NCBI GenBank assembly: GCA_044892505.1
Contig: CM097884.1
Location: forward strand, 60,140,001 to 60,204,000
Reading direction: 5' to 3'
From: Schmidtea nova
Lineage: Eukaryota
Length of the DNA: 64,000 bases
This document shows, piece after piece, positions 1 to 64,000 of the stretch (position 1 is its first letter; the number at the start of each line of letters is the position of its first letter). Both the position numbers and the translations under genes were made by a program. The notes below the pieces were generated by a model. That model saw only the letters and a list, made by a program, of their open reading frames with translations, did not search any database and was not told where the DNA came from.

Positions 1-865
1 GAATTAAAAGAAAAGATAAAAATGCTTACTCAAATATTTAAAAAGGAACAGAAATTCCAGAAATTCTAAAATAGAAAATAATCGATAGCGATAAACTCTA
101 AATAAGATTCAGCCAATCAAAATGAATAATTAAATCGACTGAACGCATTTCAAAAGAAAACCCTATATAGTGTATTTCTAATTGTGATAGTGGAGAAAGG
201 GGGCGGGGTCCTCGAGTTTCCTAATGAGTCCTAAAATAATTTATTTTCTTCATTGAAATTTTGGTATATGGGAAAAGTTATTAAATAAATAAAAATATAT
301 ATATTTATTTATTTATTTAATAACTTTTCAAAAATACTAGATATACTAGAAAGTTTTAAAAAGCTGAAATTGGCCTAACCAAAAATGATAAGAGTAGTGA
401 AATTTATGTTCTTTAGCTAACAAAAAAATTACTTATCCCTGAAGTGATGAGTCAAAGGGTCAGTCAGGCTACAAGACGATGCGTTATAATATGTATGTAA
501 ATAATATTTACCCAACATTATCTGTTTATTTATTTATCTGTGATTCCGGAACGCTCAAAGTTTACTACGATTACTTTTTTTTATTCAATGTTTTCCACAT
601 TTTTTATTTTTGGGATTTTTTGAAGAGAGTTTATGACCATATTAATCTTGGATATACAGGATCAAGATTGAAGATGGACATTTGTTAGGTTAAAATCGTG
701 TATTCACACGAAACATTGTGTACAATGAAATTCTTTAGACTAATCATAATAAGTTGAATAAAATTCTAAGTTAAAAGTTAACAACTTTAAAAAAAAACAT
801 TTATTTTTCTTCAATTATTTAATACTAAAAAATGAAACTGCCAAAAGTGAAAAATTAACTAAGGG

Positions 866-893
866 GGCGCCTTGGCGCCTTAGAACAACCTAG
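866..893 (+). mobile_element. Helitron-like 3' terminus (hairpin + CTAG)
   Basis: GGCGCC-TT-GGCGCC hairpin (866-879) followed 10 nt later by CTAG (890-893) and a T; matches the rolling-circle Helitron 3' end signature. No 5' TC end or Rep/helicase seen. Confidence 0.45.
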
Positions 894-1326
894 TATATAT
901 ATTTAAATATATATAAAATATATATTTATATATATATAAACATGATTATTTATTATCAACTTGAAATTTTGTAAATTGTAGTTGATTTTGGAATTTAATA
1001 ATTACACTTTATTCTGGAAATATAAAGCTTAACATTGTTGGGTTAAGACAGACATAAATAAAGACGAAAATGAATAATTAATTAAGAAATGACAATAATC
1101 AAAGAAAAACATTAAGTTAATAATAAAACAAGCGAAGAATAATCAATAAAGAAAAAGAATACAATTAAAACAAATAAATAAAATTAGAAATCGACCAAAA
1201 GTGACAAAATCACGAAATTGAGCAGAAATTAGAAAAACAAAGAAAATTAAGGAAAATAAATGCAATTAATAAAGGAAATAAAAGAAAAATAATAAAATAT
1301 AATATAATAATATTACGAATCGGGTC

Positions 1327-1390
1327 ATTGGACCAATGAAACAGTGGCTCAATTTTGATTGGCCGACTTAGCGTCAATTTTACTATATAA
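1327..1390 (+). promoter_or_regulatory. Pol II core promoter: three CCAAT boxes + TATA box
   Basis: ATTGG 1327-1331, CCAAT 1333-1337, ATTGG 1358-1362, TATATAA 1384-1390. Followed by GTAAGT...ATAG (1567-1644) and GTAAC...TTCTTTAG (2096-2178) intron-like segments. Confidence 0.55.
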
Positions 1391-2479
1391 GGAGACGCTC
1401 AGGACAGCATTTTAATGTCATTTATACCCGAAAAAGTCATTGTCACTACAAAAATCTGTCAGTTCACACCATACACCAGTAACAGTTTCACATCCAGCAT
1501 ATACTTACATAAACAACATTCGGATGGAGAACCAGTCGATTTTGATCATCATGAGCAGAACACATTGTAAGTATTTTGTTATGATATAAATAAAAATTTT
1601 ATAACCAAAGCACACTCGTTTTCATATGTTTTATTTCAACATAGATAATGTGAGAGTTTGGCGATCCCGTTGATTGTCAGCTCTCCGGGGTGATCTCTCC
1701 TTGTTTCGTGTCTCGGCACGGGGCGAAGATAGGTTGCTCTGTAAAGACCTTTTTATCGCACCGGCAGTAAACGAAGAGTGAATGTCAGAAACTGTAGTAG
1801 CGTTTAAAAATTTTCGAATTCAATATCCACGTGTAGGAAACAATATATAAGACATGTAATAGTGATGAGCGTCGAAAGGTAAAAATCACAAACTTCAAAC
1901 GATATCAATGACAACCACGACCATTGAGAATTTTGATGAAGGAGAGCATACGAGACGGAAATCAGGTCGCGAGTTTTCCGGGTTTATAAATTTCGCTATA
2001 ACCTGACAAAACATTGCGTAGAAATGGTGAGCGTTCAAACGAGAATTGTATTTCCAACGTGCGATCGATACCCATGATTTGCCGAACCTGATTAGGTAAC
2101 CCCCGTTAAGTGAATTTCAATTATTATTAAAGGCCAATCGATTATTCCATCTTAATAAGAATAATAAATTTTCTTTAGCAATTCTATGATGGAATCAAGT
2201 ATACCCAAATAGTTGAAGCGGTCTTGTTTCCCAGTTGTCTAAAATCTCTACTCATCTTCCCTACATGAATTACGTCATAAATCAGGAGCGACGATCTAGT
2301 CAGTTTTGCACAACATGTAGATAAGGTGCACAGTAGGCAGCAAACGAATTAATTCCAACTTATCTGACAATGAATCAGCGATATTGATAAGAGAATAGCG
2401 GGAAAATGTCCTCGAGAAATGTGTACCAATTAATCTCAAATTAAATGCCGGCGTTTACAACAACCATTTAGTGTTATCA

Positions 2480-2872
2480 ATGCCCCTCAAGAAGATACCA
2501 ACCGAACTGGCCAGAGACATTTTCGCCGAACATAGAACGGAATTTGAGCAAACGAGGGCTACTCCTCCGTTCAGTCTGTTTAAAGATAGCCCATCGGAGG
2601 TAATCTGGCACGGCAGTAAGGAATGGCCGATCGATGTGGATCGCCCCTACTGGCCCAACCAAGCAAGGTATTTCGTGGAGATTCCCGGAAGATTCCACGT
2701 GTACTACAAGTGGGAGATACCCCAAGTCGAGTTCTTAAATACGGGGCGATTCGTGTTTGCTCCCACTCCAACGCCAAGCCCGACCGACTCACCGTTTAGT
2801 CCCTCGACGCTCAGTGAATTCAAAGGAAGCAGTAGTCAAGTTAAGATCCTTGGCGAATACTATATATTTTAA
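2480..2872 (+). CDS. Orphan ORF (~130 aa) inside the 3.2-kb element; possibly the surviving 3' part of a decayed longer spliced ORF
   Basis: Open, protein-like GC-richer frame (MPLKKIPTELARDIF...RYFVEIPGRFHVYYKWEIP), AATAAA ~80 nt downstream. No family recognised. Confidence 0.35.
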   Translation: MPLKKIPTELARDIFAEHRTEFEQTRATPPFSLFKDSPSEVIWHGSKEWPIDVDRPYWPNQARYFVEIPGRFHVYYKWEIPQVEFLNTGRFVFAPTPTPSPTDSPFSPSTLSEFKGSSSQVKILGEYYIF

Positions 2873-3285
2873 ACTGTGTGATCACTGTCGTAATTAATTA
2901 TATGTTCCGTCGTTGTTATTCAATTATCTTTGGACAGTAAAACTTGGTGTAGATAAATAAAATCCTAATAGTAAATAAGTCTGCGGGTAACCTAAATAAA
3001 TAAATTAACAAAAGTACGGACAACAAAGTAGAAACGTACATTATTAACAATTGACTTAGCTAAGTAAAAGTATTGTACAAGGAAAGTGTCGTATGTAATG
3101 AACGGGGACCAGTTATATAAATGTCCAGGAACTAGGTAACCTAGAGTAGCTACCCGCCGGGAATGACAAACAAGTTGAATAAAACTCTATAAGCCCCAAG
3201 CAAGAGTAGGCTATAAATCCCTCGCTTTGTGGTTAAATATAATTTGACTGTTACGAATGTGTTTTTCTATCTTCCAGTAGGAACA

Positions 3286-3639
3286 ATGGCCATCAATGAA
3301 AAGATAATCGGACAGCTGAAGAGAAGGATCATTGACGTTGAGAGCAGTTACTTCTCACCGACGGAAATGAAGAAGGTAAATGAAAAATTGATCAGGGCGA
3401 CGCAAGTAATACAAGACCAGAGAAAGGAGATAGACGCTTTGAAAATTGAATTGAAGAACTGCCGATCGTTCATAACGGAGAAGTTCATAACATAAAATCT
3501 TCAAAGATTAATTCGCCCGATAACCTTGGAAAAGTGGTTTCTCACGCCAGATCCATCAACGAGTACCGAAATTGAGACGACAATAATGCAGCCGACAAAG
3601 CGAAAACGAAGGAAATCGCATGCGCAACGCCGACAATAA
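3286..3639 (+). pseudogene. Coiled-coil ORF with basic NLS-like tail, interrupted by one in-frame TAA
   Basis: ATG 3286 just after a pyrimidine-rich ...CTTCCAG acceptor (3277). MAINEKIIGQLKRRII... reaches TAA 3493-3495; the same frame stays open for 47 more codons ending PTKRKRRKSHAQRRQ* (3639). Confidence 0.4.
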
Positions 3640-3753
3640 ATGAAGTTGAAGATCGAGATCGAAGCTAACAAAGGGATCATCGAAGCTAACATTTCCCGAG
3701 CGAAGGACTAAAAACACCAAAATTAAATATATTTCCAACTGTGATGTTATGTG

Positions 3754-3792
3754 AATAAATATATGTATATAAATAAAAATGTGTTGTTGTTT
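3754..3792 (+). terminator. Polyadenylation signal(s) with GT-rich downstream element
   Basis: AATAAA at 3754-3759 and 3772-3777 followed by GTGTTGTTGTTT (3781-3792). Confidence 0.45.
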
Positions 3793-5959
3793 ATTGGATA
3801 AAGTACAAGTTAGAGTAAATGCTAAAGAGAGTAATAGTGAATCGTAAACTTAATCCGAACTAACTTGTAAAACGGTAAGGAATAAGGTAGCCAGTAGGAA
3901 ATAATAAAGTAATAGGCTGAAGGTTAAGATATGAGATAAGAAGCGAACACCCAAAAAGAGAGACCTAAACGCAGGGTGAGGAGAAATAGAACAAGACCTT
4001 CTATCGGTCAAGCTAGAACCCGAACGATGCGACAGGTCAGGAGTAGTTCTTATAAAGGAGCTCACCTGCTGACTTGCAATCGGCTGTTATACACAGTTCC
4101 AACGTGAATGATTAGGGTAATTCACGGGTGTATGAACAGTTAAGCTTTTATGTGTGTGTTGGACCCTAGAGAGCAAGGAAGTACAAATCAGGAAGAGAAA
4201 GTCCAAAAATCAGAAAGTCAATTCAGATTTTGAATTTTGATTACAACACACCAACAACATTAATGACATTGATAAGATCAATCTTGATCGGCTGAATTTT
4301 TCTAGAACGAATTTTTCTAGAAAACAAAAGCATAATCATTAAAGAAATTTTATTCTAATAAAATAAATGTTTCATCACAGATAGCGTTTAAATAGAATTT
4401 GTTCTAACAAAATCACAACTGATTTAATTACAGATCACATTTTATTAGAATGGACAATTGACCAGATCAAAAATAAATGAGATTCACATAAAATAATTCA
4501 TATTCTTACAAAGTCAATAACAAATTTCTTTCAACTCTTTCATTTAAGGAGCCAGTTTGATGGAAATGAAAATTCTTTGACATTTACCGCTAAACCTGAT
4601 AGTTACTTCAATTATATTTTACCTACTTTAATAAGTAATATAAAATTCTGAATCTGTATTTATAATTAATTTCCAAAGAATTTCTAAAATACTAAAAATG
4701 TTGAAGTATAAATAGGAATTTATGGCCTACAGTTTATTTATTATATAAAATGAAATTATTAACATTATTATGAAATTATTTCTGTTTAATTTACTGTCAC
4801 TACTTTATGCTTATTCCAGTACTCAGGAAGTTTCTTAATCCCAGAAAGGTTTTTTGACCATGCTGACTAATTTCTTCATTGGAATTGAAATTATATTTTT
4901 CTAAAAATTCTTATAGTTGCACCAAAGATATTATAGTTTGATATGGACTAAATGAAGAATGAGTTTAGATATTCTTTTGTTTTCGGTATTTCTTGCAAAT
5001 TTCGTAAAAAAAGTTCCAATTAGTTTCCCAAATAAGAATGCTATTAGTAATGAGTATGAAAACTTGTCTTAATACTTATCGTATCGCCACAGAAGTCATA
5101 TAAATATAAATATATAAATATATATATGCAACCTATATTCTTTCTTTGTGTTCAAAATTCAAAAGACTAAAAAACACCTAGCACTAACTTTGTTAAATTA
5201 AATTATATTAGGCTTCTACACTACTAACACTAAAGTTTTTAAACCATTTCTCCAACAGCAATTATCTGATTTTTTAATAAGTGCTGCAACGAAAGTCTGT
5301 ATGTTTTGTTGGATGATGTTCCTGACAGCCGAACAAATGAATTATTTACATCTCTTTCGACATCCTCACTGAAAGACTAGACCATTGTCGAGTAACCAAG
5401 CACATTGGTGAGTCATATGGAAATTTTGAGTGCGTAGTAAAAAGCTTTGAAAAATGTAAGCGCTTTTAAACTTAATAATATAAAAAAATTAAGTTTTATT
5501 TTTTGCGCCAGAAATCATATAATATCGAATAAAAGAAATAAATTTGTTTTATATAAAATGACACAACTTGTCAATTCATTGCTTCCTAAATATAGACAAA
5601 TTTTGATAAATTATAAATTATCTTTAAATCTCTATATATAAAATGCCACTACTTGGCCATCGCGTGTCCCTCAGTCAAACCAAGACTAAATTTTTTCAGA
5701 ACGTTTGTGAAAAACAGTTTTTCACTAGACAAAATTATTTGATCTTATTTGTGAGTATTTTTTGATAGGTTTTTATCTGAACAGTAAGCTTAATTAAACT
5801 TTATAAAAAAATTACGTGTTTATATTTAACATTGCCATTCAATTGCCCAGGTGGAAAAAAATCTAATTCGAAAAGATGCAAGTGATAAAAAAGATAAGCC
5901 AAACTAGAAAAGTAAAAACAAGAAAATTATGCAATCTTCGTCAAAAGGAAAAAATGAAA

Positions 5960-6450
5960 ATATAATGACGAATAACAGATGAATACATAGCATTCGAAAA
6001 TAATTCATCACTGTCGGTTTTTCTCATTTCCTTAAAGACTTTCAGCAACGAATCAATTATAACAAATACAGTGTATTTAATACACCATCGTGAACAAATT
6101 AACAAATCAATTCAATCCTAAAAAATCAAGAAATATGTAATTGAATCTCATCAAGGACAAATTTATAGCTTTTTGATTACTCAAATCATTGCAAGAAAGA
6201 AAGTCATACGATGAAGCTGAAGAAATCATTTTCCCCAACTTTAAGAATTGCAGCTGAATGTTCCATTTGAAAAATTTAAGAACATTCCACTATCATCAAA
6301 AACAGTTGCCTGAAGAATTTAGGATAAGTGAGATGACATTGAAAAGCAGCTTAATGAATGCTTCACTGTTTCTTGGATAAAACGAAAGCATGCATATTAG
6401 CGGTTAATCTCAGTTGTTGGCATTTTTAAGATTCGTCCAATGAGGAATAT
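5960..6450 (+). pseudogene. hAT (Buster/Charlie/ZBED5-like) transposase remnant
   Basis: Frame at 6278-6353 reads KNIPLSSKTVA*RI*DK*DDIEKQL, resembling the IPLSxxTVxRRI..M..DIE.QL block of Buster-type hATs; many stops and frameshifts. Confidence 0.55.
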
Positions 6451-8036
6451 TGTCAAGAAATGCAAAAGAACAACAACTGGCAAACACAAACAAATATATA
6501 ACAATTTATGTAACGTGGTTTAAAAGTTAGCAATTCAAACTTTGGATCGTTTCCGACGGTCAACTTTAAATATTGGGAATCTCATATCAAACGAGAAATT
6601 GGAGAAACCTTGTCATAAGTATTCCTCAAATAATTTTAGTATCTGGATTTGTAAGAAATGGAATAGGTAGTTAACCCTTTCTTCAAGTTTGTAGTCAGAA
6701 ATCTTGAAGATAAAGAAAATAATCCCCTCTATTAAAGGAATGGACTTCGTTTTCAAAAGAATCTTCTCTGAAAAAGAGCTTTCGGAGATCTCTGAACAGT
6801 AAATTTCCTTGAGTAATTAAATAATAGAATCTTGAATTTGGAAGCTCTTGTCGTTGCGAGCATGAATTTTCTGTGCTCATGAAAATGAAGTCAAAAAACG
6901 CGAAAAACTCCATATTGTCGAGTTTATCTTTCTAAAATTGAGTCTCACATAAAACTCATTTAGTAGGTAGCTATGTACATCACGCAAACAAAAGAAATGG
7001 AGTCATCGATGAGTCATAGCCAATGAAAATCAAGCGAGCACCTATCCATAATTTTTTTTGCGAGACACCAACCATATTTTTTTACGAAATCCCCCTTAGC
7101 TTTAACCTCAAAGTTTTTCTATAGATAGAAGTGAGCCAACGATGATTAATCTATGTCAAGTACAAAAATTTTCAAAAAAAAACAGAATCAATTTTCCCGT
7201 TTGTTAAATTAATCATTTATTAATCACTTAATATTTTTTTGTTTTCCCACGAAAAGTTGGTGGGATTGAAATGATATATTTCTCGGCATCGGACACAATG
7301 ATCTGTAGACTTGATATGATTGATTAATATTTACTTTAAATAACAGACCAACAATCAAATTTATTATAAATATTTCTTATTTCATTTTATTAATAATCAT
7401 AAATTTTCAAGTATTTATACAAATTTATCCAAGATTTGTGTAAGTATTGCAACTAATGTGAATGGAAAACAAAGACATTGCAAAACAACTGCATGTCATA
7501 AAGATCATTTGTAAACCCGTACTTTAGGAACCCATCATATTCAGTCATTAACTAGAAATTAAATCAACTATGAAATTAGCACTATGAAACTTCAAAACAC
7601 CAATAATGAAAGACCGTTTAATTAGAAATAAACCCCATCACGAAAAAAATTCAAATAAATAAATTAAAAGAGACCTAGGCGTAATAATGAAATAAAAAGA
7701 TCAAGTTAACCTCACTTTCAGTTTTACTTTAACGTTCAAAACTTTAAATGTGAAATACGCTAGTGAATTGAAACTGTCAATGATCTTTTTGTTTGTCATC
7801 TTTTAACTTCGTAATTTATACATAATTGTCCGCATTAATTGGACTAAACTGATATATGAAATGATATATAAAAACTTATATTTTAAATTTCATTATATTT
7901 AACGAAAAATGAGAAGATTAAATACGAAATCATAAACAATTTTTAATAAATAGCAGTGTAATAATTTCAATTTTTATGTTACATTAAAAATTAATTGTAC
8001 TTCGGCTTATTGAGAATCTACAAATAAATGTAAATG

Positions 8037-9151
8037 AGTAGTTACGTGGACTCCACAACAAAGGAAATGACGTCATCGACGAGTCTCAGTCAATGAAAAT
8101 CGAGTAACCCCATTAATTTTTTTGCGTCATCAATGATATCATCATTAAATTTTTCATTGTGTAATCGATGATAAATTATATATTAAAAATTATTTATTAT
8201 TTTAAAAATATATTGGAGTAAGTGGGATTTTTTTCACCTTTAATTTGTTTTTCTGAAGCATAAAAGCAACTATGGTGAACGACCATGATCCAACTTAATT
8301 GGATGCCTCTGAGATGATAGAATAAATTTTTACTATTCATTATTTAATTTCGGTCATAGTACTTATGACGATGTCTTGACGACATGGCATATTTATGTAA
8401 AAACTACGTTGTTTATGATGTCTTGGTAGCTAGTTACCCTTCATGACCAGATCTTAGTGATCCCAACTTCTTACCAACTTGGTGGTAACAATAACCCCTG
8501 TGGACTCATAAATTACCCAATATGTCTTTTAAACACAGGCATTTAATCTCCGCTTTTTAAGATTAGCATTATTAAAGTACATATTCTCTCTTTTTATATA
8601 AATTCATAATAAAGCTTTTTATTAATAATAAAGAAATATGTAATAATAATTATAAAAATAAAAAAATAATAATAATAATTATTATAAAATTTTTTTGAAA
8701 AAAATAGTAATAATAATACTTAAAAAATAATAATTAATAATAATAAATATTTAAATAAATAAGTAATAATAAAAATATTATGAATTAAAATTGAATAATA
8801 AAAATAATTATAATAAGTAATAATTAAAGAACAATGTTAATTAATAAAATAATATTAATTTAAAAAATATTAAAAAGTAATAATAAAATTGATATGTAAA
8901 ATTCAGGTATTCAAAATAATAGAGTCAAAAAAAAATTGACGGTGAACATTAACCCTATATGTTGAATTTTTAAAGTTTGTAAAATTTTTAAAATAAATTT
9001 TTAATATTGCATCACTTATTTTGTAATCAAAATTTTGATGCTGACGTTAATTGAAAAGTTATTGAAAATTTTGGGGGCTGCTCGATTTTAATTGGTTGTG
9101 ACTCATCGATGAGATCATTCTTTTGTTGTGGAGTCCACATAATTACCTACT
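8037..9151. mobile_element. MITE-like element with ~95-bp imperfect terminal inverted repeats; third copy of the TIR at 6961-7050
   Basis: 8037-8125 (gtggactccacaacaaa...tcatcgacgagtc...caatgaaaatcgag) is the reverse complement of ~9075-9151; related direct copy at 6961-7050; interior AT-rich and non-coding. Confidence 0.55.
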
Positions 9152-9649
9152 AATTTATCAAAATAAGTGTATGTATGTGTTCTGATTTTTAGCATTCAAT
9201 TTAAGTAAAAAAAAATAATTACATATTTTGAAATATTTTTCTTTTCTGATACGTTTAAGACACAATAAGGCTCAAAGCTATTTAAGATTCAAAAAAATAT
9301 TTGAAAGAGACCAATCTTATAAGCAATTATTGTTATTTTAGGTGATTGAAATCATCATAATCGTCGTGTTTTTCAGTTACACAGTGAACTTTCAAAATAG
9401 AAATAGTCTAAATGAAAATTCAGATAAAAGGATAAATTATTTAGGAACTTTGATTGCTTTTTCAATATTCTTTCTCTTTATTTCTTTTTAGAATATAGAT
9501 CAATCTTTTTGTATTATAGATAAAAATGAATTTTAAGTAGTCTTTTTCAAGTGCTCATTTGTCTCTCTGTTATGAGATTTTAATATTCAAAAATACTAAT
9601 TACAAAAATAAAATCACTCAACTAATTGAAAATAATTTTAAGAAATATC

Positions 9650-10370
9650 GATTATAAGCTCCATTTAACTTCGAGACATAAAATTACACCTTGATTATAT
9701 TTTTTTTGGTTTAAAATTTTTTAAATCAATTAAATTCATTATAAAAATATAAATAAAAAATAATTGTATTCAAAAAAAATATCATTCTAACTAAAATCAT
9801 GGATGCAAACTCCGGCCCACTATGCAATTTTTAAAAATTCCAGTTTAAGGTTGGGTGGTGCCCAATATCACATGCACGCCTATGACTGGAACTCTTATAC
9901 ATAAAAATCCATCACAGACAGACATTTTAAAACATGTCTCTAATTTCATTGCCGAGACTTTAAAGGAATTTTTGCATTATTTATTTTGATATAATGATAA
10001 TGATGCAGAAAAAACATTTTGTGCCAATTTAATTGATTCCATCAATTGATTGTTTTTGTTTCACATTTGTTTCTAAAGTAATTTAGATCTTATACGGCCT
10101 GCGACCCAAACTTTTGTGCACCCATGATTTATATCAATAATAAATTCATTTAAAATATAATAAAATAGTCTCACTCAAAATAATAAACAAAAGCTGTATT
10201 TATCAAAATTGGAAAAATCTTGGCATAGCATACAAATAATGATTTCAGAGTTCTCAAATATTTTGATTTATTATCAAGTAAATAGTTTAAATTATTTGGT
10301 TACCAAAATCCATGTTTCCTGTCAAAATATCAAAAATAAAATGTTTATAGAAAATGACTGAAAAATCTCA
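9650..10370 (+). repeat. ~730-bp dispersed repeat, copy 1 (copy 2 at 54054-54790)
   Basis: Colinear match by eye, roughly 90% identity, e.g. ggatgcaaactccgg...ttgggtggtg.ccaatatcacatgcacgcctatgactggaactc in both copies. Confidence 0.85.
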
Positions 10371-10448
10371 AAATTGATTTAGATGTACCAAATTAGCAGC
10401 GGTCAATCATAAAATAAGATTTTTGGTAAAAAATCTAATTTTTTAGTA

Positions 10449-10647
10449 ATATCAATAATTTTCATCTTTGTATGACTAAAGAATAAAATATTTATTTGAT
10501 TTTTTGTTGTTAAGTGTACAATATTTTGGCACAGCCTTTATCGAGCGCATGCAATACACATTTGAAAAAGACTGTACGAAATATTGTACACTTAACAGTC
10601 AAAAAACCCAAAAACCATTTTTGATTTATTATGAAAATTATTGATAT
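10449..10647. repeat. Small palindromic/foldback MITE; related fragment near 39940-40025
   Basis: atatcaataattttcat / atgaaaattattgatat and tgttaagtgtacaatattt / aaatattgtacacttaaca nested inverted arms. gataaaggctgtgcc near 39945 is the reverse complement of the core. Confidence 0.65.
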
Positions 10648-11023
10648 AAATAAAAAGAGATCAAAGGTGAAACTAAAAGATAATTATTAGGTTATTTTTT
10701 ATATTTTAGTTTTTAAAAGTTTTTGTAAATGAGGAAATTATTGAATGAATATTTTCCTTTTGTAATTTGTAATTAAAGTTTCAAAATTAATCGTTTATTT
10801 TTTTATTTCCATTTTTCATTTTTGGTTGATTGATTTAAAAAAAAATATGGAAGAAGATATTGTTGCTTAGGTTATGAAGATTGGTTATTTTAATTGTAAA
10901 TGAAGATTTATCAAAATGTTATTATCAAGCATTAAAAAATTCGGATCATGTAAAAAATACGCCCCGTCCTGTGCTCATGTAAAAAGTAGGCCCCGAAATA
11001 TTAAAAAAAATCAAATTAAAAAT

Positions 11024-11485
11024 NNNNNNNNNNNNNNNNNNNNNNNNNNNNNNNNNNNNNNNNNNNNNNNNNNNNNNNNNNNNNNNNNNNNNNNNNNNNN
11101 NNNNNNNNNNNNNNNNNNNNNNNNNNNNNNNNNNNNNNNNNNNNNNNNNNNNNNNNNNNNNNNNNNNNNNNNNNNNNNNNNNNNNNNNNNNNNNNNNNNN
11201 NNNNNNNNNNNNNNNNNNNNNNNNNNNNNNNNNNNNNNNNNNNNNNNNNNNNNNNNNNNNNNNNNNNNNNNNNNNNNNNNNNNNNNNNNNNNNNNNNNNN
11301 NNNNNNNNNNNNNNNNNNNNNNNNNNNNNNNNNNNNNNNNNNNNNNNNNNNNNNNNNNNNNNNNNNNNNNNNNNNNNNNNNNNNNNNNNNNNNNNNNNNN
11401 NNNNNNNNNNNNNNNNNNNNNNNNNNNNNNNNNNNNNNNNNNNNNNNNNNNNNNNNNNNNNNNNNNNNNNNNNNNNNNNNNNNNN
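11024..11485. other. Assembly gap (further gaps at 19917-20055, 21862-22010, 36647-36844, 40819-40960)
   Basis: Runs of N; joins across these gaps depend on scaffolding. Confidence 0.99.
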
Positions 11486-11946
11486 ATTATTATTATCATT
11501 AATATTGTTTTTATTATTATTATTTTTATTATAGTTACTATTACTATTATTACTTTTTATTTTTTTTATTATCATTATTATTATTATTATTGTCATTAAT
11601 TATTATTATTATTATTATTATAAAAATTAAAAAATAAAAAGTATTAATTAACATGTAAAAATTCAATAGTTATTTTTAATTATAGTAATGTGTTAATTTT
11701 GTTAATTTGTTTTAAGCTTAAATTATTTTATTATTAAAGCATCTTAAGTATTACGTTCCCAATAGTTTACAAAACCCTTGAGCAAATCAATTATTTTCTC
11801 TTTTTATAAAATATCTATTTAACAACTAAAAAAGAATTTATAATACAACTTAAGTCTCGAATATGTTGAGGAACAAAGTATACATCTTGATTTATAGACA
11901 AAATTTCGGAAAATTAAATATTTTTAATTTTTAAAATAAAGTTTAA

Positions 11947-12316
11947 CCCTTTCAGGACGGGCGTATATATATAGTAACTCGAATATCTTGAGAACGGATT
12001 AACAATTTTTTTATTTAGGAATCGTTTGAAAGATAATTAAAAGATGCACATTTTGATATATAGCATGACCTACTTTAAAAAAATTAAAAATTTTTGATAT
12101 TTTTTCCTATTGTAAAATCACATCCTGTTCAAAAAATCAATAAATTGAGAAGTTTTTATAAAAAAAGTTTTATTTTTTGAATTTTATATATGAAATGGAT
12201 AATTCTAGCTCTACTATTTCTAAAATTTTTTGTGATGAAGATTCTGGTTCTGAAACTGAATAAAAAACACTTATTTTTTTAAAAACTTTCTTTTAAAAAA
12301 TCCCGTCCTTAAAGGG
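11947..12316. mobile_element. piggyBac-type MITE (370 bp)
   Basis: TTAA|CCCTTTCAGGACGGG ... CCCGTCCTTAAAGGG|TTAA: 15-bp TIRs with 1 mismatch, CCC/GGG ends, TTAA target duplication (11943-11946, 12317-12320). Confidence 0.88.
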
Positions 12317-13473
12317 TTAAAATGTCATATTATAGACTTTATTTTAATAATTCGGTTACCTGAAAACAATTTAAATCTATTTGATTACTTATCGCCATCC
12401 GATGAAATTATACTCTTTACCTGCGTTTCAACCTATTTGGTGATAAAGGCACTATAAGAGTTTGTAAAATATCAAATATTTTTATATACATTTGATGAGA
12501 TTAATTAAAAAATTGTAGTATTTGATGTGGATCGAGGACGATGTGGTCATAAAATCACTGGAAATCAATTCCAGATGGAGTCTAGTTTCATAAACAGTAG
12601 GGATAAGAAGCAAATGGGCTCAAAATATGTCTGATATCATAAATCACTTTAAATATCACATTTAAAACTTTATTTTAATCAACCAATAATCGTAAAATCA
12701 AAAGAAATTTGAATCTACTTTTAATATTTTACGAATATTTTCGATAATAATAAATTGAGATGCAGAAGAATCTTGAATTATTTTATTTTTTCATTTTACA
12801 ATTATTGATTGAAATTACGGGGTCTCCACATAAGTTTTCCTTACTTATTATGGAATTTTGTATGAAATTAAGACTTCGGGATCTTTTTCCAGCAGATGAA
12901 GAGAAGAAAATGAGTGAAATATTTCACATGAAAACGATCTAATTCACTTATTCATTTTGAATTATTTATCAACTATTTACCAAGGCAGAACATTCCCAAA
13001 CTGATATATTATGGCTGGAAACGTGTAACGCCTGTCTATGATACTCATGAGAAGATAATCGGTGCTCTTTGTGGTAAATTCGTAACTGATCAAGTCTATT
13101 CTAATTGATTCAAAATGACTCCGGATAAATGGAAGTGGTGTACAAATAATCATGGCAACTATTGTTAACATATAGATAATGCGCCTGAGCTTTCCTCATC
13201 GCTCGGGTTTCCAATTGAGTGATTTATTAATTTTAATTAATTTGTTTTCTCATTAAATATTATCTTAGGACCCCTCACTAAATTATTATTATTATTATTA
13301 TTGGATTTGTCTTTTGATTTAACGTTCAACCAAACCCAATTCCATCAATCAATATTAATTTTTGAACTTTTATTTATTTTGATATGTTGTTCCATTTTGT
13401 ATTAAACCCAACAATATTTACTGTTCAATATTTAATGAAATATTTCTATCTTAAAAAATACAGATACTTCGTA

Positions 13474-14557
13474 CTTCTTGTTGGATATTTTCATTCTCCT
13501 GAATTCTGATTTAATATAAATTATTGAAACAAATTAAGATTTATTCTCGATATAGATTAAATCAAAGTTAACACAGTTAACAAACATTCAAATATAGAAA
13601 TTTTTCAAAATATGAAAAGAGGAAATTCACATTCAATCAAGTAGTTTGAAAATATTTTATGGGTTGCTTTTGAAGGTAAACCTATGCATAAAATAAGGAA
13701 AAAAGTTATCAGATAATCTATGTGAAGTGTTAATATAAAACTTTAAAGATAAAAAAATTAATTTAATAAATATTGATCATAATATTATAAAATTTTAATT
13801 GATTTAAATAAATGACATTAAAATTTGAATTTAAAATATCAAAAGTATTTTATTTCAATTCTAAATAAATTGAAAATATAAAATTTAATCAGTATCTTGA
13901 ATTGGAGAATGTTTAAATCAAATTATCGACGCCATAAAAAATATTCAAATGATATTATTGATTAATATTGTTTGAATTAAATATTTTAAATATAAAATAA
14001 TCTTTTGAAATTAAATATCATTATTATTAAAATCTAATTATGACTAGAGAAGAAAACGAGCACAATGTATATCCTAATCAGAAGATTGGTACCTGAGAGA
14101 CTTACCAGAGGAGACTATGTCGAGAACTTTATCAAGGAATGCCAAAGAATTTTCAAAATGGCGAAATTCCTATAAAATGCAACTAAATCTTGTTATCACA
14201 ATGATGGATAACTAGTTTAAAGAGGAATTCGAAACAGCGAACGGAAAAAAACTAAGAGCAGCGTTTAAAAAACCGACAACGTTTATAGGCGATCTCATTG
14301 AAGTCTTAGAGAGAGGACCATAGTGAGAGGGGATCATATGATAATGTATAATAGGATGAAAGGATTAATTTTTGTCAGAAAGATCACCTATGCATATAGC
14401 TCGTAATACGGGTCGATTTGAATTTGCATAAAACGAAATTTTTTAATATTGACTTCCTAGTTCTAGTTGGATATTTTCATTCTCCTGAATTCTGATTTAA
14501 TATAAATTATTGAAACAAATTAAGATTTATTCTCGAGATAGAATAAATAAAAGTTAA
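13474..14557 (+). repeat. ~95-bp direct repeats (13474-13570, 14461-14557) bracketing a gag-like remnant (~14066-14330)
   Basis: Near-identical ttggatattttcattctcctgaattctg... blocks; the interior frame MYILIRRLVPERLTRGDYVENFIKECQRIFKM resembles a retrotransposon Gag N-terminus. Confidence 0.4.
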
Positions 14558-15321
14558 AACTTTTCAAAATTTATTTTACAAATTAAAATTTTATTTATTA
14601 ATTTTTAATAATAAGAGCATTTTTAAAATTTAAAAACAACTTCTAAATAAAATAAATTAAAATCATTTTGAATAAAAAGCTCTTTTTTCATAAATTTCAA
14701 AACCTATGTGGAGATCCCTTTTATAATCTTACATACAACAGTCGGTACTTCTCAAGGTGAATCTCATTAATCTCATTCATTATGCACTTATTACTCCATA
14801 CTAATATCGTCAATAATGATTCGAATGTTTTGGAAATTTCATACGGATACATATCTTGGTAGTAGTAGCAATTAATCAAGTGAGCTCCTTGATGACTGAA
14901 GTGGAGAATGGTTCCATGCGAACAGTAATTGAACATTGGTTAGTCGATCCTAAGCGAACTGGTAACTCAGTTATCAGGTGAAGGCGATAGACATTAGCAA
15001 TAGTGTTTATGTTCGACTCATTTGCCTTCTGAAGCGAAAGGGAATCAGTTTAATAATACTGAACTTGAAATGCAAATTTCGTTGTTTCGGCTACACAAGG
15101 TGGTAACACAAAAAAGCGATCAAAAGCAAAATACAAGCAAATAAGAACAATTTTGCATTTCTTGTGCCAAAAAAATTAGCAGGTACCCGAAACGTTTCAG
15201 TTGATTAATAATTTAATATTGAATTAAATTTCCGCGGTGATTTTTAAAAAACAATTTCCCTGGAGGCAGGCATGTAAATAAATATCCTATATTGATGCCG
15301 GAATTGGATTGCCATTAGCTA

Positions 15322-15749
15322 TTAAATAAAAGTACATCTCACTTTCATAATAATCTTTTCAATAATATCAAAATCGATGTTGCGTTTATAACTCAAACAA
15401 AATAAGCTCAATCCCATTTGTGGACGAATTATTTGGCCATATGCATCTTGTATAACGCAACCATTGTCTCGGTCGTATTTCTTCACTAAATATTTTGAAT
15501 TCTCAAGTAATTGCCATCCTTCACAATCTTTCCAGAGTGGATATGTACAGAAGAAATATGATTTTGTTCCAGATTTCAGTGCAGAAATGACCTTATTTGA
15601 CGCATCCTCTAACACCGCATTAATAAACGGAGGATTAATTGACCAACCCCCAGGGTAATCTGCCAAATTTATGTCGAAAAAATTTCCAAGGCTACCAAAT
15701 TGAGAATCGATTTCTGGGAATAAACTACAGAATCGGCAATTTTGTAAAG
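15322..15749 (-). CDS. PCIF1-like: 3' (catalytic) coding exon of a PCIF1/CAPAM-family adenine-N6 methyltransferase
   Basis: The frame extends upstream of the listed ORF to an AG acceptor (15750-15751): (CT) LQNCRFCSLFPEIDSQFGSLGNFFDINLADYPGGWSINPPFINAVLEDA...YFFCTYPLWKD. This matches the PCIF1 YCSAFPDTD..FGSRG...ANPPF...FIPEW motifs; NPPF at 15625-15636; TAA at 15322. Confidence 0.85.
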
Positions 15750-16783
15750 CTTAAATAATAAATCAAATAAATTTTTTTTAAAGAGGATTGATTTTAAAAA
15801 TTTTTATTTGTAATAAATTAAAATTTTCATTAATTTAGATTAGTCATGACGAGATAGTGACTTGTGTATCATTTACAGCACATTGTACTTTATTTCACAG
15901 TACTGGACAAAACTGCGGATAATCTCTTATTTTAAAAAAATAAAAGTTTTAATTAAAATATTTTCCCAAATCAATTTTAGTTACCTAATCATATACTTAA
16001 GTTTAACAAAATGTATTTTGATGATTTTCTATGTATTTCTATGCTATCAAACTATAATATGAAGACATTTTGTGAGGATGTTTAAAATATTACGTCATAA
16101 TCAGAATTGAATATTATATAATGGATATCAGAATTTTATCCACAGAAGTTTGTTTTTTATTGATATAGGGACAAATGCAATTAAAAAGTAACATAATTTT
16201 CTAATTTATATTATGTTGTATATTTTAAATAAGTAAATATTAATTATATGTTATTTTTTTGTATTTAAACAATTTTATTCTAATATCGGATAAACTGAAT
16301 ATCAAAAAATCGAGTGTTGGACACTGTATATAGAGGCTTGATAAAATGAATTCCATAATTTTAAATCGACCTGATGCCAAGAAGATATAATTAACTTAAC
16401 TCGCTGGCTTTGTAATTTGCAGCAGAATGTAAATCACCAGCACTAATTTGTGAAATTTAAGAATTTGTCTCTTGAAGAAATCAGCTAAACTTTTTTTAAA
16501 TTTATTATTTAGGTAATATTCATATCATATTAAGAAATCATAAAATCATCTAAAACTTTAAATATTATCGATATGAAATAAATTAATAAGAAAATAAGCC
16601 TTTGCTGCAAAAAACAATTTTATAATCGAAAATTTTAATAAAATTATTTTTGCATCAAAGGCTTATTTTTTTACTTATTAATTTATTTAATGCTTAATGC
16701 TGCTACCAGGGAATCACCATTTTATACTATTATCGATATAATTTGCACTTATTAAATACACTTCTTAAATTATTTTATAAATA

Positions 16784-16890
16784 CCGTATATACTCGTGTA
16801 TAAGCCGATCCGTATATAAGCCGAAGTGAGTTTTTATAGTCAATTTTTTGTCCAAAATCAAGTACCCGTATATAAGCCGAGGTAAAAAAA
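16784..16890 (+). mobile_element. Tc1/mariner-pogo-type TIR end fragment
   Basis: TA|CCGTATATACTCGTGTATAAGCCGA with internal repeats of gtatataagccga; opposite end not found. Confidence 0.55.
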
Positions 16891-17285
16891 TAGCTAAAAT
16901 CTGACGAATTATTTAAATAATCACAAAATCTTGTTTTTGACATGTGCACAATTTGAGAAATTCACAATTGAGCAACATGTTAGACAAAAAATTGTTTTTT
17001 GGGAAAATTTTTATTTCAAAGTATATGTAAATAATTCAACAATAATAATTTAATTAAATAATAATGCGATGTCAAAAATTTCAAAATAACTGAATACAGA
17101 GAAGAGAGAATATTTAATTCACAAAAATAATAATTAATATAAAATTGATTAAATAAATATTTTTAATCTTACAAGAGTGTTAAATTAAATATGATTTTTT
17201 AAATTAAAATTAATGTTTTTTTGGCTGGCAAAAAATATTGGTTAATGTTTTAATTTTTCATTCAAGTTTACACTAAGTTTGCAAT

Positions 17286-18164
17286 ATGTTCTTACAATTT
17301 TTTTATTTTACAATCGATCAGGCACTAAATGCACTAGATGCTAGGTTTGGACATCTTAGTAATCATAGTAACTATTTTCAATTTTTATACAACATATACG
17401 ATTTAAATACCATGTCCAAAGAAATGCTACTAAAACACAGTAAGAATTTAGAATCTATTTTAACTGATGGTGATTCTGTTGACATAAATGGGGTAGAACT
17501 AGCTGTGGAAATTTCAGCAGTATCTGCTCTTTTGGGCAAAAAAGAAAGTCCGAGCAATGTACTGAGCTTAATTACAAAGTTAAATTTTGCCCCAAATCTT
17601 TCTATTGCTTTAAGAATATTGCTAACGATACCCATTACTGTAGCTAGTGGCGAAAGGAGTTTCTCTAAATTAAAATTAATTAAGAACTTTTTACGTTCGA
17701 CTACTACACAGAATCGTCTTAATGGTTTGGCCATTTTGTCAATTGAGCATGAAATTGAGCATGAAATTAGTAAATTTAAAAGATGTAATAAAAAAGTTTG
17801 CAGAACTGAAAGTAAGAAAAATAAGTTATTTGTGATTTCAGCGTTAGTTGCTGTTACCTTGTTTTATTTTCAAAAGAATGGCATTTTGATTGTTTGTGCA
17901 TTAATTCAATTTAATAGCATATGAAAATGTAAAAAATTATTTGGTTTAAGTAGTGATATTTCTTAATTTCTACTGTTTTGTGCTGCTTGATAATCAATGT
18001 TATGTTATATGTTTTCTATTATTAAAATTTATATAAAATTATTTGGTTTTTATTGAAAATAAAAAATAGGTACATTTTTTTTAAAATTAAATATTAATAT
18101 ATATTCTTAAGGGGCGGCAATTTGTCTTTTTGTCCGGGCGGCGTAATCGCTAGAGCGGGCCCTG
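17286..18164 (+). mobile_element. hAT transposon 3' fragment (C-terminal dimerisation domain + right end)
   Basis: ORF 17286-17924 contains PNLSIALRILLTIPITVASGERSFSKLKLIKNFLRSTTTQNRLNGLAILSIE (hATC signature). GC-rich terminus ends ...GCGGGCCCTG at 18164. No left end. Confidence 0.85.
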
Positions 18165-18869
18165 GTGGTTATAAGGGCTGTATTCGTTCTCGAGAAAACG
18201 TAAAATTAAAATTTCGTTTAAAACTTCGAACCGAACTGTATATCATATTACAGATTCCGTAAATGGAATTCTGGCGGGTTAGTTTTTATTAAAGTTTTGA
18301 TATTAATCATTTTTTTTGAAAAAGAAAATTACCAAATTTGATATTCATGATAGTAAGGTACCAAGCTGCAGTAGAGTAAAGTTTTACATAACTATGGACT
18401 TGGTTAATCTATTATTTTAAAAAATTGTTTTAAAAGTTTTATTAAAAAATAATTCTAAAATCATTTTTAGTGACATAATTATTAGAGCTTGTCCACTTAA
18501 TCTCTAACAATCACAATTTGGCATATTATAAGGGCAATTGGCCGCCCATTTGAATGTTCGGATTAGGAATTTAGAATACTAACCAAATTCGACATTACTC
18601 TGACTCTACAACAAAATATCAATTCCAAAAACAGATATATAATTATTTTATGTGACTATGTATGTCAACAAACATCAACTGAAAGTTTCAAAGATTATAC
18701 TACTAGTAAATACATGCCATTAGTAACTGGCTGACAATCGATATCGGCTCCACAATCGATACAATCTGGGAAAATGCAATCGGTCAAGATTTAAAAATTA
18801 AGTTTAAAAAAACAAAAAAAATATTTAATATTTTTGAAATTTATCATACAATCACTTTATCAACATAAT

Positions 18870-19915
18870 TGATTATGTATTTACGTATTTAGTAACTTTT
18901 TTGGTTACATAACGCATTAAAATGTAATAATTTTCATAAAAACTGATTTTTTATAAAGAACTGGTAATTTCATATGTAAATTTTAATTCAATTCCAAAAT
19001 TTTACACGTAAAAATGGTCGCCTCTCATATTTCCCATAATAAAATTAAAAAGTTTCACATGTTAAATTAAAAGTCAAAAGTTTCGACTACCATTTCTCAA
19101 AAATAAAATCGGTAAATTCAAAGCAAAAATACTATCACAAAAACGGTAAACTCGGGTAAAGTTAAAAAAGGTTATAAAATCTTAAAATCAAGTCTCAAGC
19201 AAAAATATCAAATTCAAGTCACAATTAAAAAGTCTTTATACTCATTCTCAAAGGAAAAGCTTAAAAGCCAAGTCTTTAGCAAAAGCATAATTTTCAATTC
19301 TCGAGTAAAAAGCCTATAATTTCAAGTCTCAATTGACAAATCTAAAACATCCATCTCAATTAAAAGTGTGTTAAAACTATCGACAAAAAAGAGTAAAAAA
19401 TAATAAAAGAGAAAATATATAATCCTAAAAAAATTTATCTTACTAACATAAGTAGTTCAAATCAAAAGTTAAATTCAATTGTAAAAGATTACTAAAAAAT
19501 GTAAGTCTAAAAAATTGTCAAATGTAAAAATTTTAATTAAAATGTATCGAAAGGAAAATCGGAAATTTCAAATAAAAATATTATTTGCGTTATAAAAGTT
19601 TAACCCTTTTTACTTGAGAGTTTACTGGAAATCTGAGAGCTGACCGTTTTTATGAATTTAACGCATGAGTCTTTTTACTTGAAAATTTAACGTGTGAGTC
19701 TTAACTAGAGAATTTTACCGTGTTGTAAGTTTTTACATGAGAATTTTTAATTTACTTTTGGGAAATATGAGTCGAGGCCTTTTACGTGTAAAATTATGGA
19801 ACCAATTTTTACATAAAATGTTTTATAAAAAATTGATTATTATTGAAAAATTTTAAAATTTAATGTTACGAAATTATAATTATGATTACGTATCCAGAGA
19901 AATGATTACATGACT
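18870..19915. repeat. Foldback-like element with long imperfect inverted arms
   Basis: ~18990-19070 (ttttacacgtaaaa...tcatatttccca) is the reverse complement of ~19735-19800, with weaker similarity outward; interior has degenerate short repeats. Confidence 0.45.
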
Positions 19916-22462
19916 ANNNNNNNNNNNNNNNNNNNNNNNNNNNNNNNNNNNNNNNNNNNNNNNNNNNNNNNNNNNNNNNNNNNNNNNNNNNNNNNNNNNN
20001 NNNNNNNNNNNNNNNNNNNNNNNNNNNNNNNNNNNNNNNNNNNNNNNNNNNNNNNTTGGAAAATAGTTATGTAATGTATTTTTAAATTATATTTATATAT
20101 TGTGTAATTTTTGTAAAACACTATAAATTTTTAAGGAGTTTGCTGAGTTTTCACGGGGTTGAGGGATAAATGGCTTGAAAATCAACTGTGCACATTGCCT
20201 TCCTCTAGAAAAATAAAAGTTCACTGTAACTCTTAATAATATTTAATTCAAAATCTTTTGGAGTGGAGTAGCTAGCAAATATTAAGTTGAAAATGAATAC
20301 AATAATATTAAATCGACGAAATAAAGATACAAGATAATTAAATAATTAAAATAATCTTGACATAAATCATTTATTTTTGAAAAAGAAAATCTGACGGACA
20401 CGATAGCAACTTATCAAGCTGACAATTAAATTTCTGGGAGTTCATTTATAAGCTCTTGCTAGTTTTCCAAGAAAAAAATACTCCTTAACTATTTTTGAAA
20501 ATACTAATTATAATTTGTGCCATAATTCTATTATTAATCAAACCATAGATCCTAGCACTAAAAGACAAGTTAGCTAAAATTCTTTTTCATTTGATCGAAT
20601 ATTGTTAATATAATTAAATACAAATTTCTCTTCCCCTAATTATCCGAATGTAATACATTCTGTGTTCCAGTAGATTACTGAAAATAAAGTTAATTTTACT
20701 CCAAAATATCATGATGTATTTACTCACATTCAACCAAGATAATTTAGTTAGAATACGATTCACGGTAACAATTAACAACTTAAACAATTGTAATTTTTAA
20801 TTATCGCTCGATTAAAATGATACAAACTTTTTTAATATATGTGACAATAAAAGAATAAGAAATTCAGTAAATGTATAAATTTACCGTAAATTATACTTTC
20901 ATTGGAAAATATAAAATTTTAAGAAATTATAATATTTTATGTCGTAATGTTTTAATTATGTTCATTGTTAAAAAAGATACCATAAGGTAACAATGCGAGG
21001 ATACTATTAAAAGCGATGGATCTGAGAAATCTACAATAAATGCAACAACTTGAAACGATGTAGCTATAATAAATGTTAATATTAATATGAATTTTATCAA
21101 TGGGGATTAAAAAACAAAAATGTAATAGAAAATATTAACAAGGAAACTTTTCAATCCATCTTACCAAAGTTTATTATAAAAAAATAAAGATATCAAAATA
21201 AAATTTAATTAATAAAAAATTTAATTTCCGAGAATTTTTAAACTAATAGTTTTACAGACCAGTAGTAAATAATCATTTTGAGAAAGTCATACATTTAATT
21301 GAACCCAGAAATTTTAATTCTTGGCGTATTTGTTATTAGACAAAATTACAATTCAAACAAATACCAATTTCTCTAACATTTCCCGCTAGTTTATGAAAAA
21401 ACAAATATTTTAGTTTCCTTGAAAAAAACTTAATGAAATATCACAAGAATTTATTGTAATATGTTGGTAAATTTTAATTTTATATGCGAGGTATTAAAAT
21501 ATTTAATAAATATAGCATTAATTTCATACAATCAAACGTAAATATTTATTATTATAACAATTAGCGGTTATCGTGTTCAACTCATGTTTTCATATCAAAT
21601 AAATAAAAATAAGTCACAAAAATTTATTCTATAAAAACTTGTAAAAATAAATTTTGGTCTTATTTTATTTTTCTTGAGACATTTCTAAAAATAATTCAAA
21701 GAGCAATTTGATATTAAAATTTCATACTCGTTATTATTTTATAAGACTTCCAATGCTATATTTCCATTTTAAAATTAAATATACCATTCAGTTAATTGGT
21801 TTTTCACATTAAAATGCTTTTTAAAACAAATTTTGAACTCTTAAATAAATTCTTGAATTTCNNNNNNNNNNNNNNNNNNNNNNNNNNNNNNNNNNNNNNN
21901 NNNNNNNNNNNNNNNNNNNNNNNNNNNNNNNNNNNNNNNNNNNNNNNNNNNNNNNNNNNNNNNNNNNNNNNNNNNNNNNNNNNNNNNNNNNNNNNNNNNN
22001 NNNNNNNNNNNATCTTTTCTTTAATTCAATAATTTTCATATTAATTTTTGAAAGACAAAAATTTTGTTTTTCTTGATAGGTACACGATATTTCGGCGTGC
22101 CTTAAAAAATTAGATCTAAAGTCTTACAAAAATTAACGAAAGTTTTAATAGTTTTTTTTAAAATTAATTCACGCAGAAATCATTAATAATTATTTACCAA
22201 TCTGTGTTTAATCAAATTCAGATTTGTTTATATATAATATAAAATATTTGAAATTAGTTAATTGGCTGATATGTTGTAAAATAAACTGTAAAATAAAAAA
22301 ACCAAACTTTAATTAATTAAATAAAATTAAGATTCTAATAAAATTAAAAAAAATTTAAATTAATAAAATTTAAAAAAATTAATAAAATTAAAAATAAAAT
22401 TAATAAAATTAAATAAAAAATAAAATTAATAAAATAATAATAATTAATAATAATAATAATAA

Positions 22463-22938
22463 AAAATAATTAAAACCAAACGCCAATCCAAATATATATT
22501 TTGCACAATATATTTCGAAAACTTAATTCTCTTCATCAGGTGCTACCCAATCTTACATCCAAATATAAATCAAATAAATCGATTTTCGTCAAACGAATTA
22601 GTATTAATTTTTAAAATAAAATATATTTTTTAAATTCCATATTATAGTTAAAAAATTTAAATCGATTAAAATTTTTTTTTAATTTAAATAAATTAATCTT
22701 AAAAATATAATATTCTTTTATTTTTATACAAAAAAATATTTTTTTAAGAATATATTATAAATATTTCCATATTTATAAACAACGGAATGATTGAAAACGA
22801 AATTCATAATCATCAATTGAAAATGCTCTAAAACTCCATATTTATAAAGATTGGGTAGCACCTGATGAAGAGAATTAAGTTCTCGAAATATATTGTGCAA
22901 AATATATATTTGGATTGGCGTTTGGTTTTAATTATTTT
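22463..22938. repeat. 92-bp inverted repeat pair (22463-22554 / 22847-22938), foldback MITE-like
   Basis: aaaataattaaaaccaaacgccaatcc...tgctacccaatctt and its reverse complement, one mismatch seen; ~290-bp AT-rich spacer. Confidence 0.8.
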
Positions 22939-24151
22939 AGTGCCATGCTTGTTGTGTTATATATTAATAATAATTAATAAAAAATATAAAATTAAAAAGA
23001 TTCTAATAAAATTAAGATTCTAAATAAAATTAATTAAGTTTGGTTTATTTATTTTACACCACAAAATACAGAATATTATCTTTTTGCACATAGGTGATCA
23101 TTAACATATCATTATTAAGAGGAATTATTTTAATATTCGCTTATATATTATTGATTTAAATTAAAGTAGTGTCCGCATTTGATAGGAATGCTTCAATTAA
23201 TATGACTTATCAAATAGATTGTTTTTGCCGTATTATTTGTTTATCGTTGATTTAATATAGAATAAAAATTAATGACTTTATTTCATCGTTTCTACAGTAG
23301 TTTACACGGCACTTAACCAATTCTTGATGGTTAAATAGTTGCCGACTTATTTCCTAACCTTGAGAACGAGGATTGGTACATAATTTAAAAATATAAAGGA
23401 ATACAAAAAAACTAGTTGTATATTTTTTCTCTGCTTTTTCGGAAGCTTGGTATTAAATCTCTCTTTAAATTTAGTTATATTTTTAGATTCGATGATTATT
23501 GCCCACACGAAAAATGCCCACACGAAAAATGCCCACACGAAAATTGCCCACAAGGAAAAATGCCCACATAGACAAATGCCCACATAGAAAAATGCCCACA
23601 CGAAAAATTATTTTAAATATAAAAATTAAATTAAAATAAATAGAGAAAAAATCAAAAATTATATTCTATCTAGGAGATAATCTATTAGTGATTTAAAATA
23701 AAATATTAAAATGTATCAACAATAAATTTACAAATTTTACAATTTAAAATCATTTTTATATTTAAAATACTTAAGATCGCTTTGCTACTATACGATACAA
23801 TACATCAGTGTTCTTCCACCTGTGTTCCGCGGAATCCTTGGGTTCAAAATTCATTGTTATTGTGTTTGTAAATAACAATGAATATTGTTTTACTAAAGAG
23901 GTAAACATTTTATTACAGAATAATAAGATAATAATTCTAGGAATATCTAAAATAATCAAATGTTACTGAGTAATTGTGGGTTTTTTTTTAAAAAAATTAA
24001 AAAGAAACAATCTGATTGTGGGCAGGATTAATGGAGGTAAAAAATTAAAAAACAAAAATAGTGAAAAGGAGATAAAAAAATTGTTTAAAAAAAATAAAAA
24101 TTTTAATTCATTATATTCTACTTCTACTTAATACAAATATACATTTTAAAT

Positions 24152-25493
24152 TTATTGTAAATTAGCCAACTTTCTTAAGTATACAATTTTATCTTCTGTT
24201 GTACTATATTGTTGCACAATAGTAGATACCGAATCAGCTAATTTTTGGTATTTCCTATTTTTAATTTAAGGACGACCCGTTTCTGCGTTAGCTAGTGTCA
24301 ATCTATGGCAAGCTATATCTCGCTGCAATCCATCAAATAGAAACCAAATGCTGGGATGACTACAGTGGAATAAAGAATTCAATGCATTATGAAATCCCTG
24401 ACAGCAATTCGTTGTTTTCGGTGATTTCTCCAAAGCTGAATCATAATGATTCCACAATTCAATAGAGAACAGCGGATTTCTACCAGCTGCACCCTCAATA
24501 TATGTGCCAAAAAATATGTCAGTATTTCACTATAATTCTCTTCTTCCGGATAAGTTGCTGCAAGCTTAGTAAATACTGATCTAACATCAGATGGAGGCAC
24601 AAATGACAATGCTGCTAATGATTTCAGCTTTAGTTTCATATCCAGGTTGTTTTCAAAAGTAGTTTTTAGACCAACAGAACTAATTTTTCTTGTTATACTT
24701 TGGGCCAAATGAAAATAACAGCCTCTCATATCAGTCTGTGGAAATGCAATTCTGGCTGCATTCATCGCTGCTTTCTCAAAATCTAGTAATATTCTTTCAG
24801 GTGCCAAATTTGGTAGCAAGTTCTTAAATATTTCAAACATTTTTTTGTATGTATCTCCGTTTTTTTTAACAAAAAATAAATACAAGGTGGATAAGAATTA
24901 CCAACCTGAGCATGCCAAGTATAAAGTTGATAAAACATGCTTGGAACTTTATCAAAAGTTCCATCTCCGAATATTGTATCTTTATTTAATTCTTTTAAGA
25001 GATAAATATCTCCTAAAACCAGAATTCTGTCTGGATCACTTGCACCTGAATCATGAAGCACTAGCTCGGTGTATTTATCTGGAATTTCAAAATTTGTATC
25101 TTTAGGTACTGGTAAATGTCCATCTCTTCTAAAATTCAGTAGACTTCGTGATATTGAAGTTTTTTTCGGCATAAACGCTAGTGCTTCACTGCTCACTTCT
25201 AATAAAATACTCCCCATTACATTTCTAGGAGTAGCACCAATTGATGTCATCGCATCCTGCATTTTTTTCTTTGCTAAATTGCATTCTATTTTTTGTGGGC
25301 ATGATTCATGGCAATGTTGCGTTGGTTGATTTACAATATTGCCATCTTTAGTTTTTATGATGGAATGACAGTTTATAATGCGATGTTGCCTGCATCTCCA
25401 AGTCAAAACTCCATTTGTTGTACGGAAATAGATATACTCAAACCCAGAGTAAATTAAAACTTGATTGCCTCTCTGCGTACTAGAATATTCCAT
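24152..25493 (-). pseudogene. FLYWCH + MULE transposase, disrupted
   Basis: N-terminal FLYWCH-like ..GFEY...TWRC...C....H.H; DGTF..P...QLYT; GCYFHLAQS; TTNCCQGFHN (Q at the expected catalytic E). One-base frameshifts at homopolymers ~24860-24867 and ~24509-24514; premature TAA 24266-24268; terminal TAA 24152. Confidence 0.85.
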
Positions 25494-25709
25494 TCTCAGA
25501 CCTTTTAAAATATTTTAAAAAATATCGTTAGAAAATTATGGTATCAAAAGTATTATATTAACAAAAGAGAATTTAAATATTACATACCTTATAATTGTTT
25601 TTTTATATATTCACAAATTTTCAATATATGTATTTCCCTAGATAAAATATAATTTTTGATTTTTTCTCTATTTATTTTAATTTAATTTTTATATTTAAAA
25701 TAATTTTTC

Positions 25710-26295
25710 GTGTGGGCATTTTTCTATGTGGGCATTTTTCCTTGTGGGCATTTTTCTATGTGGGCATTTGTCTATGTGGGCATTTTTCCTTGTGGGCATT
25801 ATTCTGTGTGGGCATTATTCTGTGTGGGCATTTTTCCTTGTGGGCATTATTCTATGTGGGCATTTTTCCTTGTGGGCATTTTTCTATGTGGGCATTTGTC
25901 TATGTGGGCATTTTTCCTTGTGGGCATTATTCTGTGTGGGCATTTTTCCTTGTGGGCATTTTTCTATGTGGGCATTTTTCTATGTGGGCATTTGTCTATG
26001 TGGGCATTTTTCCTTGTGGGCATTATTCTGTGTGGGCATTTTTTCTTGTGGGCATTATTCTGTGTGGGCATTTTTCCTTGTGGGCATTTTTCTATGTGGG
26101 CATTTTTCCTTGTGGGCATTTTTCTATGTGGGCATTTTTCCTTGTGGGCATTATTCTGTGTGGGCATTTTCCTTGTGGGCATTATTCTGTGTGGGCATTA
26201 TTCTGTGTGGGCATTAATCGTGTGCGCAATACTATATTGTGGGCAATTTTCTGTGGGTAATTTTCGTGTGGGCATTTTTTGTGTGGGCAATAATC
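25710..26295 (+). repeat. Minisatellite array (~38-40 units of TGTGGGCATT.TT...) forming the right TIR; 7 units in the left TIR (23494-23610)
   Basis: Directly visible tandem repeat; it explains the repetitive ORFs listed in several frames. Confidence 0.95.
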
Positions 26296-26680
26296 CGATC
26301 ACGATATTTTTAAGCTCAGGGATGTTGAGAATAAAGATATCCCTAAAAATAGTAACTGATGTCTGTACTTTTAAAAATAGAAATTTGTTGATCAAAAACA
26401 AATAATGTTGACAAATGATACGCTTTGCCACTCAGAATGAAGAGCAACAAAAATAGTATTTTAACAAACATTTTCCTCATAAAATCTTCGCTTAAGAAGA
26501 ATTTTTTAGTTGTTATCGACTATTGAAAATTAAATTCAAGCATACAATATATTGAGGTCAGAAACGCATTCGAGAACACACACACTCACTATTATATTAT
26601 ATAATCTTTGTTCATATTGTTCATATTCATTACTCTGAATATGGCAACTTTCAAAGAATATTTGGTGATATGTGGATGTT

Positions 26681-26822
26681 CATTGACCTATAGGGCCTCT
26701 CATTTCGTACCCAGTCGATCCAGGGATTTACAATTGCATCCAGGGTGTCAATGTAGGAAGGCCTTGCGGAATGAAATGAATAAACCTCATGTGTCATTCA
26801 TTGCTGTCGACACCAAAAGCCA
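26681..26822 (+). repeat. 142-bp block duplicated at 37374-37515
   Basis: cattgacctatagggcctctcatttcgtacc...caccaaaagcca, first ~80 bp identical in both copies; the minus-strand frame is open in both (MTHEV...IDTLDAIVNPWIDWVRNERPYRSM). Confidence 0.85.
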
Positions 26823-27259
26823 AAATGTTCGCACTGGTCAATATATTAGGAAAACAAATTTATTTTAAAAATTGTAAAAATTATAAATAAAACGTTTCTA
26901 ATAACATTTTAAAAGGAAAGTCAGCTGGGCGATGAATCAGGATTTGAAACATCAATAATCAATTAATTTAATGTTGTTCAAGGTAGTTGGACGCGTTCCG
27001 TCAATACAAATCCACCGTGTTGCGTAATTATACGCCGAATGATGCAATAGTCGACATACAAGTCTTTCCTCTTCCGCAGTAATTGACCCTTAGCTTGGCT
27101 TGATCATATAAGCAACGGAACAATGGGAATCAGTGGGAGAGTGATTTAATTTATACTTTATTTCATTGGCAACGTCTTATATATTAGCTGTTGTTCGCAG
27201 TCAGTGTAGATACTTTTTCATTTTTTTAAACATTTTTATAAAAAACAATTAATTCTTAC

Positions 27260-27866
27260 TCAAAAACCGAGAATTAATCGGTGAAGCAAATCCCTCATAT
27301 CGCACATTATAATGCCTGTAATACGCTAGATGTAACTCCATCGGATCGCCCCATTGATAACTGCCGTTTCCGAGAGATTCATAGCGCAACAACATTCTCG
27401 TTACATCATCCAACGGATAATGCATAATTAAATAAGATAGATTGTCAAATTTCTTAGATGAAAATTCTCCATAACGAATGATATTATTGTTTCCTCCTGG
27501 CTGTATATCGGAAAAGTTTAATGCGGAATATATTTGATGAGACTCATTAATAAATTCAAGAAGTTTCTTTACGGCTTCTTTTGATTTTAAAATATTCTTT
27601 CTCCAAAAAAATTTTTTCTCTATGATTGCATTCAATAATATATTGGCTATTCTGTGTCCTAAGTTGATTTTCGATAGAAGAGGAAATGTGGCATATTTTG
27701 GAAGGGATTTATCTTCATTAATTACCAGCAGCCAGTGCTGAATGACATTTGTTCCTTCTTGTTTCTGTCTGGAATTTTCCAACATACAAATTTTATGGAA
27801 ATATGTGTAAAGTTCTTGAGTAATAAACACCCATTGTTTATATTCGATTTGAATTGAAGTATCCAT
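27260..27866 (-). CDS. PCIF1-like: 5' coding exon, copy A, of the PCIF1/CAPAM-like methyltransferase (202 codons + 1 nt)
   Basis: ...MLLRYESLGNGSYQWGDP...YNVRYEGFASPINSRFL matches PCIF1 LLRRY...LQ..LP...FGV.FECFASPLN. Ends TTG A|GTAAG (donor 27259-27258), phase 1, compatible with exon 15749. Confidence 0.8.
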
Positions 27867-27890
27867 AAATTCACTATCTCAAATAAATTA

Positions 27891-27942
27891 CTAAAATTAT
27901 TTTTTGAAAAAAGTATAATAATAAAAATTTTAGAAAACTTAC
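27891..27942 (-). other. 5'-UTR spliceosomal intron (52 nt) of PCIF1-like copy A; 51-nt equivalent at 43473-43523
   Basis: GTAAGT...TTTTAG (copy A) and GTAAGT...TTTCAG (copy B); in-frame stops between acceptor and ATG show it is untranslated. Confidence 0.65.
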
Positions 27943-28495
27943 ATTTTCACGAAGATATCAAGAATTAAAAGTAAAATTCTAACAGTATCTTTAATAATGA
28001 AATGAAAATTAAATTTATGTATTGCGAGCTCAGTTATTTAAACAATTATTAGCTCATTTAAATATTGTAACCGAAAGATGATTTATTTAAATAATGAATA
28101 ATTTAAAGATGATAATAATGAATAATTTAAATATTTTAAGATAAAAACTTTAAAAATAATGAAGTCATTGATATTACAATGTTGAATTTTACTAAAATTT
28201 GTGTAGAAAAAAAATTTATAAATCTAAAGATATTTTAATATTAACAATAATTTCAATTATAAGTAGGTCGACTATCAATTAATTTGTTTATTGTTAGGCA
28301 AAAACTAGATTTTGTTTAAATAGCGTGGTAATACAGAATGTAGAGAGCGAGCGCAAACTAAATCTAAAACATGATCAAGAGAAACACTTAGTAACAACAA
28401 AGTAATAACAATACACATAAATAATTGATTAAAACAAGTTTAAAAATTAAACTAAACAAAACGCATCAAATATACACGTGAAAAACACATAACAT

Positions 28496-31400
28496 AGTTA
28501 TATAAATTGTTGTTTTAGTTATCGAAAAAAATAGTGTGTTTAATAATAAATAATTTATCTTGTCTATTTGTTTTTTCAATGAATTTAGAAGGAGACTTAA
28601 CTGGCTAACCACACCAAGAAATCAATACCGTCATTAGACGGCAGACGACTAAAAGTAGGTTGGAGTCCTTATAGAAGCAGGCTTGAGAGATATTAAATTT
28701 TAACGTGAGGAAGTTCGATGGAAAAGTTGGTTGTGAGGCCAAATTATGGCAAAAAGATATTTTAGAATAGTTGAGGATAAAAGACCAAAGTTTAGTCAAT
28801 ACGTTTGATCTCTTACTGACAGAGGCAGCAGCTCTATTATTGGAGTAGCCAAAGGAGAGAAAATGACAGATCTAATAGCGAAAGAATGGTTCATTGAAAC
28901 GTTTACAGTAAAGAAAACGATTACGAACAAGATCGTGGAACTTGCCCAATTACATCAAGAAGGCGATGAGAGATTTAAGAATGAGAACGTTAGTAAAGAG
29001 CGTATTCAGATCGGAAATGTTGGATGAACAAATTGACGGGGATATAATTTTAAACAGAGCAAAAGACGAACGGGTAAGAGATATTTATGCTAGTTAAATT
29101 AACTAGTGTTAAAGAAGCAAGGGATATGGCGAAAATTCAAGAAAAATTGAAATGACAAATGGAAATAATTCTAATATGTGCACTATACGAAGAGAATCCT
29201 ACGCATCTATTGCAAATAAAAGTAAATTTACCAGACGTCCTCAAAAGAGCATGACAGAGAAACCGAGATAGATTCACAAAGAACGACGAGAACTAAGTTA
29301 TGGATCAGCAAGATCCAAAAAATAATCAATACCTATGGATAATAGAGGAGGAAAAACTGAGAACAAACGGTAAAGGTTTTCAGAAAAAAAGGAAGATTCC
29401 AACAGTATCACTGAAAGATATCGCCAGAAGAATATTTAACGACAGTAGGTCGAGAACGACACCAACACCAGAGAAATTAGCTCTTGGTCAATGTTTCTGC
29501 TGTGGAGAAAAAGGTTATCGACGTTTTGAATGTCCAATGAAAGATCAATGTCTCATTTGTAGCAAGGAAGGCCATCGATTTAGAGACTGTAATTTACTGA
29601 ATAATAGAAACAATTACAAGAAAAAGATAGCATGTATATATGAAGGAAATCGTTGAAATAACAACAACGAAGACACCGAGGATGCCTATAGCAATTTGGA
29701 TGAAATGATACAAAAGTCAATGGACAAAGCAAAAACAGAGACGTTCCCCTTGCTTTCATTTCGTCAGTGGTATCAGCACAATAGAGAAGAGAGAGAATCG
29801 AAATGGAGTCAAGAAACTGAAGATGTACGAGACGGATGATTGAAGAAAGTGGAGTAAGATTATTTTGAATGGGACAGAAATAGATAAGCTGTGGGACTCG
29901 GGAGCATCAGTGTCAGTGATGAGCAAGAGGAGTTGGAAAAATGGGAAAACCAAAGCTGACAGTAAGTAATATTTCATTATGTGGAGTATTTTTATCAAGT
30001 TCGGAAAGACCACTAGGAGAAATGACGATATAAAGAGATTATAATGGCAAGAGGAGAAAAATAAGTGTGATTGTAGTTACAGACATACGGCCAAATTTTA
30101 TTGGCGGTGTAGACACGATGGAAAAGTTTGGAATTCAGCTGGTAAATAAATAAAATCGAAGCATCACTAGTAGGGAAGACATATCAGAATTCACGAGAAA
30201 TGCAAGCACTGGAGATGTTGATGAGTTGTAAAGACGAAGATTTTAAAAGAATTATACGAAAATTCAGAGAAATTTGTATGACATCAACTTTTGACTTGGG
30301 ATTCACTGAAAGGGTAAAATATGAGATGTATATAACAGGAGATTCAGTAAGAATACAGCCCAGAAGACAACCAATGCACCTGGAACAAAAACTAGACGAG
30401 TTAATCATCAAATCACTGGTAGCAAAGGTCATCAATAAATGTAAAAGTGTATGGAACGCCCCGCTGGTGATAATCGCAAAGACAATTCAATTACAATGTG
30501 TGTAAATTACAGAGGATTGAACGCCATTACAAAAAGTGTCGTTTCCAATGCCAGATACCCGATTCCTTTTGGACTGCTTGGTAGATTTGAAGTATTTTAC
30601 TTCCATTGATCTAGAACATGCCTACTACCAGGTCGGGATGGCAGAATAAATACAAGACGTCACAGATTTTAGTACAGGGCAAGAACAGTTTTGCTTCAAC
30701 AGGTTACCTTTTGGACATGCAACAGCCCAGCAACATTCCAGAGGAGGATGCACTCAATGCTGGAAGGAATATTGTTTAAATGAGTGTTGGTTTACTTAGA
30801 CGATATATTGATTTATGGGAGACAGAAAAGAACATAATTTATGGCAATAGGAAGTATTCAAAAGGATACAAATAGCAGGGTTGAAGATTAATCCTGGTAA
30901 ATGCGAGCTATTGAAATTAGAACTGACATTTCTGGGACACACTGTTAGTTCCAAGGGGATAAAGACGAATGACAAGAAGATCAAAAAAATTTAAGGAGGC
31001 AGAGATACCGACATGTGCTAAACAATTAGGGTCGTTTCTGTGCATGACTAATTACTACAGGAAGTTCATAAAAGATTACACAAAGATTTCTGGGCCGTTA
31101 TACGCAGCCATTTCCGAATGCGAGAAAATGATTAATTGGTCAGAAGATTACAAAAGTTTTGAATTGCTTTAAACAATATTTTGTGAAGCCCCAATCCTGA
31201 ATATTCCAAGAGTAGAGGACAAATTTATTCTGGATACATATGCCAGTTTTGAAACGATCAGAGCTATTCTGTGTCAAAAGAGAGGAGACAAAACATAACT
31301 AGTTATTGCGAATGAATCAATACATTTAACGGCAAACGAAAAATGGTATTGTGTGACAAGGAATGAATTACTTGCAATACACAAATATGTTTTATATTTC

Positions 31401-32994
31401 AGACAATATCTATATGGGAAGGCTTTCGTAGTACGAAGAGATCACAAAGCACTAGTCCTTATGAGATACACCAAGAAAGCAATGAGTCCACAGCTTCAGA
31501 CATGGCTGGCCGACTTTTAAGGATAGGACTTTGACTTGCAAAATAGGAAAGGAGAAGAACATGGGAATGCGGACGGTATCTCAAGGATCAATGGAATGTT
31601 ATGTGCTCAATGCCAGACACAACATAAAGACACGAAAGAGGAAAAAACTTAGAATGAGACAATAGTAAATTACAGAAGACTGAACCAATGACAAGACTAT
31701 TAAGCAAACAAGAGGATGACGTAGACTTCATACACATTCAAGGGTATTACTGGGAAAAGAGAATGGAGGAACTCTGAAAAGGAAGAAATTCCCTTTTAAT
31801 TTGCTGAAGAACACAAAATTCAAAAACGGATTATTACTGCTTGAGAAAGATGGAAAGGATCTCATATTAGTACCATTAGAGTACATTAATACTTTAGTCA
31901 AAACATACATACAGAAATGTGTGATATTGGAGAAATTAGGAAATTAAGAAATTAACAAGTTACATGAGCGATTTATTTTGGCCAAATATGTAATGGACAA
32001 TTCAAAGCTGTTAAGGATCATGTGAATATGTTGTAAACAGAAGATAGTACAGGATAAAACAAAGGAACGACTGATACCGATAATGAGTTCAGATTTCCTA
32101 GAACAATTGGTTGTAGATATAGCCCACATGAAACCTCAATGAAGTTACAGATATTTATTAGTTATTATTCACCGTTTGAGCAAGATGGTTAGTCTAACTG
32201 CACTGAAATACAAGATGAAAAATCGTTGTTCAAAGCCATAATAGATAAGTGAATATATAAATTCGGTAAACCACGAAGTCTTTTATCAGAGAAATGTAAA
32301 AATTCGACACCATGTTCGTTAAGACACACCTAGGGAAGTTAGGCATCAAACAAAACCTGAGTCGCTATACCAACACTAATCGAATGGGCTGGTGGAAAGG
32401 ACAATACGAACAGTCAGAGACTTATTAACAATTTCTATATTCAGTTGATTAGGGGAGAGAAATTGGGTAGATTTACTCCCACGTATAAAATTTTGTATCA
32501 ATGCGACAACACAGAGTACAACAGGATTCTCACCATTCGAAATTGTTTTCGGGAGGAAAATTAATCTACATTCAACACTACCACAGACAAATTTGAACGC
32601 AACCGAAATAAGCAAGCAGATTCTAGCAAACAGTGAAAGAGCAGCAAAACGAATGAAAGAAACAGACACGGATAGAAGGACGCATAGAACTTTTGAGGTA
32701 AGGGAGAAAGTATTGGTTCGGAAAGAACCACAAAATCGGGACAAATATGACCTACAGTACGAAGGGCCGTTCGTAATATCAAGATTTTTGTCAGAACACA
32801 GAGTAGAGTTGATCGATGGAAATTCAAAGAAACTTCGATGCACCGAATGGCTGAAGAGATGGACAGATCCTTAAATAAAGGAGGAGTTATATAAATTGTT
32901 GATGTTTTAATAATCGAGAAAGAAAGTGTGTTTAATAATAAATAATTAATCTTGTCCATTTGTATTTTTGATGAATTTAGAAGGAGACATAACT
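28496..32994 (+). mobile_element. Full-length but decayed Gypsy LTR retrotransposon with AGTTA...TAACT LTRs
   Basis: LTRs 28496-28602 and 32885-32994 (~85-90% identical), TSD AACAT (28491-28495, 32995-32999), TGG PBS overlapping the LTR end, purine tract before the 3' LTR. Two CCHC-like knuckles (29300-29656), protease DSGAS (~29890), RT YLDD (~30795), integrase SNGLVER (~32380), YEGPF tail; many stops and frameshifts. Confidence 0.92.
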
Positions 32995-33749
32995 AACATA
33001 AAAACATGAATTGTGGAATAAAATTACAGATTTAGAAAAACTAAAATATATTCTAGAAGAGATTTTCGATTTTTAATTTAAAAACTCAGAAAAAAGGGAA
33101 AGCAAAATTGTTTTAGAGAAAAATTGGCAAATTGAATTAAATTAGAAAAATTTTCATTTAAAAATAATTTTAGATCGAAATTAAAGTATTTAAAATTTTA
33201 TTAAAACTTTATATAAAAAATAATAATTCAATTTTACTTAAAACTGTTTAATTTAGATTTTTGGAAGAATCGAAAATTCCTCCTAGAACTATTTGTTTAA
33301 ATGCATCAGCAAAAATAACAGTCGGAAATAAGTATTTATACCCCCATCAAAATCAATAAATTCAGAATTTGTGACTACCAACCAGGTCTAATTTGGTTAG
33401 ACGAAACTCTGCCCAAAAATTTGATAAACGGGAAAACTTTCGAATATCGAGTTGCCTATTTTCTAACCACCAGCTCTAAAATTCCGAAAATCAACGAACC
33501 TCTCAGCTAATACCTATCGGATACCGACAAATCATTTTCAGACTTATCCGGAGCAATCTTTGTGAAATGTAAGGTTTCTACTTGTTAAGCATGGGTTGGA
33601 GTATCATCCCTGTCAACCCTGGCTCGGTATTTTATTTTAATTTTATTGTTATGTCTGATTTACATCATTTTTGAGTTATCATTGATAAGTTAATTATTTA
33701 TGAATTATATTATTTCATATGTCATTTAATTTTCTTTTATACATATATT

Positions 33750-35560
33750 TAAATTTTAGTCATTAATATTTGATTTGCCAACCTTTCAGGCGTTTTCGTT
33801 TCAAAATGCTCGATTCTTCTTTATTTACCATTTAAAACGTCTATCGAGCGAATTATCATTGCTGAAATCATGCCATACTTCGTTGATCTTTTTGAGTTCT
33901 AAGCTATGTTTCGATGGTAGTACTTTGAGGGTTTCTTCCTGTTTGTTTTTAATCTGCTCTGTTTCGACTAATTCGCCGAATTCGAGTTTGTTGATGATGT
34001 CTGTTTCTATCCTTGATAGTGTGTCTGCTGCTATGTTTGCTGCTCCTGCGATATAAATGATTGTACAATTGAACTGTGAGATGAAGTTTGATTGCCTATT
34101 ATTTGTCTTGGGGTGGGTTTTTCATTTGTATTGCATTAATGAGTGGTTTATGGTCTGTAAGGATCTTGAAGTTTCGTGCTTCCACCAAGTGTTAGAAGTG
34201 TTTTATGGCATGGTGGATTGCGAGGAGTTCTCGGTCGAAGGTTAAGTACCTTATTTTGTGTGCTTTGAGTTTTTTTTTGAAAAGAACTAATCGGTTGTTT
34301 GTCGTGTTCGTTTTCTTAATATAAAGTCGATCCCATTGCGAATCCAGTAGTGTTACTTGGGACATGGTAACTTTAGCTTTCTCAAAGTTTTTTTTTATTT
34401 TTCGGTCCAGTCAACTTTCACGTTTGTTTTCGTTTTGATAAGGTCATTTAGAGGGGCTAAAAGTTCATTGCAGTTAGAAATGTATGCGTGGTAAAAGTTT
34501 ACCATTCCCATAACTCGTCTGAGTTCTCTGTTTGTGTTTGTAGTTTGAACTGTTGGATTGTGTTTATTTTCTATTGGTTTTGTACTTATTTCGTTTATGG
34601 TGTGTCCAAGGAAATTTATTTCTTTTTTTTGAAATTCACGTTTTTGAATGTTGGTTTTAAGGTTTGCGGAGACCAGTGTCTGAAACACCTTGTCGATATC
34701 GTTAAAATGTGTTTCTTTGTCCAGACTTGCTATTAGAATGTCTTCCAGGTATGCGATTGTGTTTTGGTTGTTTTTCAAGGTTTTATCCATGAATCGTTGG
34801 AACGTCGCAGCTGTGTTTCGTAAACCGAATGGCATTCTGTTCTATTCGAACATGCCAATTGGTGTTACGATTGCAGTCTTTTTAATGTCCTCTTTCCTGA
34901 TCGGGACTTGATAGTAGGAGTTCAGTATGTCTATTTTGGAGAAGAACTTTGCTCCTTTTAATCTGTTTATTATATCCCTTATAATTGGCAGGGGGTAGTT
35001 GTTTGGCTCTGTGAACTAGTTTAACATTCTGTAATCACCACAAGCTGTTCATTCACCGTTTGTCTTTTTCTTGAGCATTAGGAGTGTACTTGGATTGTAC
35101 TGGATTCCCATTTGTAATAATTCAGTTAGGTTTTTTGATTCTTCGTCGAATTTTACTGGTTCGATGAGTTTGTCGTATTTCTTGAATAAAGCTATTATCT
35201 CAGGGCCGTGTTTTGGTGTTTTACTTGGTTTGTTTTTTTTACATCAGCCTGTATTAAGCCAAAGTATACTTTTGACTTAGACAGTGTTGTGGCTTTGTCA
35301 AATTTTCTGCTTGACGCTAGATTTTCGAAGTGTTTAGTTTTGACAGTCAACTACTAAATTGTAGTGTGCTAAAAAGTCAGCGCCGATAATAGACTGCTGT
35401 ACTTACGCTATTATAAACGTCCAAGTGTATTTTTTTGAATTTATTGTGATGGTTAGAATACAATCGCCGTATGTTTTGATATTGGTGACGTTAGCTGCTG
35501 TTAGAGATTTATCTGTGATTTGGGGTTTCTTCGCGAGTAGCATTGTAATATTGAGAATAT
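33750..35560 (-). pseudogene. Internally deleted Gypsy pol remnant (protease-RT-integrase tail)
   Basis: 34395-34835 reads MPFGLRNTAATFQRFMD...AYLEDILIAS (RT); protease-like and integrase-like fragments flank it. LTRs not delimited. Confidence 0.8.
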
Positions 35561-35569
35561 CGATTCGGA

Positions 35570-36307
35570 AAACCGAAGAGCATTTTAACAGATAGAGGCC
35601 GTAATTTCGAAGGGAATTTTCTAAGACAGAGACTACAGAAACTTGGAATCAAACAGGAATTCAGATCACATTACCAGCACCAATCTAATGGATTATCCGA
35701 ACGAGCCATGCGGACGGTAAGGGATCTTATTACAGCGACATTGGCAGGTGGATGTGAAGAGAGATACTGGCATGAACTTCTACCTATAAATGAGTTCAGT
35801 ATAAATAGCAGTCAATTGAGTGCTACAGGTTATCACCATTTAAGATAATTTATGTATGGAATAGTAACCAACATTCAAACCTGAAACAAGCAGAGATATC
35901 AAGAAGCGAATGGATGAAAGACACAATATATAACTCGAGAAAAGCCGCAGACATTATGAGAGCTATGAATAAGACAAAGAGAGGCACTCGTGTTTTTGAG
36001 GAGGGGGATGAGGTAATCGTACTCAAAGAACCGTAGAACAGGCACTAAGATGGTATGCAGTACGAATGTCCATATAAAATCATCAGATTTCTATCTCCTC
36101 ATCGAGTCGAACTACATTCGCAAGAAGGAAAGAAAGAAAGAAGAATCGAGTGGCTGAAGAAGTGGAAAAATTATTAAGCAGGACAGTTAGATATTTATAT
36201 GAACTTGTGTTTTAATAATTGATTATTTGGCACTTTTTATAAAATTTTAATTAAATAAATTTATGACCGAATGGAGTTAGTCTTTTAAAACAGAGTTTGA
36301 TTTAACT
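35570..36307 (+). mobile_element. 3' fragment of a second AGTTA...TAACT Gypsy (integrase C-terminus + LTR)
   Basis: QSNGLSERAMRTVRDLI and EWLKKW paralogous to the 28496-32994 element; candidate LTR AGTTAG (36185) to TAACT (36307). Confidence 0.65.
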
Positions 36308-37359
36308 ATATAAGATATTAAGTTGAGATTTTAGGAACCTAAACATAAGTATTACGTAGAAAAAAATCAATACATAAGCATATACATGCCAGTAACAATA
36401 AATACGAGATAATCAAAAAATTTATATGAATTGTAAAAGAAAAAAATCTTGACTTTTGAAAACACTAAGACATACGTCAAAATCCAAGATATCCCAATCC
36501 GACTAAAGCAGACTCGGCTGTATTTATTGAACGTATTTTGATTAAAAGAAATGTAGTTACTTATAGAAAAAGTTTTTTTAAAAACATGATAATATTTCTA
36601 ATGACAGATAAGATTATATCTAAGAACAAAGTTGAATATAATAATTNNNNNNNNNNNNNNNNNNNNNNNNNNNNNNNNNNNNNNNNNNNNNNNNNNNNNN
36701 NNNNNNNNNNNNNNNNNNNNNNNNNNNNNNNNNNNNNNNNNNNNNNNNNNNNNNNNNNNNNNNNNNNNNNNNNNNNNNNNNNNNNNNNNNNNNNNNNNNN
36801 NNNNNNNNNNNNNNNNNNNNNNNNNNNNNNNNNNNNNNNNNNNNTTTAACAAACAAATTACCAGTTCAAAATCACCAGCTCACATTTAAAAGTTACTATA
36901 AATCGTGATTATTTATATTCTAAAGATATATTTCAAAAAGAAAACTTTTTTCAAAAAAAACTTGTTATCTTAGAAATTTAAAAAAAGAAAAGTCTTCAGT
37001 TTTATTAGATTAAAACGTGATAAGGTTTTTCTAAAACTAATCCATTTATCAAGTAGTCTAATGTATTGCATTTATCAAATGAATAGGTAAATGAAACAAT
37101 CTATTGAAAAGTTTACCAAGTCAGTATAATTATTATAATGAAGGGTCCGAAAGGTGTTTGAGGACAACTTTATGCTTTTCAAAAACAGAATACATAATAA
37201 CAAATAATAATTTTATTAATGATGATGCTATAAGGATAAATATAAATTCTTTTTATTATTTTATTCAATAAAGCCACCATTAGTTTCAATAACGTTTTCT
37301 GAGCAAGAATGAAATTGTTTTCATGCTTATATTATATAATATATGTTCATATTGGGCAT

Positions 37360-38070
37360 TACTCTGAATATAGCATTGACCTATAGGGCCTCTCATTTCG
37401 TACCCAGTCGATCCAGGGATTTACAATTGCATCCAGGGTGTCAATGTAGGAAAGCCTGGCGGAATGAAGTGAAGAAACCTCATGTGTCATTCATTGCTTT
37501 CGACACCAAAAGCCATGACAGATGCATGAAATTTTGTATTAGAACTTCAGGATTGTAATCTGTCATTTTGTCTGTTAATTTTCTGATCTTGTAAAACGTT
37601 TTTCTCGTTTGAGAAAAACCAAACCACATTTGCTTTTACTGAATGTTTAAGTTTACTTAAGAGACTTTTAGATACGATTAAACGATTTTCTTTCGTTTTT
37701 TTACATAAATTCTATTTCCCTCATCACGTAAGATATATCCGATGATTTCATGAGCAAGACTTCTAATTGTTCGTTCACACATGGAAATTTTTTAAAAATG
37801 CATTTGTTGATTTCCACAAATGGTCTGTCGATAAATTGAGGTGTTCTGATGGTGTCATGGCATTTGCGCTTTGATACTTGTAATATATCTCTATCGTCGG
37901 TTTTGAACTCTTAAGGAACTTTGTAGACAAATGATTTGGCAACTTTTAAAAATCGGGATATTTATAAATGGCATCAATATTCCTATATAATAAATCAGAA
38001 TTCCTAAAGAACTGACAGCAGTAAACTCCCTTCTAAAATATTGGCAAGCACTGACCCATTTTATTAGAAT
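37360..38070 (-). pseudogene. Decayed ORF of unknown family
   Basis: Long protein-like stretches between scattered stops (YCCQFFRNSDLLYRNIDAIYKYP...SMCERTIRSLAHEIIGYILRDEG...NPWIDWVRNERP). Confidence 0.35.
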
Positions 38071-38449
38071 AAATCCATATTTAAACATATTTTGAATATT
38101 TGTTATTTTAAAATTTGGTTACTCGTACTTTAATATGGCCAAAACAAGTAAATTAATAATTATAAAAGTAATTGTTAGGATTATCATCCTTCTAAACTTC
38201 ACAATTAAATTCAGAATCACTAAAAAATCCATAAAATTTATTCAATAATTTATTCAAAATGATTTCATTTGTTACGATATTTAAACAAATTTACTATTGT
38301 TTTATTTTAAATATTTTTTTAACTTTTAAATTTTTCCTTTAAAATCATTTGTAAATTTTCAATTTCACATTTTCAATATTTTGGATATAATAACTTTAAA
38401 AATTTTTAGAAACTTCCAATTTCCCTCATAACTCCATTTTAGAGAATTT

Positions 38450-38760
38450 TTTAAAGTTTTTCTACGTTTCTTTCAATCTTTTTACTATTTTCATTTCTTA
38501 AGCTGTATCGTCTCTCATGCACTTTCTTAAAAACTTGTTCTGGCGCCTCATATCTATTCTGGCTTTTATTGCATGTTTATACTTTTACTAACACGCCTTC
38601 TTCGACATTAAATTTCCTCAATGTTCGTTCTTCCTATTCTTCTTTTATCTACTTATTCGGACCCGTAACATCTTTCCCTGTTAACCTTTTATCCAAAAAC
38701 TATCACTGCCGAGCTTTTTCCTACCGTTATTTTATTTGGTTGCTTTTAATGTGAGATCGA
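38450..38760 (-). pseudogene. Gypsy integrase C-terminal (GPY/F-like) remnant
   Basis: KFNVEEGVLVK...NRYEAPEQV resembles FEVGEKVLV...KYEGPF.V of the neighbouring elements. Confidence 0.4.
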
Positions 38761-38769
38761 TTTGTGGGA

Positions 38770-39200
38770 GTATCTCTGCCAAATCCGCCCCCCATAGCTA
38801 CGCTGGTGAATATAAAGTAACGAAACAATTATTTTTGAAATTTAATATGAAACAATAATTTGAAATTTTATACGAAAAAAACATTATAATGATAAAGGTA
38901 AAGCAAAATTGCAGATTAAACATTCTACATAGATTAGATTAGAATAGAATTTTATTGGTAAGAAAGACAAACAACTGAAAAATGATAAAGCTAAAATAAT
39001 TGCAGATTAAACATCCTACATAATAGTTTTAGTTCATAACCACAAAGGAACACCGACTAAAGCAGACTCGACTGTATTTATTGTACGTATTTTGATTAAA
39101 AGAAATGTAGCTAATTAAAAAAAGTTTTTTTTAAAACATGATAAAATTTCTAATGACAGATAAGATTATTTATATCTAAGAACAAAGTTGAATATAATAA
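38770..39200 (+). repeat. Dispersed repeat family (38770-39052 ~ 41148-41410; 39053-39200 ~ 36500-36646; 36845-36940 ~ 40961-41060)
   Basis: Colinear AT-rich blocks matched by eye. Confidence 0.7.
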
Positions 39201-39215
39201 TTTCACTATTTTAAA

Positions 39216-39267
<52 letters not shown>

Positions 39268-39864
39268 CTGTTTCTCGCTATTTATGTTCAATTTTTACAA
39301 TCACGTTTTATTTAATACCCCTTTTACGGTTTTATTTCACAAAATTCTATCAATTCCTCAGGTTCTAAAAAGATACTTGAATGTCGAAGAAATTTTGTTG
39401 TGAAATTATTTAAGGAAAATGAAAATCTTTTCCCAGCAGGTAATAATTATAAATAATATTTATAAATAAATATTTTTAATTAAAATTTTTAATTTAATTA
39501 AAATTTTAATTAATTATAAATATTATAGCTATCTAAATCTAATGATTATTCTTTTACTTGGCATTGTGACATTACCAAGGAGTGAATAAAATTCAGAAGC
39601 AATGAGTATCAATTATGAGTATCAAACATTTAGCTTATGTGAAAAGTCATCAATAATGCAAAATTATAATATTATATAAATTAATATAACCTAATTTTTC
39701 TAAAATACTCATATTTGATGAAAATGCCTATATGATGCATTTAAAATCATTTTTTCTTTTATTGTTCTGATTCGTATTCAACCACTCCTAATAACAATAT
39801 TAATATTTGTCATAATGAGTCCCTTCGAAATTTTTTTTACTTCAATCAATCGTTGAACCATATT

Positions 39865-39937
<73 letters not shown>

Positions 39938-42841
39938 CACTTGATAAAGGCTGTGCCGAAATATTGTGTTATTGTTTATAAAAAAAAAATTTTTGATCTA
40001 TAGTCATTATGAGAATTATTGATAATAATAATAAAAAAAGATAATTATGATTATATATATATATATATGTAATGAGTGCTTACTTGTTATTACTTGTTAT
40101 CCCCCCTTTTTATAATTAACTGATGGATAGCAATTATGCCTTTAAATTATAATAAAAATTTGAAAAATTAATTTCAAATGATAAATAAATCAATTCCTAT
40201 AGTAATAATCAGAATTACTATAGGAATTAGACAATACGAATTAAAAAGAAAATTGATCACAAAATACAACTATCATAAAAATTTTTAAATTGCAAATTTT
40301 CAAAAACTATCAAGTCATCAAAGCAGAAGAATAAATTAAAGGAAGGATAAAAGAAAATTAATCTAAAGAAAAAAGTCTAAAAGAAACTTCAATATCTTAA
40401 GAGCTCCGGAAGGTCCAAGGTCGAAAAACAGAAATTAGCAATAAATCAAATAATCAAAAATTAGCAAATTATCAAAAATTAACAAGTTATCTAAACAGAA
40501 GAATTAAATTAAAGGAAGGTTAAAAGAAAATTAATTTAAAGAATAAAAGTCTATAAGAAAGTTAATATCATGAGATCTCCGGAAGGTCCAAGGTCGATCC
40601 ATCTATAAATTGAGATAATAATAAAGTAATATTTTCGTGGATTTTTTCGGTTTATTTTTTAATAAAAATTGTTAAATTAATCGTGTTATTAAATTGTTAT
40701 TCTGTCATTGTAAATTTTACCTTACACAGCAAACACCCCGAGTGTCTGCAAACGAATACCGTAAGACTCTCTCGGGCGCTTACATTTCTCTTTCTCACAC
40801 AATACAAACAGCAATAAANNNNNNNNNNNNNNNNNNNNNNNNNNNNNNNNNNNNNNNNNNNNNNNNNNNNNNNNNNNNNNNNNNNNNNNNNNNNNNNNNN
40901 NNNNNNNNNNNNNNNNNNNNNNNNNNNNNNNNNNNNNNNNNNNNNNNNNNNNNNNNNNNNTTCAACAAACAAATTAACAGCACAAAAGCACTAGCTCACA
41001 TTTAACAGTTACTATAAATCATGATTATTTATATTCTAAAAATATATTTCAAAAAGATGACTTTCAAATTTAGACTTTTTTCGATTTGTAAGGATGTACA
41101 GGTTCAATCAATGATATAGATCGATATACAACATTAAAATGCTTGTTCTATCTCTGCCAAATTCGTCCCCCGTACGCTGGTGAACATAAAGTAACTAAAC
41201 AATTATTTTTGAAATTTAATATGAAATTTTATACGTAAAAACCTATTAAAATGATAAATTTAAAGCAAAATTGCAGATCAAACATTCTACATAGATTAGA
41301 CTAGAATTTTATTGGTAAGAAAGACATACAACTGAAAATGATAAAGCTAAAATAATTGCAGATTAAACATCCTATATAATAGTTTTAGTTCATAACCACA
41401 AAGGAACACCAAGAAGGATATTGTGCCAAGCAGAGATAATATTAACAGTGGATTAGATTAGAATTTTATAAGCATGAAAGACATTATTATTATTAATTAA
41501 TAATTAATTCAAAAACACGAAAATTTAAGAATATTAAAGATATTATTATTATTTTTATGTAGTACACTTATAGTGTAATAGAAAAACTCCCAAATAGGAT
41601 CACACACAATTTCATCATTTGACCCTGCTCTTTCGACTTGCTCGTCAGTAGCGGATCGACGAGAACGCAATCAGGTTTTTACGCATAAATTTGATTCCGA
41701 AATTCCAAGGGTGGGTAGGCAGAAAATTGAATGGGTAAAGACAATAAATAGTAATATGTAGTCGTCTAATATTACTGACTGTGTTGGGTAGACTCTTCTT
41801 GCATGTTAGCTTAAAGAGTAAGTCGGTAGGATGGGATATTGCTCACCACAGAAGAGATATTCTAGATAGTCAACCAGGTAAGTATTAAAACCATTTAAAA
41901 AATCACCAAATATCAGGAAATATTTAATAAAGGTACGAGTTGATTGCCTTCGCAATGATTCCCGTAAATGAAGCTAATTGATGGGAAACCTGCGATGCCA
42001 ACGTGCGGGATTTGGGATCGGAACATGCCACAAATAACCCGAGCAGTGCATTAGCAACACGTAGAAAGAAACATTTATTCTCAGCAAATCGCTTACAATA
42101 TTGCATGCAAATCTTACCAATAAAATATTTCCACTTTTTATGGAAATTTTAGGCTAGTTATACAATTAAACCAGTTTTTCACAGGTTTTATTAAAGTTTT
42201 ACTTTGGAATCGTATTTAATTTGTAAATTCTTGCATTTCTTGCAAGTAGGTTGGTGATAATTCTATCTGCGTTTCCACATTTCCCATCATTCCCTATCGA
42301 TTTGTAGGGATGCACAAGTTCAATCGGTGATACAGATCGATACGCAACATTAAAATGATTGTTCTAATTTGTTCACCGTTTAAATGTTCGCAATGGTCAA
42401 ATTATTAGGAAACAAAGATATTTATCGTTTCGTGTCCAAATTTATTTTATAAATTGTAAAAATTATAAATAAAACGTTTCTAATAACATTTTAAAAGGAA
42501 AGTCAGCTGGGCGATGAATTAGGATTTGAAACATCAATAATCAATTAATTTAATGCTGTTCAAGGTAGTTGGACGCGTTCCGTCAATACAAATCCACCGT
42601 GTTGCGTAATTATACGCCGAATGATGCAATAGTCGACATACAAGTCTTTCCTCTTCCGCAGTAATTGACCCTTAGCTTGGCTTGATCATATAAGCAACGG
42701 AACAATGGGAATCAGTGGGAGAGTGATTTAATTTATACTTTATTTCATTGGCAACGTCTTATATATTAGCTATAGTTCGCTGTCAGTGTAGATACTTTTT
42801 CATTTTTTTAAACATTTTTATAAAAAACAATTAATTCTTAC

Positions 42842-43448
42842 TCAAAAACCGAGAATTAATCGGTGAAGCAAATCCCTCATATCGCACATTATAGTGCCTG
42901 TAATACGCTAGATGTAACTCCATCGGATCGCCCCATTGATAACTGCCGTTTCCGAGAGATTCATAGCGCAACAACATTCTCGTTACATCATCCAACGGAT
43001 AATGCTTTAATAAATAAGATAGATTGTCAAATTTCTTAGATGAAAATTCTCCATAACGAATGATATTATTGTTTATTCTTGGCTGTAAATCGGAAAAGTT
43101 TATTGCGGAATATCTTTGATGAGACTCATTAATAAATTCAAGAAGTTTCTTTACGGCTTCTATTGATTTTAAATCTTTGTTTTTCCCAAAAAAATATTTC
43201 TCCTTGATTGCATTCAACAATATATCGGCTATTTCATGCCCGAAGTTGATTTTCGATAGCAGAGGAAATGTGGCATATTTTGGAAGGGATTTATCTTCAT
43301 TAATTACCAACAGCCAGAGCTGAATGACATTTGTTCCTTCCTGTTTCTGTCTGGAATTTTCCAACATACAAATTCTATGGAAATATGAGTAAAGTTCTTG
43401 AGTAATAAATAGCCATTGTTTATATTCGATTTGAATTGAAGTATCCAT
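42842..43448 (-). CDS. PCIF1-like: 5' coding exon, copy B, of the PCIF1/CAPAM-like methyltransferase
   Basis: Same length, same GTAAG donor (42841-42840) and phase as copy A; 22 amino-acid differences by manual alignment; no stops or indels. Confidence 0.78.
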
Positions 43449-43919
43449 AAATTCACTATCTCAAATAAATTACTGAAATTATTTTTTGAAAAAAGTATAA
43501 TAATATAACTTTAGAAAACTTACAGTTTCACGAAGATTTTTAGAATTTAAAGTAAATTCTAGCAGTATCTTTAATTATGAAATGAAAGTTATATTTATGT
43601 ATTGCGAGCTCAGTTATTTAAAAAATTATTAGCTCATTTAAATATTGTAACCGAAAGATGATTTATTTAAATAATGAATAATTTAAATATTTTAAGATAA
43701 AAACTTTAAAAATAATGGAATCATTGATATTACAATGTTGAATTTTACTATTATTTGCATAGAAAAAAATATTTATAAATCTAAAGATATTTTAATATTA
43801 ACAATAATTTTAATTATAAGTAAGTTGACTATCAATTAATTTGTTTATTGTTAGACTAAAAGTAGATTTTATTTGAATAACGCGTATTACAGCACGTAGA
43901 GAGTGCTCACGAAGTAAAC

Positions 43920-46900
43920 TGTGATAATTAATTTATTTTAGATAATCAATTTAAGAAAAGAAAAAAGATTTGTTTATATCGAGTGATTTTCAAGGAGAAA
44001 CAGAATTTGAAAAAGAATCTTGTAGTAAAAAATAAACGTTGAATCGAGTTTTATTTCAAATATTTTGTCACAAGCTATCACGGCTATAATGGAGATGCAA
44101 AAATTTATCAAGCTCTAGGATGGAGTAGGTGAGTTTTCGACTTTGCCTAAGAAGTTAAAGTTAGCGGGCAAGCATAAAAAAATCGAAGATTTGGCCTTCG
44201 TTCTCCATTACTGCTTGATGGACCAGATTTTCTTGTTTATGATCACCTGACAGAGAAGGACAAAGAAAACATCGACGCAATTGAAAAATCCCTATCAGAT
44301 GCCTTTTCGATGGATGGATTCTAGGCATATGACACGTTTCGCATTCGTTTGTTGAATGGTGAGCCAGTTGAAGTTTTTCTTGCTGATCTGCAGCGATTAG
44401 CTACGCAGGCTGGAATAAATGATGGTGGGCTTCTCAAGAGAGCATTTGTAGTCGGACTTCCATCAATGGTTTCCCACCAACTCAGAGCTTCAGTAAGGAT
44501 CTTCGAAATGAACCTCTCAGAAGTTGTTAGACAAGCTCGAGCAATAATATCAGAACAAAATGGCTCCACTGGTCTAATTTCAGTGAAAGGAAGTGGTTCT
44601 GCGCCGGGTAAAGAAGTCAAACTTTGCTACGGATGTGGAAAATCGGGACATTTCACAAATAACTTCCCCTCTCAAGAGTGTTGGACCTGTGGAATCAAAG
44701 GGCATTCGTCGAGACAATGCTCTTCAAACGCACAGAGAAACCCCAGAAGAGAAACTGGAGCGCCAGCGGTTTCTCAATGATGTTAGGGATGGCGCGAGTA
44801 CTTGTCAGACTCAGAGTGAATGGAAAATCGTGCAAGCTAGAGTTGTTGTTGCAGTAGATGGTAGAAGAGTCCATTCTAATGGAGAGAATCAGTGTCATTT
44901 ATCTGTTCGAGGATCAAGTTTTTTGTTAAATTGCTTAATAATGACGAATCTTGTAACCGGAGTGGATTTTATTTTAGGTCTCGATGCGATTGAACGCCTT
45001 GGGGGAGTCTTAATTGACAATTATGGAGTACAGTTTGGTGAATGCACTTGAGTATCCATGCTGGCTTTATTTCAAGAACAAGTGAAAATCTACGATGAGG
45101 ATTTCGCTGCAAGTTTTGACGGAGAAAAGCTGACAATATCTTGGAAATGGAAAGACAAACCTCCAATATTGAGGAACAACGTTGCCGAATACGCAATTAA
45201 GCCTGAAGTATGACAAAAATATGAAGCTGAAGTAGAGCGATGGATAATGGAAGACTGGCTAACCTCTACTGAAGAAACCGGTCGAGGAATTCTTCCTCTT
45301 CTAGCTGCAATACAAGAAAACAAAGGAAAATTTCGACCTGTTCTTGATATTTGGGAACTCAATGAATTTGTGAAGAGTCACACTGGTGATAGTGATGTTT
45401 GTGGTGAGAGCCTAAAACAATGGAGACAGATGGGAGAACAGCTATAGATGCTTGATCTAGAAAATGCTTATCTAGAGTTGCATGTAAGCAAAGATCTTTG
45501 GGAATTTCAAAGGATTCGCTACAAAAAGAAGACGAATTATCTTACAAGACTAGGATTTGGTCTTAGTTGTGCTTCAAAGATAATGTCCTTAGTATTGAGA
45601 AAGGTGCTGAGTCTTGATTTGCGAATCTTGAATGCGACAGATCACTACATCGATGACATAGCTTTGAACACGAGTTTGGTGAGTATCGATAAAGTGGTGA
45701 AACATTTGGCTCAATTTTGATTAGTGACGAAGCCAGCGGAACTGTTAGTGGATACAAATTTTCTCGGTTTAAAAATTGAACGCAGTCGTCACGGTAATCT
45801 GTTATGGTCAAGAGGAAATATAGTTGACCCAATTGACGGTAAAGTTACTCGGCGTAACTTTTTTCTATTTGTGGATAGCTTATTGGGCATTATCCGGTCG
45901 TGGGGTGGCTCAGAGTGGCTTGCAGTTTTATCAAGAGAATTGCGGATGGTACAAATTGGGATAATCTCGTTGGAGCAGAGTGCGAATCGAGATTGACTGA
46001 AGTGATGAGTCTCATTGAACTGTACGATCCAGTCAAAGGAAGCCGGAATGTAAACACCAGGGATCACTGTACTTTATGGTATGTTGCTAGCAGTTTTGCT
46101 CTGGTGTCGTATTAGTGATAAATCGCCACGTCGTGGAGGATGCAACTGGCTCAGGAAAAGTGATGATTATTCATATATAAACGTCGCTGAGCTCGATGCA
46201 GTTCTTAAAGGCGTAAACTTAGCAATCAAATGGGGCATTAAAAAATCGAGCTGATGGTGGATTCGGTGACGGTAGAAGCTGGTTGAGAACAGTTTTAAGA
46301 TTCGTGTCCATGTAATTTCAGAGACTCTGGTTAGACGTCGCTTGGGAATAATAAAAGAGATTATCGAGAATGACAGTATTCTTATTCAGGTGCAATTGGT
46401 GAAATCAGCGGAAAACCAAGCAGATATACTGACACGCTTCCAAAGGGGTGGTTGAAGTCTAGAGCGTCCTTTGACTGCGTGGGCTTATCCTCAGAAGAAG
46501 TAAGGAACCGTCATGACAAACACCATTTTGGTCTGGAAAAATATATTTATTTCATTCAGTTAGAAACCCACACACCCTACGAGACGTCATAAAAATGTGG
46601 TAAGAAATTGTATTGAATGCAAATCTATCGATCTGTCGCCAATTAAGTGGGGAAATGGATCATTAGAAGTCAATAAAAATTGGAAAAACTAGCTGTAGAT
46701 GTAACGCACTACGAGGGATCCATTTTCTTGACTATCGTTGATTGTGAGCCTAGTATATTTGCCATTTGGAGAAGGATACCAAATGAAGATGCTCAAAATA
46801 TTGTGAAAAATCTCGAAGAAGTGTTTCGAGAGAGAGGTCCACCTCGTTAGCTACTCATGGAGAATGGGCCTAGTTTTCATTCTAAATCTTTACAAGATTT

Positions 46901-47618
46901 ATGTTGTAAATGCGATGTAAAGCCGACATACAGATGTGCCTACCGTCCATCTGGGAATGGGATCGTGGAGAGAAACCACCGGACCCACGCAGCCAGGACT
47001 CGTTTAGACCCACCGGATATTGTTTATTGGTATAACATGGCACCCAAAGACGCGAAGAATCAAAGTAAAACTCCATCAGAGGGGCTATTTAAGTACCGAT
47101 GGAAATTTCACAAAGGTGTCGAGGAGGAGCGCGTAGTATCTAGTAAATTTAAAACTGGTCTTGAATCTTGTTATAAAGCCAATTCCAACCAAATGCACTG
47201 ATCAGTGGTCCAGTGGAATCATCACTGGCATTAATTCAACTACCAACGTAGAGGTTGATGGAGTACCGCGTCATGTTGCAGACATCCCAGTGTTGCCAAA
47301 TCAACCTATCGAATCCAGCGATGTCGAATGCGAATTTGAAGACAAGCAGGTTGACATCAGAAATCCAGAAGAGAGTGAGGAAGACACGCGCTTGGCTCGC
47401 AATCGAAGGAAGCTTTCCTATCTTGATCAGTACGAGTTGGATTCGTCGTACTGATCACGGGGGAATGTGATAATTAATTTATTTTAGATAATCAAATTAA
47501 GAAAAGAAAAAAGATTTGTTTATATCGAGTAATTTTCAAGGAGAAACAGAATTTGAAAAAGAATCTTGTAGTAAAAAATAAACGTTGAATCGAGTTTTAT
47601 TTCAAATATTTTATCACA
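43920..47618 (+). mobile_element. Gypsy LTR retrotransposon, full length, internally decayed
   Basis: 153-bp TG...CA LTRs (43920-44072, 47466-47618; 3 mismatches), TSD TAAAC (43915-43919, 47619-47623), GGGGGAA purine tract. Gag knuckles CYGCGKSGH/CWTCGIKGH, RT LDLENAY...HYIDD, integrase ENGPSF...GNGIVERNHRT; many stops and frameshifts. Confidence 0.93.
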
Positions 47619-48697
47619 TAAACTTAAGATAGGATAAAGAGAAACGCCGAAGAAAACAAAGTAACAACAAAATACAAATAATTGATTAAAACACGTTTAA
47701 GAATTAAACTGAATAAAAGCGCATCAAATAAACACGTGAAAAACACATATATAAAATAAAAACATCAGTTATAAAATAAATAAACAGATTAGGAAAATTA
47801 ACATATTGGTGGGTTTTTGACTGTCAATATGACATTGACGTTATTATGGCTCTTATCAACAACTCAACATACAACGTATTAAATTAATTATCTTGTTGCC
47901 CGTCACAATGTAACGTGGGCAATGCAACAAACGGTGGGTATTCGCAATTAGTGAGCGTCGAAAATTCGAAACTATGATTGACCGAATATCTACTGGGTCC
48001 AAGGGCTACCGATAGAATGTTTAATGCCCATTTTTGTCCCTTATTCAACAATTTAACTACGGATACTCCTCTAAGTCAGTGAAACAAAATAATTTTATCA
48101 ATAAAAATTTATAAATTTATTCCAATTACTCATAGTTAAAATAAAATATAGACAGTTCAAAGCATCATTAGAAAGTTATGTCCAAATACACGTATTTAAG
48201 CCGTGAGCAAAAATAAAATCAACTCAAACATTTCAATGAGTTCCAGCAAGCGTTCCAGGTTTGATTATTCGATCTTAAATTCAATTCAGGTATTGATCAA
48301 ATTCACCCACAAAGCTTACAAGTAGATTCTTCGATTTTCTGATCAAAATTTAAATCTGAATAAATTCAATTATTTCAATCAGCTGCTATACCTTATATTG
48401 TCAAAAGTCACACGCATTTTTAGTTGATTCACAAGCTCATTTTCAAAAGTACCATCACAACCCAATTCAGGGATCAAATATTCCGGTAAAAATGCATATA
48501 TTCGTGGGTATTTGATTTCTGTTGATTTTGACTAAACTAATATTATTTTCCTGATTCTTTAAATTTCTTTATTTTTGTGTTAGTAAATTTAACTAAACTC
48601 TATTTACCCTCAGTGATGTTCAATAATTAACTTTTTTATTTATTATCAAGTTGGCACGTTTATAAAAATATATATTTTAATTTGATAAATTGTTAGT

Positions 48698-49100
48698 ATG
48701 CCTTATGAAGAGATTGTAACTGGCGACCACGATGAAAATATCGAGCCGATTCACGTGGTGACAAGAAATCAGCATAGAAAAATCATTATGGAATCTTTGC
48801 CTAAACAGGCAAAAGACATTTTAAATTTTTATTTCAGAAGATTCGACGGCCGAAGCACGATAGAAGCAGAGAAATGGCTCAAGGATATTGAAGATTAGAT
48901 GCTACTATATGATCTAAATTTAGTAAGAATTTTTGATTTATTATTGTCTTAAGAGGCATCTATTCTCTGGAAAGAATTTAAGGACATCGCCACAACGAAT
49001 GAAAAAGCTCGTGAATGGTTTAATGAAACATTCATCAAAAAGAAGTCCATTATGAATAAGATTTATGACTTATCAACAATAAAACAAAATAACGATGTTG
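48698..49100 (+). pseudogene. Retrotransposon Gag N-terminal remnant
   Basis: RRFDGRSTIEAEKWLKDIED* continuing in frame through further stops; FDG...AE.WL..IE is typical of Gypsy Gag. Confidence 0.5.
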
Positions 49101-50820
49101 AGGTTCCCAGAATCTCAACTTGGTATTTTATAAAAATAAATAAGATAACACTGGTTCAAAGAATTTTATTCAAATACAACAAATACAAATTTCCAAAAAA
49201 ATTATTACAGATTCACAATATTGTTCCTTTAATGTGTAAATATATATGTATGCGTGTGTATATGTGAATGCCTTCTGAGCTCCATATCTTGTATGCTCGA
49301 AATTATTATTTCAATAGTCGATAACAACTATGAAATTCTTCTTACGCAAAGATTTTGTGGGTGATTTAACTGAAAAATCAGTCAGTTTATATACTAAATT
49401 TTAAGGCACTTAATCTGTCAATAATGATATTTTGCCTCATGAGTTGATTGAAATTATTTTTAAAATAGTTGTTTTCAAAATTATTTTTTAACCTTGTGAT
49501 ATTATTTCATTTTTCTGATCTTTGTAGGTCGTAAATATAATTTATTTAAACAAACAGTAATTTATTTATTTTTAATTTATTCAAACAATCTGTATTATTT
49601 ATTTTATTATTATTATAATTTATTGAATTAAAATATAAATGAAAATATAATCGATTTTCCAAATATCTAAAAAAATTATTTTTACATAAAATATTTTCAA
49701 AATATTTTCATCACCATAAAAAATGTCAATAAAAGTTTGCAAGATCACAAATTATAAATTGTCAAAAGATAAAATAGATTGTTATATACATCACAAAACT
49801 GAATGAATTTATCACACAAATAGGATTTTCAAAAGATAAAATAGATTGAATAAAGAAAAGATATAATAAATTTTTCACATAATAAAATTGTCAAGAGATA
49901 GAATAGATTGTTATTTGAATCACGAGGCTGAATGAGTTTGTGCCAAATTAGGATTGTCTAAAGATAAAATAGATTATTGTCTGAATTCCATCTTTTCATC
50001 GGGAGTGATCTTGTTACATGAAGTGTCTATGTGTATGTTTAGCCTATATCTATTTGTTCCTATGCTAAAGTCTTCATCTAACTCAAATGTTTCTACTATT
50101 TCCCCTGTCTCTAATACAATGATTTATCGTTCTGGGCTGGAATTGGAATACCCGATCGATTGGAATGGTATGAAGCACAAGATTACTTTTGCCCAACGTG
50201 TATTATGAATGATACTATTGCAATTTTCTGTCACTGATGTTGATAAACTTCAAGTGTTGTAGAAATATTTCCCGAAATTGACATTAATTAAATATAATTT
50301 TAAAGAAATTGAAGATTTTCCAGATAATATGTCATGTCCATAAATGGATCATAGTATGTGTGTCTATAAAGGATGTTTGAGTGCAGTTTTTGATTATTTA
50401 AAACAATAAATGTATTGTTATTTTATTAATTTTATTTATGTGTATTAAAGTTTATATTATTTTACAATTATTATTATAAATATTAAGCAAAATTATTTAT
50501 ATTTTATAAATATTTTTAAATTATTATTTTATAAATTATTCGTCACATGTATTTGATAAAGCATGATCACATCAACAAATCCTCTGTCGGTAAAGCCTCG
50601 ACATAACGACACGTGAGGCCGTGAGTTACATAACAAATATCGTGACATAAACAATCATCCAAAATGTGTGCATTTATTTTCTTATCCTATCTCGATTTTG
50701 TTTGGATGGCTAATAAAACTTGAAATTATCTGCTTTATATAGTCTATACTTATATTATTTTGTCAATTTTAATCTCAAAGTCTATCTTACATTTTTAACT
50801 TTTTAAAAATCTATTTCAAT

Positions 50821-51990
50821 ATGAATAACATAATGAATCAACGACGAGTCGCCGAAAAATCCTACGGAGTTGGAATCAATGGTAAATTTATTATTATTTT
50901 TATTTATTATTTTATTAGAAGTTAATATAGCGAGCTATATCGCGAATAATAGCGGAGCTGTCAACGGAACTGTAGTCAATGGTATAGAAATTTATACTAA
51001 TAATATAACCGAATATTTTATGAATAATGCCAATATTGGACAAAATTATGGTCAGATTGGTGCTCTAAATATTGTTGGTCCGAGTTTTTATGCCACGAAT
51101 GCAGCTGGCCCGAGATTTTATGCACCGAACTTTAATGTTGTCGGTAATATGGATGGTTTGAAAAAATGTAAGTATTTTTTTATTTTATATTTTATTTAAT
51201 ATACTATAAGAAAATATTTTATAATTTTTTATAATAATAATATTTTCGACATTTATAAATTTTTTTGAATTTTATGAACAATAATTTTAAGGTAATAATA
51301 TTTTTTAAAAATTTATTTATGAACATGAATTTTAAAAAAATGAAATGATTTTTTAAAAAATTTATTTATGAATAAGAAACGATTTTACTTTTTAACAATT
51401 TATGAACGATAATTTTATGATAATGATAATATGTTATTTTTAATAATTTACGATGACAATTTTTTTAAATAACGAAAAATATAGATTAATTTGACTTTAT
51501 AATGAAAATATATTATCTAATGAAAAGTTATGTTGAAAATTTATAATAATATTTTATTGTTAACTTTTAACATAATACGTAATAGTTTTTAAAATCATTA
51601 CGTAATATGTTTAAGGTAAATAGAATAATTTTATACATATATTTAATAATTTATTGTTATTATATAGGCAATTTATAACCACACTATTGCAACAGTACTT
51701 CCAATAATGATTGTCACGTCATTATGGAAAAGTATTACTCTTATAGGTATAACTGTATCACCAACCTTTGATGCCTTAAATGTAATATTATATACAGCAT
51801 CCCATATACAGAATTTTATGAAAAACATCATATTCATTGGAGTCAATATATGACATCTAAGAAATCAATTTTTAATACAGTATATATAACACATAACATT
51901 AACATGCAAGTTGATAATCAAATGATAATAAATCAACAATTACATGAGAAAAATACAAACTATCAACAATAACAACAATGAACCAATACT
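50821..51990 (+). pseudogene. Three-exon spliced gene model, Asn/Gly-rich, unknown function; third exon disrupted
   Basis: Exon 50821-50881, intron GTAAAT...TTAG 50882-50918, exon 50919-51167 (phase-compatible, open), donor GTAAGT 51168, acceptor ...TATAG 51667. The downstream frame is Cys/His-rich but has TAA and TGA stops. Confidence 0.45.
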
Positions 51991-52099
51991 TAATAACAAT
52001 CAAATAAATGAATTAATAATTATAAATGAACAATTAAATAACCAAAATATTTTAATTAACAATATAAATAATCATAAAAATTAAAAATAATTATTATTA

Positions 52100-54053
52100 T
52101 ATTAACTCACCAGTTTTTCCAATTTAAGTGTCAAGTTGCTTGTGCTGACTCGTAACACTGCCTGAAGATTTGCGTTGGTGAGAAGTGATCTGTTTTTTGA
52201 CTTATTAATTTTAATCATAGAGAATATCTGCTCACAAATGTAAGTTGATGCAAACAATACAAACATCTTTCATGCAAAGTTTTTCAGGTTTTTAAACTTT
52301 CTGAGTGCAAAGATGCATAAAACTCGATAAGTGGTTTACATTCAAACATCCTCTTTATGAAGGTGTAACCATGTAAACAAACCAGGTCCATTTGCAGTTC
52401 TTCAGTAGTTGTTTCAATTTCAGAGAAAAGGCGAGCTGAGCATATCGAATTGTCCCTCAATTGCCTTAAAATCAGCAAATGTCCTGATAAATTCCTCTTT
52501 TAAAGCCATCAGCAGGGAACTGTACTTTCCTGTTAATACTTTTGTAACAGCTAGTGTTTTCAACAGAGGAAAATGAAAAAAATTTGTTCATTTAGCTGCT
52601 TCACAAAAAGAGTAAGTGTCGATATAAAGGATTTAACTTAAAAATGCAAATCATGAGCAAATACATATTAGCCTTGTATTTTTTTGTTTAGCTCATTCAG
52701 CTTTTGCATTATATCCGTAACAAATGCAAAACCATTTCCTTTGAGGAGTCACAAGAGATGTCTTTTATATTAAAAAACAGGACAATCTCTGCTTTGAGGT
52801 CCCACACCCTCTTTAGTACTTTTCACATGCTTAACCAAAGGACACTTATGTGGTAAAACACAGTAAAATCTGTTTCGATGTCTTCCTGTGGTTCAGTCAT
52901 TGTGCTCTTATTAAATTCACTGCACACACAACTGGATCCATAACATGCTTGAATTTTAAAGAAGACTTACATAGGCTTTCTTGATGAATGGTGCAGTGAA
53001 ATAACAACGCACTGTGTAGTGGAAAATCCTCTTTGATTTCATCATTCATCAATTTCACAAGGCCAGAACATCAGTTGTAATACTAGCCAGTTTATCCAGG
53101 CCTAACTTAGACCTGATTAGACTGTTAATGACACTGTTGTACAGATCTTTTGCAGTCGTAGTGCCTTTGAGACTCCATAGATAACAATTCCTCTACAATT
53201 TCGAAGTTTTCGTCAATTCCTCTTATGTAAATGAGTAACTGAGCAGTGTCCTGAATATAAGTACTCCCATCTAAAGCAATAGAAAACCAATGAAAACAGC
53301 CACTGACTGTTAATAACTGTTCTTGAATATTCACTCCAAATGCATCTATGCAACGAACGATCGTTCTTCGTGACAGAAGTATGGCTTCTATTTTTTACCT
53401 AATTTCAGGACACACAACACTGACCGCATTAACCAAGAAATCTTTATTGACCAATACATAACTAGCCTTCGTCGAGTTCTTTTGTAATGATGACTTTTTA
53501 TCAAACACAGTTTGCTGCTGCTTCAAACCTTTTACCAGATCATTTGCTGTCTTTTGCAGTTCTTGTTTTGATAAATTGTGTCCAAAGTTAGCGTGTCTAG
53601 TTTGAAAATGCAGTTTCAAATTATATTCTTTGAATACAGCAAATGTTTCATGATAAATCAAACATACAAATTTAACACCAACGTTGGTAAATAAATACCT
53701 TTCAGTCCAAACTTGGTTAAAAACATGGCATTCGTCTTCAATTTTTCGCATTTTAGATGGCTTCGAACAACTCGTTTTGGATAATTTCTTTTAGATAATA
53801 AAAGCTAGTATAAATCTAGCAGAGTAGATTATCATGCACAGGCACGTTTTTATCACTTTTGTATCTGGCAGTACATTGTACGCTGGTAGATGTTGCGAGT
53901 CAGTTGCCAGATCAGCCATTTGCAGGTAACATGTTAATGTTACATAGTATTATATAATGACGCATGATGTTATTTTGTAAGATTTTTTTTCAAAAACCAA
54001 GTCCTTTTGGGTCGCATAAAAATGTTATTTGGGCCGTAGTTCGCTCATCCCTG
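52100..54053 (-). mobile_element. hAT (SPIN/GTF2IRD2-like) element, decayed; 5' end intact
   Basis: MRKIEDECHVFNQVWTERYLF...KEYNLKLHFQTRH; FSIALDGSTYIQDTAQLLIYIRG; CEQIFS..KIN..KNRSLLT. Terminus CAGGGATGAGCGAACTACGGCCC on the minus strand at 54053; 3' TIR absent. Confidence 0.85.
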
Positions 54054-54790
54054 GATTATAAGTTCAATTTAACTTCGAAACATAAAATTACACCTCGCTT
54101 ATATTTTTTGGTTTGAAATCAATTAAATTCATTAAAAAAATATAAATAAAAAATAATTGTATTCAAAAATAAAATATCATTCTAAAAATTATTTTAACAA
54201 TATAAATCATGGATGCAAACTCCGGGCCGCTATGTAATTTTTAAAAATTCCTGTTTTAAGGTTGGGTGGTGTCCAATATCACATGCACGCCTATGACTGG
54301 AACTCTTATACACATAAATCCATCACAGGCAGACATTTTAAAACATGTCTCTAATTTCATTGTCAAGACTTCAACGGAATTTTTGCATTATTTATTTTGA
54401 TATAAAGATAATGATGCAGAAAAACATTTTGTGCCAATTAAATTGATTTCACCAATTGATTGCTTTCGTTTCATATTCGTCTCCAAAGTAATTTAGATCT
54501 TATACGGCGCGCGACCCAAGCTTTTGTGCACCCATGATTTATAACAATAATAAATTCATTTAAAATATAATAAAATAGTCTCACTCAAAATAATAAACAA
54601 AAGCTGTATTTATCAAAATTGGAAAAATCTTGGCAAAGCATACAAATAATGATTTCAGAGTTCTCAAATATTTTGATTTATTATCAAGTAAATAGTTTAT
54701 ATTATTTGGTTACCAAAATCCATGTTTCCTGTTAAAATATCAAAAATAAAATGTTGATAGCATTCAATGTGAAAAAGATTGAAAAATCTC
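54054..54790 (+). repeat. ~730-bp dispersed repeat, copy 2
   Basis: See 9650-10370. Confidence 0.85.
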
Positions 54791-55646
54791 AACAAAAAAT
54801 TAAAAATCGATTTAAGAAAATTATTTTCCAAATGCAGTTGTCAATGATAAAAATCTTATTTTTTATATCTATCTTTAAAATTAATTATTGTTTGGGTTTG
54901 TCTGAACAGGCAGGAAATCAAATAAAAAGCACAAAAACTATGTGCAAATCAAAAATACTTAAAATTTATAAATGATAATTAAAGCACAAAAGTTAATTAA
55001 AAATTTGAAAAATTATAAAATATAGATTTAGTTGGAGAAATTGGTATGAGTGTATGCTAAATAGTTAAACGAATCCAAAAATGGTGTCCAAAGGAAATAA
55101 TTGAACAAAATTAATTAAGAATTATTTGGCCTATTGTGAAACCCGAGTCAATAGAAGTAGGGGGATGTGAGCCCCCCAGCACAGGATGAGTTATCGCGCA
55201 CCGCCGATTAAAACAAAATTTTTTTTACCAAAATACTATTGATTTTTGCAAAATACTATTGATTTTTATTTTTTCACACACTGCACTTTTAGTTTTTAAT
55301 ATGTGCTCTAAACTATTTTCGTGAATATTATATACCATTAGACTCGTAAATAAATTCTTTACAAGAATGTATATATATTTTTGTGTAAATATTGATTTTT
55401 CAGTTTTGCACATTTTGCACTTTGACTTTTTTACAAGTTTTATAAATATTTTTCAACATATTTTTACATCATTCAACTCGTAATCGTCTATTCTACAAAA
55501 TCAAGTCATTACTTTTATGAAACTATTTATCTTCAAAATTTTCAATTTTCATTTACTAATTTTAATTATTTTCAAAATATTTTTACATCAATGTATTCAA
55601 CAAGTATGTATAATGTATAAACAAAGTTTTAAATTATTATATTGAA

Positions 55647-56270
55647 ATGGAGTTGCAAAATGATGCTGTTTACCAAATTGTGGGACCTAGTGGTAGTGGT
55701 AAAACGCTTTTTGTATGTAAACTGTTGCAATCAAATTTATTTGTTGAAAAATTCAATCAAATATATTGGCATCAAGGTTCCGAATCTGAAAATGGTTTGA
55801 CACAAACAGAATTTTGTAAAGTCAAAATGAAAATAATCAAGGGTTTTGATAAAGATTGGACAAAGAGATTAAAAAAGAGAGACGTTATCATAATTGATGA
55901 TTTGTTTCAAGAAGCCAACAAAGAAAAAGAATTTAATAATTTATTTACAAAGATTTCTAGACATGTTGGAGTTACAGTTATATTCATAACACAGAATCTT
56001 TTCCAACAAGGTGGAAATCATAGAACACGTAATTTGAATGTACATTATCTGGTTATTTTTAAAAATCCAAGAGATGCAACAGTTATAGATTTTCTTGCAA
56101 GACAAGCATATCCAAACAATAGAAAATTTCTACTTGAAGCATTTCAAGATGCTACCAAAGTTCCTCATGGATATTTATTTCTAAACTTTACTCAGAAATG
56201 TCCAGATGATTTACGAGTCAGAACTGATATATTTAACAAGAATGGTGCGACTATATATAAACAAAGCTGA
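55647..56270 (+). CDS. A32-like/FtsK-HerA DNA packaging ATPase
   Basis: Walker A GPSGSGKT, Walker B VIIIDDL, SRH arginine finger, IFITQN. Confidence 0.92.
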   Translation: MELQNDAVYQIVGPSGSGKTLFVCKLLQSNLFVEKFNQIYWHQGSESENGLTQTEFCKVKMKIIKGFDKDWTKRLKKRDVIIIDDLFQEANKEKEFNNLFTKISRHVGVTVIFITQNLFQQGGNHRTRNLNVHYLVIFKNPRDATVIDFLARQAYPNNRKFLLEAFQDATKVPHGYLFLNFTQKCPDDLRVRTDIFNKNGATIYKQS

Positions 56271-56287
56271 ATAAAAAAAAATGAATT

Positions 56288-56818
56288 ATGAAAATGTCGT
56301 TTCAAAAATTCGTTCTCAAACCTACAAAGAAAACTAATTTAAAGAATTTAATTAGAAAACAAAAGAAGAAGAAGAAGAAGAAGATTATTTCAAACAGAGT
56401 TCCTCCAAAAACAAGTTACACACCTCCAAAAGAGTACGGAATAGCTAGGAAACAACGTATAGAGTTCAAAAAATCTAAACAAATGAAGGTTCCTCGAAGC
56501 TTACCGTATTTTACATCATTGTTAAAGGCACCGAAACAATCGAGAATGACAATTTTACAGTCATTTCCTACATTTGTGATTGATGACTTACTTGACATTA
56601 TAATGAAAGTTGTATATGGAAAGGTGAACATTAGCAATGCCAAGAAACAAGTTTTGAAAAAACACAAGAAATCTCTTTTATCTCTTGTAAATAGCAAGAA
56701 TAGGAAACAAATGAGAAAGATAATGTATAAACAACATGGAGGATTTATTGCTGCATTGATACCGCTTGCATTATCATTATTGGGAGGAGCAGGTTTATTA
56801 GGTAAACCGAAAACATAA
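56288..56818 (+). CDS. Lys-rich basic protein with adenoviral pX-like hydrophobic C-terminus (putative core/maturation substrate)
   Basis: Poly-Lys tracts; ends QHGG-FIAALIPLALSLLGGAG, resembling adenovirus pX MRGG-ILPLLIPLIAAAIG. Confidence 0.65.
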   Translation: MKMSFQKFVLKPTKKTNLKNLIRKQKKKKKKKIISNRVPPKTSYTPPKEYGIARKQRIEFKKSKQMKVPRSLPYFTSLLKAPKQSRMTILQSFPTFVIDDLLDIIMKVVYGKVNISNAKKQVLKKHKKSLLSLVNSKNRKQMRKIMYKQHGGFIAALIPLALSLLGGAGLLGKPKT

Positions 56819-56879
56819 ACAATGGGTGCTAGTCCTTCATTACCTAATTTCAAGGTTGATTTTAAATCAAATTGTTGCA

Positions 56880-57902
56880 ATGGAGAAAATTTGGACAAAT
56901 CCGAAAGATCCAGCCTCTTTCGGCGGAGTAAAAAAATTAAAGAAGGCAGTTCTGAACTCAAAGAAAGAGACTCAAACATGGTTGTCAAACCAATTGGCAT
57001 ACAGTCTAAATAAACCAATGTTGAAAAGGTTTCCTACAAGAGCCTATAAAACATTCGGAATTGATGATTTGTGGCAATTAGATTTGATGGAAATGATTCC
57101 ATACTCAAAGATTAACAAAGGTTTCAAGTATATTCTAACATGCATTGATGTTTTTAGTCGGTTTGCAAGAGCCATTCCAGTAAAATCAAAATCTGCAAAT
57201 GAAATATCATTAGCAATCAACATGTTATTTGATGATGGTCATCCTGATAATTTACAAACAGATTTGGGTAAAGAGTTCTATAACAGTAAAGTGAAACAAG
57301 TTCTAAAGGAAAATCATGTAAATCATTATACTGTTCATTCCCAGTACAAGGCAGCACATGTTGAACGTTTTAATCGTACATTACGTGATAAATTGAAAAA
57401 GTATTTTGTACATCAAGGTAATAAAACATGGATACATGTTTTACCAAAACTTGTACATTCATATAATCATTCACCACATCGTGGATTGAATGGATTGAGA
57501 CCAATTGATGTTTCATCAGATAATCAAGTAGAGTTGTGGTTGTCTCGTAAAAACCCCAAAGTAAAGAAACCAAAGTATAAAATCGGAGAATATGTGCGAA
57601 TATCAAAAATTAGTGCTTCACCATTCATTAAAAACTTTGACTCAAATTGGAGTGATGAAGTATTTCAAATTTCAAAAATTAATACAAAACAGAGTCCTGT
57701 CATGTATAACATTAAAGATTATGACAACAATGAAATTGATGGGAAATTCTATGAACAAGAATTACAGGTTATTCCACCACCTACAGTATTTAGAATAGAA
57801 AAGATTCTAAAGACTAAAGGAAAAGGGAAACATAAACAATATCACGTCAAATGGCATGGTTATCAAAACCCTACTTGGATATCAGAATCTCAGTTACAAT
57901 GA
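56880..57902 (+). CDS. Retroviral-like (rve) DDE integrase with C-terminal chromo-like domain
   Basis: WQLDL, QTDLGKEF, VERFNRTLR catalytic motifs; FRIEKILK...YHVKWHGY..PTWI tail. Likely start ATG 56880 (MEKIW). Confidence 0.93.
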   Translation: MEKIWTNPKDPASFGGVKKLKKAVLNSKKETQTWLSNQLAYSLNKPMLKRFPTRAYKTFGIDDLWQLDLMEMIPYSKINKGFKYILTCIDVFSRFARAIPVKSKSANEISLAINMLFDDGHPDNLQTDLGKEFYNSKVKQVLKENHVNHYTVHSQYKAAHVERFNRTLRDKLKKYFVHQGNKTWIHVLPKLVHSYNHSPHRGLNGLRPIDVSSDNQVELWLSRKNPKVKKPKYKIGEYVRISKISASPFIKNFDSNWSDEVFQISKINTKQSPVMYNIKDYDNNEIDGKFYEQELQVIPPPTVFRIEKILKTKGKGKHKQYHVKWHGYQNPTWISESQLQ

Positions 57903-58924
57903 ATAAAAGTAATTTCTATATGATTTTACCGAGTAATAGTTGCCCATTAATTCATCCAAATAATGAAGCCAGTAACTTTATTGTTGAACTTCAAAATCCA
58001 ATCTATTTGAAAGGTAATTGGGAGGTAGCGTTGTTGGACTTTACATTTGTGTATAATCTATTTCCGTTTTACAGCAAATGTAAGATAGAATATATTCAAA
58101 AACAGATGATATCAGAAGATATTAAAGTAAAAATAAATAATGATCAAATTGAAATGAGAAATCATGAACATACAAATGCAATAATATATATAGAAGGTAA
58201 ATATTTGTACATAAAATGTTTGAAGAAGCCATTTCAAATTTTATTTGAAACGTTAACAGATGCAAAATATCTTGGATTCACACTGTTACGTAACCTTTTT
58301 GATGAAACTGTAAAAATACAACTTGATACTATTTCGCTGCAAACTAAAACTTTGGTGGAATTTAAATTTCAATTACTGTACAATGAAATATCTGAACATG
58401 TGTTTACCTTGAAAGATGAATTATATATTACGGACCTTAATCAACTACAAGTTTATTTAACACAAAATTGTGAAAATATTTTCACTATAGTTGAATTAGT
58501 AAAAGACAAGTTTTTTAAATTCCAAATTAATTCAAAGATTAGTCAAGTTAAATTTGACTCAAATTTGGTAAAAACATTAGGATTATCAAAACAAACTTGG
58601 TTACAAAATGGTCAAGTTAATGAGGGAACAACAAATCCTAAAATAATTAAACTTCATCAACAAATGTTCATCTATAGCAACATTGTTGAACCGATTATTG
58701 TTGGTGATTCTCGTGTTCCCCTGTTAAAGACAGTGTGGATTGAAAAATACGAACAAGATGAAGTAGTGCAAATTGTATTAGAAAATCCAATGTATCTATC
58801 TATGTCAACATCATGTATAAACAATATAGAAATTAACATACGTGATGATTCTGGAAAATCTATAAATTTTTCAAAAGATTCAAAAACTCATTTGACTTTG
58901 CATTTCAAAAAGGTAGATGTCTAA
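57899..58924 (+). CDS. Minor capsid (penton-like) protein
   Basis: FYMILPSNS...ASNFIVEL..PI.L.G.WEVAL and FIYSNIVE..IVGD..VPLL...IEINIRD..G...LTLHF Polinton mCP motifs; ATGA overlap with the integrase stop. Confidence 0.82.
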   Translation: MNKSNFYMILPSNSCPLIHPNNEASNFIVELQNPIYLKGNWEVALLDFTFVYNLFPFYSKCKIEYIQKQMISEDIKVKINNDQIEMRNHEHTNAIIYIEGKYLYIKCLKKPFQILFETLTDAKYLGFTLLRNLFDETVKIQLDTISLQTKTLVEFKFQLLYNEISEHVFTLKDELYITDLNQLQVYLTQNCENIFTIVELVKDKFFKFQINSKISQVKFDSNLVKTLGLSKQTWLQNGQVNEGTTNPKIIKLHQQMFIYSNIVEPIIVGDSRVPLLKTVWIEKYEQDEVVQIVLENPMYLSMSTSCINNIEINIRDDSGKSINFSKDSKTHLTLHFKKVDV

Positions 58925-59306
58925 TCCTGATATTGTTTCGCTTTATAATGGTAGTCAATCAGGTGGTGAATTACCATATTTTGTTGGTAAACAATATGGT
59001 TCTGGATGGTTGCGCACAATAGGTAGATATGCACTTCCAATTCTTAAAAAGATTGGTTCTTTTGGAATGAAAACAGCAAGTGATGTGTTAGTGAAAAATC
59101 AGAAAATTTTACCAACTTTAAAAAGACATGCAATGGAGGAAATTGGTAAAATAATGCCTAGTGCAAAAAAGATTTTCAAACCAAGTGAACCGGAAAAACC
59201 TACACCAAAACCAGTTGTTCCTCGTAGTAAACGAAAAAAGTTTCTTATAAACAAAAGATGGAAAGGTCGTGGAACAATATTTGAAAATGATTTGCGGCAA
59301 AACTGA
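58917..59306 (+). CDS. Small basic Polinton protein with QxGG/QxGxG motifs (core-like)
   Basis: SQSGGELPYFVGKQYGSGWLRTIGRYALPILKKIG; overlaps both neighbours. Confidence 0.7.
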   Translation: MSNPDIVSLYNGSQSGGELPYFVGKQYGSGWLRTIGRYALPILKKIGSFGMKTASDVLVKNQKILPTLKRHAMEEIGKIMPSAKKIFKPSEPEKPTPKPVVPRSKRKKFLINKRWKGRGTIFENDLRQN

Positions 59307-60117
59307 ATTGTCACTTTTTGATCGTCCATCTCCTCAAGTAGTAATTGAACATGGTACATTTGAAGATGTATTTCCTATGAACTCAATTACTGATTCGCGA
59401 AATGATGTAGAATTCTATATTAATGGATCACAAACAGAGTATTTGGACTTGAACGACACACTTTTATCCATTCAATTGAAAGTTGTGGATAAAGACAAGA
59501 AGGATTTGGCTGATGGTGTAGATGTGGTACCGAGTAACTTTATGTTTCATACACTATTTAAAGATGTCATACTTGGATTTAATAACATCAAGATTGAAGG
59601 AGGAAACAATACATATGCGCAGAAAGCTTTGATAGAAACTATTTTAAACTATAATGGAGATACAAAGAGTGTTTCGCTTGCAGCAATGGGTTATGGAACT
59701 AAAGAATTTCGAAAACAATGGATTGCAAAATCAAGATTGTTTTCAATGTGTTCATCGTTACAACTAGATTTCATGGATCAACCCAAATACTTGCTTCCTG
59801 GTGTCAATGTTCACATTCGTCTAAAGAGATCAGATTCAAAATTTTGTTTGGATACAACAGTTGCTGGAGCAGCACCAAAATATCAGTTGATTGATGCAAA
59901 ATTAATGGTTCGTAGAGTGCGAGTTGAATCATCAGTGTTGGTAGGTCATCAGATTGGTCTTAATTCACAACATGCAATTTATCCCATCAAGTCAAAAGAA
60001 ATTGTTGCATTTGCATTAGGCAAAGATTCGTCATCGTTTTATAAAGAACAAATATTTGGTGATAAACGTTTACCAAACTTTATTCTTGTAACATGCAACT
60101 GCAACAATTTCTTTTGA
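59287..60117 (+). CDS. Major capsid protein (double jelly-roll type), C-terminally truncated at the fold-back
   Basis: CGKTELSLF..P..Q..IE, YLDLNDTLL, LF..V.L..N, YLLPGV...IRL.R motifs of Polinton MCP; ends VTCNCNNFF* just past the junction. Likely start ATG 59287. Confidence 0.85.
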   Translation: MICGKTELSLFDRPSPQVVIEHGTFEDVFPMNSITDSRNDVEFYINGSQTEYLDLNDTLLSIQLKVVDKDKKDLADGVDVVPSNFMFHTLFKDVILGFNNIKIEGGNNTYAQKALIETILNYNGDTKSVSLAAMGYGTKEFRKQWIAKSRLFSMCSSLQLDFMDQPKYLLPGVNVHIRLKRSDSKFCLDTTVAGAAPKYQLIDAKLMVRRVRVESSVLVGHQIGLNSQHAIYPIKSKEIVAFALGKDSSSFYKEQIFGDKRLPNFILVTCNCNNFF

Positions 60118-60822
60118 CTTGATGGGATAAATTGCATGTTGTGAATTAAGACCAATCTGATGACCTACCAACACTGATGATTCAACTCGCACTCTACGAA
60201 CCATTAATTTTGCATCAATCAACTGATATTTTGGTGCTGCTCCAGCAACTGTTGTATCCAAACAAAATTTTGAATCTGATCTCTTTAGACGAATGTGAAC
60301 ATTGACACCAGGAAGCAAGTATTTGGGTTGATCCATGAAATCTAGTTGTAACGATGAACACATTGAAAACAATCTTGATTTTGCAATCCATTGTTTTCGA
60401 AATTCTTTAGTTCCATAACCCATTGCTGCAAGCGAAACACTCTTTGTATCTCCATTATAGTTTAAAATAGTTTCTATCAAAGCTTTCTGCGCATATGTAT
60501 TGTTTCCTCCTTCAATCTTGATGTTATTAAATCCAAGTATGACATCTTTAAATAGTGTATGAAACATAAAGTTACTCGGTACCACATCTACACCATCAGC
60601 CAAATCCTTCTTGTCTTTATCCACAACTTTCAATTGAATGGATAAAAGTGTGTCGTTCAAGTCCAAATACTCTGTTTGTGATCCATTAATATAGAATTCT
60701 ACATCATTTCGCGAATCAGTAATTGAGTTCATAGGAAATACATCTTCAAATGTACCATGTTCAATTACTACTTGAGGAGATGGACGATCAAAAAGTGACA
60801 ATTCAGTTTTGCCGCAAATCAT
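60070..60822 (-). CDS. Mirror major capsid protein, shorter truncation (ends EIVAVACYKNKVW*)
   Basis: Identical to the + copy up to KEIVA, then reads the spacer antisense. Confidence 0.8.
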   Translation of the reverse strand: MICGKTELSLFDRPSPQVVIEHGTFEDVFPMNSITDSRNDVEFYINGSQTEYLDLNDTLLSIQLKVVDKDKKDLADGVDVVPSNFMFHTLFKDVILGFNNIKIEGGNNTYAQKALIETILNYNGDTKSVSLAAMGYGTKEFRKQWIAKSRLFSMCSSLQLDFMDQPKYLLPGVNVHIRLKRSDSKFCLDTTVAGAAPKYQLIDAKLMVRRVRVESSVLVGHQIGLNSQHAIYPIKSKEIVAVACYKNKVW

Positions 60823-61192
60823 TTTCAAATATTGTTCCACGACCTTTCCATCTTTTGTTTATAAGAAACTTTTTTCGTTTACTACGAGGAACAACTGGTT
60901 TTGGTGTAGGTTTTTCCGGTTCACTTGGTTTGAAAATCTTTTTTGCACTAGGCATTATTTTGCCAATTTCCTCCATTGCATGTCTTTTTAAAGTTGGTAA
61001 AATTTTCTGATTTTTCACTAACACATCACTTGCTGTTTTCATTCCAAAAGAACCAATCTTTTTAAGAATTGGAAGTGCATATCTACCTATTGTGCGCAAC
61101 CATCCAGAACCATATTGTTTACCAACAAAATATGGTAATTCACCACCTGATTGACTACCATTATAAAGCGAAACAATATCAGGATTAGACAT
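60803..61192 (-). CDS. Mirror copy of small basic protein
   Basis: Identical protein to 58917-59306. Confidence 0.7.
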   Translation of the reverse strand: MSNPDIVSLYNGSQSGGELPYFVGKQYGSGWLRTIGRYALPILKKIGSFGMKTASDVLVKNQKILPTLKRHAMEEIGKIMPSAKKIFKPSEPEKPTPKPVVPRSKRKKFLINKRWKGRGTIFENDLRQN

Positions 61193-62210
61193 CTACCTTT
61201 TTGAAATGCAAAGTCAAATGAGTTTTTGAATCTTTTGAAAAATTTATAGATTTTCCAGAATCATCACGTATGTTAATTTCTATATTGTTTATACATGATG
61301 TTGACATAGATAGATACATTGGATTTTCTAATACAATTTGCACTACTTCATCTTGTTCGTATTTTTCAATCCACACTGTCTTTAACAGGGGAACACGAGA
61401 ATCACCAACAATAATCGGTTCAACAATGTTGCTATAGATGAACATTTGTTGATGAAGTTTAATTATTTTAGGATTTGTTGTTCCCTCATTAACTTGACCA
61501 TTTTGTAACCAAGTTTGTTTTGATAATCCTAATGTTTTTACCAAATTTGAGTCAAATTTAACTTGACTAATCTTTGAATTAATTTGGAATTTAAAAAACT
61601 TGTCTTTTACTAATTCAACTATAGTGAAAATATTTTCACAATTTTGTGTTAAATAAACTTGTAGTTGATTAAGGTCCGTAATATATAATTCATCTTTCAA
61701 GGTAAACACATGTTCAGATATTTCATTGTACAGTAATTGAAATTTAAATTCCACCAAAGTTTTAGTTTGCAGCGAAATAGTATCAAGTTGTATTTTTACA
61801 GTTTCATCAAAAAGGTTACGTAACAGTGTGAATCCAAGATATTTTGCATCTGTTAACGTTTCAAATAAAATTTGAAATGGCTTCTTCAAACATTTTATGT
61901 ACAAATATTTACCTTCTATATATATTATTGCATTTGTATGTTCATGATTTCTCATTTCAATTTGATCATTATTTATTTTTACTTTAATATCTTCTGATAT
62001 CATCTGTTTTTGAATATATTCTATCTTACATTTGCTGTAAAACGGAAATAGATTATACACAAATGTAAAGTCCAACAACGCTACCTCCCAATTACCTTTC
62101 AAATAGATTGGATTTTGAAGTTCAACAATAAAGTTACTGGCTTCATTATTTGGATGAATTAATGGGCAACTATTACTCGGTAAAATCATATAGAAATTAC
62201 TTTTATTCAT
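61185..62210 (-). CDS. Mirror copy of minor capsid protein
   Basis: Identical protein to 57899-58924. Confidence 0.82.
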   Translation of the reverse strand: MNKSNFYMILPSNSCPLIHPNNEASNFIVELQNPIYLKGNWEVALLDFTFVYNLFPFYSKCKIEYIQKQMISEDIKVKINNDQIEMRNHEHTNAIIYIEGKYLYIKCLKKPFQILFETLTDAKYLGFTLLRNLFDETVKIQLDTISLQTKTLVEFKFQLLYNEISEHVFTLKDELYITDLNQLQVYLTQNCENIFTIVELVKDKFFKFQINSKISQVKFDSNLVKTLGLSKQTWLQNGQVNEGTTNPKIIKLHQQMFIYSNIVEPIIVGDSRVPLLKTVWIEKYEQDEVVQIVLENPMYLSMSTSCINNIEINIRDDSGKSINFSKDSKTHLTLHFKKVDV

Positions 62211-63229
62211 TGTAACTGAGATTCTGATATCCAAGTAGGGTTTTGATAACCATGCCATTTGACGTGATATTGTTTATGTTTCCCTTTTCCTTTAGTCTTT
62301 AGAATCTTTTCTATTCTAAATACTGTAGGTGGTGGAATAACCTGTAATTCTTGTTCATAGAATTTCCCATCAATTTCATTGTTGTCATAATCTTTAATGT
62401 TATACATGACAGGACTCTGTTTTGTATTAATTTTTGAAATTTGAAATACTTCATCACTCCAATTTGAGTCAAAGTTTTTAATGAATGGTGAAGCACTAAT
62501 TTTTGATATTCGCACATATTCTCCGATTTTATACTTTGGTTTCTTTACTTTGGGGTTTTTACGAGACAACCACAACTCTACTTGATTATCTGATGAAACA
62601 TCAATTGGTCTCAATCCATTCAATCCACGATGTGGTGAATGATTATATGAATGTACAAGTTTTGGTAAAACATGTATCCATGTTTTATTACCTTGATGTA
62701 CAAAATACTTTTTCAATTTATCACGTAATGTACGATTAAAACGTTCAACATGTGCTGCCTTGTACTGGGAATGAACAGTATAATGATTTACATGATTTTC
62801 CTTTAGAACTTGTTTCACTTTACTGTTATAGAACTCTTTACCCAAATCTGTTTGTAAATTATCAGGATGACCATCATCAAATAACATGTTGATTGCTAAT
62901 GATATTTCATTTGCAGATTTTGATTTTACTGGAATGGCTCTTGCAAACCGACTAAAAACATCAATGCATGTTAGAATATACTTGAAACCTTTGTTAATCT
63001 TTGAGTATGGAATCATTTCCATCAAATCTAATTGCCACAAATCATCAATTCCGAATGTTTTATAGGCTCTTGTAGGAAACCTTTTCAACATTGGTTTATT
63101 TAGACTGTATGCCAATTGGTTTGACAACCATGTTTGAGTCTCTTTCTTTGAGTTCAGAACTGCCTTCTTTAATTTTTTTACTCCGACGAAAGAGGCTGGA
63201 TCTTTCGGATTTGTCCAAATTTTCTCCAT
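62207..63229 (-). CDS. Mirror copy of integrase
   Basis: Identical except PASFVG vs PASFGG. Confidence 0.92.
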   Translation of the reverse strand: MEKIWTNPKDPASFVGVKKLKKAVLNSKKETQTWLSNQLAYSLNKPMLKRFPTRAYKTFGIDDLWQLDLMEMIPYSKINKGFKYILTCIDVFSRFARAIPVKSKSANEISLAINMLFDDGHPDNLQTDLGKEFYNSKVKQVLKENHVNHYTVHSQYKAAHVERFNRTLRDKLKKYFVHQGNKTWIHVLPKLVHSYNHSPHRGLNGLRPIDVSSDNQVELWLSRKNPKVKKPKYKIGEYVRISKISASPFIKNFDSNWSDEVFQISKINTKQSPVMYNIKDYDNNEIDGKFYEQELQVIPPPTVFRIEKILKTKGKGKHKQYHVKWHGYQNPTWISESQLQ

Positions 63230-63290
63230 TGCAACAATTTGATTTAAAATCAACCTTGAAATTAGGTAATGAAGGACTAGCACCCATTGT

Positions 63291-63821
63291 TTATGTTTTC
63301 GGTTTACCTAATAAACCTGCTCCTCCCAATAATGATAATGCAAGCGGTATCAATGCAGCAATAAATCCTCCATGTTGTTTATACATTATCTTTCTCATTT
63401 GTTTCCTATTCTTGCTATTTACAAGAGATAAAAGAGATTTCTTGTGTTTTTTCAAAACTTGTTTCTTGGCATTGCTAATGTTCACCTTTCCATATACAAC
63501 TTTCATTATAATGTCAAGTAAGTCATCAATCACAAATGTAGGAAATGACTGTAAAATTGTCATTCTCGATTGTTTCGGTGCCTTTAACAATGATGTAAAA
63601 TACGGTAAGCTTCGAGGAACCTTCATTTGTTTAGATTTTTTGAACTCTATACGTTGTTTCCTAGCTATTCCGTACTCTTTTGGAGGTGTGTAACTTGTTT
63701 TTGGAGGAACTCTGTTTGAAATAATCTTCTTCTTCTTCTTCTTCTTTTGTTTTCTAATTAAATTCTTTAAATTAGTTTTCTTTGTAGGTTTGAGAACGAA
63801 TTTTTGAAACGACATTTTCAT
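63291..63821 (-). CDS. Mirror copy of Lys-rich pX-like protein
   Basis: Identical protein to 56288-56818. Confidence 0.65.
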   Translation of the reverse strand: MKMSFQKFVLKPTKKTNLKNLIRKQKKKKKKKIISNRVPPKTSYTPPKEYGIARKQRIEFKKSKQMKVPRSLPYFTSLLKAPKQSRMTILQSFPTFVIDDLLDIIMKVVYGKVNISNAKKQVLKKHKKSLLSLVNSKNRKQMRKIMYKQHGGFIAALIPLALSLLGGAGLLGKPKT

Positions 63822-63838
63822 AATTCATTTTTTTTTAT

Positions 63839-64000
63839 TCAGCTTTGTTTATATATAGTCGCACCATTCTTGTTAAATATATCAGTTCTGACTCGTAAAT
63901 CATCTGGACATTTCTGAGTAAAGTTTAGAAATAAATATCCATGAGGAACTTTGGTAGCATCTTGAAATGCTTCAAGTAGAAATTTTCTATTGTTTGGATA
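63839..64000 (-). CDS. Mirror copy of packaging ATPase, 3' part (continues beyond window)
   Basis: Reverse complement of 56109-56270. Confidence 0.85.
   Translation of the reverse strand, partial: YPNNRKFLLEAFQDATKVPHGYLFLNFTQKCPDDLRVRTDIFNKNGATIYKQS

What the first reader, a model, noticed from the sequence alone, without database searches (positions are those of the whole stretch)
15322..27866. Hidden split gene: an intact PCIF1/CAPAM-family m6A methyltransferase across an 11.5-kb TE-filled intron
Seen: the 205-aa ORF at 27249-27866 stops right after the FASPIN motif, but TTG A|GTAAG there is a phase-1 splice donor. The ORF at 15322-15666 extends upstream to an AG acceptor beginning CT, which completes that codon (A+CT = Thr). 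The join gives a 344-aa protein: ...YEGFASPINSRFL-T-LQNCRFCSLFPEIDSQFGSLGNFF...GGWSINPPF...TYPLW. Established: this reproduces, in order, the PCIF1 motifs ECFASPLN, YCSAFPDTD, FGSRG, NPPF (catalytic) and PEW. Inference: this is the one clearly intact non-viral gene in the window. The intron (15750-27259) holds hAT, foldback and Phantom elements and crosses two N-gaps.
Basis: partly seen in the sequence, partly recalled or inferred. Interest (0 to 1): 0.82.

Follow-up and report, generated by a model that had tools for sequence, protein, structure and literature searches.

The report
Spliced minimal cap-methyltransferase gene in planarian
Two distant reading frames are joined in RNA across an 11.5-kb transposon-filled intron into an intact 344-residue, WW-less relative of the mRNA cap methyltransferase PCIF1/CAPAM, a real but fairly ordinary gene whose nearest relatives are, unexpectedly, giant-virus proteins.

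Summary
On the minus strand, a coding exon (27877-27260, ATG at 27866) ends at a phase-1 GT donor. A second exon (15749-15322) starts after an AG acceptor. The join gives an open 344-aa frame.

- **Pfam:** the two halves hit PCIF1_WW at adjoining profile positions (23-76 and 78-163).
- **Homologues:** full-length relatives of 343-485 aa, including Macrostomum lignano genes, run through the junction without a gap.
- **RNA:** one RNA-like public run has a contig that joins base 27260 directly to 15749 (30 of 30 letters). So the splice is real whatever lies in the two intronic N-gaps.
- **Fold:** a model of the closest homologue superposes on human CAPAM with Z 27.6 over 309 residues.

- No family member has a WW domain. 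The nearest relatives are short PCIF1-like proteins of giant viruses, so calling the gene "non-viral" is questionable.
- The "first" exon begins at an AG acceptor.
- That exon has a 93%-identical twin at 43459-42842. A second RNA junction joins a donor end to the acceptor at 27877, which could mean twin-to-exon splicing or a back-splice.

The scan also noted a similar split paralogue about 6 kb beyond this window (s1-428721). I file the gene as a new member of a known family, of moderate interest.

The parts
27260..27877 (-). Coding exon '1A'. AG acceptor at 27879-27878, ATG at 27866-27864, 202 codons plus 1 nt, GT donor at 27259-27258 (phase 1). Encodes the N-terminal helical region and the FASPIN half of the methyltransferase core.
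   Evidence: Sequence. RNA-like run X5 covers only 27260-27877 of the 3.5 kb laid. Pfam profile positions 23-76.
15750..27259 (-). Intron of 11,510 nt as assembled (GT...AG), including two N-gaps (19917-20055, 21862-22011). It holds a hAT fragment, a MULE/FLYWCH foldback element and a small foldback.
   Evidence: No X5 contig was laid on 26885-27235.
15322..15749 (-). Coding exon 2. Encodes FCSLFPEID, FGSLG, NPPF (catalytic) and PLW. Stop TAA at 15324-15322.
   Evidence: Pfam 62.8 bits, profile positions 78-163. Aligned to zebrafish CAPAM residues 350-418. The X5 loose end at 27260 equals 15720-15749 exactly.
15187..15321 (-). Probable 3' UTR, with an ATTAAA signal at 15217-15212.
   Evidence: Inference only. 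X5 record 19 has 563 letters beyond the junction, which equals 428 nt of exon 2 plus 135 nt. ATTAAA was found.
42842..43459 (-). Twin exon '1B'. Open 202-codon frame with the same acceptor and donor, 36 nt and 22 aa differences from 1A. It lies in a 1.5-kb duplicated block (42437-43903 versus 26855-28347). No second copy of exon 2 is in the window.
23500..26289 (-). Intronic MULE transposase plus FLYWCH zinc-finger ORFs, flanked by inverted arrays of 15/16-nt tandem repeats (foldback or Phantom-like element).
17286..17924 (+). Intronic ORF with a hAT C-terminal dimerisation domain (a transposase fragment).
   Evidence: PF05699, E 1.1e-12.

Best explanation
This is a real, expressed, spliced planarian gene on the minus strand. 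A coding exon (27877-27260) is spliced from its GT donor to the AG acceptor before 15749, removing an 11.5-kb intron bloated by DNA transposons. The mRNA encodes a 344-aa 'minimal CAPAM': the helical plus Rossmann core of the cap-specific adenosine N6-methyltransferase PCIF1/CAPAM, without the WW domain that tethers canonical PCIF1 to RNA polymerase II. Inferred function: it binds SAM through the FASPIN/FPEID/FGSLG region and uses the NPPF loop to methylate N6 of an adenosine in RNA. The most likely target is the cap-adjacent nucleotide (m6Am), reached without Pol II CTD recruitment. The gene belongs to a flatworm clade, present also in Macrostomum, that sits among giant-virus homologues. It is part of a local cluster: a twin exon lies 15 kb upstream and, by an earlier scan note, a paralogue lies beyond the window.
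For: Shown here:
- Frame, splice sites and join.
- The two exons match adjoining halves of PF12237.
- The join is 60% identical to P0001 over 336 aa, with no gap at the junction. P0003, P0004 and Macrostomum P0005/7/8 run straight through the same point.
- RNA-like run X5 covers only the exon. It lacks the flanking repeats that the DNA-like runs hold at depths in the thousands. One of its contigs continues from 27260 into the exact first 30 nt of exon 2, a string unique in the window.
- All 18 near-invariant family positions are kept.
- The P0001 model has pLDDT 93.4. Its six best PDB matches are all CAPAM, with E about 1e-12. VIA gives Z 27.6, rmsd 3.3 A over 309 residues, model 11-343 against human 197-665; the next family scores Z 10.4.
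- No WW domain in any of 51 family members.
- Macrostomum P0005 is an intron-bearing gene beside Mito_carr and Ras genes.

Inferred: the substrate and the biological role.
Against: The splice rests on one run of one study whose library type is not on record; I call it RNA only from its coverage pattern. Because these are contigs, neither transcript ends nor expression levels are known. The 30-mers at the junction are identical in exons 1A and 1B (52 nt identical from the donor), so the junction contig itself cannot say which twin feeds exon 2. What supports 1A is that 1A-specific contigs stop exactly at 27260. The structure was predicted for a 60%-identical homologue, not for the window protein. 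dN/dS between the twin exons is 0.74, from 9 synonymous and 27 non-synonymous changes, so the N-terminal region of at least one copy is under weak constraint. No enzymatic evidence exists for any WW-less member.
Confidence: 0.82

Rival explanations
1. The 344-aa product is not the main or only product. The locus may be a tandem-exon unit in which the upstream twin exon 1B (43459-42842) is spliced to exon 1A's acceptor (27877) and/or directly to exon 2. That would give a 550-aa in-frame protein with a doubled N-terminal half, or an alternative 344-aa isoform. Alternatively, exon 1A forms a 618-nt circular RNA by back-splicing.
For: X5 record 20 joins the last 30 nt of a donor end (27289-27260, identical in 1A and 1B) to 27877 and continues through 1A-specific sequence. 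Exon 1A is 618 nt (3 x 206), and the 1B-1A-2 frame is open for 550 codons. Both twins keep the ORF, acceptor and donor. X5 contigs break at 27579 and 27679, where 1A and 1B diverge, as expected if both are present in the RNA.
Against: The junction 30-mers cannot tell 1B-to-1A splicing from a back-splice of 1A. A doubled half-domain would be structurally odd. Contig depth cannot rank isoforms, and no read tool calls were left to lay reads on 1B.
Confidence: 0.4
2. The gene is a decaying relic, either an endogenised giant-virus gene or a TE-disrupted gene. Its transcription and splicing would then be incidental and the protein would have no function.
For: The closest relatives are viral. The window is otherwise transposons and a Polinton-like element. 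The huge TE-filled intron splits the catalytic domain. dN/dS between the twin exons is 0.74.
Against: The frame is open, all 18 near-invariant residues including NPPF are kept, and the splice is precise. Orthologue-like genes are kept in flatworm lineages as distant as Macrostomum, with their own introns and host-gene neighbours. Identity to P0001 is highest over the catalytic half: 72% for exon 2 against 53% for exon 1.
Confidence: 0.1
3. It is the PCIF1-derived methyltransferase domain of a DIRS1-type retrotransposon, or cargo of another mobile element, and not a cellular gene.
For: Iyer et al. place DIRS1 polyprotein MTase domains in the PCIF1 clade (PMC4738411). The Atlas structure search lists RVT_1 proteins at TM 0.40-0.45. 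Exon 1 lies in a 1.5-kb repeated block.
Against: No RT, RNase H or recombinase adjoins the gene in frame; the only RT fragment (34395-34835) is 6.5 kb away. DIRS1 copies are described as catalytically degenerate, whereas this protein keeps every conserved residue. All close relatives are free-standing proteins of 300-490 aa.
Confidence: 0.03
4. It is a scaffolding artefact: the two exons belong to different loci, or the twin exon is a mis-assembled allele, and the junction contig comes from elsewhere.
For: Two N-gaps lie in the intron and two more lie between 1B and 1A. Only one study holds the sequence.
Against: 1A-specific RNA contigs end exactly at the predicted donor, and the continuation equals the window's own exon 2 start. 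Both exons are on the same strand in the right order.
Confidence: 0.04

Closest known systems
Human and zebrafish PCIF1/CAPAM, the cap-specific adenosine N6-methyltransferase (PDB 6IRV, 6IRW, 6IRX, 6IRY, 6IRZ, 6IS0)
   Same: Same Pfam family, PF12237. Same motif order: FASPxN, FPD(T/I)D, FGSxG, NPPF, PxW. The whole 343-aa homologue model superposes on the CAPAM helical plus MTase core, residues 197-665 (Z 27.6, rmsd 3.3 A, 309 residues).
   Different: No WW domain. About half the length (344 aa; the canonical clusters are 714-719 aa), so CAPAM's insertions and termini are missing. About 20% identity in the structural alignment. phmmer reaches only E 1e-8 over about 110 residues. Cap-binding residues were not checked.
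Short PCIF1_WW-annotated proteins of Nucleocytoviricota (Cafeteria roenbergensis virus E3T4I2, Tetraselmis virus 1, Hokovirus HKV1, Pithovirus-like LCPAC MAGs, Bodo saltans virus, Salmon gill poxvirus, GVMAG contigs)
   Same: Free-standing, WW-less, mostly 300-450 aa, same fold (BFVD E 1e-14 to 5e-10). They are the nearest clusters in the ESM Atlas: feature score 0.97, against 0.82 for canonical PCIF1. 28 IMG/VR loci carry relatives. The flatworm clade falls in a supported group (SH-aLRT 95) with IMG/VR sequences.
   Different: The viral genes are intronless and sit in compact viral genomes. The window gene is spliced, sits in host chromatin among transposons, and has flatworm orthologues beside host genes. 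Identity to the P0001 query is about 27-42%.
Macrostomum lignano hypothetical proteins BOX15_Mlig008908g1 and Mlig021227g1 (P0005, P0007, P0008)
   Same: Same clade (SH-aLRT 99). 43-45% identity to P0001. Collinear through the junction region. Intron-bearing host genes.
   Different: Their introns lie at other positions (about aa 104 and 267 of P0005), and none lies at the planarian site. Their N-termini are longer.
MTase domain of DIRS1-type retrotransposon polyproteins (PCIF1 clade of Iyer et al. 2016, PMC4738411)
   Same: A WW-less PCIF1-derived domain found in repeat-rich animal genomes.
   Different: That domain is embedded in an RT/RNase H polyprotein and described as catalytically degenerate. 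This one is free-standing and keeps all conserved residues.

Membership tests
PCIF1/CAPAM family (Pfam PF12237) | Domain match above Pfam's gathering score | tested here: met
   Exon 2 alone scores 62.8 bits against a cut-off of 31.1 (E 4e-17). Exon 1 adds profile positions 23-76, adjoining exon 2's 78-163. P0001 full length scores 89.7 bits.
PCIF1/CAPAM family (Pfam PF12237) | Catalytic NPPF motif and the SAM-side motifs FASPxN, FPDxD, FGSxG | tested here: met
   SINPPF, EGFASPIN, FPEID and FGSLG are all present. All 18 near-invariant family columns are kept. Zebrafish CAPAM itself has FPDID.
PCIF1/CAPAM family (Pfam PF12237) | CAPAM fold: helical domain plus Rossmann MTase domain | tested here: met
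   Tested by proxy on the 60%-identical homologue P0001: pLDDT 93.4, Foldseek top six all CAPAM, VIA Z 27.6 over 309 residues. The window protein itself was not folded.
Canonical PCIF1 orthologue (Pol II-coupled CAPAM) | N-terminal WW domain that binds the Ser5-phosphorylated Pol II CTD | tested here: not met
   No PF00397 hit in the window pieces or in any of the 51 family members. The protein starts only about 10 residues before the region that aligns with CAPAM residue 197.
Canonical PCIF1 orthologue (Pol II-coupled CAPAM) | m7G-cap-dependent N6-methylation of cap-adjacent Am | not testable with these tools
   Needs a biochemical assay. Cap-contacting residues were not compared.
Giant-virus-type minimal PCIF1-like subfamily | Free-standing, WW-less, about 300-450 aa, closer to NCLDV members than to canonical PCIF1 | tested here: met
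   Atlas features 0.97 (NCLDV clusters) against 0.82 (canonical). E 1e-35 to 1e-25 to metagenomic and viral members against 1e-8 to CAPAM. BFVD hits.
Giant-virus-type minimal PCIF1-like subfamily | Descent from a viral gene (flatworm clade nested inside the viral radiation on a rooted tree) | tested here: inconclusive
   The flatworm clade is monophyletic (99) and lies inside a 95-supported group with IMG/VR sequences. The tree has no canonical PCIF1 outgroup and is only midpoint-rooted.
DIRS1 retrotransposon MTase domain | Embedded in an RT/RNase H/tyrosine-recombinase polyprotein, with degenerate catalytic residues | tested here: not met
   No adjoining RT or recombinase. Catalytic residues are intact. 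Family definition from PMC4738411.

The most novel reading that the evidence does not exclude
Flatworms carry a giant-virus-type minimal cap adenosine methyltransferase, captured once before Macrostomorpha and Tricladida diverged. It has since gained introns and expanded into a tandem cluster in planarians. Duplicated N-terminal exons, each with its own acceptor and donor, would then be combined or alternated (1B-2, 1A-2, 1B-1A-2, or a circular exon) to vary the helical, RNA-binding half of the enzyme while sharing one catalytic exon.
Probability: 0.3. Interest if true: 0.65.

Novelty: new member of a known kind. Interest (0 to 1): 0.4.

Why it matters
The finding shows that a gene invisible to ORF-based reading can be recovered from splice logic alone, and that it is in fact expressed. 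Biologically it adds a WW-less, half-size CAPAM to an animal lineage. Since canonical PCIF1 works through its link to Pol II, a free-standing version raises the question of which RNAs it marks in planarians. It also offers a small, tractable enzyme shared with many giant viruses, whose cap-adjacent methylation I found almost unmentioned in the paper library searched. If the viral ancestry and the twin-exon usage hold, the locus would be a compact example of virus-to-animal gene capture followed by exon-level diversification. As it stands, it is a well-supported but ordinary gene annotation.

Tried and rejected
- **Word-index protein searches.** Exon 1 found no protein of this species, neither the 205-aa ORF nor the 344-aa join, only homologues. 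So the spliced form could not be confirmed from assembled proteins. A third search, with the core of P0004, brought no canonical PCIF1 for rooting.
- **Encoding contigs.** P0001 has no contig on record, so no nucleotide dN/dS against an orthologue was possible.
- **Sequencing runs.** No run on record as RNA holds either exon. The RNA-like nature of X5 had to be inferred from coverage.
- **Conserved intron start.** Rfam and tRNA scans of 26700-28400 and 14000-44500 found nothing above threshold.
- **Literature.** PCIF1 with planarian or Schmidtea found nothing relevant. PCIF1 with giant viruses found only a one-line Kaumoebavirus mention.
- **Joined protein.** Its pieces and the homologue P0001 were used instead.
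- **Rejected readings.** The DIRS1 and assembly-artefact readings were considered and rejected; see the rival explanations.


Full report
**Observation.** The window is AT-rich. Earlier notes of this scan on the same genome describe it as a planarian. The first ORF's frame reaches ...FASPINSRFL and then meets TTG A|GTAAGA, with the GT at 27259-27258. Upstream of the second ORF the same frame stays open to TTATTTAAG|CT at 15750/15749. Joining 27866..27260 to 15749..15322 gives 1035 nt, a 344-aa frame with only the terminal stop, and the junction codon A+CT codes for Thr. Five N-runs are in the window. Two of them (19917-20055, 21862-22011) lie inside the proposed intron and none touches coding sequence. 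No frame therefore depends on the gaps. Only the intron's length (11,510 nt as assembled) and its internal order do.

**Is the join real?** Three independent lines say yes.

1. Pfam PCIF1_WW matches exon 1 at profile positions 23-76 and exon 2 at 78-163 (62.8 bits, E 4e-17). These are the two adjoining halves of one domain.
2. Full-length homologues exist, and they run through the junction without a gap. P0001 is 343 aa and 60% identical over 336 aa. P0003, P0004 and three Macrostomum lignano proteins do the same.
3. Public contigs were laid on 26300-29800.
   - Three runs (X1, X3, X6) cover everything, with depths in the thousands on flanking repeats, so they look like DNA.
   - Run X5 covers only 27260-27877, so it looks like RNA.
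   - X5's contig ends at 27260 and continues with 30 letters that are the exact reverse complement of 15749-15720, a string found once in the window.
   - That contig has 563 letters beyond the junction. This fits 428 nt of exon 2 plus about 135 nt of 3' UTR, ending about 25 nt after an ATTAAA at 15217 (inference).
   - No X5 contig lies on the intron next to the donor, so the proximal acceptor and the read-through 205-aa product find no support. The tool warns, however, that a hole in contig coverage proves nothing.

**Limits of the RNA evidence.** It is one run, from one study, with a library type not on record, and it is contigs and not reads.

**What the protein is.** Exon 2 aligns to zebrafish CAPAM residues 350-418 across FCSxFPDID, FGSxG, NPPF and PEW. 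P0001 aligns to human PCIF1 residues 323-427. All 18 positions that are at least 90% conserved in a 51-member family alignment are kept in the window's pieces.

An AlphaFold model of P0001 was used because the joined window protein has no reference. It has mean pLDDT 93.4. Its six best PDB matches are the six CAPAM entries (E 8e-13 to 3e-11), followed by type I restriction-modification methylases at about 2e-3. VIA-align gives Z 27.6, rmsd 3.3 A, 309 residues, model 11-343 against human 197-665; the next family scores Z 10.4. So the entire short protein, N-terminal helices included, corresponds to the CAPAM helical plus MTase core.

No member of the family has a WW domain. The protein is therefore a member of the PCIF1/CAPAM family by sequence, motifs and fold. 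It fails the one feature that defines the canonical Pol II-coupled enzyme. I infer a SAM-dependent RNA adenosine N6-methyltransferase, most likely acting at the cap-adjacent nucleotide and working without CTD recruitment. This was not tested.

**Relatives and ancestry.** The nearest ESM-Atlas clusters are 342-433-aa PCIF1_WW proteins that are mostly Nucleocytoviricota (feature score 0.97). Canonical WW-bearing PCIF1 scores 0.82. IMG/VR holds 28 loci with relatives on contigs up to 394 kb, several of them named GVMAG. Two metagenomic homologues sit in compact, intron-free contexts with Evr1/Alr, metacaspase, restriction-modification and asparagine synthase genes, which are typical giant-virus neighbourhoods. 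BFVD lists Cafeteria roenbergensis virus, Tetraselmis virus 1, Hokovirus, Bodo saltans virus, Pithovirus-like MAGs and Salmon gill poxvirus.

In a 68-row tree, seven sequences form one clade (SH-aLRT 99): the window protein, P0001, P0003/4 and the Macrostomum proteins. This clade lies inside a 95-supported group that also holds IMG/VR sequences. I could not obtain canonical PCIF1 sequences. The tree is therefore only midpoint-rooted, and viral ancestry remains a lead, not a result. Only the Macrostomum rows carry an organism name. I call P0001, P0003 and P0004 'flatworm' by their placement alone.

Macrostomum P0005 is a three-exon gene next to mitochondrial-carrier and Ras genes. Its introns lie at other positions than the planarian one. 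These are therefore long-resident host genes and not a recent viral insertion. The literature library holds no paper on PCIF1 in planarians. For giant viruses it holds only a remark that Kaumoebavirus LCC10 has a PCIF1_WW protein with 'no homologue in other viruses', which contradict. Iyer et al. place DIRS1 retrotransposon MTase domains in the PCIF1 clade. That reading does not fit here, because the protein is free-standing, catalytically intact and has no adjoining RT.

**Complications in gene structure.** X5 coverage starts exactly at 27877, right after TTTATTTGAG (AG at 27879-27878), 11 nt before the ATG. The coding exon is therefore entered by splicing.

A 1.5-kb block (26855-28347) is repeated at 42437-43903 at 93% identity. 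The repeat contains an open twin exon (43459-42842) with the same acceptor, ATG and donor. No second exon 2 is present in the window.

The twins differ at 36 nt and 22 aa, all but one of the nt differences within the first 450 nt of the coding sequence (dN/dS 0.74). The last 52 nt of the exon are identical, and the first roughly 400 nt of the intron are nearly so. That gradient suggests gene conversion or relaxed or diversifying change in the N-terminal helices.

A second X5 contig joins a donor end (27289-27260) to 27877 and continues in 1A-specific sequence. Because the donor 30-mer is shared by the twins, this junction has two readings. It is either 1B spliced to 1A, in which case the 1B-1A-2 frame is open for 550 codons, or a back-splice giving a 618-nt circle. 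I could not lay more reads to decide.

A conserved GTAAGT at 27942-27937, 65 nt upstream of the acceptor, could end a short leader exon in both copies. This is speculation.

My data neither prove nor exclude that. Another note (s1-428721) reports a similar split PCIF1-like paralogue about 6 kb beyond the window's end, so this is a gene cluster (not checked by me).

**The intron.** It holds a hAT dimerisation-domain ORF (17286-17924). It also holds MULE and FLYWCH ORFs (24379-25493) flanked by inverted arrays of 15/16-nt repeats (23500-23674 and 25637-26289). A 92-nt-armed foldback lies at 22463-22938.

**Verdict.** The gene is a new member of a known family, in a WW-less subfamily that databases already label automatically but that I found undescribed in the papers searched. 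Interest is moderate. The more novel readings, viral capture and twin-exon isoforms or a circular exon, are open and testable.

Noticed in passing
window 42437-43903 versus 26855-28347: A 1.5-kb duplicated block carries an intact twin of the coding exon (43459-42842). Identity is uneven: about 93% upstream, about 92% in the first 450 nt of the exon, and about 99% from the last 160 nt of the exon through 400 nt of intron. No second copy of exon 2 is in the window.
   Followed up: partly
window 27260 joined to 27877 (run X5, record 20): An RNA-like contig joins a donor end to the exon's own acceptor. It is either exon 1B spliced to exon 1A, which stays in frame, or a 618-nt circular RNA. The shared 30-mer cannot tell which.
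   Followed up: partly
window 27937-27942 and 43519-43524: A conserved GTAAGT lies 65 nt upstream of the acceptor in both copies. It is a candidate donor of a short leader exon. No RNA contig was laid there.
   Followed up: no
window 23500-26289: MULE transposase and FLYWCH ORFs sit between inverted arrays of 15/16-nt tandem repeats. The right-hand array (25703-26289) holds 37 copies. This is a foldback-type MULE (Phantom-like).
   Followed up: partly
window 55647-64000: Mirror-image ORF sets lie around about 60,090. They include an A32-like packaging ATPase (55647-56270) and an rve integrase with a chromodomain (56826-57902). This is a Polinton/Maverick-like element in palindromic arrangement, or an assembly foldback.
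   Followed up: partly
window 34395-34835 and 44349-44780: A reverse-transcriptase fragment and a zinc-knuckle (gag-like) ORF lie between and beside the twin exons. They are retroelement debris.
   Followed up: no
window 26892-27214: DNA-like runs carry a contig that skips 321 nt of the conserved intron start. The anchor on the shorter side is only 20 nt. It may be another copy or allele, or a spurious repeat join.
   Followed up: no
L011 and L006 (IMGVR_UViG_3300017991_000053): One 164-kb giant-virus contig carries two PCIF1-like genes. Several viral homologues are fused into ORFs of 800-1300 aa, and some have NPPY or other variants in place of NPPF.
   Followed up: no
PMC7909422 (Kaumoebavirus LCC10): The paper states that its PCIF1_WW protein has no homologue in other viruses. 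BFVD and IMG/VR searches here show many giant-virus homologues.
   Followed up: partly

What the first reader, a model, noticed from the sequence alone, without database searches (positions are those of the whole stretch)
27260..43523. Two diverged, fully open first exons feeding one catalytic exon: candidate alternative-promoter methyltransferase isoform switch
Seen: the module (upstream region, 5'-UTR intron, 607-nt coding exon, donor) occurs twice, 15.6 kb apart in the same orientation, while I find only one catalytic exon. Neither copy has a stop or indel, although nearly every TE ORF nearby is broken. Both keep their splice signals. Manual alignment gives 22 amino-acid differences; 16 fall in residues 69-125 and include radical changes (R/E, I/K, W/G, I/D, G/R), while residues 149-202 are identical. 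Inference: two enzyme isoforms with the same active site but a different helical or recognition region, i.e. specificity diversification by exon duplication.
Basis: partly seen in the sequence, partly recalled or inferred. Interest (0 to 1): 0.78.

Follow-up and report, generated by a model that had tools for sequence, protein, structure and literature searches.

The report
Duplicated first exon of cap methyltransferase
A small flatworm-type relative of the mRNA cap methyltransferase PCIF1/CAPAM really does carry two intact copies of its first coding exon upstream of one catalytic exon. This looks like an ordinary partial gene duplication kept similar by gene conversion, and nothing available here shows that the second copy is ever used.

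Summary
Two 607-nt open first exons lie on the minus strand: A at 27260-27866 and B at 42842-43448. They differ at 22 of 202 residues, 16 of them in residues 69-125. There is only one NPPF catalytic exon (15322-15749).

The duplicated unit is about 1.9 kb (26592-28491). Copy B was later split by a 4.9-kb insertion and by a young LTR retrotransposon 472 bp upstream of its ATG. Both assembly gaps lie in intronic repeats and touch no reading frame.

The product (345 aa) is a compact CAPAM core with a helical domain and a methyltransferase domain but no WW domain. It groups with Macrostomum proteins.

Divergence is mosaic: 18% in exon nt 201-300 and 0-3% from nt 401 to about 390 nt past the donor. 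Synonymous change is also raised in the divergent core. Contigs from four other samples carry mixed A/B alleles. This points to gene conversion rather than demonstrated diversifying selection.

The absence of any indel in either exon suggests some coding constraint. No RNA data exist, and A's exon has a candidate acceptor that would trap B transcripts in a premature stop. The isoform switch therefore remains an untested hypothesis.

The scan had already noted the A gene and a neighbouring paralogue.

The parts
15322..15749 (-). Shared last exon (phase 1, 428 nt including the TAA stop). It encodes the catalytic half of the methyltransferase domain with the NPPF motif.
   Evidence: Sequence read. 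Pfam PF12237 scores 62.8 bits against a cut-off of 31.1. It is the only copy found by tblastn and by the six-frame HMM search.
27260..27866 (-). First coding exon, copy A (607 nt, ATG at 27866, donor GTAAGA from 27259). It encodes the helical domain and the start of the methyltransferase domain.
   Evidence: The junction is collinear with P0001.
42842..43448 (-). First coding exon, copy B (607 nt, open, same donor). It has 36 nt and 22 aa differences from A.
   Evidence: The B-specific core 43157-43290 is found unchanged in three of four other samples.
26592..28491 (-). Full duplicated unit at A (about 1.9 kb): about 625 nt upstream, putative leader exon and intron, coding exon, and about 670 nt of intron.
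   Evidence: Self-BLAST; alignment and divergence profile.
27891..27942 (-). Putative 52-nt leader intron of A (GT..AG). Its acceptor lies 24 nt before the ATG. It is predicted only and could instead be a trans-splice acceptor.
   Evidence: No RNA evidence.
43473..43523 (-). Putative 51-nt leader intron of B (GT..AG kept).
   Evidence: No RNA evidence.
37327..37515 (-). Distal intron-side piece of unit B. It is homologous to A 26592-26822 and separated from the rest of B by an insertion.
   Evidence: 96.5% over 142 nt, plus 80% over 51 nt; junction sequences.
37516..42381 (.). Insertion of about 4.87 kb in B's intron-side flank relative to A. It is repeat-rich and contains the assembly gap 40819-40960.
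42382..43903 (-). Central piece of unit B: intron-side flank, exon B and about 455 nt upstream.
43920..47618 (+). Young LTR retrotransposon inserted 472 bp upstream of B's ATG. It has 153-bp LTRs 98% identical, TG..CA ends, a 5-bp target duplication (TAAAC on the + strand), a gag zinc knuckle and a polypurine tract before the 3' LTR. It is high-copy in all four sampled runs.
47619..47749 (-). Distal upstream piece of unit B, homologous to A 28359-28491 (83%).
36647..36844 (.). Assembly gap between the copies. Its flanks match a repeat whose other copy spans about 1.76 kb between the same landmarks, so the gap is probably under-sized. It was not filled.

Best explanation
A ~1.9-kb piece of a compact PCIF1/CAPAM-type cap methyltransferase gene was duplicated upstream of the gene in the same orientation. 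The piece holds the proximal upstream region, the first coding exon and the start of the intron. The copies are paralogues, not assembly twins.

They keep exchanging sequence by gene conversion. That keeps the 3' part of the exon, the donor and about 390 nt of intron nearly identical, while a ~100-nt core (codons ~63-96) and the distal upstream region retain the older ~15-18% divergence.

Copy A, 11.5 kb from the catalytic exon, is the working first exon. Copy B is an intact partial duplicate kept open by conversion and perhaps weak constraint. It could act as an alternative first exon, but this is unproven and faces a splicing obstacle.

Shown: the anatomy, the mosaic divergence, B's presence in other samples, and family membership. 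Inferred: gene conversion as the cause, and A as the main exon.
For: - Anatomy and single exon 2.
- Mosaic divergence: 15-16% at -600..-400, 3-7% at -400..+200, 18% at +201..300, 0-3% at +401..1000. Clustering permutation P<0.0002.
- dS is raised together with dN in the core.
- In Logan contigs of four samples, every variant inside exon B falls exactly on an A/B-differing site, and the combinations differ between samples. For example, one X2 contig is A-type over 42520-43114 and B-type over 43162-309. All four samples carry A-type letters at 42894 and 43006-43010.
- B-specific flank and core unitigs are present in other samples.
- Flanks beyond the unit share no homology.
- B carries later insertions.
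- In the tree B's end branch is about twice A's (0.039 versus 0.020).
- B has Leu where 31 of 32 relatives have Arg, and A and P0001 have His.
Against: - There are no indels in either exon, against 12 indel events in 1293 nt of flanking duplicate (Poisson P 0.004; 0.018 for the less-converted first 400 nt).
- There are no stops despite 36 substitutions (P 0.10-0.17).
- Outside residues 69-125, non-synonymous changes are under-represented (P 0.02).
- These three points suggest both frames are under some selection, which fits a used B exon.
- Both copies changed relative to the outgroup.
- De Bruijn contigs can collapse or pop paralogous bubbles, so part of the apparent mosaicism may be an assembly effect.
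Confidence: 0.5

Rival explanations
1. A and B are alternative first coding exons, each with its own promoter, and each spliced to the single catalytic exon. This gives two enzymes with one active site and different helical (cap/RNA-recognition) domains.
For: - Both exons are open with identical donors and conserved upstream regions.
- There is only one exon 2.
- There are no indels in either exon.
- There is purifying signal outside residues 69-125.
- All differences lie in the helical domain, which in CAPAM helps bind the cap and RNA (PMC8287941).
- The B core is unchanged in other samples.
- Net charge of the variable sites differs (A +5, B +2, counted).
Against: - No RNA evidence exists.
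- No near-identical protein of 113-358 aa is in the 5.8-billion-protein collection.
- A's coding exon has a candidate acceptor, so a B transcript that includes it stops after 5 codons.
- An LTR insertion lies 472 bp upstream of B's ATG.
- Omega is about 1 and dS is raised in the core.
- The variable sites sit in columns that are poorly conserved across the family.
Confidence: 0.3
2. Assembly artefact. A and B are allelic haplotypes of one exon, placed in tandem when contigs separated by gaps were scaffolded.
For: - Two gaps separate B's contig from A's.
- Mosaic A/B combinations could equally come from ordinary recombination between alleles.
- The roughly 1:2 depth ratio of B-specific to shared unitigs in X2 and X4 fits alleles as well as paralogues.
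Against: - Homology is confined to about 1.9 kb. There is no similarity between 28492-36646 and 47750-64000, or between the downstream flanks.
- Local divergence of 15-18% is high for alleles.
- In X1 the shared parts are 3-4 times as deep as the B-specific unitigs.
- A head-to-tail module junction (43816 joined to 42449 through 14 other letters), absent from the window, occurs in X1 and X2. Cis-duplicated modules therefore do exist in the species.
Confidence: 0.1
3. B is the first exon of a separate, formerly complete gene copy. Its own catalytic exon is hidden in a gap or was deleted.
For: - Gap lengths are only estimates, and gap 1 is probably under-sized.
Against: - A/B homology ends about 670 nt into the intron, 11 kb short of exon 2.
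- Both gaps are flanked by repeat copies, so they most likely hide repeat.
- No degenerate exon-2 trace lies anywhere in 28-43 kb.
Confidence: 0.1

Closest known systems
PCIF1/CAPAM, the cap-specific mRNA adenosine-N6 methyltransferase (human 6IRV/6IRW, zebrafish 6IRX-6IS0)
   Same: - NPPF catalytic loop and the FASP(I/L)N region.
- Pfam PF12237 is matched.
- The predicted fold of the 343-aa orthologue aligns over 310 residues with Z 27, covering both the helical and the methyltransferase domains.
   Different: - Only 345 aa long.
- No WW domain or linker, so no obvious RNA polymerase II CTD docking.
- The near-invariant Arg of the N-I-L-E-R-W helix is His in A and Leu in B.
- Activity was not tested.
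Compact PCIF1-like enzymes from non-metazoans and metagenomes, and homologues on giant-virus-like contigs
   Same: - Same core-only architecture of about 335-480 aa.
- Some such enzymes were shown to be cap-specific m6A methyltransferases in vitro (bioRxiv 10.64898/2026.10.22.757692).
- P0003 and P0020 lie beside viral primase, poly(A) polymerase, capping enzyme and an RNA polymerase subunit.
   Different: The window's protein is only 25-28% identical to those. In the tree it groups instead with P0001, P0009/P0010 and Macrostomum lignano proteins (support 100/99). It also has an 11.5-kb intron, so it is a resident animal gene.
Variable-first-exon gene clusters (UGT1A, clustered protocadherins)
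   Same: Paralogous first exons lie in tandem, in one orientation, upstream of a shared constant exon. Each has its own upstream region and a donor site.
   Different: - There are only two copies in the window.
- Use of the second copy is unshown.
- Each copy seems to carry an acceptor just before its coding exon, which the classical variable exons lack (from my own knowledge of those loci).
- The copies are homogenised by gene conversion.

Membership tests
PCIF1/CAPAM family (Pfam PF12237) | Profile match above the curated cut-off | tested here: met
   Exon 2 peptide scores 62.8 bits against a cut-off of 31.1. Exon 1 alone scores 18 bits, below the cut-off. The family profile matches both exon 1 copies at E 2e-56.
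PCIF1/CAPAM family (Pfam PF12237) | [DN]PP[FYW] catalytic motif and conserved cofactor-binding segment | tested here: met
   NPPF is in exon 2. YEGFASPINS at the end of exon 1 aligns to FECFASPLN of human and zebrafish CAPAM.
PCIF1/CAPAM family (Pfam PF12237) | Helical domain packed on a Rossmann methyltransferase domain | tested here: met
   This was tested on the orthologue P0001 (53% and 73% identical to exon 1 and exon 2). AlphaFold pLDDT is 91.6. Z is 27.1 with 310 residues aligned to 6IRW residues 197-665. The spliced window protein itself was not folded because it has no single reference.
PCIF1/CAPAM family (Pfam PF12237) | N-terminal WW domain that binds the phosphorylated Pol II CTD | tested here: not met
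   The protein starts at the helical domain. Model residues 11-343 cover chain residues 197-665 only, and there is no WW match in Pfam. It is therefore the core-only subclass.
PCIF1/CAPAM family (Pfam PF12237) | Cap-dependent N6-methylation of the first transcribed adenosine | not testable with these tools
   This needs an enzyme assay. Only some compact homologues were active in vitro: 10 of 55.
Alternative (variable) first-exon gene architecture | Two or more paralogous first exons in one orientation upstream of shared constant exon(s) | tested here: met
Alternative (variable) first-exon gene architecture | Transcripts joining each first exon to the constant exon | not testable with these tools
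   No RNA run holds the stretch, and only four DNA contig sets were available.
Alternative (variable) first-exon gene architecture | Downstream variable exons lack a 3' splice site, so they are skipped | tested here: inconclusive
   A conserved polypyrimidine-AG lies 24 nt before A's ATG. If it is used, B-to-A splicing gives a stop after 5 codons. Whether this acceptor is real is unknown.
Alternative (variable) first-exon gene architecture | Each copy maintained by selection | tested here: inconclusive
   - Overall omega is 0.74.
- Omega is 0.23-0.42 in codons 1-68 and 126-202, which flank residues 69-125; for all codons outside 69-125 the shortage of non-synonymous change has P 0.02.
- Omega is 1.46 for residues 69-125 (not significant).
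- There are no indels (P 0.004-0.018).
- Gene conversion confounds all of these.

The most novel reading that the evidence does not exclude
The first-exon modules form a small cassette array that varies in copy number and undergoes gene conversion. The array would diversify the cap/RNA-binding helical domain of a CAPAM-type enzyme while one catalytic exon is shared. This would be a UGT1A- or protocadherin-style variable-exon system applied to an mRNA cap-modifying enzyme in a flatworm. The divergent ~100-nt core would be protected from homogenisation by selection.
Probability: 0.13. Interest if true: 0.65.

Novelty: new member of a known kind. Interest (0 to 1): 0.3.

Why it matters
If B were used, one locus would make two cap methyltransferases that differ only in the domain that positions the cap and RNA. 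That would be a natural experiment on how CAPAM chooses substrates, in a lineage where cap m6Am has not been studied.

As it stands, the locus is a clean example of a partial gene duplicate in a transposon-rich region being homogenised by gene conversion. It also adds a flatworm clade of core-only CAPAM-like genes, distinct from the giant-virus-associated ones.

Tried and rejected
- **RNA evidence.** No RNA run was found, so splicing, expression and transcript ends could not be tested.
- **Read depth.** The laid records are contigs, and the stretch held no single-copy baseline. Depth therefore could not separate paralogues from alleles.
- **Second catalytic exon.** tblastn at E 100 and a family HMM on all six frames found none.
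- **Haplotig idea.** Sensitive BLAST of the outer flanks found no collinearity.
- **Diversifying selection.** Rejected as shown, because dS and non-coding divergence are clustered in the same way.
- **ESM Atlas feature search with exon 1.** No usable hit.
- **This species' own protein.** The word-based protein search with exon 1 found only two relatives and none near-identical.
- **Mapping variable residues in 3D.** Not possible, because model coordinates are not exposed. Only secondary structure and family conservation could be used.
- **Full-length A and B proteins.** These were built only inside scripts.
- **Searches left unused.** The large exhaustive protein search and the third word search were left unused, as family identity was already settled.
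- **Rules followed.** Gaps were not filled. Read laying was given 5601 letters. The LTR element was only described.
Full report
**Observation**

The window carries two 205-aa ORFs on the minus strand, at 27249-27866 and 42831-43448. They are 183/205 identical without gaps. Each ORF crosses a GTAAGA donor after 607 nt.

Joined in phase 1 to the exon at 15322-15749, either copy gives a 345-aa protein. A 343-aa homologue from the protein collection (P0001, 51% identical) is collinear across the junction, and its C-terminus ends within a few residues of that of the window protein. The exon 1/exon 2 splice is therefore well supported by homology.

There are 22 amino-acid differences, 16 in residues 69-125, and residues 149-202 are identical. 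tblastn at E 100 and a family HMM over all six frames find exactly two first exons and one catalytic exon.

**Gaps**

The window has five runs of N. Two lie in A's intron (19917-20055 and 21862-22011). Two lie between the copies (36647-36844 and 40819-40960). None touches an exon, so no frame depends on them.

The flanks of the two inter-copy gaps are copies of each other (36499-36646 resembles 39053-39202; 36845-36948 resembles 40961-41064). In the second copy those landmarks are about 1.76 kb apart. The first gap therefore probably hides repeat sequence and is under-sized. I did not try to fill either gap.

**Anatomy of the duplication**

The core block is 26855-28347 versus 42437-43903, 93.2% identical. 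Sensitive BLAST extends unit A to 26592-28491 (about 1.9 kb). Unit B turns out to be in three pieces:
- 37327-37515;
- 42382-43903;
- 47619-47749.

Between the first two pieces lies a 4.87-kb repeat-rich insertion that contains a gap. Between the last two lies an LTR retrotransposon on the plus strand (43920-47618). Its features are 153-bp LTRs 98% identical, TG..CA ends, a 5-bp target duplication, a gag zinc knuckle and a polypurine tract. It sits 472 bp upstream of B's ATG and is younger than the duplication.

Beyond the 1.9-kb unit the flanks share nothing. The event therefore copied the upstream region, the first coding exon and about 670 nt of intron. It did not copy the whole gene.

**What the gene is**

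Exon 2 matches Pfam PCIF1_WW above the cut-off and carries NPPF. The end of exon 1 carries the FASP(I/L)N segment, which aligns to human and zebrafish CAPAM.

An AlphaFold model of P0001 (pLDDT 91.6) aligns to human CAPAM with Z 27 over 310 residues. Model residues 11-343 correspond to chain residues 197-665, which covers the helical domain and the methyltransferase domain but not the WW domain. The product is thus a core-only CAPAM-like enzyme.

A profile search finds 73 such compact proteins. Some lie on giant-virus-like contigs, next to primase, poly(A) polymerase, capping enzyme and an RNA polymerase subunit. In a maximum-likelihood tree, however, the window's proteins group with P0001, P0009/P0010 and three Macrostomum lignano proteins (support 100/99), apart from the virus-associated clades.

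I did not test that. It fits the AT-richness, the short candidate intron and the flatworm relatives.

Compact PCIF1-like enzymes have recently been shown to be cap-specific m6A methyltransferases in vitro. In CAPAM the helical domain helps hold the cap and the RNA.

**How the copies differ**

Divergence along the 1.9-kb unit is strongly uneven:

| Position relative to ATG | Divergence |
|---|---|
| -600 to -400 | 15-16% |
| -400 to +200 | 3-7% |
| +201 to +300 | 18% |
| +401 to +1000 (exon end, donor, about 390 nt of intron) | 0-3% |

The clustering inside the exon is significant (P<0.0002).

Synonymous change is raised in the divergent segment together with non-synonymous change. For residues 69-125, omega is 1.46, based on 3.5 synonymous and 20.5 non-synonymous differences (P 0.49). 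Elsewhere omega is 0.23-0.42, and the shortage of non-synonymous change outside 69-125 has P 0.02.

The variable sites fall in the least conserved columns of the family (Mann-Whitney P 1e-4). The exception is residue 44. There, 31 of 32 relatives and vertebrate CAPAM have Arg in an N-I-L-E-R-W helix, while A and P0001 have His and B has Leu. B's terminal branch is about twice as long as A's.

The simplest reading is an old duplication of roughly 15-18% neutral divergence. Gene conversion has since homogenised most of it, leaving a divergent core in a fast-evolving part of the helical domain.

**Population evidence**

Four contig sets from one study hold the stretch. Their library kind is not on record; because they cover exon, intron and flanks alike, I read them as DNA. 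Laid on 42300-47900, they show the following.
- The B-specific flank junction is present in all four samples.
- The B-specific core (43157-43290) is present without a single difference in three.
- Every variant inside exon B lies exactly on an A/B-differing position, in different combinations per sample. For example, one 859-nt X2 contig is A-type over 42520-43114 and B-type over 43162-43309.
- All four samples carry A-type letters at 42894 and 43006-43010, so two of the reference's 22 differences (I147L, M148K) are not general.
- No indel was reported in the exon.

This fits ongoing A/B exchange, although bubble-popping in de Bruijn contigs could contribute.

Two further joints are absent from the window. 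One is a head-to-tail module junction (43816, then 14 letters, then 42449) in X1 and X2. The other is a junction in X1 that joins 43918 to 47654, skipping the LTR element, through 30 unrelated letters. In X1 the shared parts are 3-4 times as deep as B-specific unitigs. More module copies or arrangements therefore exist in the species.

**Is B used?**

For:
- Both frames are open.
- There are no indels, against 12 events in 1293 nt of duplicated flank (P 0.004, or 0.018 for the less-converted first 400 nt).
- There are no stops after 36 substitutions (P 0.10-0.17).
- Donors are identical and upstream sequence is conserved.

Against, or unknown:
- No RNA data are available.
- No near-identical protein is in the large collection.
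- Conversion from a selected A copy can keep B open without B being used.
- The LTR insertion lies close to B's putative promoter.
- A's coding exon is preceded by a conserved candidate acceptor 24 nt before its ATG. A transcript started at B would be expected to splice into it and stop after five codons.

If this organism trans-splices, that acceptor could instead receive a spliced leader, which would also cut B off. These last two points are inference.

**Verdict**

The claims of diversifying selection and of an isoform switch are not supported by what can be computed here. I put about 0.5 on a conversion-homogenised partial duplicate with A as the working exon. I put about 0.3 on true alternative first exons and about 0.1 each on a haplotig and on a lost or hidden second catalytic exon.

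The gene is a new member of a known kind (core-only CAPAM-like). The architecture is a known kind of arrangement whose use is untested.

Noticed in passing
window 43920-47618: Complete-looking small LTR retrotransposon on the + strand. It has 153-bp LTRs 98% identical, a 5-bp target duplication and a gag zinc knuckle. Contig depth is in the thousands in all four runs, so it belongs to a high-copy and probably recently active family. It was described only.
   Followed up: partly
window 23494-26295: A 16-nt satellite (37 copies, 25703-26289) and an inverted 7-copy array of the same unit (23500-23608) bracket MULE transposase and FLYWCH ORFs (24379-25493). This is probably one MULE element with repeat-rich terminal regions, lying just downstream of unit A in the intron.
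   Followed up: partly
runs X1 and X2, joint 43816 to 42449 with 14 letters between: Head-to-tail junction of two exon-1 modules (unit about 1.37 kb) that does not occur anywhere in the window. This indicates an extra tandem copy or a structural variant elsewhere in the species.
   Followed up: partly
run X1, joint 43918 to 47654 with 30 other letters: A contig that skips the LTR element but replaces the next 30 bases with unrelated letters. It could be an empty-site allele with a diverged stretch or a third module copy. Unexplained.
   Followed up: no
window 39227-39264 and 39867-39904: Perfect 38-nt inverted repeats about 640 nt apart, inside the 4.87-kb insertion. Possibly a MITE-like element.
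   Followed up: no
window 9650-10371 and 54054-54792: A 750-nt direct repeat, 89% identical, 44 kb apart, outside the finding. Likely a dispersed transposon fragment.
   Followed up: no
window 17286-17924 and 34395-34835: A hAT dimerisation-domain ORF in A's intron and a reverse-transcriptase fragment between the copies.
   Followed up: partly
loci L002/L003 (8001-9083) and L004 (8001-9041): Compact PCIF1-like genes on giant-virus-like contigs, next to C962R-type primase, viral poly(A) polymerase, capping enzyme/N7-methyltransferase, NUDIX and Rpb5. This suggests viral cap m6A methylation and is little covered in the searched literature.
   Followed up: partly

What the first reader, a model, noticed from the sequence alone, without database searches (positions are those of the whole stretch)
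55146..64000. Palindromic (snap-back) Polinton: a mirror-image half genome
Seen: a 6-gene Polinton block is duplicated head-to-head about 60054/60055, with at least 3.9 kb per arm, intact ORFs and only two arm differences noticed. The fold lies inside the major capsid gene, so pPolB and the maturation protease, expected in a complete element, are absent. Established: Polintons replicate by protein-primed strand displacement from TIRs and integrate with 6-bp TSDs; snap-back defective genomes are known in other linear DNA viruses. Inference: if the mirror ends at the TIR, this is a ~9.8-kb defective-interfering-like genome with two identical ends and its own integrase, packaged and replicated in trans by a helper Polinton and then integrated.
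Basis: partly seen in the sequence, partly recalled or inferred. Interest (0 to 1): 0.85.

Follow-up and report, generated by a model that had tools for sequence, protein, structure and literature searches.

The report
Mirror-duplicated left half of a Polinton
The left part of a virus-like mobile element (an adintovirus-type Polinton) in what looks like an arachnid genome is present twice, head to head, folded inside its capsid gene. The window cannot show whether this is a natural "snap-back" defective genome, a chromosomal rearrangement or an assembly error, because the far end lies outside it.

Summary
Window 56109-60016 and 60093-64000 are reverse complements: 3,908 nt, no indels, 3 mismatches. 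The mirror runs to the window end.

The fold is not a perfect hairpin. A 76-nt non-palindromic spacer continues the left arm's capsid gene, so one copy is 76-90 nt longer. That is the signature of a single strand switch.

Each arm carries:
- an A32-type packaging ATPase;
- ORF176;
- an rve integrase (D-D-E kept, weak chromodomain);
- a penton protein (fold match);
- ORF129;
- the first two-thirds of a double-jelly-roll capsid protein (fold match; relatives are 405-412 aa).

There is no polymerase or protease. In one relative an adenain protease follows the capsid gene.

The host looks arachnid, and the element is an adintovirus-type Polinton.

The origin is not settled. The right terminus (expected 64953-64963) is outside the window and the source contig could not be found. 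My estimates are snap-back defective genome 0.4, assembly or library artefact 0.25, chromosomal fold-back 0.2, and end-joined broken copies 0.1.

Butterfly Polintons with ~2-kb gene-bearing TIRs, and polB-less polymorphic derivatives, are already reported. If real, this is an extreme variant, not a new kind.

The parts
55146..55646 (.). Left terminal non-coding region of the element. The outer boundary is approximate; the candidates are 55146 or 55156.
   Evidence: A short G+C-rich stretch starts near 55140 in an A+T-rich flank. Short direct repeats are present: an 11-nt word three times and a 20-nt tandem pair. There is no second end, other copy or empty-site paralogue in the window to fix the boundary.
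56109..60016 (.). Left arm of the inverted duplication. This is only the part whose mirror is visible; the arm probably starts at the element's left end.
60093..64000 (.). Right arm of the inverted duplication, cut by the window end.
60017..60092 (+). A 76-nt asymmetric spacer. It is capsid-gene sequence present only in the left (+) copy.
   Evidence: It is not self-complementary. It aligns in frame with full-length relatives.
55647..56270 (+). Packaging ATPase (A32/FtsK-type), 207 aa, left copy.
   Evidence: Pfam Pox_A32, E 4.7e-08, above the cut-off. PHROGs ATPase. P-loop and acidic Walker B-like stretch seen in the translation.
56288..56818 (+). ORF176, left copy: lysine-rich with a hydrophobic C-end and no cysteine. 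Function unknown; possibly a virion core or membrane-active protein.
   Evidence: no family hit
56880..57902 (+). rve integrase with a weak C-terminal chromodomain, left copy. The ORF is open from 56826; the first ATG is at 56880.
   Evidence: Pfam rve, E 2.6e-10. Chromo, E 3e-04, below the cut-off. Aligns to the foamy-virus integrase core with D, D and E kept.
57899..58924 (+). Penton (vertex, single jelly-roll) protein, left copy.
   Evidence: Model pLDDT 84. Best fold matches are the mavirus penton, adenovirus penton base and Sputnik penton. Relatives align from 57899.
58917..59306 (+). ORF129, left copy; function unknown.
59287..60092 (+). Major capsid gene remnant, left copy. It is broken once by a 3' truncation and keeps about two-thirds of the protein.
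   Evidence: Aligns to residues 1-272 of 405-412-aa relatives. A relative's model (pLDDT 87) matches double-jelly-roll capsid proteins.
60093..60822 (-). Major capsid gene remnant, right copy. It is broken once by a 3' truncation and is shorter than the left copy.
60803..61192 (-). ORF129, right copy. It carries one synonymous difference from the left copy.
61185..62210 (-). Penton gene, right copy, identical in protein to the left copy.
62207..63229 (-). Integrase gene, right copy. It carries one amino-acid difference from the left copy.
63291..63821 (-). ORF176, right copy, identical in protein to the left copy.
63839..64000 (-). 3' end of the right copy of the ATPase gene. It is cut by the window end, which is not a break in the gene.
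   Evidence: Mirror of 56109-56270.

Best explanation
What it is (shown): the left ~4.9 kb of an adintovirus-type Polinton (Maverick) sits in an animal genome, probably an arachnid one. It runs from the terminal non-coding region through the ATPase, ORF176, integrase, penton and ORF129 to the first two-thirds of the capsid gene. It is joined head to head to a mirror copy of itself. The mirror copy starts 76-90 nt short of where the first copy stops.

How it arose (inferred): one strand switch. A strand being copied from the element's left end left its template inside the capsid gene. It resumed on the complementary, displaced strand a few dozen bases back and copied its way out to the left end again. 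The result is a self-complementary strand, which folds into a hairpin with a 76-nt loop. The next round of copying turns that hairpin into a linear palindrome with two identical left ends.

The element's own protein-primed, strand-displacing polymerase, acting on an extrachromosomal copy, is the most likely author. The integrase would then have inserted the product, since both of its ends are valid termini.

Consequences (inferred):
- The copy cannot replicate or build capsids on its own. It has no polymerase, no protease and no complete capsid protein, so any spread would depend on full-length relatives.
- The two arms are transcribed towards each other, and the capsid gene's 3' end signals are gone. 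Read-through would therefore give a long hairpin RNA, a possible trigger of RNA silencing against the family.

The confidence of 0.4 is for the replicative snap-back plus integration origin. That the sequence shows a single fold-back duplication of a Polinton's left part is near certain, and that it is real in the genome I put at about 0.75.
For: - The arms match at 3,905 of 3,908 positions with no indels. The asymmetric 76-nt spacer is capsid coding sequence of one copy only. Two truncation points 76-90 nt apart argue for one event, not two independent ones.
- 6 nt of complementarity sit next to the junction (60011-60016 and 60093-60098), just beyond a mismatch.
- phi29 polymerase is a strand-displacing enzyme of the same protein-primed family B class (my own knowledge). 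It makes exactly this kind of product: 85% of its chimeras are inverted joins of nearby segments, and most are primed on 2-21 nt of complementarity on the displaced strand (PMC1855051).
- The gene set is viral and compact, with 99% coding and overlapping ORFs. It comprises a double-jelly-roll capsid protein, penton, packaging ATPase and integrase.
- The visible ORFs other than the capsid gene are unbroken in every copy seen, so the copy is young.
- The arm differences are substitutions only, which is unlike raw long-read error.
- Butterfly Polintons carry ~2-kb terminal inverted repeats that contain the hexon and adenain genes. polB-less derivatives are insertion polymorphisms there too (bioRxiv 10.1101/2025.02.07.637071). 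Terminal inverted duplications therefore do arise and persist in this group.
- In adenovirus, subgenomic packaged DNA holds only left-end sequence, and undersized genomes are packaged as direct and inverted dimers (PMC4189039).
Against: - The decisive feature, whether the mirror ends exactly at the terminus with a 6-bp target duplication, lies outside the window.
- No full-length copy, polymerase gene or second copy is in the window.
- The same junction geometry is produced by host replication or repair and by amplification chimeras.
- Long palindromes with short spacers are unstable in many organisms (my own knowledge), which slightly favours an artefact or a very recent event.
- At ~9.8 kb the palindrome would be well under the usual 15-20 kb unit length of this group (my own knowledge). 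In adenovirus, genomes under 75% of unit length tend to rearrange (PMC4189039).
- No read-level evidence is available.
Confidence: 0.4

Rival explanations
1. Assembly or library artefact. The genome holds one ordinary copy, and a fold-back chimeric molecule made the assembler walk back along the reverse complement of the same sequence. Such a molecule could come from an amplification chimera, a hairpin ligation product, a missed-adapter long read or a gap-filling step.
For: - The junction type is exactly that of phi29 amplification chimeras (PMC1855051).
- The arms are nearly identical.
- The window comes from a gapped draft scaffold with five N runs.
- The palindrome runs to the window end, so nothing shows that unique sequence follows it.
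- The few arm differences could be the two alleles of a heterozygous locus taken in turn.
Against: - The arms differ at 2-3 positions and have no indels. That is unlike a single noisy chimeric read or a simple double traversal.
- An assembler would have had to prefer a rare chimeric path over the well-covered true continuation of the capsid gene.
- The palindrome lies inside 23 kb of gap-free sequence (40961-64000).
- Nothing says the DNA was amplified.
Confidence: 0.25
2. Chromosomal fold-back after integration. An ordinary integrated copy suffered a break or a stalled fork inside the capsid gene. Host replication or repair then copied back along the other strand. [quoted passage not shown] The result is an inverted duplication that has nothing to do with the element's own life cycle.
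For: - The arms plus a short spacer, and a 6-nt interrupted inverted match at the junction, are the substrate and product described for host-driven inverted amplification (PMC4689423).
- The mismatch next to the 6-nt match would fit error-tolerant repair synthesis (inference).
Against: - A random chromosomal fold-back has no reason to fall inside this element.
- It would normally delete or duplicate host sequence beyond the element, which cannot be seen here.
- Five genes remain open in both arms, which is neutral for this question.
Confidence: 0.2
3. End-joining of two broken copies. Two molecules of the element, either extrachromosomal genomes or sister chromatids, were each broken in the same stretch of the capsid gene. 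Host end-joining then ligated them head to head.
For: - It gives the same final structure.
- Little or no junction homology is needed, and a mismatch beside a 6-nt match is compatible with it.
- Inverted dimers of undersized linear genomes are known for adenovirus vectors (PMC4189039).
Against: - It needs two breaks within 76-90 nt of each other in two molecules, where a strand switch needs one event.
- No filler or deleted bases are detectable at the join.
Confidence: 0.1
4. An element with extreme, gene-bearing terminal inverted repeats. On this reading it is a natural family whose normal form is almost entirely TIR, not a defective by-product.
For: Butterfly Polintons have ~2-kb TIRs that contain hexon and adenain.
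Against: - Only 76 nt lie between the arms.
- The capsid gene is truncated in both arms, whereas all 100+ relatives are 405-412 aa.
- There is no polymerase.
This is therefore not a viable standard architecture.
Confidence: 0.05

Closest known systems
Adintoviruses and animal Polintons (Mavericks), including spider-associated ones (PMC8502044)
   Same: - Double-jelly-roll capsid protein, penton and A32/FtsK-type packaging ATPase.
- rve integrase with a predicted chromodomain.
- Adenain protease next to the capsid gene in a relative.
- Animal host.
   Different: - This copy has no polymerase, no protease and only two-thirds of the capsid gene.
- The whole visible element is a mirror duplication.
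Butterfly Polintons with ~2-kb gene-bearing TIRs, and polB-less polymorphic derivatives (bioRxiv 10.1101/2025.02.07.637071)
   Same: - Inverted duplication of a terminal block that includes structural genes, giving two copies per insertion.
- Derivatives without polB still occur as insertion polymorphisms.
   Different: - There, the TIRs flank a full unique middle and the duplicated genes are whole.
- Here, the unique middle is 76 nt and the innermost gene is truncated.
Adenovirus subgenomic and incomplete-particle DNA, and inverted dimers of undersized helper-dependent genomes (PMC4189039, which cites Daniell 1976; the 1976 paper could not be opened)
   Same: - Linear protein-primed dsDNA genome.
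- Defective molecules keep one end and can be inverted dimers with two identical ends.
- Dependence on a complete helper.
   Different: - Those are packaged extrachromosomal molecules seen in infected cells.
- Here, a chromosomal copy is seen and nothing shows packaging or replication.
Inverted chimeras made by phi29 polymerase in multiple displacement amplification (PMC1855051)
   Same: - Inverted join of nearby segments.
- Short complementarity at the join.
- A strand-displacing polymerase of the protein-primed type (the class assignment is my own knowledge).
   Different: Those are an in-vitro artefact, not a biological genome. That same likeness is why an artefact cannot be excluded.
Mu killer of maize: a partial inverted duplication of MuDR that gives a ~4-kb hairpin RNA and silences the family (PMC3440606)
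   Same: A partial, inverted duplication of a mobile element that includes one terminus twice. The arms are about the same length.
   Different: - Plant DNA transposon.
- Silencing is shown genetically there.
- Here, no expression or small-RNA data exist.
Host-driven inverted amplification at short interrupted inverted repeats (ODIRA) and fold-back inversions (PMC4689423)
   Same: Palindromic junction with a short loop bounded by a short inverted match.
   Different: - Those products are usually triplications or reach far beyond any one element.
- The extent here is unknown.

Membership tests
Polinton / Maverick (adintovirus type) | Protein-primed family B DNA polymerase | tested here: not met
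   No polymerase domain is found in any ORF of the arms, and there is none elsewhere near the element. It is absent from this copy. The family assignment rests on the other genes.
Polinton / Maverick (adintovirus type) | Retrovirus-like (rve, DDE) integrase | tested here: met
   Pfam rve, E 2.6e-10, above the cut-off. D, D and E are aligned with the foamy-virus integrase core. The chromodomain hit is below the cut-off (21.1 against 25.1 bits).
Polinton / Maverick (adintovirus type) | Double-jelly-roll major capsid protein | tested here: met
   The window fragment aligns to 405-412-aa relatives. A relative's model matches the capsid proteins of SGIV, PBCV-1, Sputnik and mavirus (E down to 9e-18). 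It also matches a bracovirus-borne protein at 25% identity, adomavirus LO7 and MELD-virus proteins. In this copy only about the first jelly roll is left.
Polinton / Maverick (adintovirus type) | Penton (single jelly-roll vertex protein) | tested here: met
   The model of the window's own ORF (pLDDT 84) matches the mavirus penton (E 1.4e-07), adenovirus penton base and Sputnik penton.
Polinton / Maverick (adintovirus type) | FtsK/A32-type packaging ATPase | tested here: met
   Pfam Pox_A32, 33.2 bits against a 22.8 cut-off.
Polinton / Maverick (adintovirus type) | Adenain-like maturation protease | tested here: not met
   There is none in the arms, and ORF176 and ORF129 have no cysteine. In a relative's gene model the capsid C-end is followed by a Peptidase_C5 domain, so the gene is expected just beyond the fold.
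Polinton / Maverick (adintovirus type) | Terminal inverted repeats | tested here: inconclusive
   The two ends would be inverted copies simply because of the palindrome. The right end is outside the window, and the left boundary is only approximate.
Polinton / Maverick (adintovirus type) | 6-bp target-site duplication | not testable with these tools
   The right flank lies beyond base 64000. The source contig was not found, and there is no paralogous empty site.
Snap-back / defective-interfering genome of a linear dsDNA virus | Inverted duplication of one genome end, including the terminus itself | tested here: inconclusive
   The duplication is seen for 3.9 kb up to the window end. Whether it includes and stops at the terminus is not visible.
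Snap-back / defective-interfering genome of a linear dsDNA virus | Loss of genes essential for autonomous replication | tested here: met
   The polymerase, the protease and the capsid C-terminal third are missing.
Snap-back / defective-interfering genome of a linear dsDNA virus | Exists as a replicating or packaged molecule that depends on, and interferes with, a helper | not testable with these tools
   There are no read, particle or expression data, and no full-length copy in the window.
Chromosomal fold-back inversion / ODIRA-type inverted duplication | Inverted arms around a short spacer bounded by a short inverted match | tested here: met
   A 76-nt spacer, with a 6-nt inverted match at 60011-60016 and 60093-98.
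Chromosomal fold-back inversion / ODIRA-type inverted duplication | Extent of the duplication is unrelated to element boundaries (reaches into host DNA) | not testable with these tools
   The mirror of the left host flank would lie beyond base 64963.
Assembly / amplification artefact | Arms identical because they derive from one locus | tested here: inconclusive
   There are 3 substitutions and no indels. Heterozygosity could mimic real arm divergence.
Assembly / amplification artefact | Junction supported by few or chimeric reads, with arm depth equal to flank depth | not testable with these tools
   No reads are available.

The most novel reading that the evidence does not exclude
The palindrome is an integrated snap-back by-product of the element's own protein-primed, strand-displacing replication. 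That would make it the first physical trace of a defective, two-left-ended genome in the Polinton/adintovirus group. It would have been inserted by integrase, would rely on full-length relatives for any spread, and would now be placed to yield a long hairpin RNA against the family's integrase, penton and capsid genes.
Probability: 0.3. Interest if true: 0.75.

Novelty: new variant of a known kind. Interest (0 to 1): 0.5.

Why it matters
Polintons are believed to replicate as linear, protein-primed genomes outside the chromosome, but the evidence is almost all inferred from gene content.

A chromosomal copy whose architecture can only be made by a strand switch on a free linear genome, and whose mirror ends exactly at the terminus with its own target duplication, would be a fossil of that replication step. 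It would also show that defective genomes form and integrate in this group, as they do in adenoviruses. It would link the long gene-bearing TIRs recently seen in insect Polintons to one mechanism.

Independently of its origin, a 3.9-kb-plus inverted duplication of viral genes in an animal genome is a candidate source of hairpin RNA against active relatives.

If it is an artefact, it is a useful warning for scans of draft assemblies.

Tried and rejected
Searches that found nothing useful:
- Exact look-up of the window's ATPase found nothing.
- Homology searches with the penton and the capsid fragment found no cluster closer than 67% and 74%. The source genome is therefore not in the searchable collections, and the sequence beyond 64000 could not be read.
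- Rfam and tRNA scans of the window found nothing.
- Sequence-only searches of the PDB with capsid and penton profiles found nothing meaningful. Only fold comparison worked.
- PHROGs gave no hit for the capsid, penton, ORF176 or ORF129.
- There is no other copy, no capsid C-terminus and no polymerase elsewhere in the window.
- A dispersed repeat left of the element (54054-54792) was tested as a paralogous empty site. It ends about 350 nt short of the element, so it gives no boundary.
- Daniell 1976 could not be opened.
- Literature searches found no report of a palindromic or snap-back Polinton.

Readings rejected:
- Nested insertion of one copy into another. A nested copy would begin with its terminus, not at the mirrored point of the same gene.
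- Integrase autointegration. It inverts or deletes DNA but does not duplicate it.
- Two independent truncated insertions. Their truncation points would not fall 76-90 nt apart.

I used them in no call and in no conclusion.


Full report
**Observation.**
A scan for inverted repeats finds one outstanding pair: 56109-60016 against 60093-64000. Each arm is 3,908 nt, with 76 nt between them, and the right arm ends only because the window ends. Mirroring each base about 60054.5 gives three mismatching pairs in the arms and no indels. Inside 60017-60092, 28 of 38 mirror pairs mismatch, so the centre is a real, non-palindromic spacer.
- the fold is asymmetric;
- there are three arm differences, not two;
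- of the sixth gene (the ATPase), only the last 162 nt are visible in the right arm.

**What the genes are.**
Six closely packed ORFs lie on the + strand of the left arm, and their mirror copies lie on the - strand of the right arm. Coding density from 55647 to 60092 is 99%, with three overlapping gene junctions.
1. 55647-56270 is a P-loop ATPase that matches Pfam Pox_A32 above the curated cut-off.
2. 56288-56818 is ORF176, which is lysine-rich with a hydrophobic tail and has no family hit.
3. 56880-57902 is an rve integrase (E 2.6e-10) with a sub-threshold chromodomain. It aligns to the foamy-virus integrase core with the D-D-E residues kept.
4. 57899-58924 has a model with pLDDT 84. Its best structural matches are the mavirus penton, adenovirus penton base and Sputnik penton.
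5. 58917-59306 is ORF129, with no hit.
6. 59287-60092 aligns from residue 1 to about residue 272 of relatives that are 405-412 aa long, with up to 74% identity.

A model of one full-length relative (pLDDT 87) matches the double-jelly-roll capsid proteins of an iridovirus, PBCV-1, Sputnik and mavirus. Among predicted viral structures it matches a bracovirus-borne protein at 25% identity, adomavirus LO7, a MELD-virus protein and virophage capsids. The window therefore keeps roughly the first jelly roll and loses nearly all of the second.

No ORF in the arms has a polymerase or protease domain. ORF176 and ORF129 have no cysteine, so neither is a cysteine protease. One relative's gene model runs from the capsid C-end into a Peptidase_C5 (adenain) domain. 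The protease therefore lies just downstream of the capsid gene in that relative, which is the region the fold removed.

**Break count.**
The four genes wholly visible in both arms have 0 stops and 0 frameshifts there, and so does the left-arm ATPase. The capsid gene is broken once in each arm, by a 3' truncation at the fold. The right-arm ATPase copy is cut by the window end, which is not a break.

**Host and family.**
The rest of the window is A+T-rich, intron-type eukaryotic DNA full of transposon remnants: hAT, FLYWCH, reverse transcriptase and an LTR-like pair. The hAT ORF is 87% identical to a protein of the scorpion Centruroides sculpturatus, and the next-best named hits are from spiders. 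The host is therefore an animal, probably an arachnid.

Animal Polinton-like viruses with this gene set, including an integrase with a predicted chromodomain and examples from spiders, are described as adintoviruses (PMC8502044). I therefore treated the element as a virus-like element of an animal:
- the N runs were left alone;
- the DNA contigs of relatives were not fetched (see referred steps).

**Anatomy of the junction.**
The spacer is the in-frame continuation of the left capsid gene, conserved against relatives to its end. The right copy diverges from relatives as soon as it enters the spacer. The + strand therefore reads: left copy up to about 60092, then the reverse complement of the same sequence starting 76 nt further back.

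One of the three mismatches (pair 60010/60099) lies 7 nt from the inner arm end. By chance that has a probability of about 0.5%. There, the left arm keeps the aromatic residue that relatives have, and the right arm does not. There are two readings:
- The duplicated arms really end at 60009/60100.
- A later substitution fell there by chance.

I cannot decide between them (note). The other two differences are one synonymous change in ORF129 and one amino-acid change near the integrase N-end. Two differences in 3.9 kb mean the arms are young. With an arthropod-like mutation rate of a few times 1e-9 per site per generation (my own knowledge), that is on the order of 1e5 generations, or less if the differences are allelic or errors.

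**Mechanism.**
Two truncation points 76-90 nt apart in mirror copies point to one event, a strand switch.

The closest documented chemistry is that of phi29 polymerase. 85% of its chimeras are inverted joins of nearby segments, and most are primed on 2-21 nt of complementarity on the displaced strand (PMC1855051). Polinton polymerases belong to the same protein-primed, strand-displacing class (established knowledge).

The product of such a switch on a linear genome copied from its left end is a self-complementary strand. One more round of copying turns it into a palindrome with two left ends. Both ends would be valid for end-primed replication and for integrase.

Two pieces of literature support its plausibility. 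In adenovirus, subgenomic packaged DNA contains only left-end sequence, and undersized genomes are packaged as direct and inverted dimers (PMC4189039). Butterfly Polintons have ~2-kb TIRs that contain the hexon and adenain genes, and polB-less derivatives occur there as insertion polymorphisms (bioRxiv 10.1101/2025.02.07.637071).

**Rivals.**
- Assembly or library artefact (0.25). The junction is what amplification chimeras look like, the window is a gapped draft, and nothing unique is seen to the right. Against this, the arms differ by substitutions only, with no indels, and an assembler would have had to prefer a rare chimeric path over the true continuation of the gene.
- Chromosomal fold-back after integration (0.2). 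[quoted passage not shown] It would not respect the element's boundary.
- End-joining of two broken copies (0.1). It gives the same product but needs two nearby breaks.
- A family whose normal form is nearly all TIR (0.05). It is unlikely, because the innermost gene is truncated in both arms while all relatives are full length.

**What would follow from the structure.**
The copy is non-autonomous. Its arms are transcribed towards each other. AATAAA words overlap the stop codons of the ATPase and the integrase. None occurs on the + strand between 58132 and 61652, and the capsid gene's own 3' end is gone. Read-through into the antisense of the other arm is therefore plausible, and it would give a long hairpin RNA. 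The maize Mu killer locus is a partial inverted duplication of MuDR that yields a ~4-kb hairpin RNA and silences the family (PMC3440606). It shows what such a structure can do. This step is inference only.

**Limits.**
The left boundary (55146 or 55156) cannot be fixed. There is no second end, no other copy and no empty-site paralogue in the window. The right terminus and the target duplication are outside the window. The window's proteins are absent from the collections. No reads are available.

In my working thoughts I recalled two short adenovirus motif patterns from memory.

**Verdict.**
The snap-back reading is plausible and ranked first, but it is unproven. If real, this is a new variant of known kinds (Polintons with gene-bearing TIRs, and defective inverted genomes of protein-primed viruses). 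Interest is 0.5.

Noticed in passing
window 25608-26289: A tandem array with a 16-nt period, about 40 units at 60-92% identity to a reference unit. It overlaps the long ORFs at 25710-26405, which are probably artefacts of the repeat.
   Followed up: partly
window 26855-28347 and 42437-43903: A 1.5-kb dispersed direct repeat, 93% identical. Each copy carries a 205-aa ORF (27249-27866 and 42831-43448) with a weak PCIF1_WW-like hit. It is probably a transposon family.
   Followed up: partly
window 43920-44072 and 47466-47618: 153-nt direct repeats, 98% identical, bracket a G+C-richer 3.5 kb. They look like the LTR pair of a small LTR element.
   Followed up: no
window 17286-17924, 24783-25493, 34395-34835: A hAT dimerisation-domain ORF (87% identical to a Centruroides sculpturatus protein), a FLYWCH zinc-finger ORF and a reverse-transcriptase fragment. 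The flank is transposon-rich animal DNA.
   Followed up: partly
window 55207-55646: The left non-coding region of the element holds an 11-nt word three times (55237, 55257, 55390), a 20-nt tandem pair (55222-55260) and a 27-nt repeat (55445 and 55564). These are candidate terminal, packaging or promoter signals.
   Followed up: no
window 56270 and 57902: AATAAA overlaps the stop codons of the ATPase and integrase genes. None occurs on the + strand from 58132 to 61652, so late-gene transcripts would lack a nearby signal after the fold.
   Followed up: partly
proteins P0448, P0073, P0103, P0049, P0124: UniParc gene models fuse pieces of this capsid/penton family to adenain, a PRP39-type HAT repeat, a formin FH3 domain, a kinase or a transposase domain. 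They look like chimeric annotations of related elements in some animal genome.
   Followed up: partly
window 9650-10350 and 54054-54760: A dispersed repeat, 91% identical. One copy lies about 390 nt left of the element.
   Followed up: yes
window 11024-11485, 19917-20055, 21862-22011, 36647-36844, 40819-40960: Five N runs of unequal length. The element lies in 23 kb of gap-free sequence to their right.
   Followed up: no
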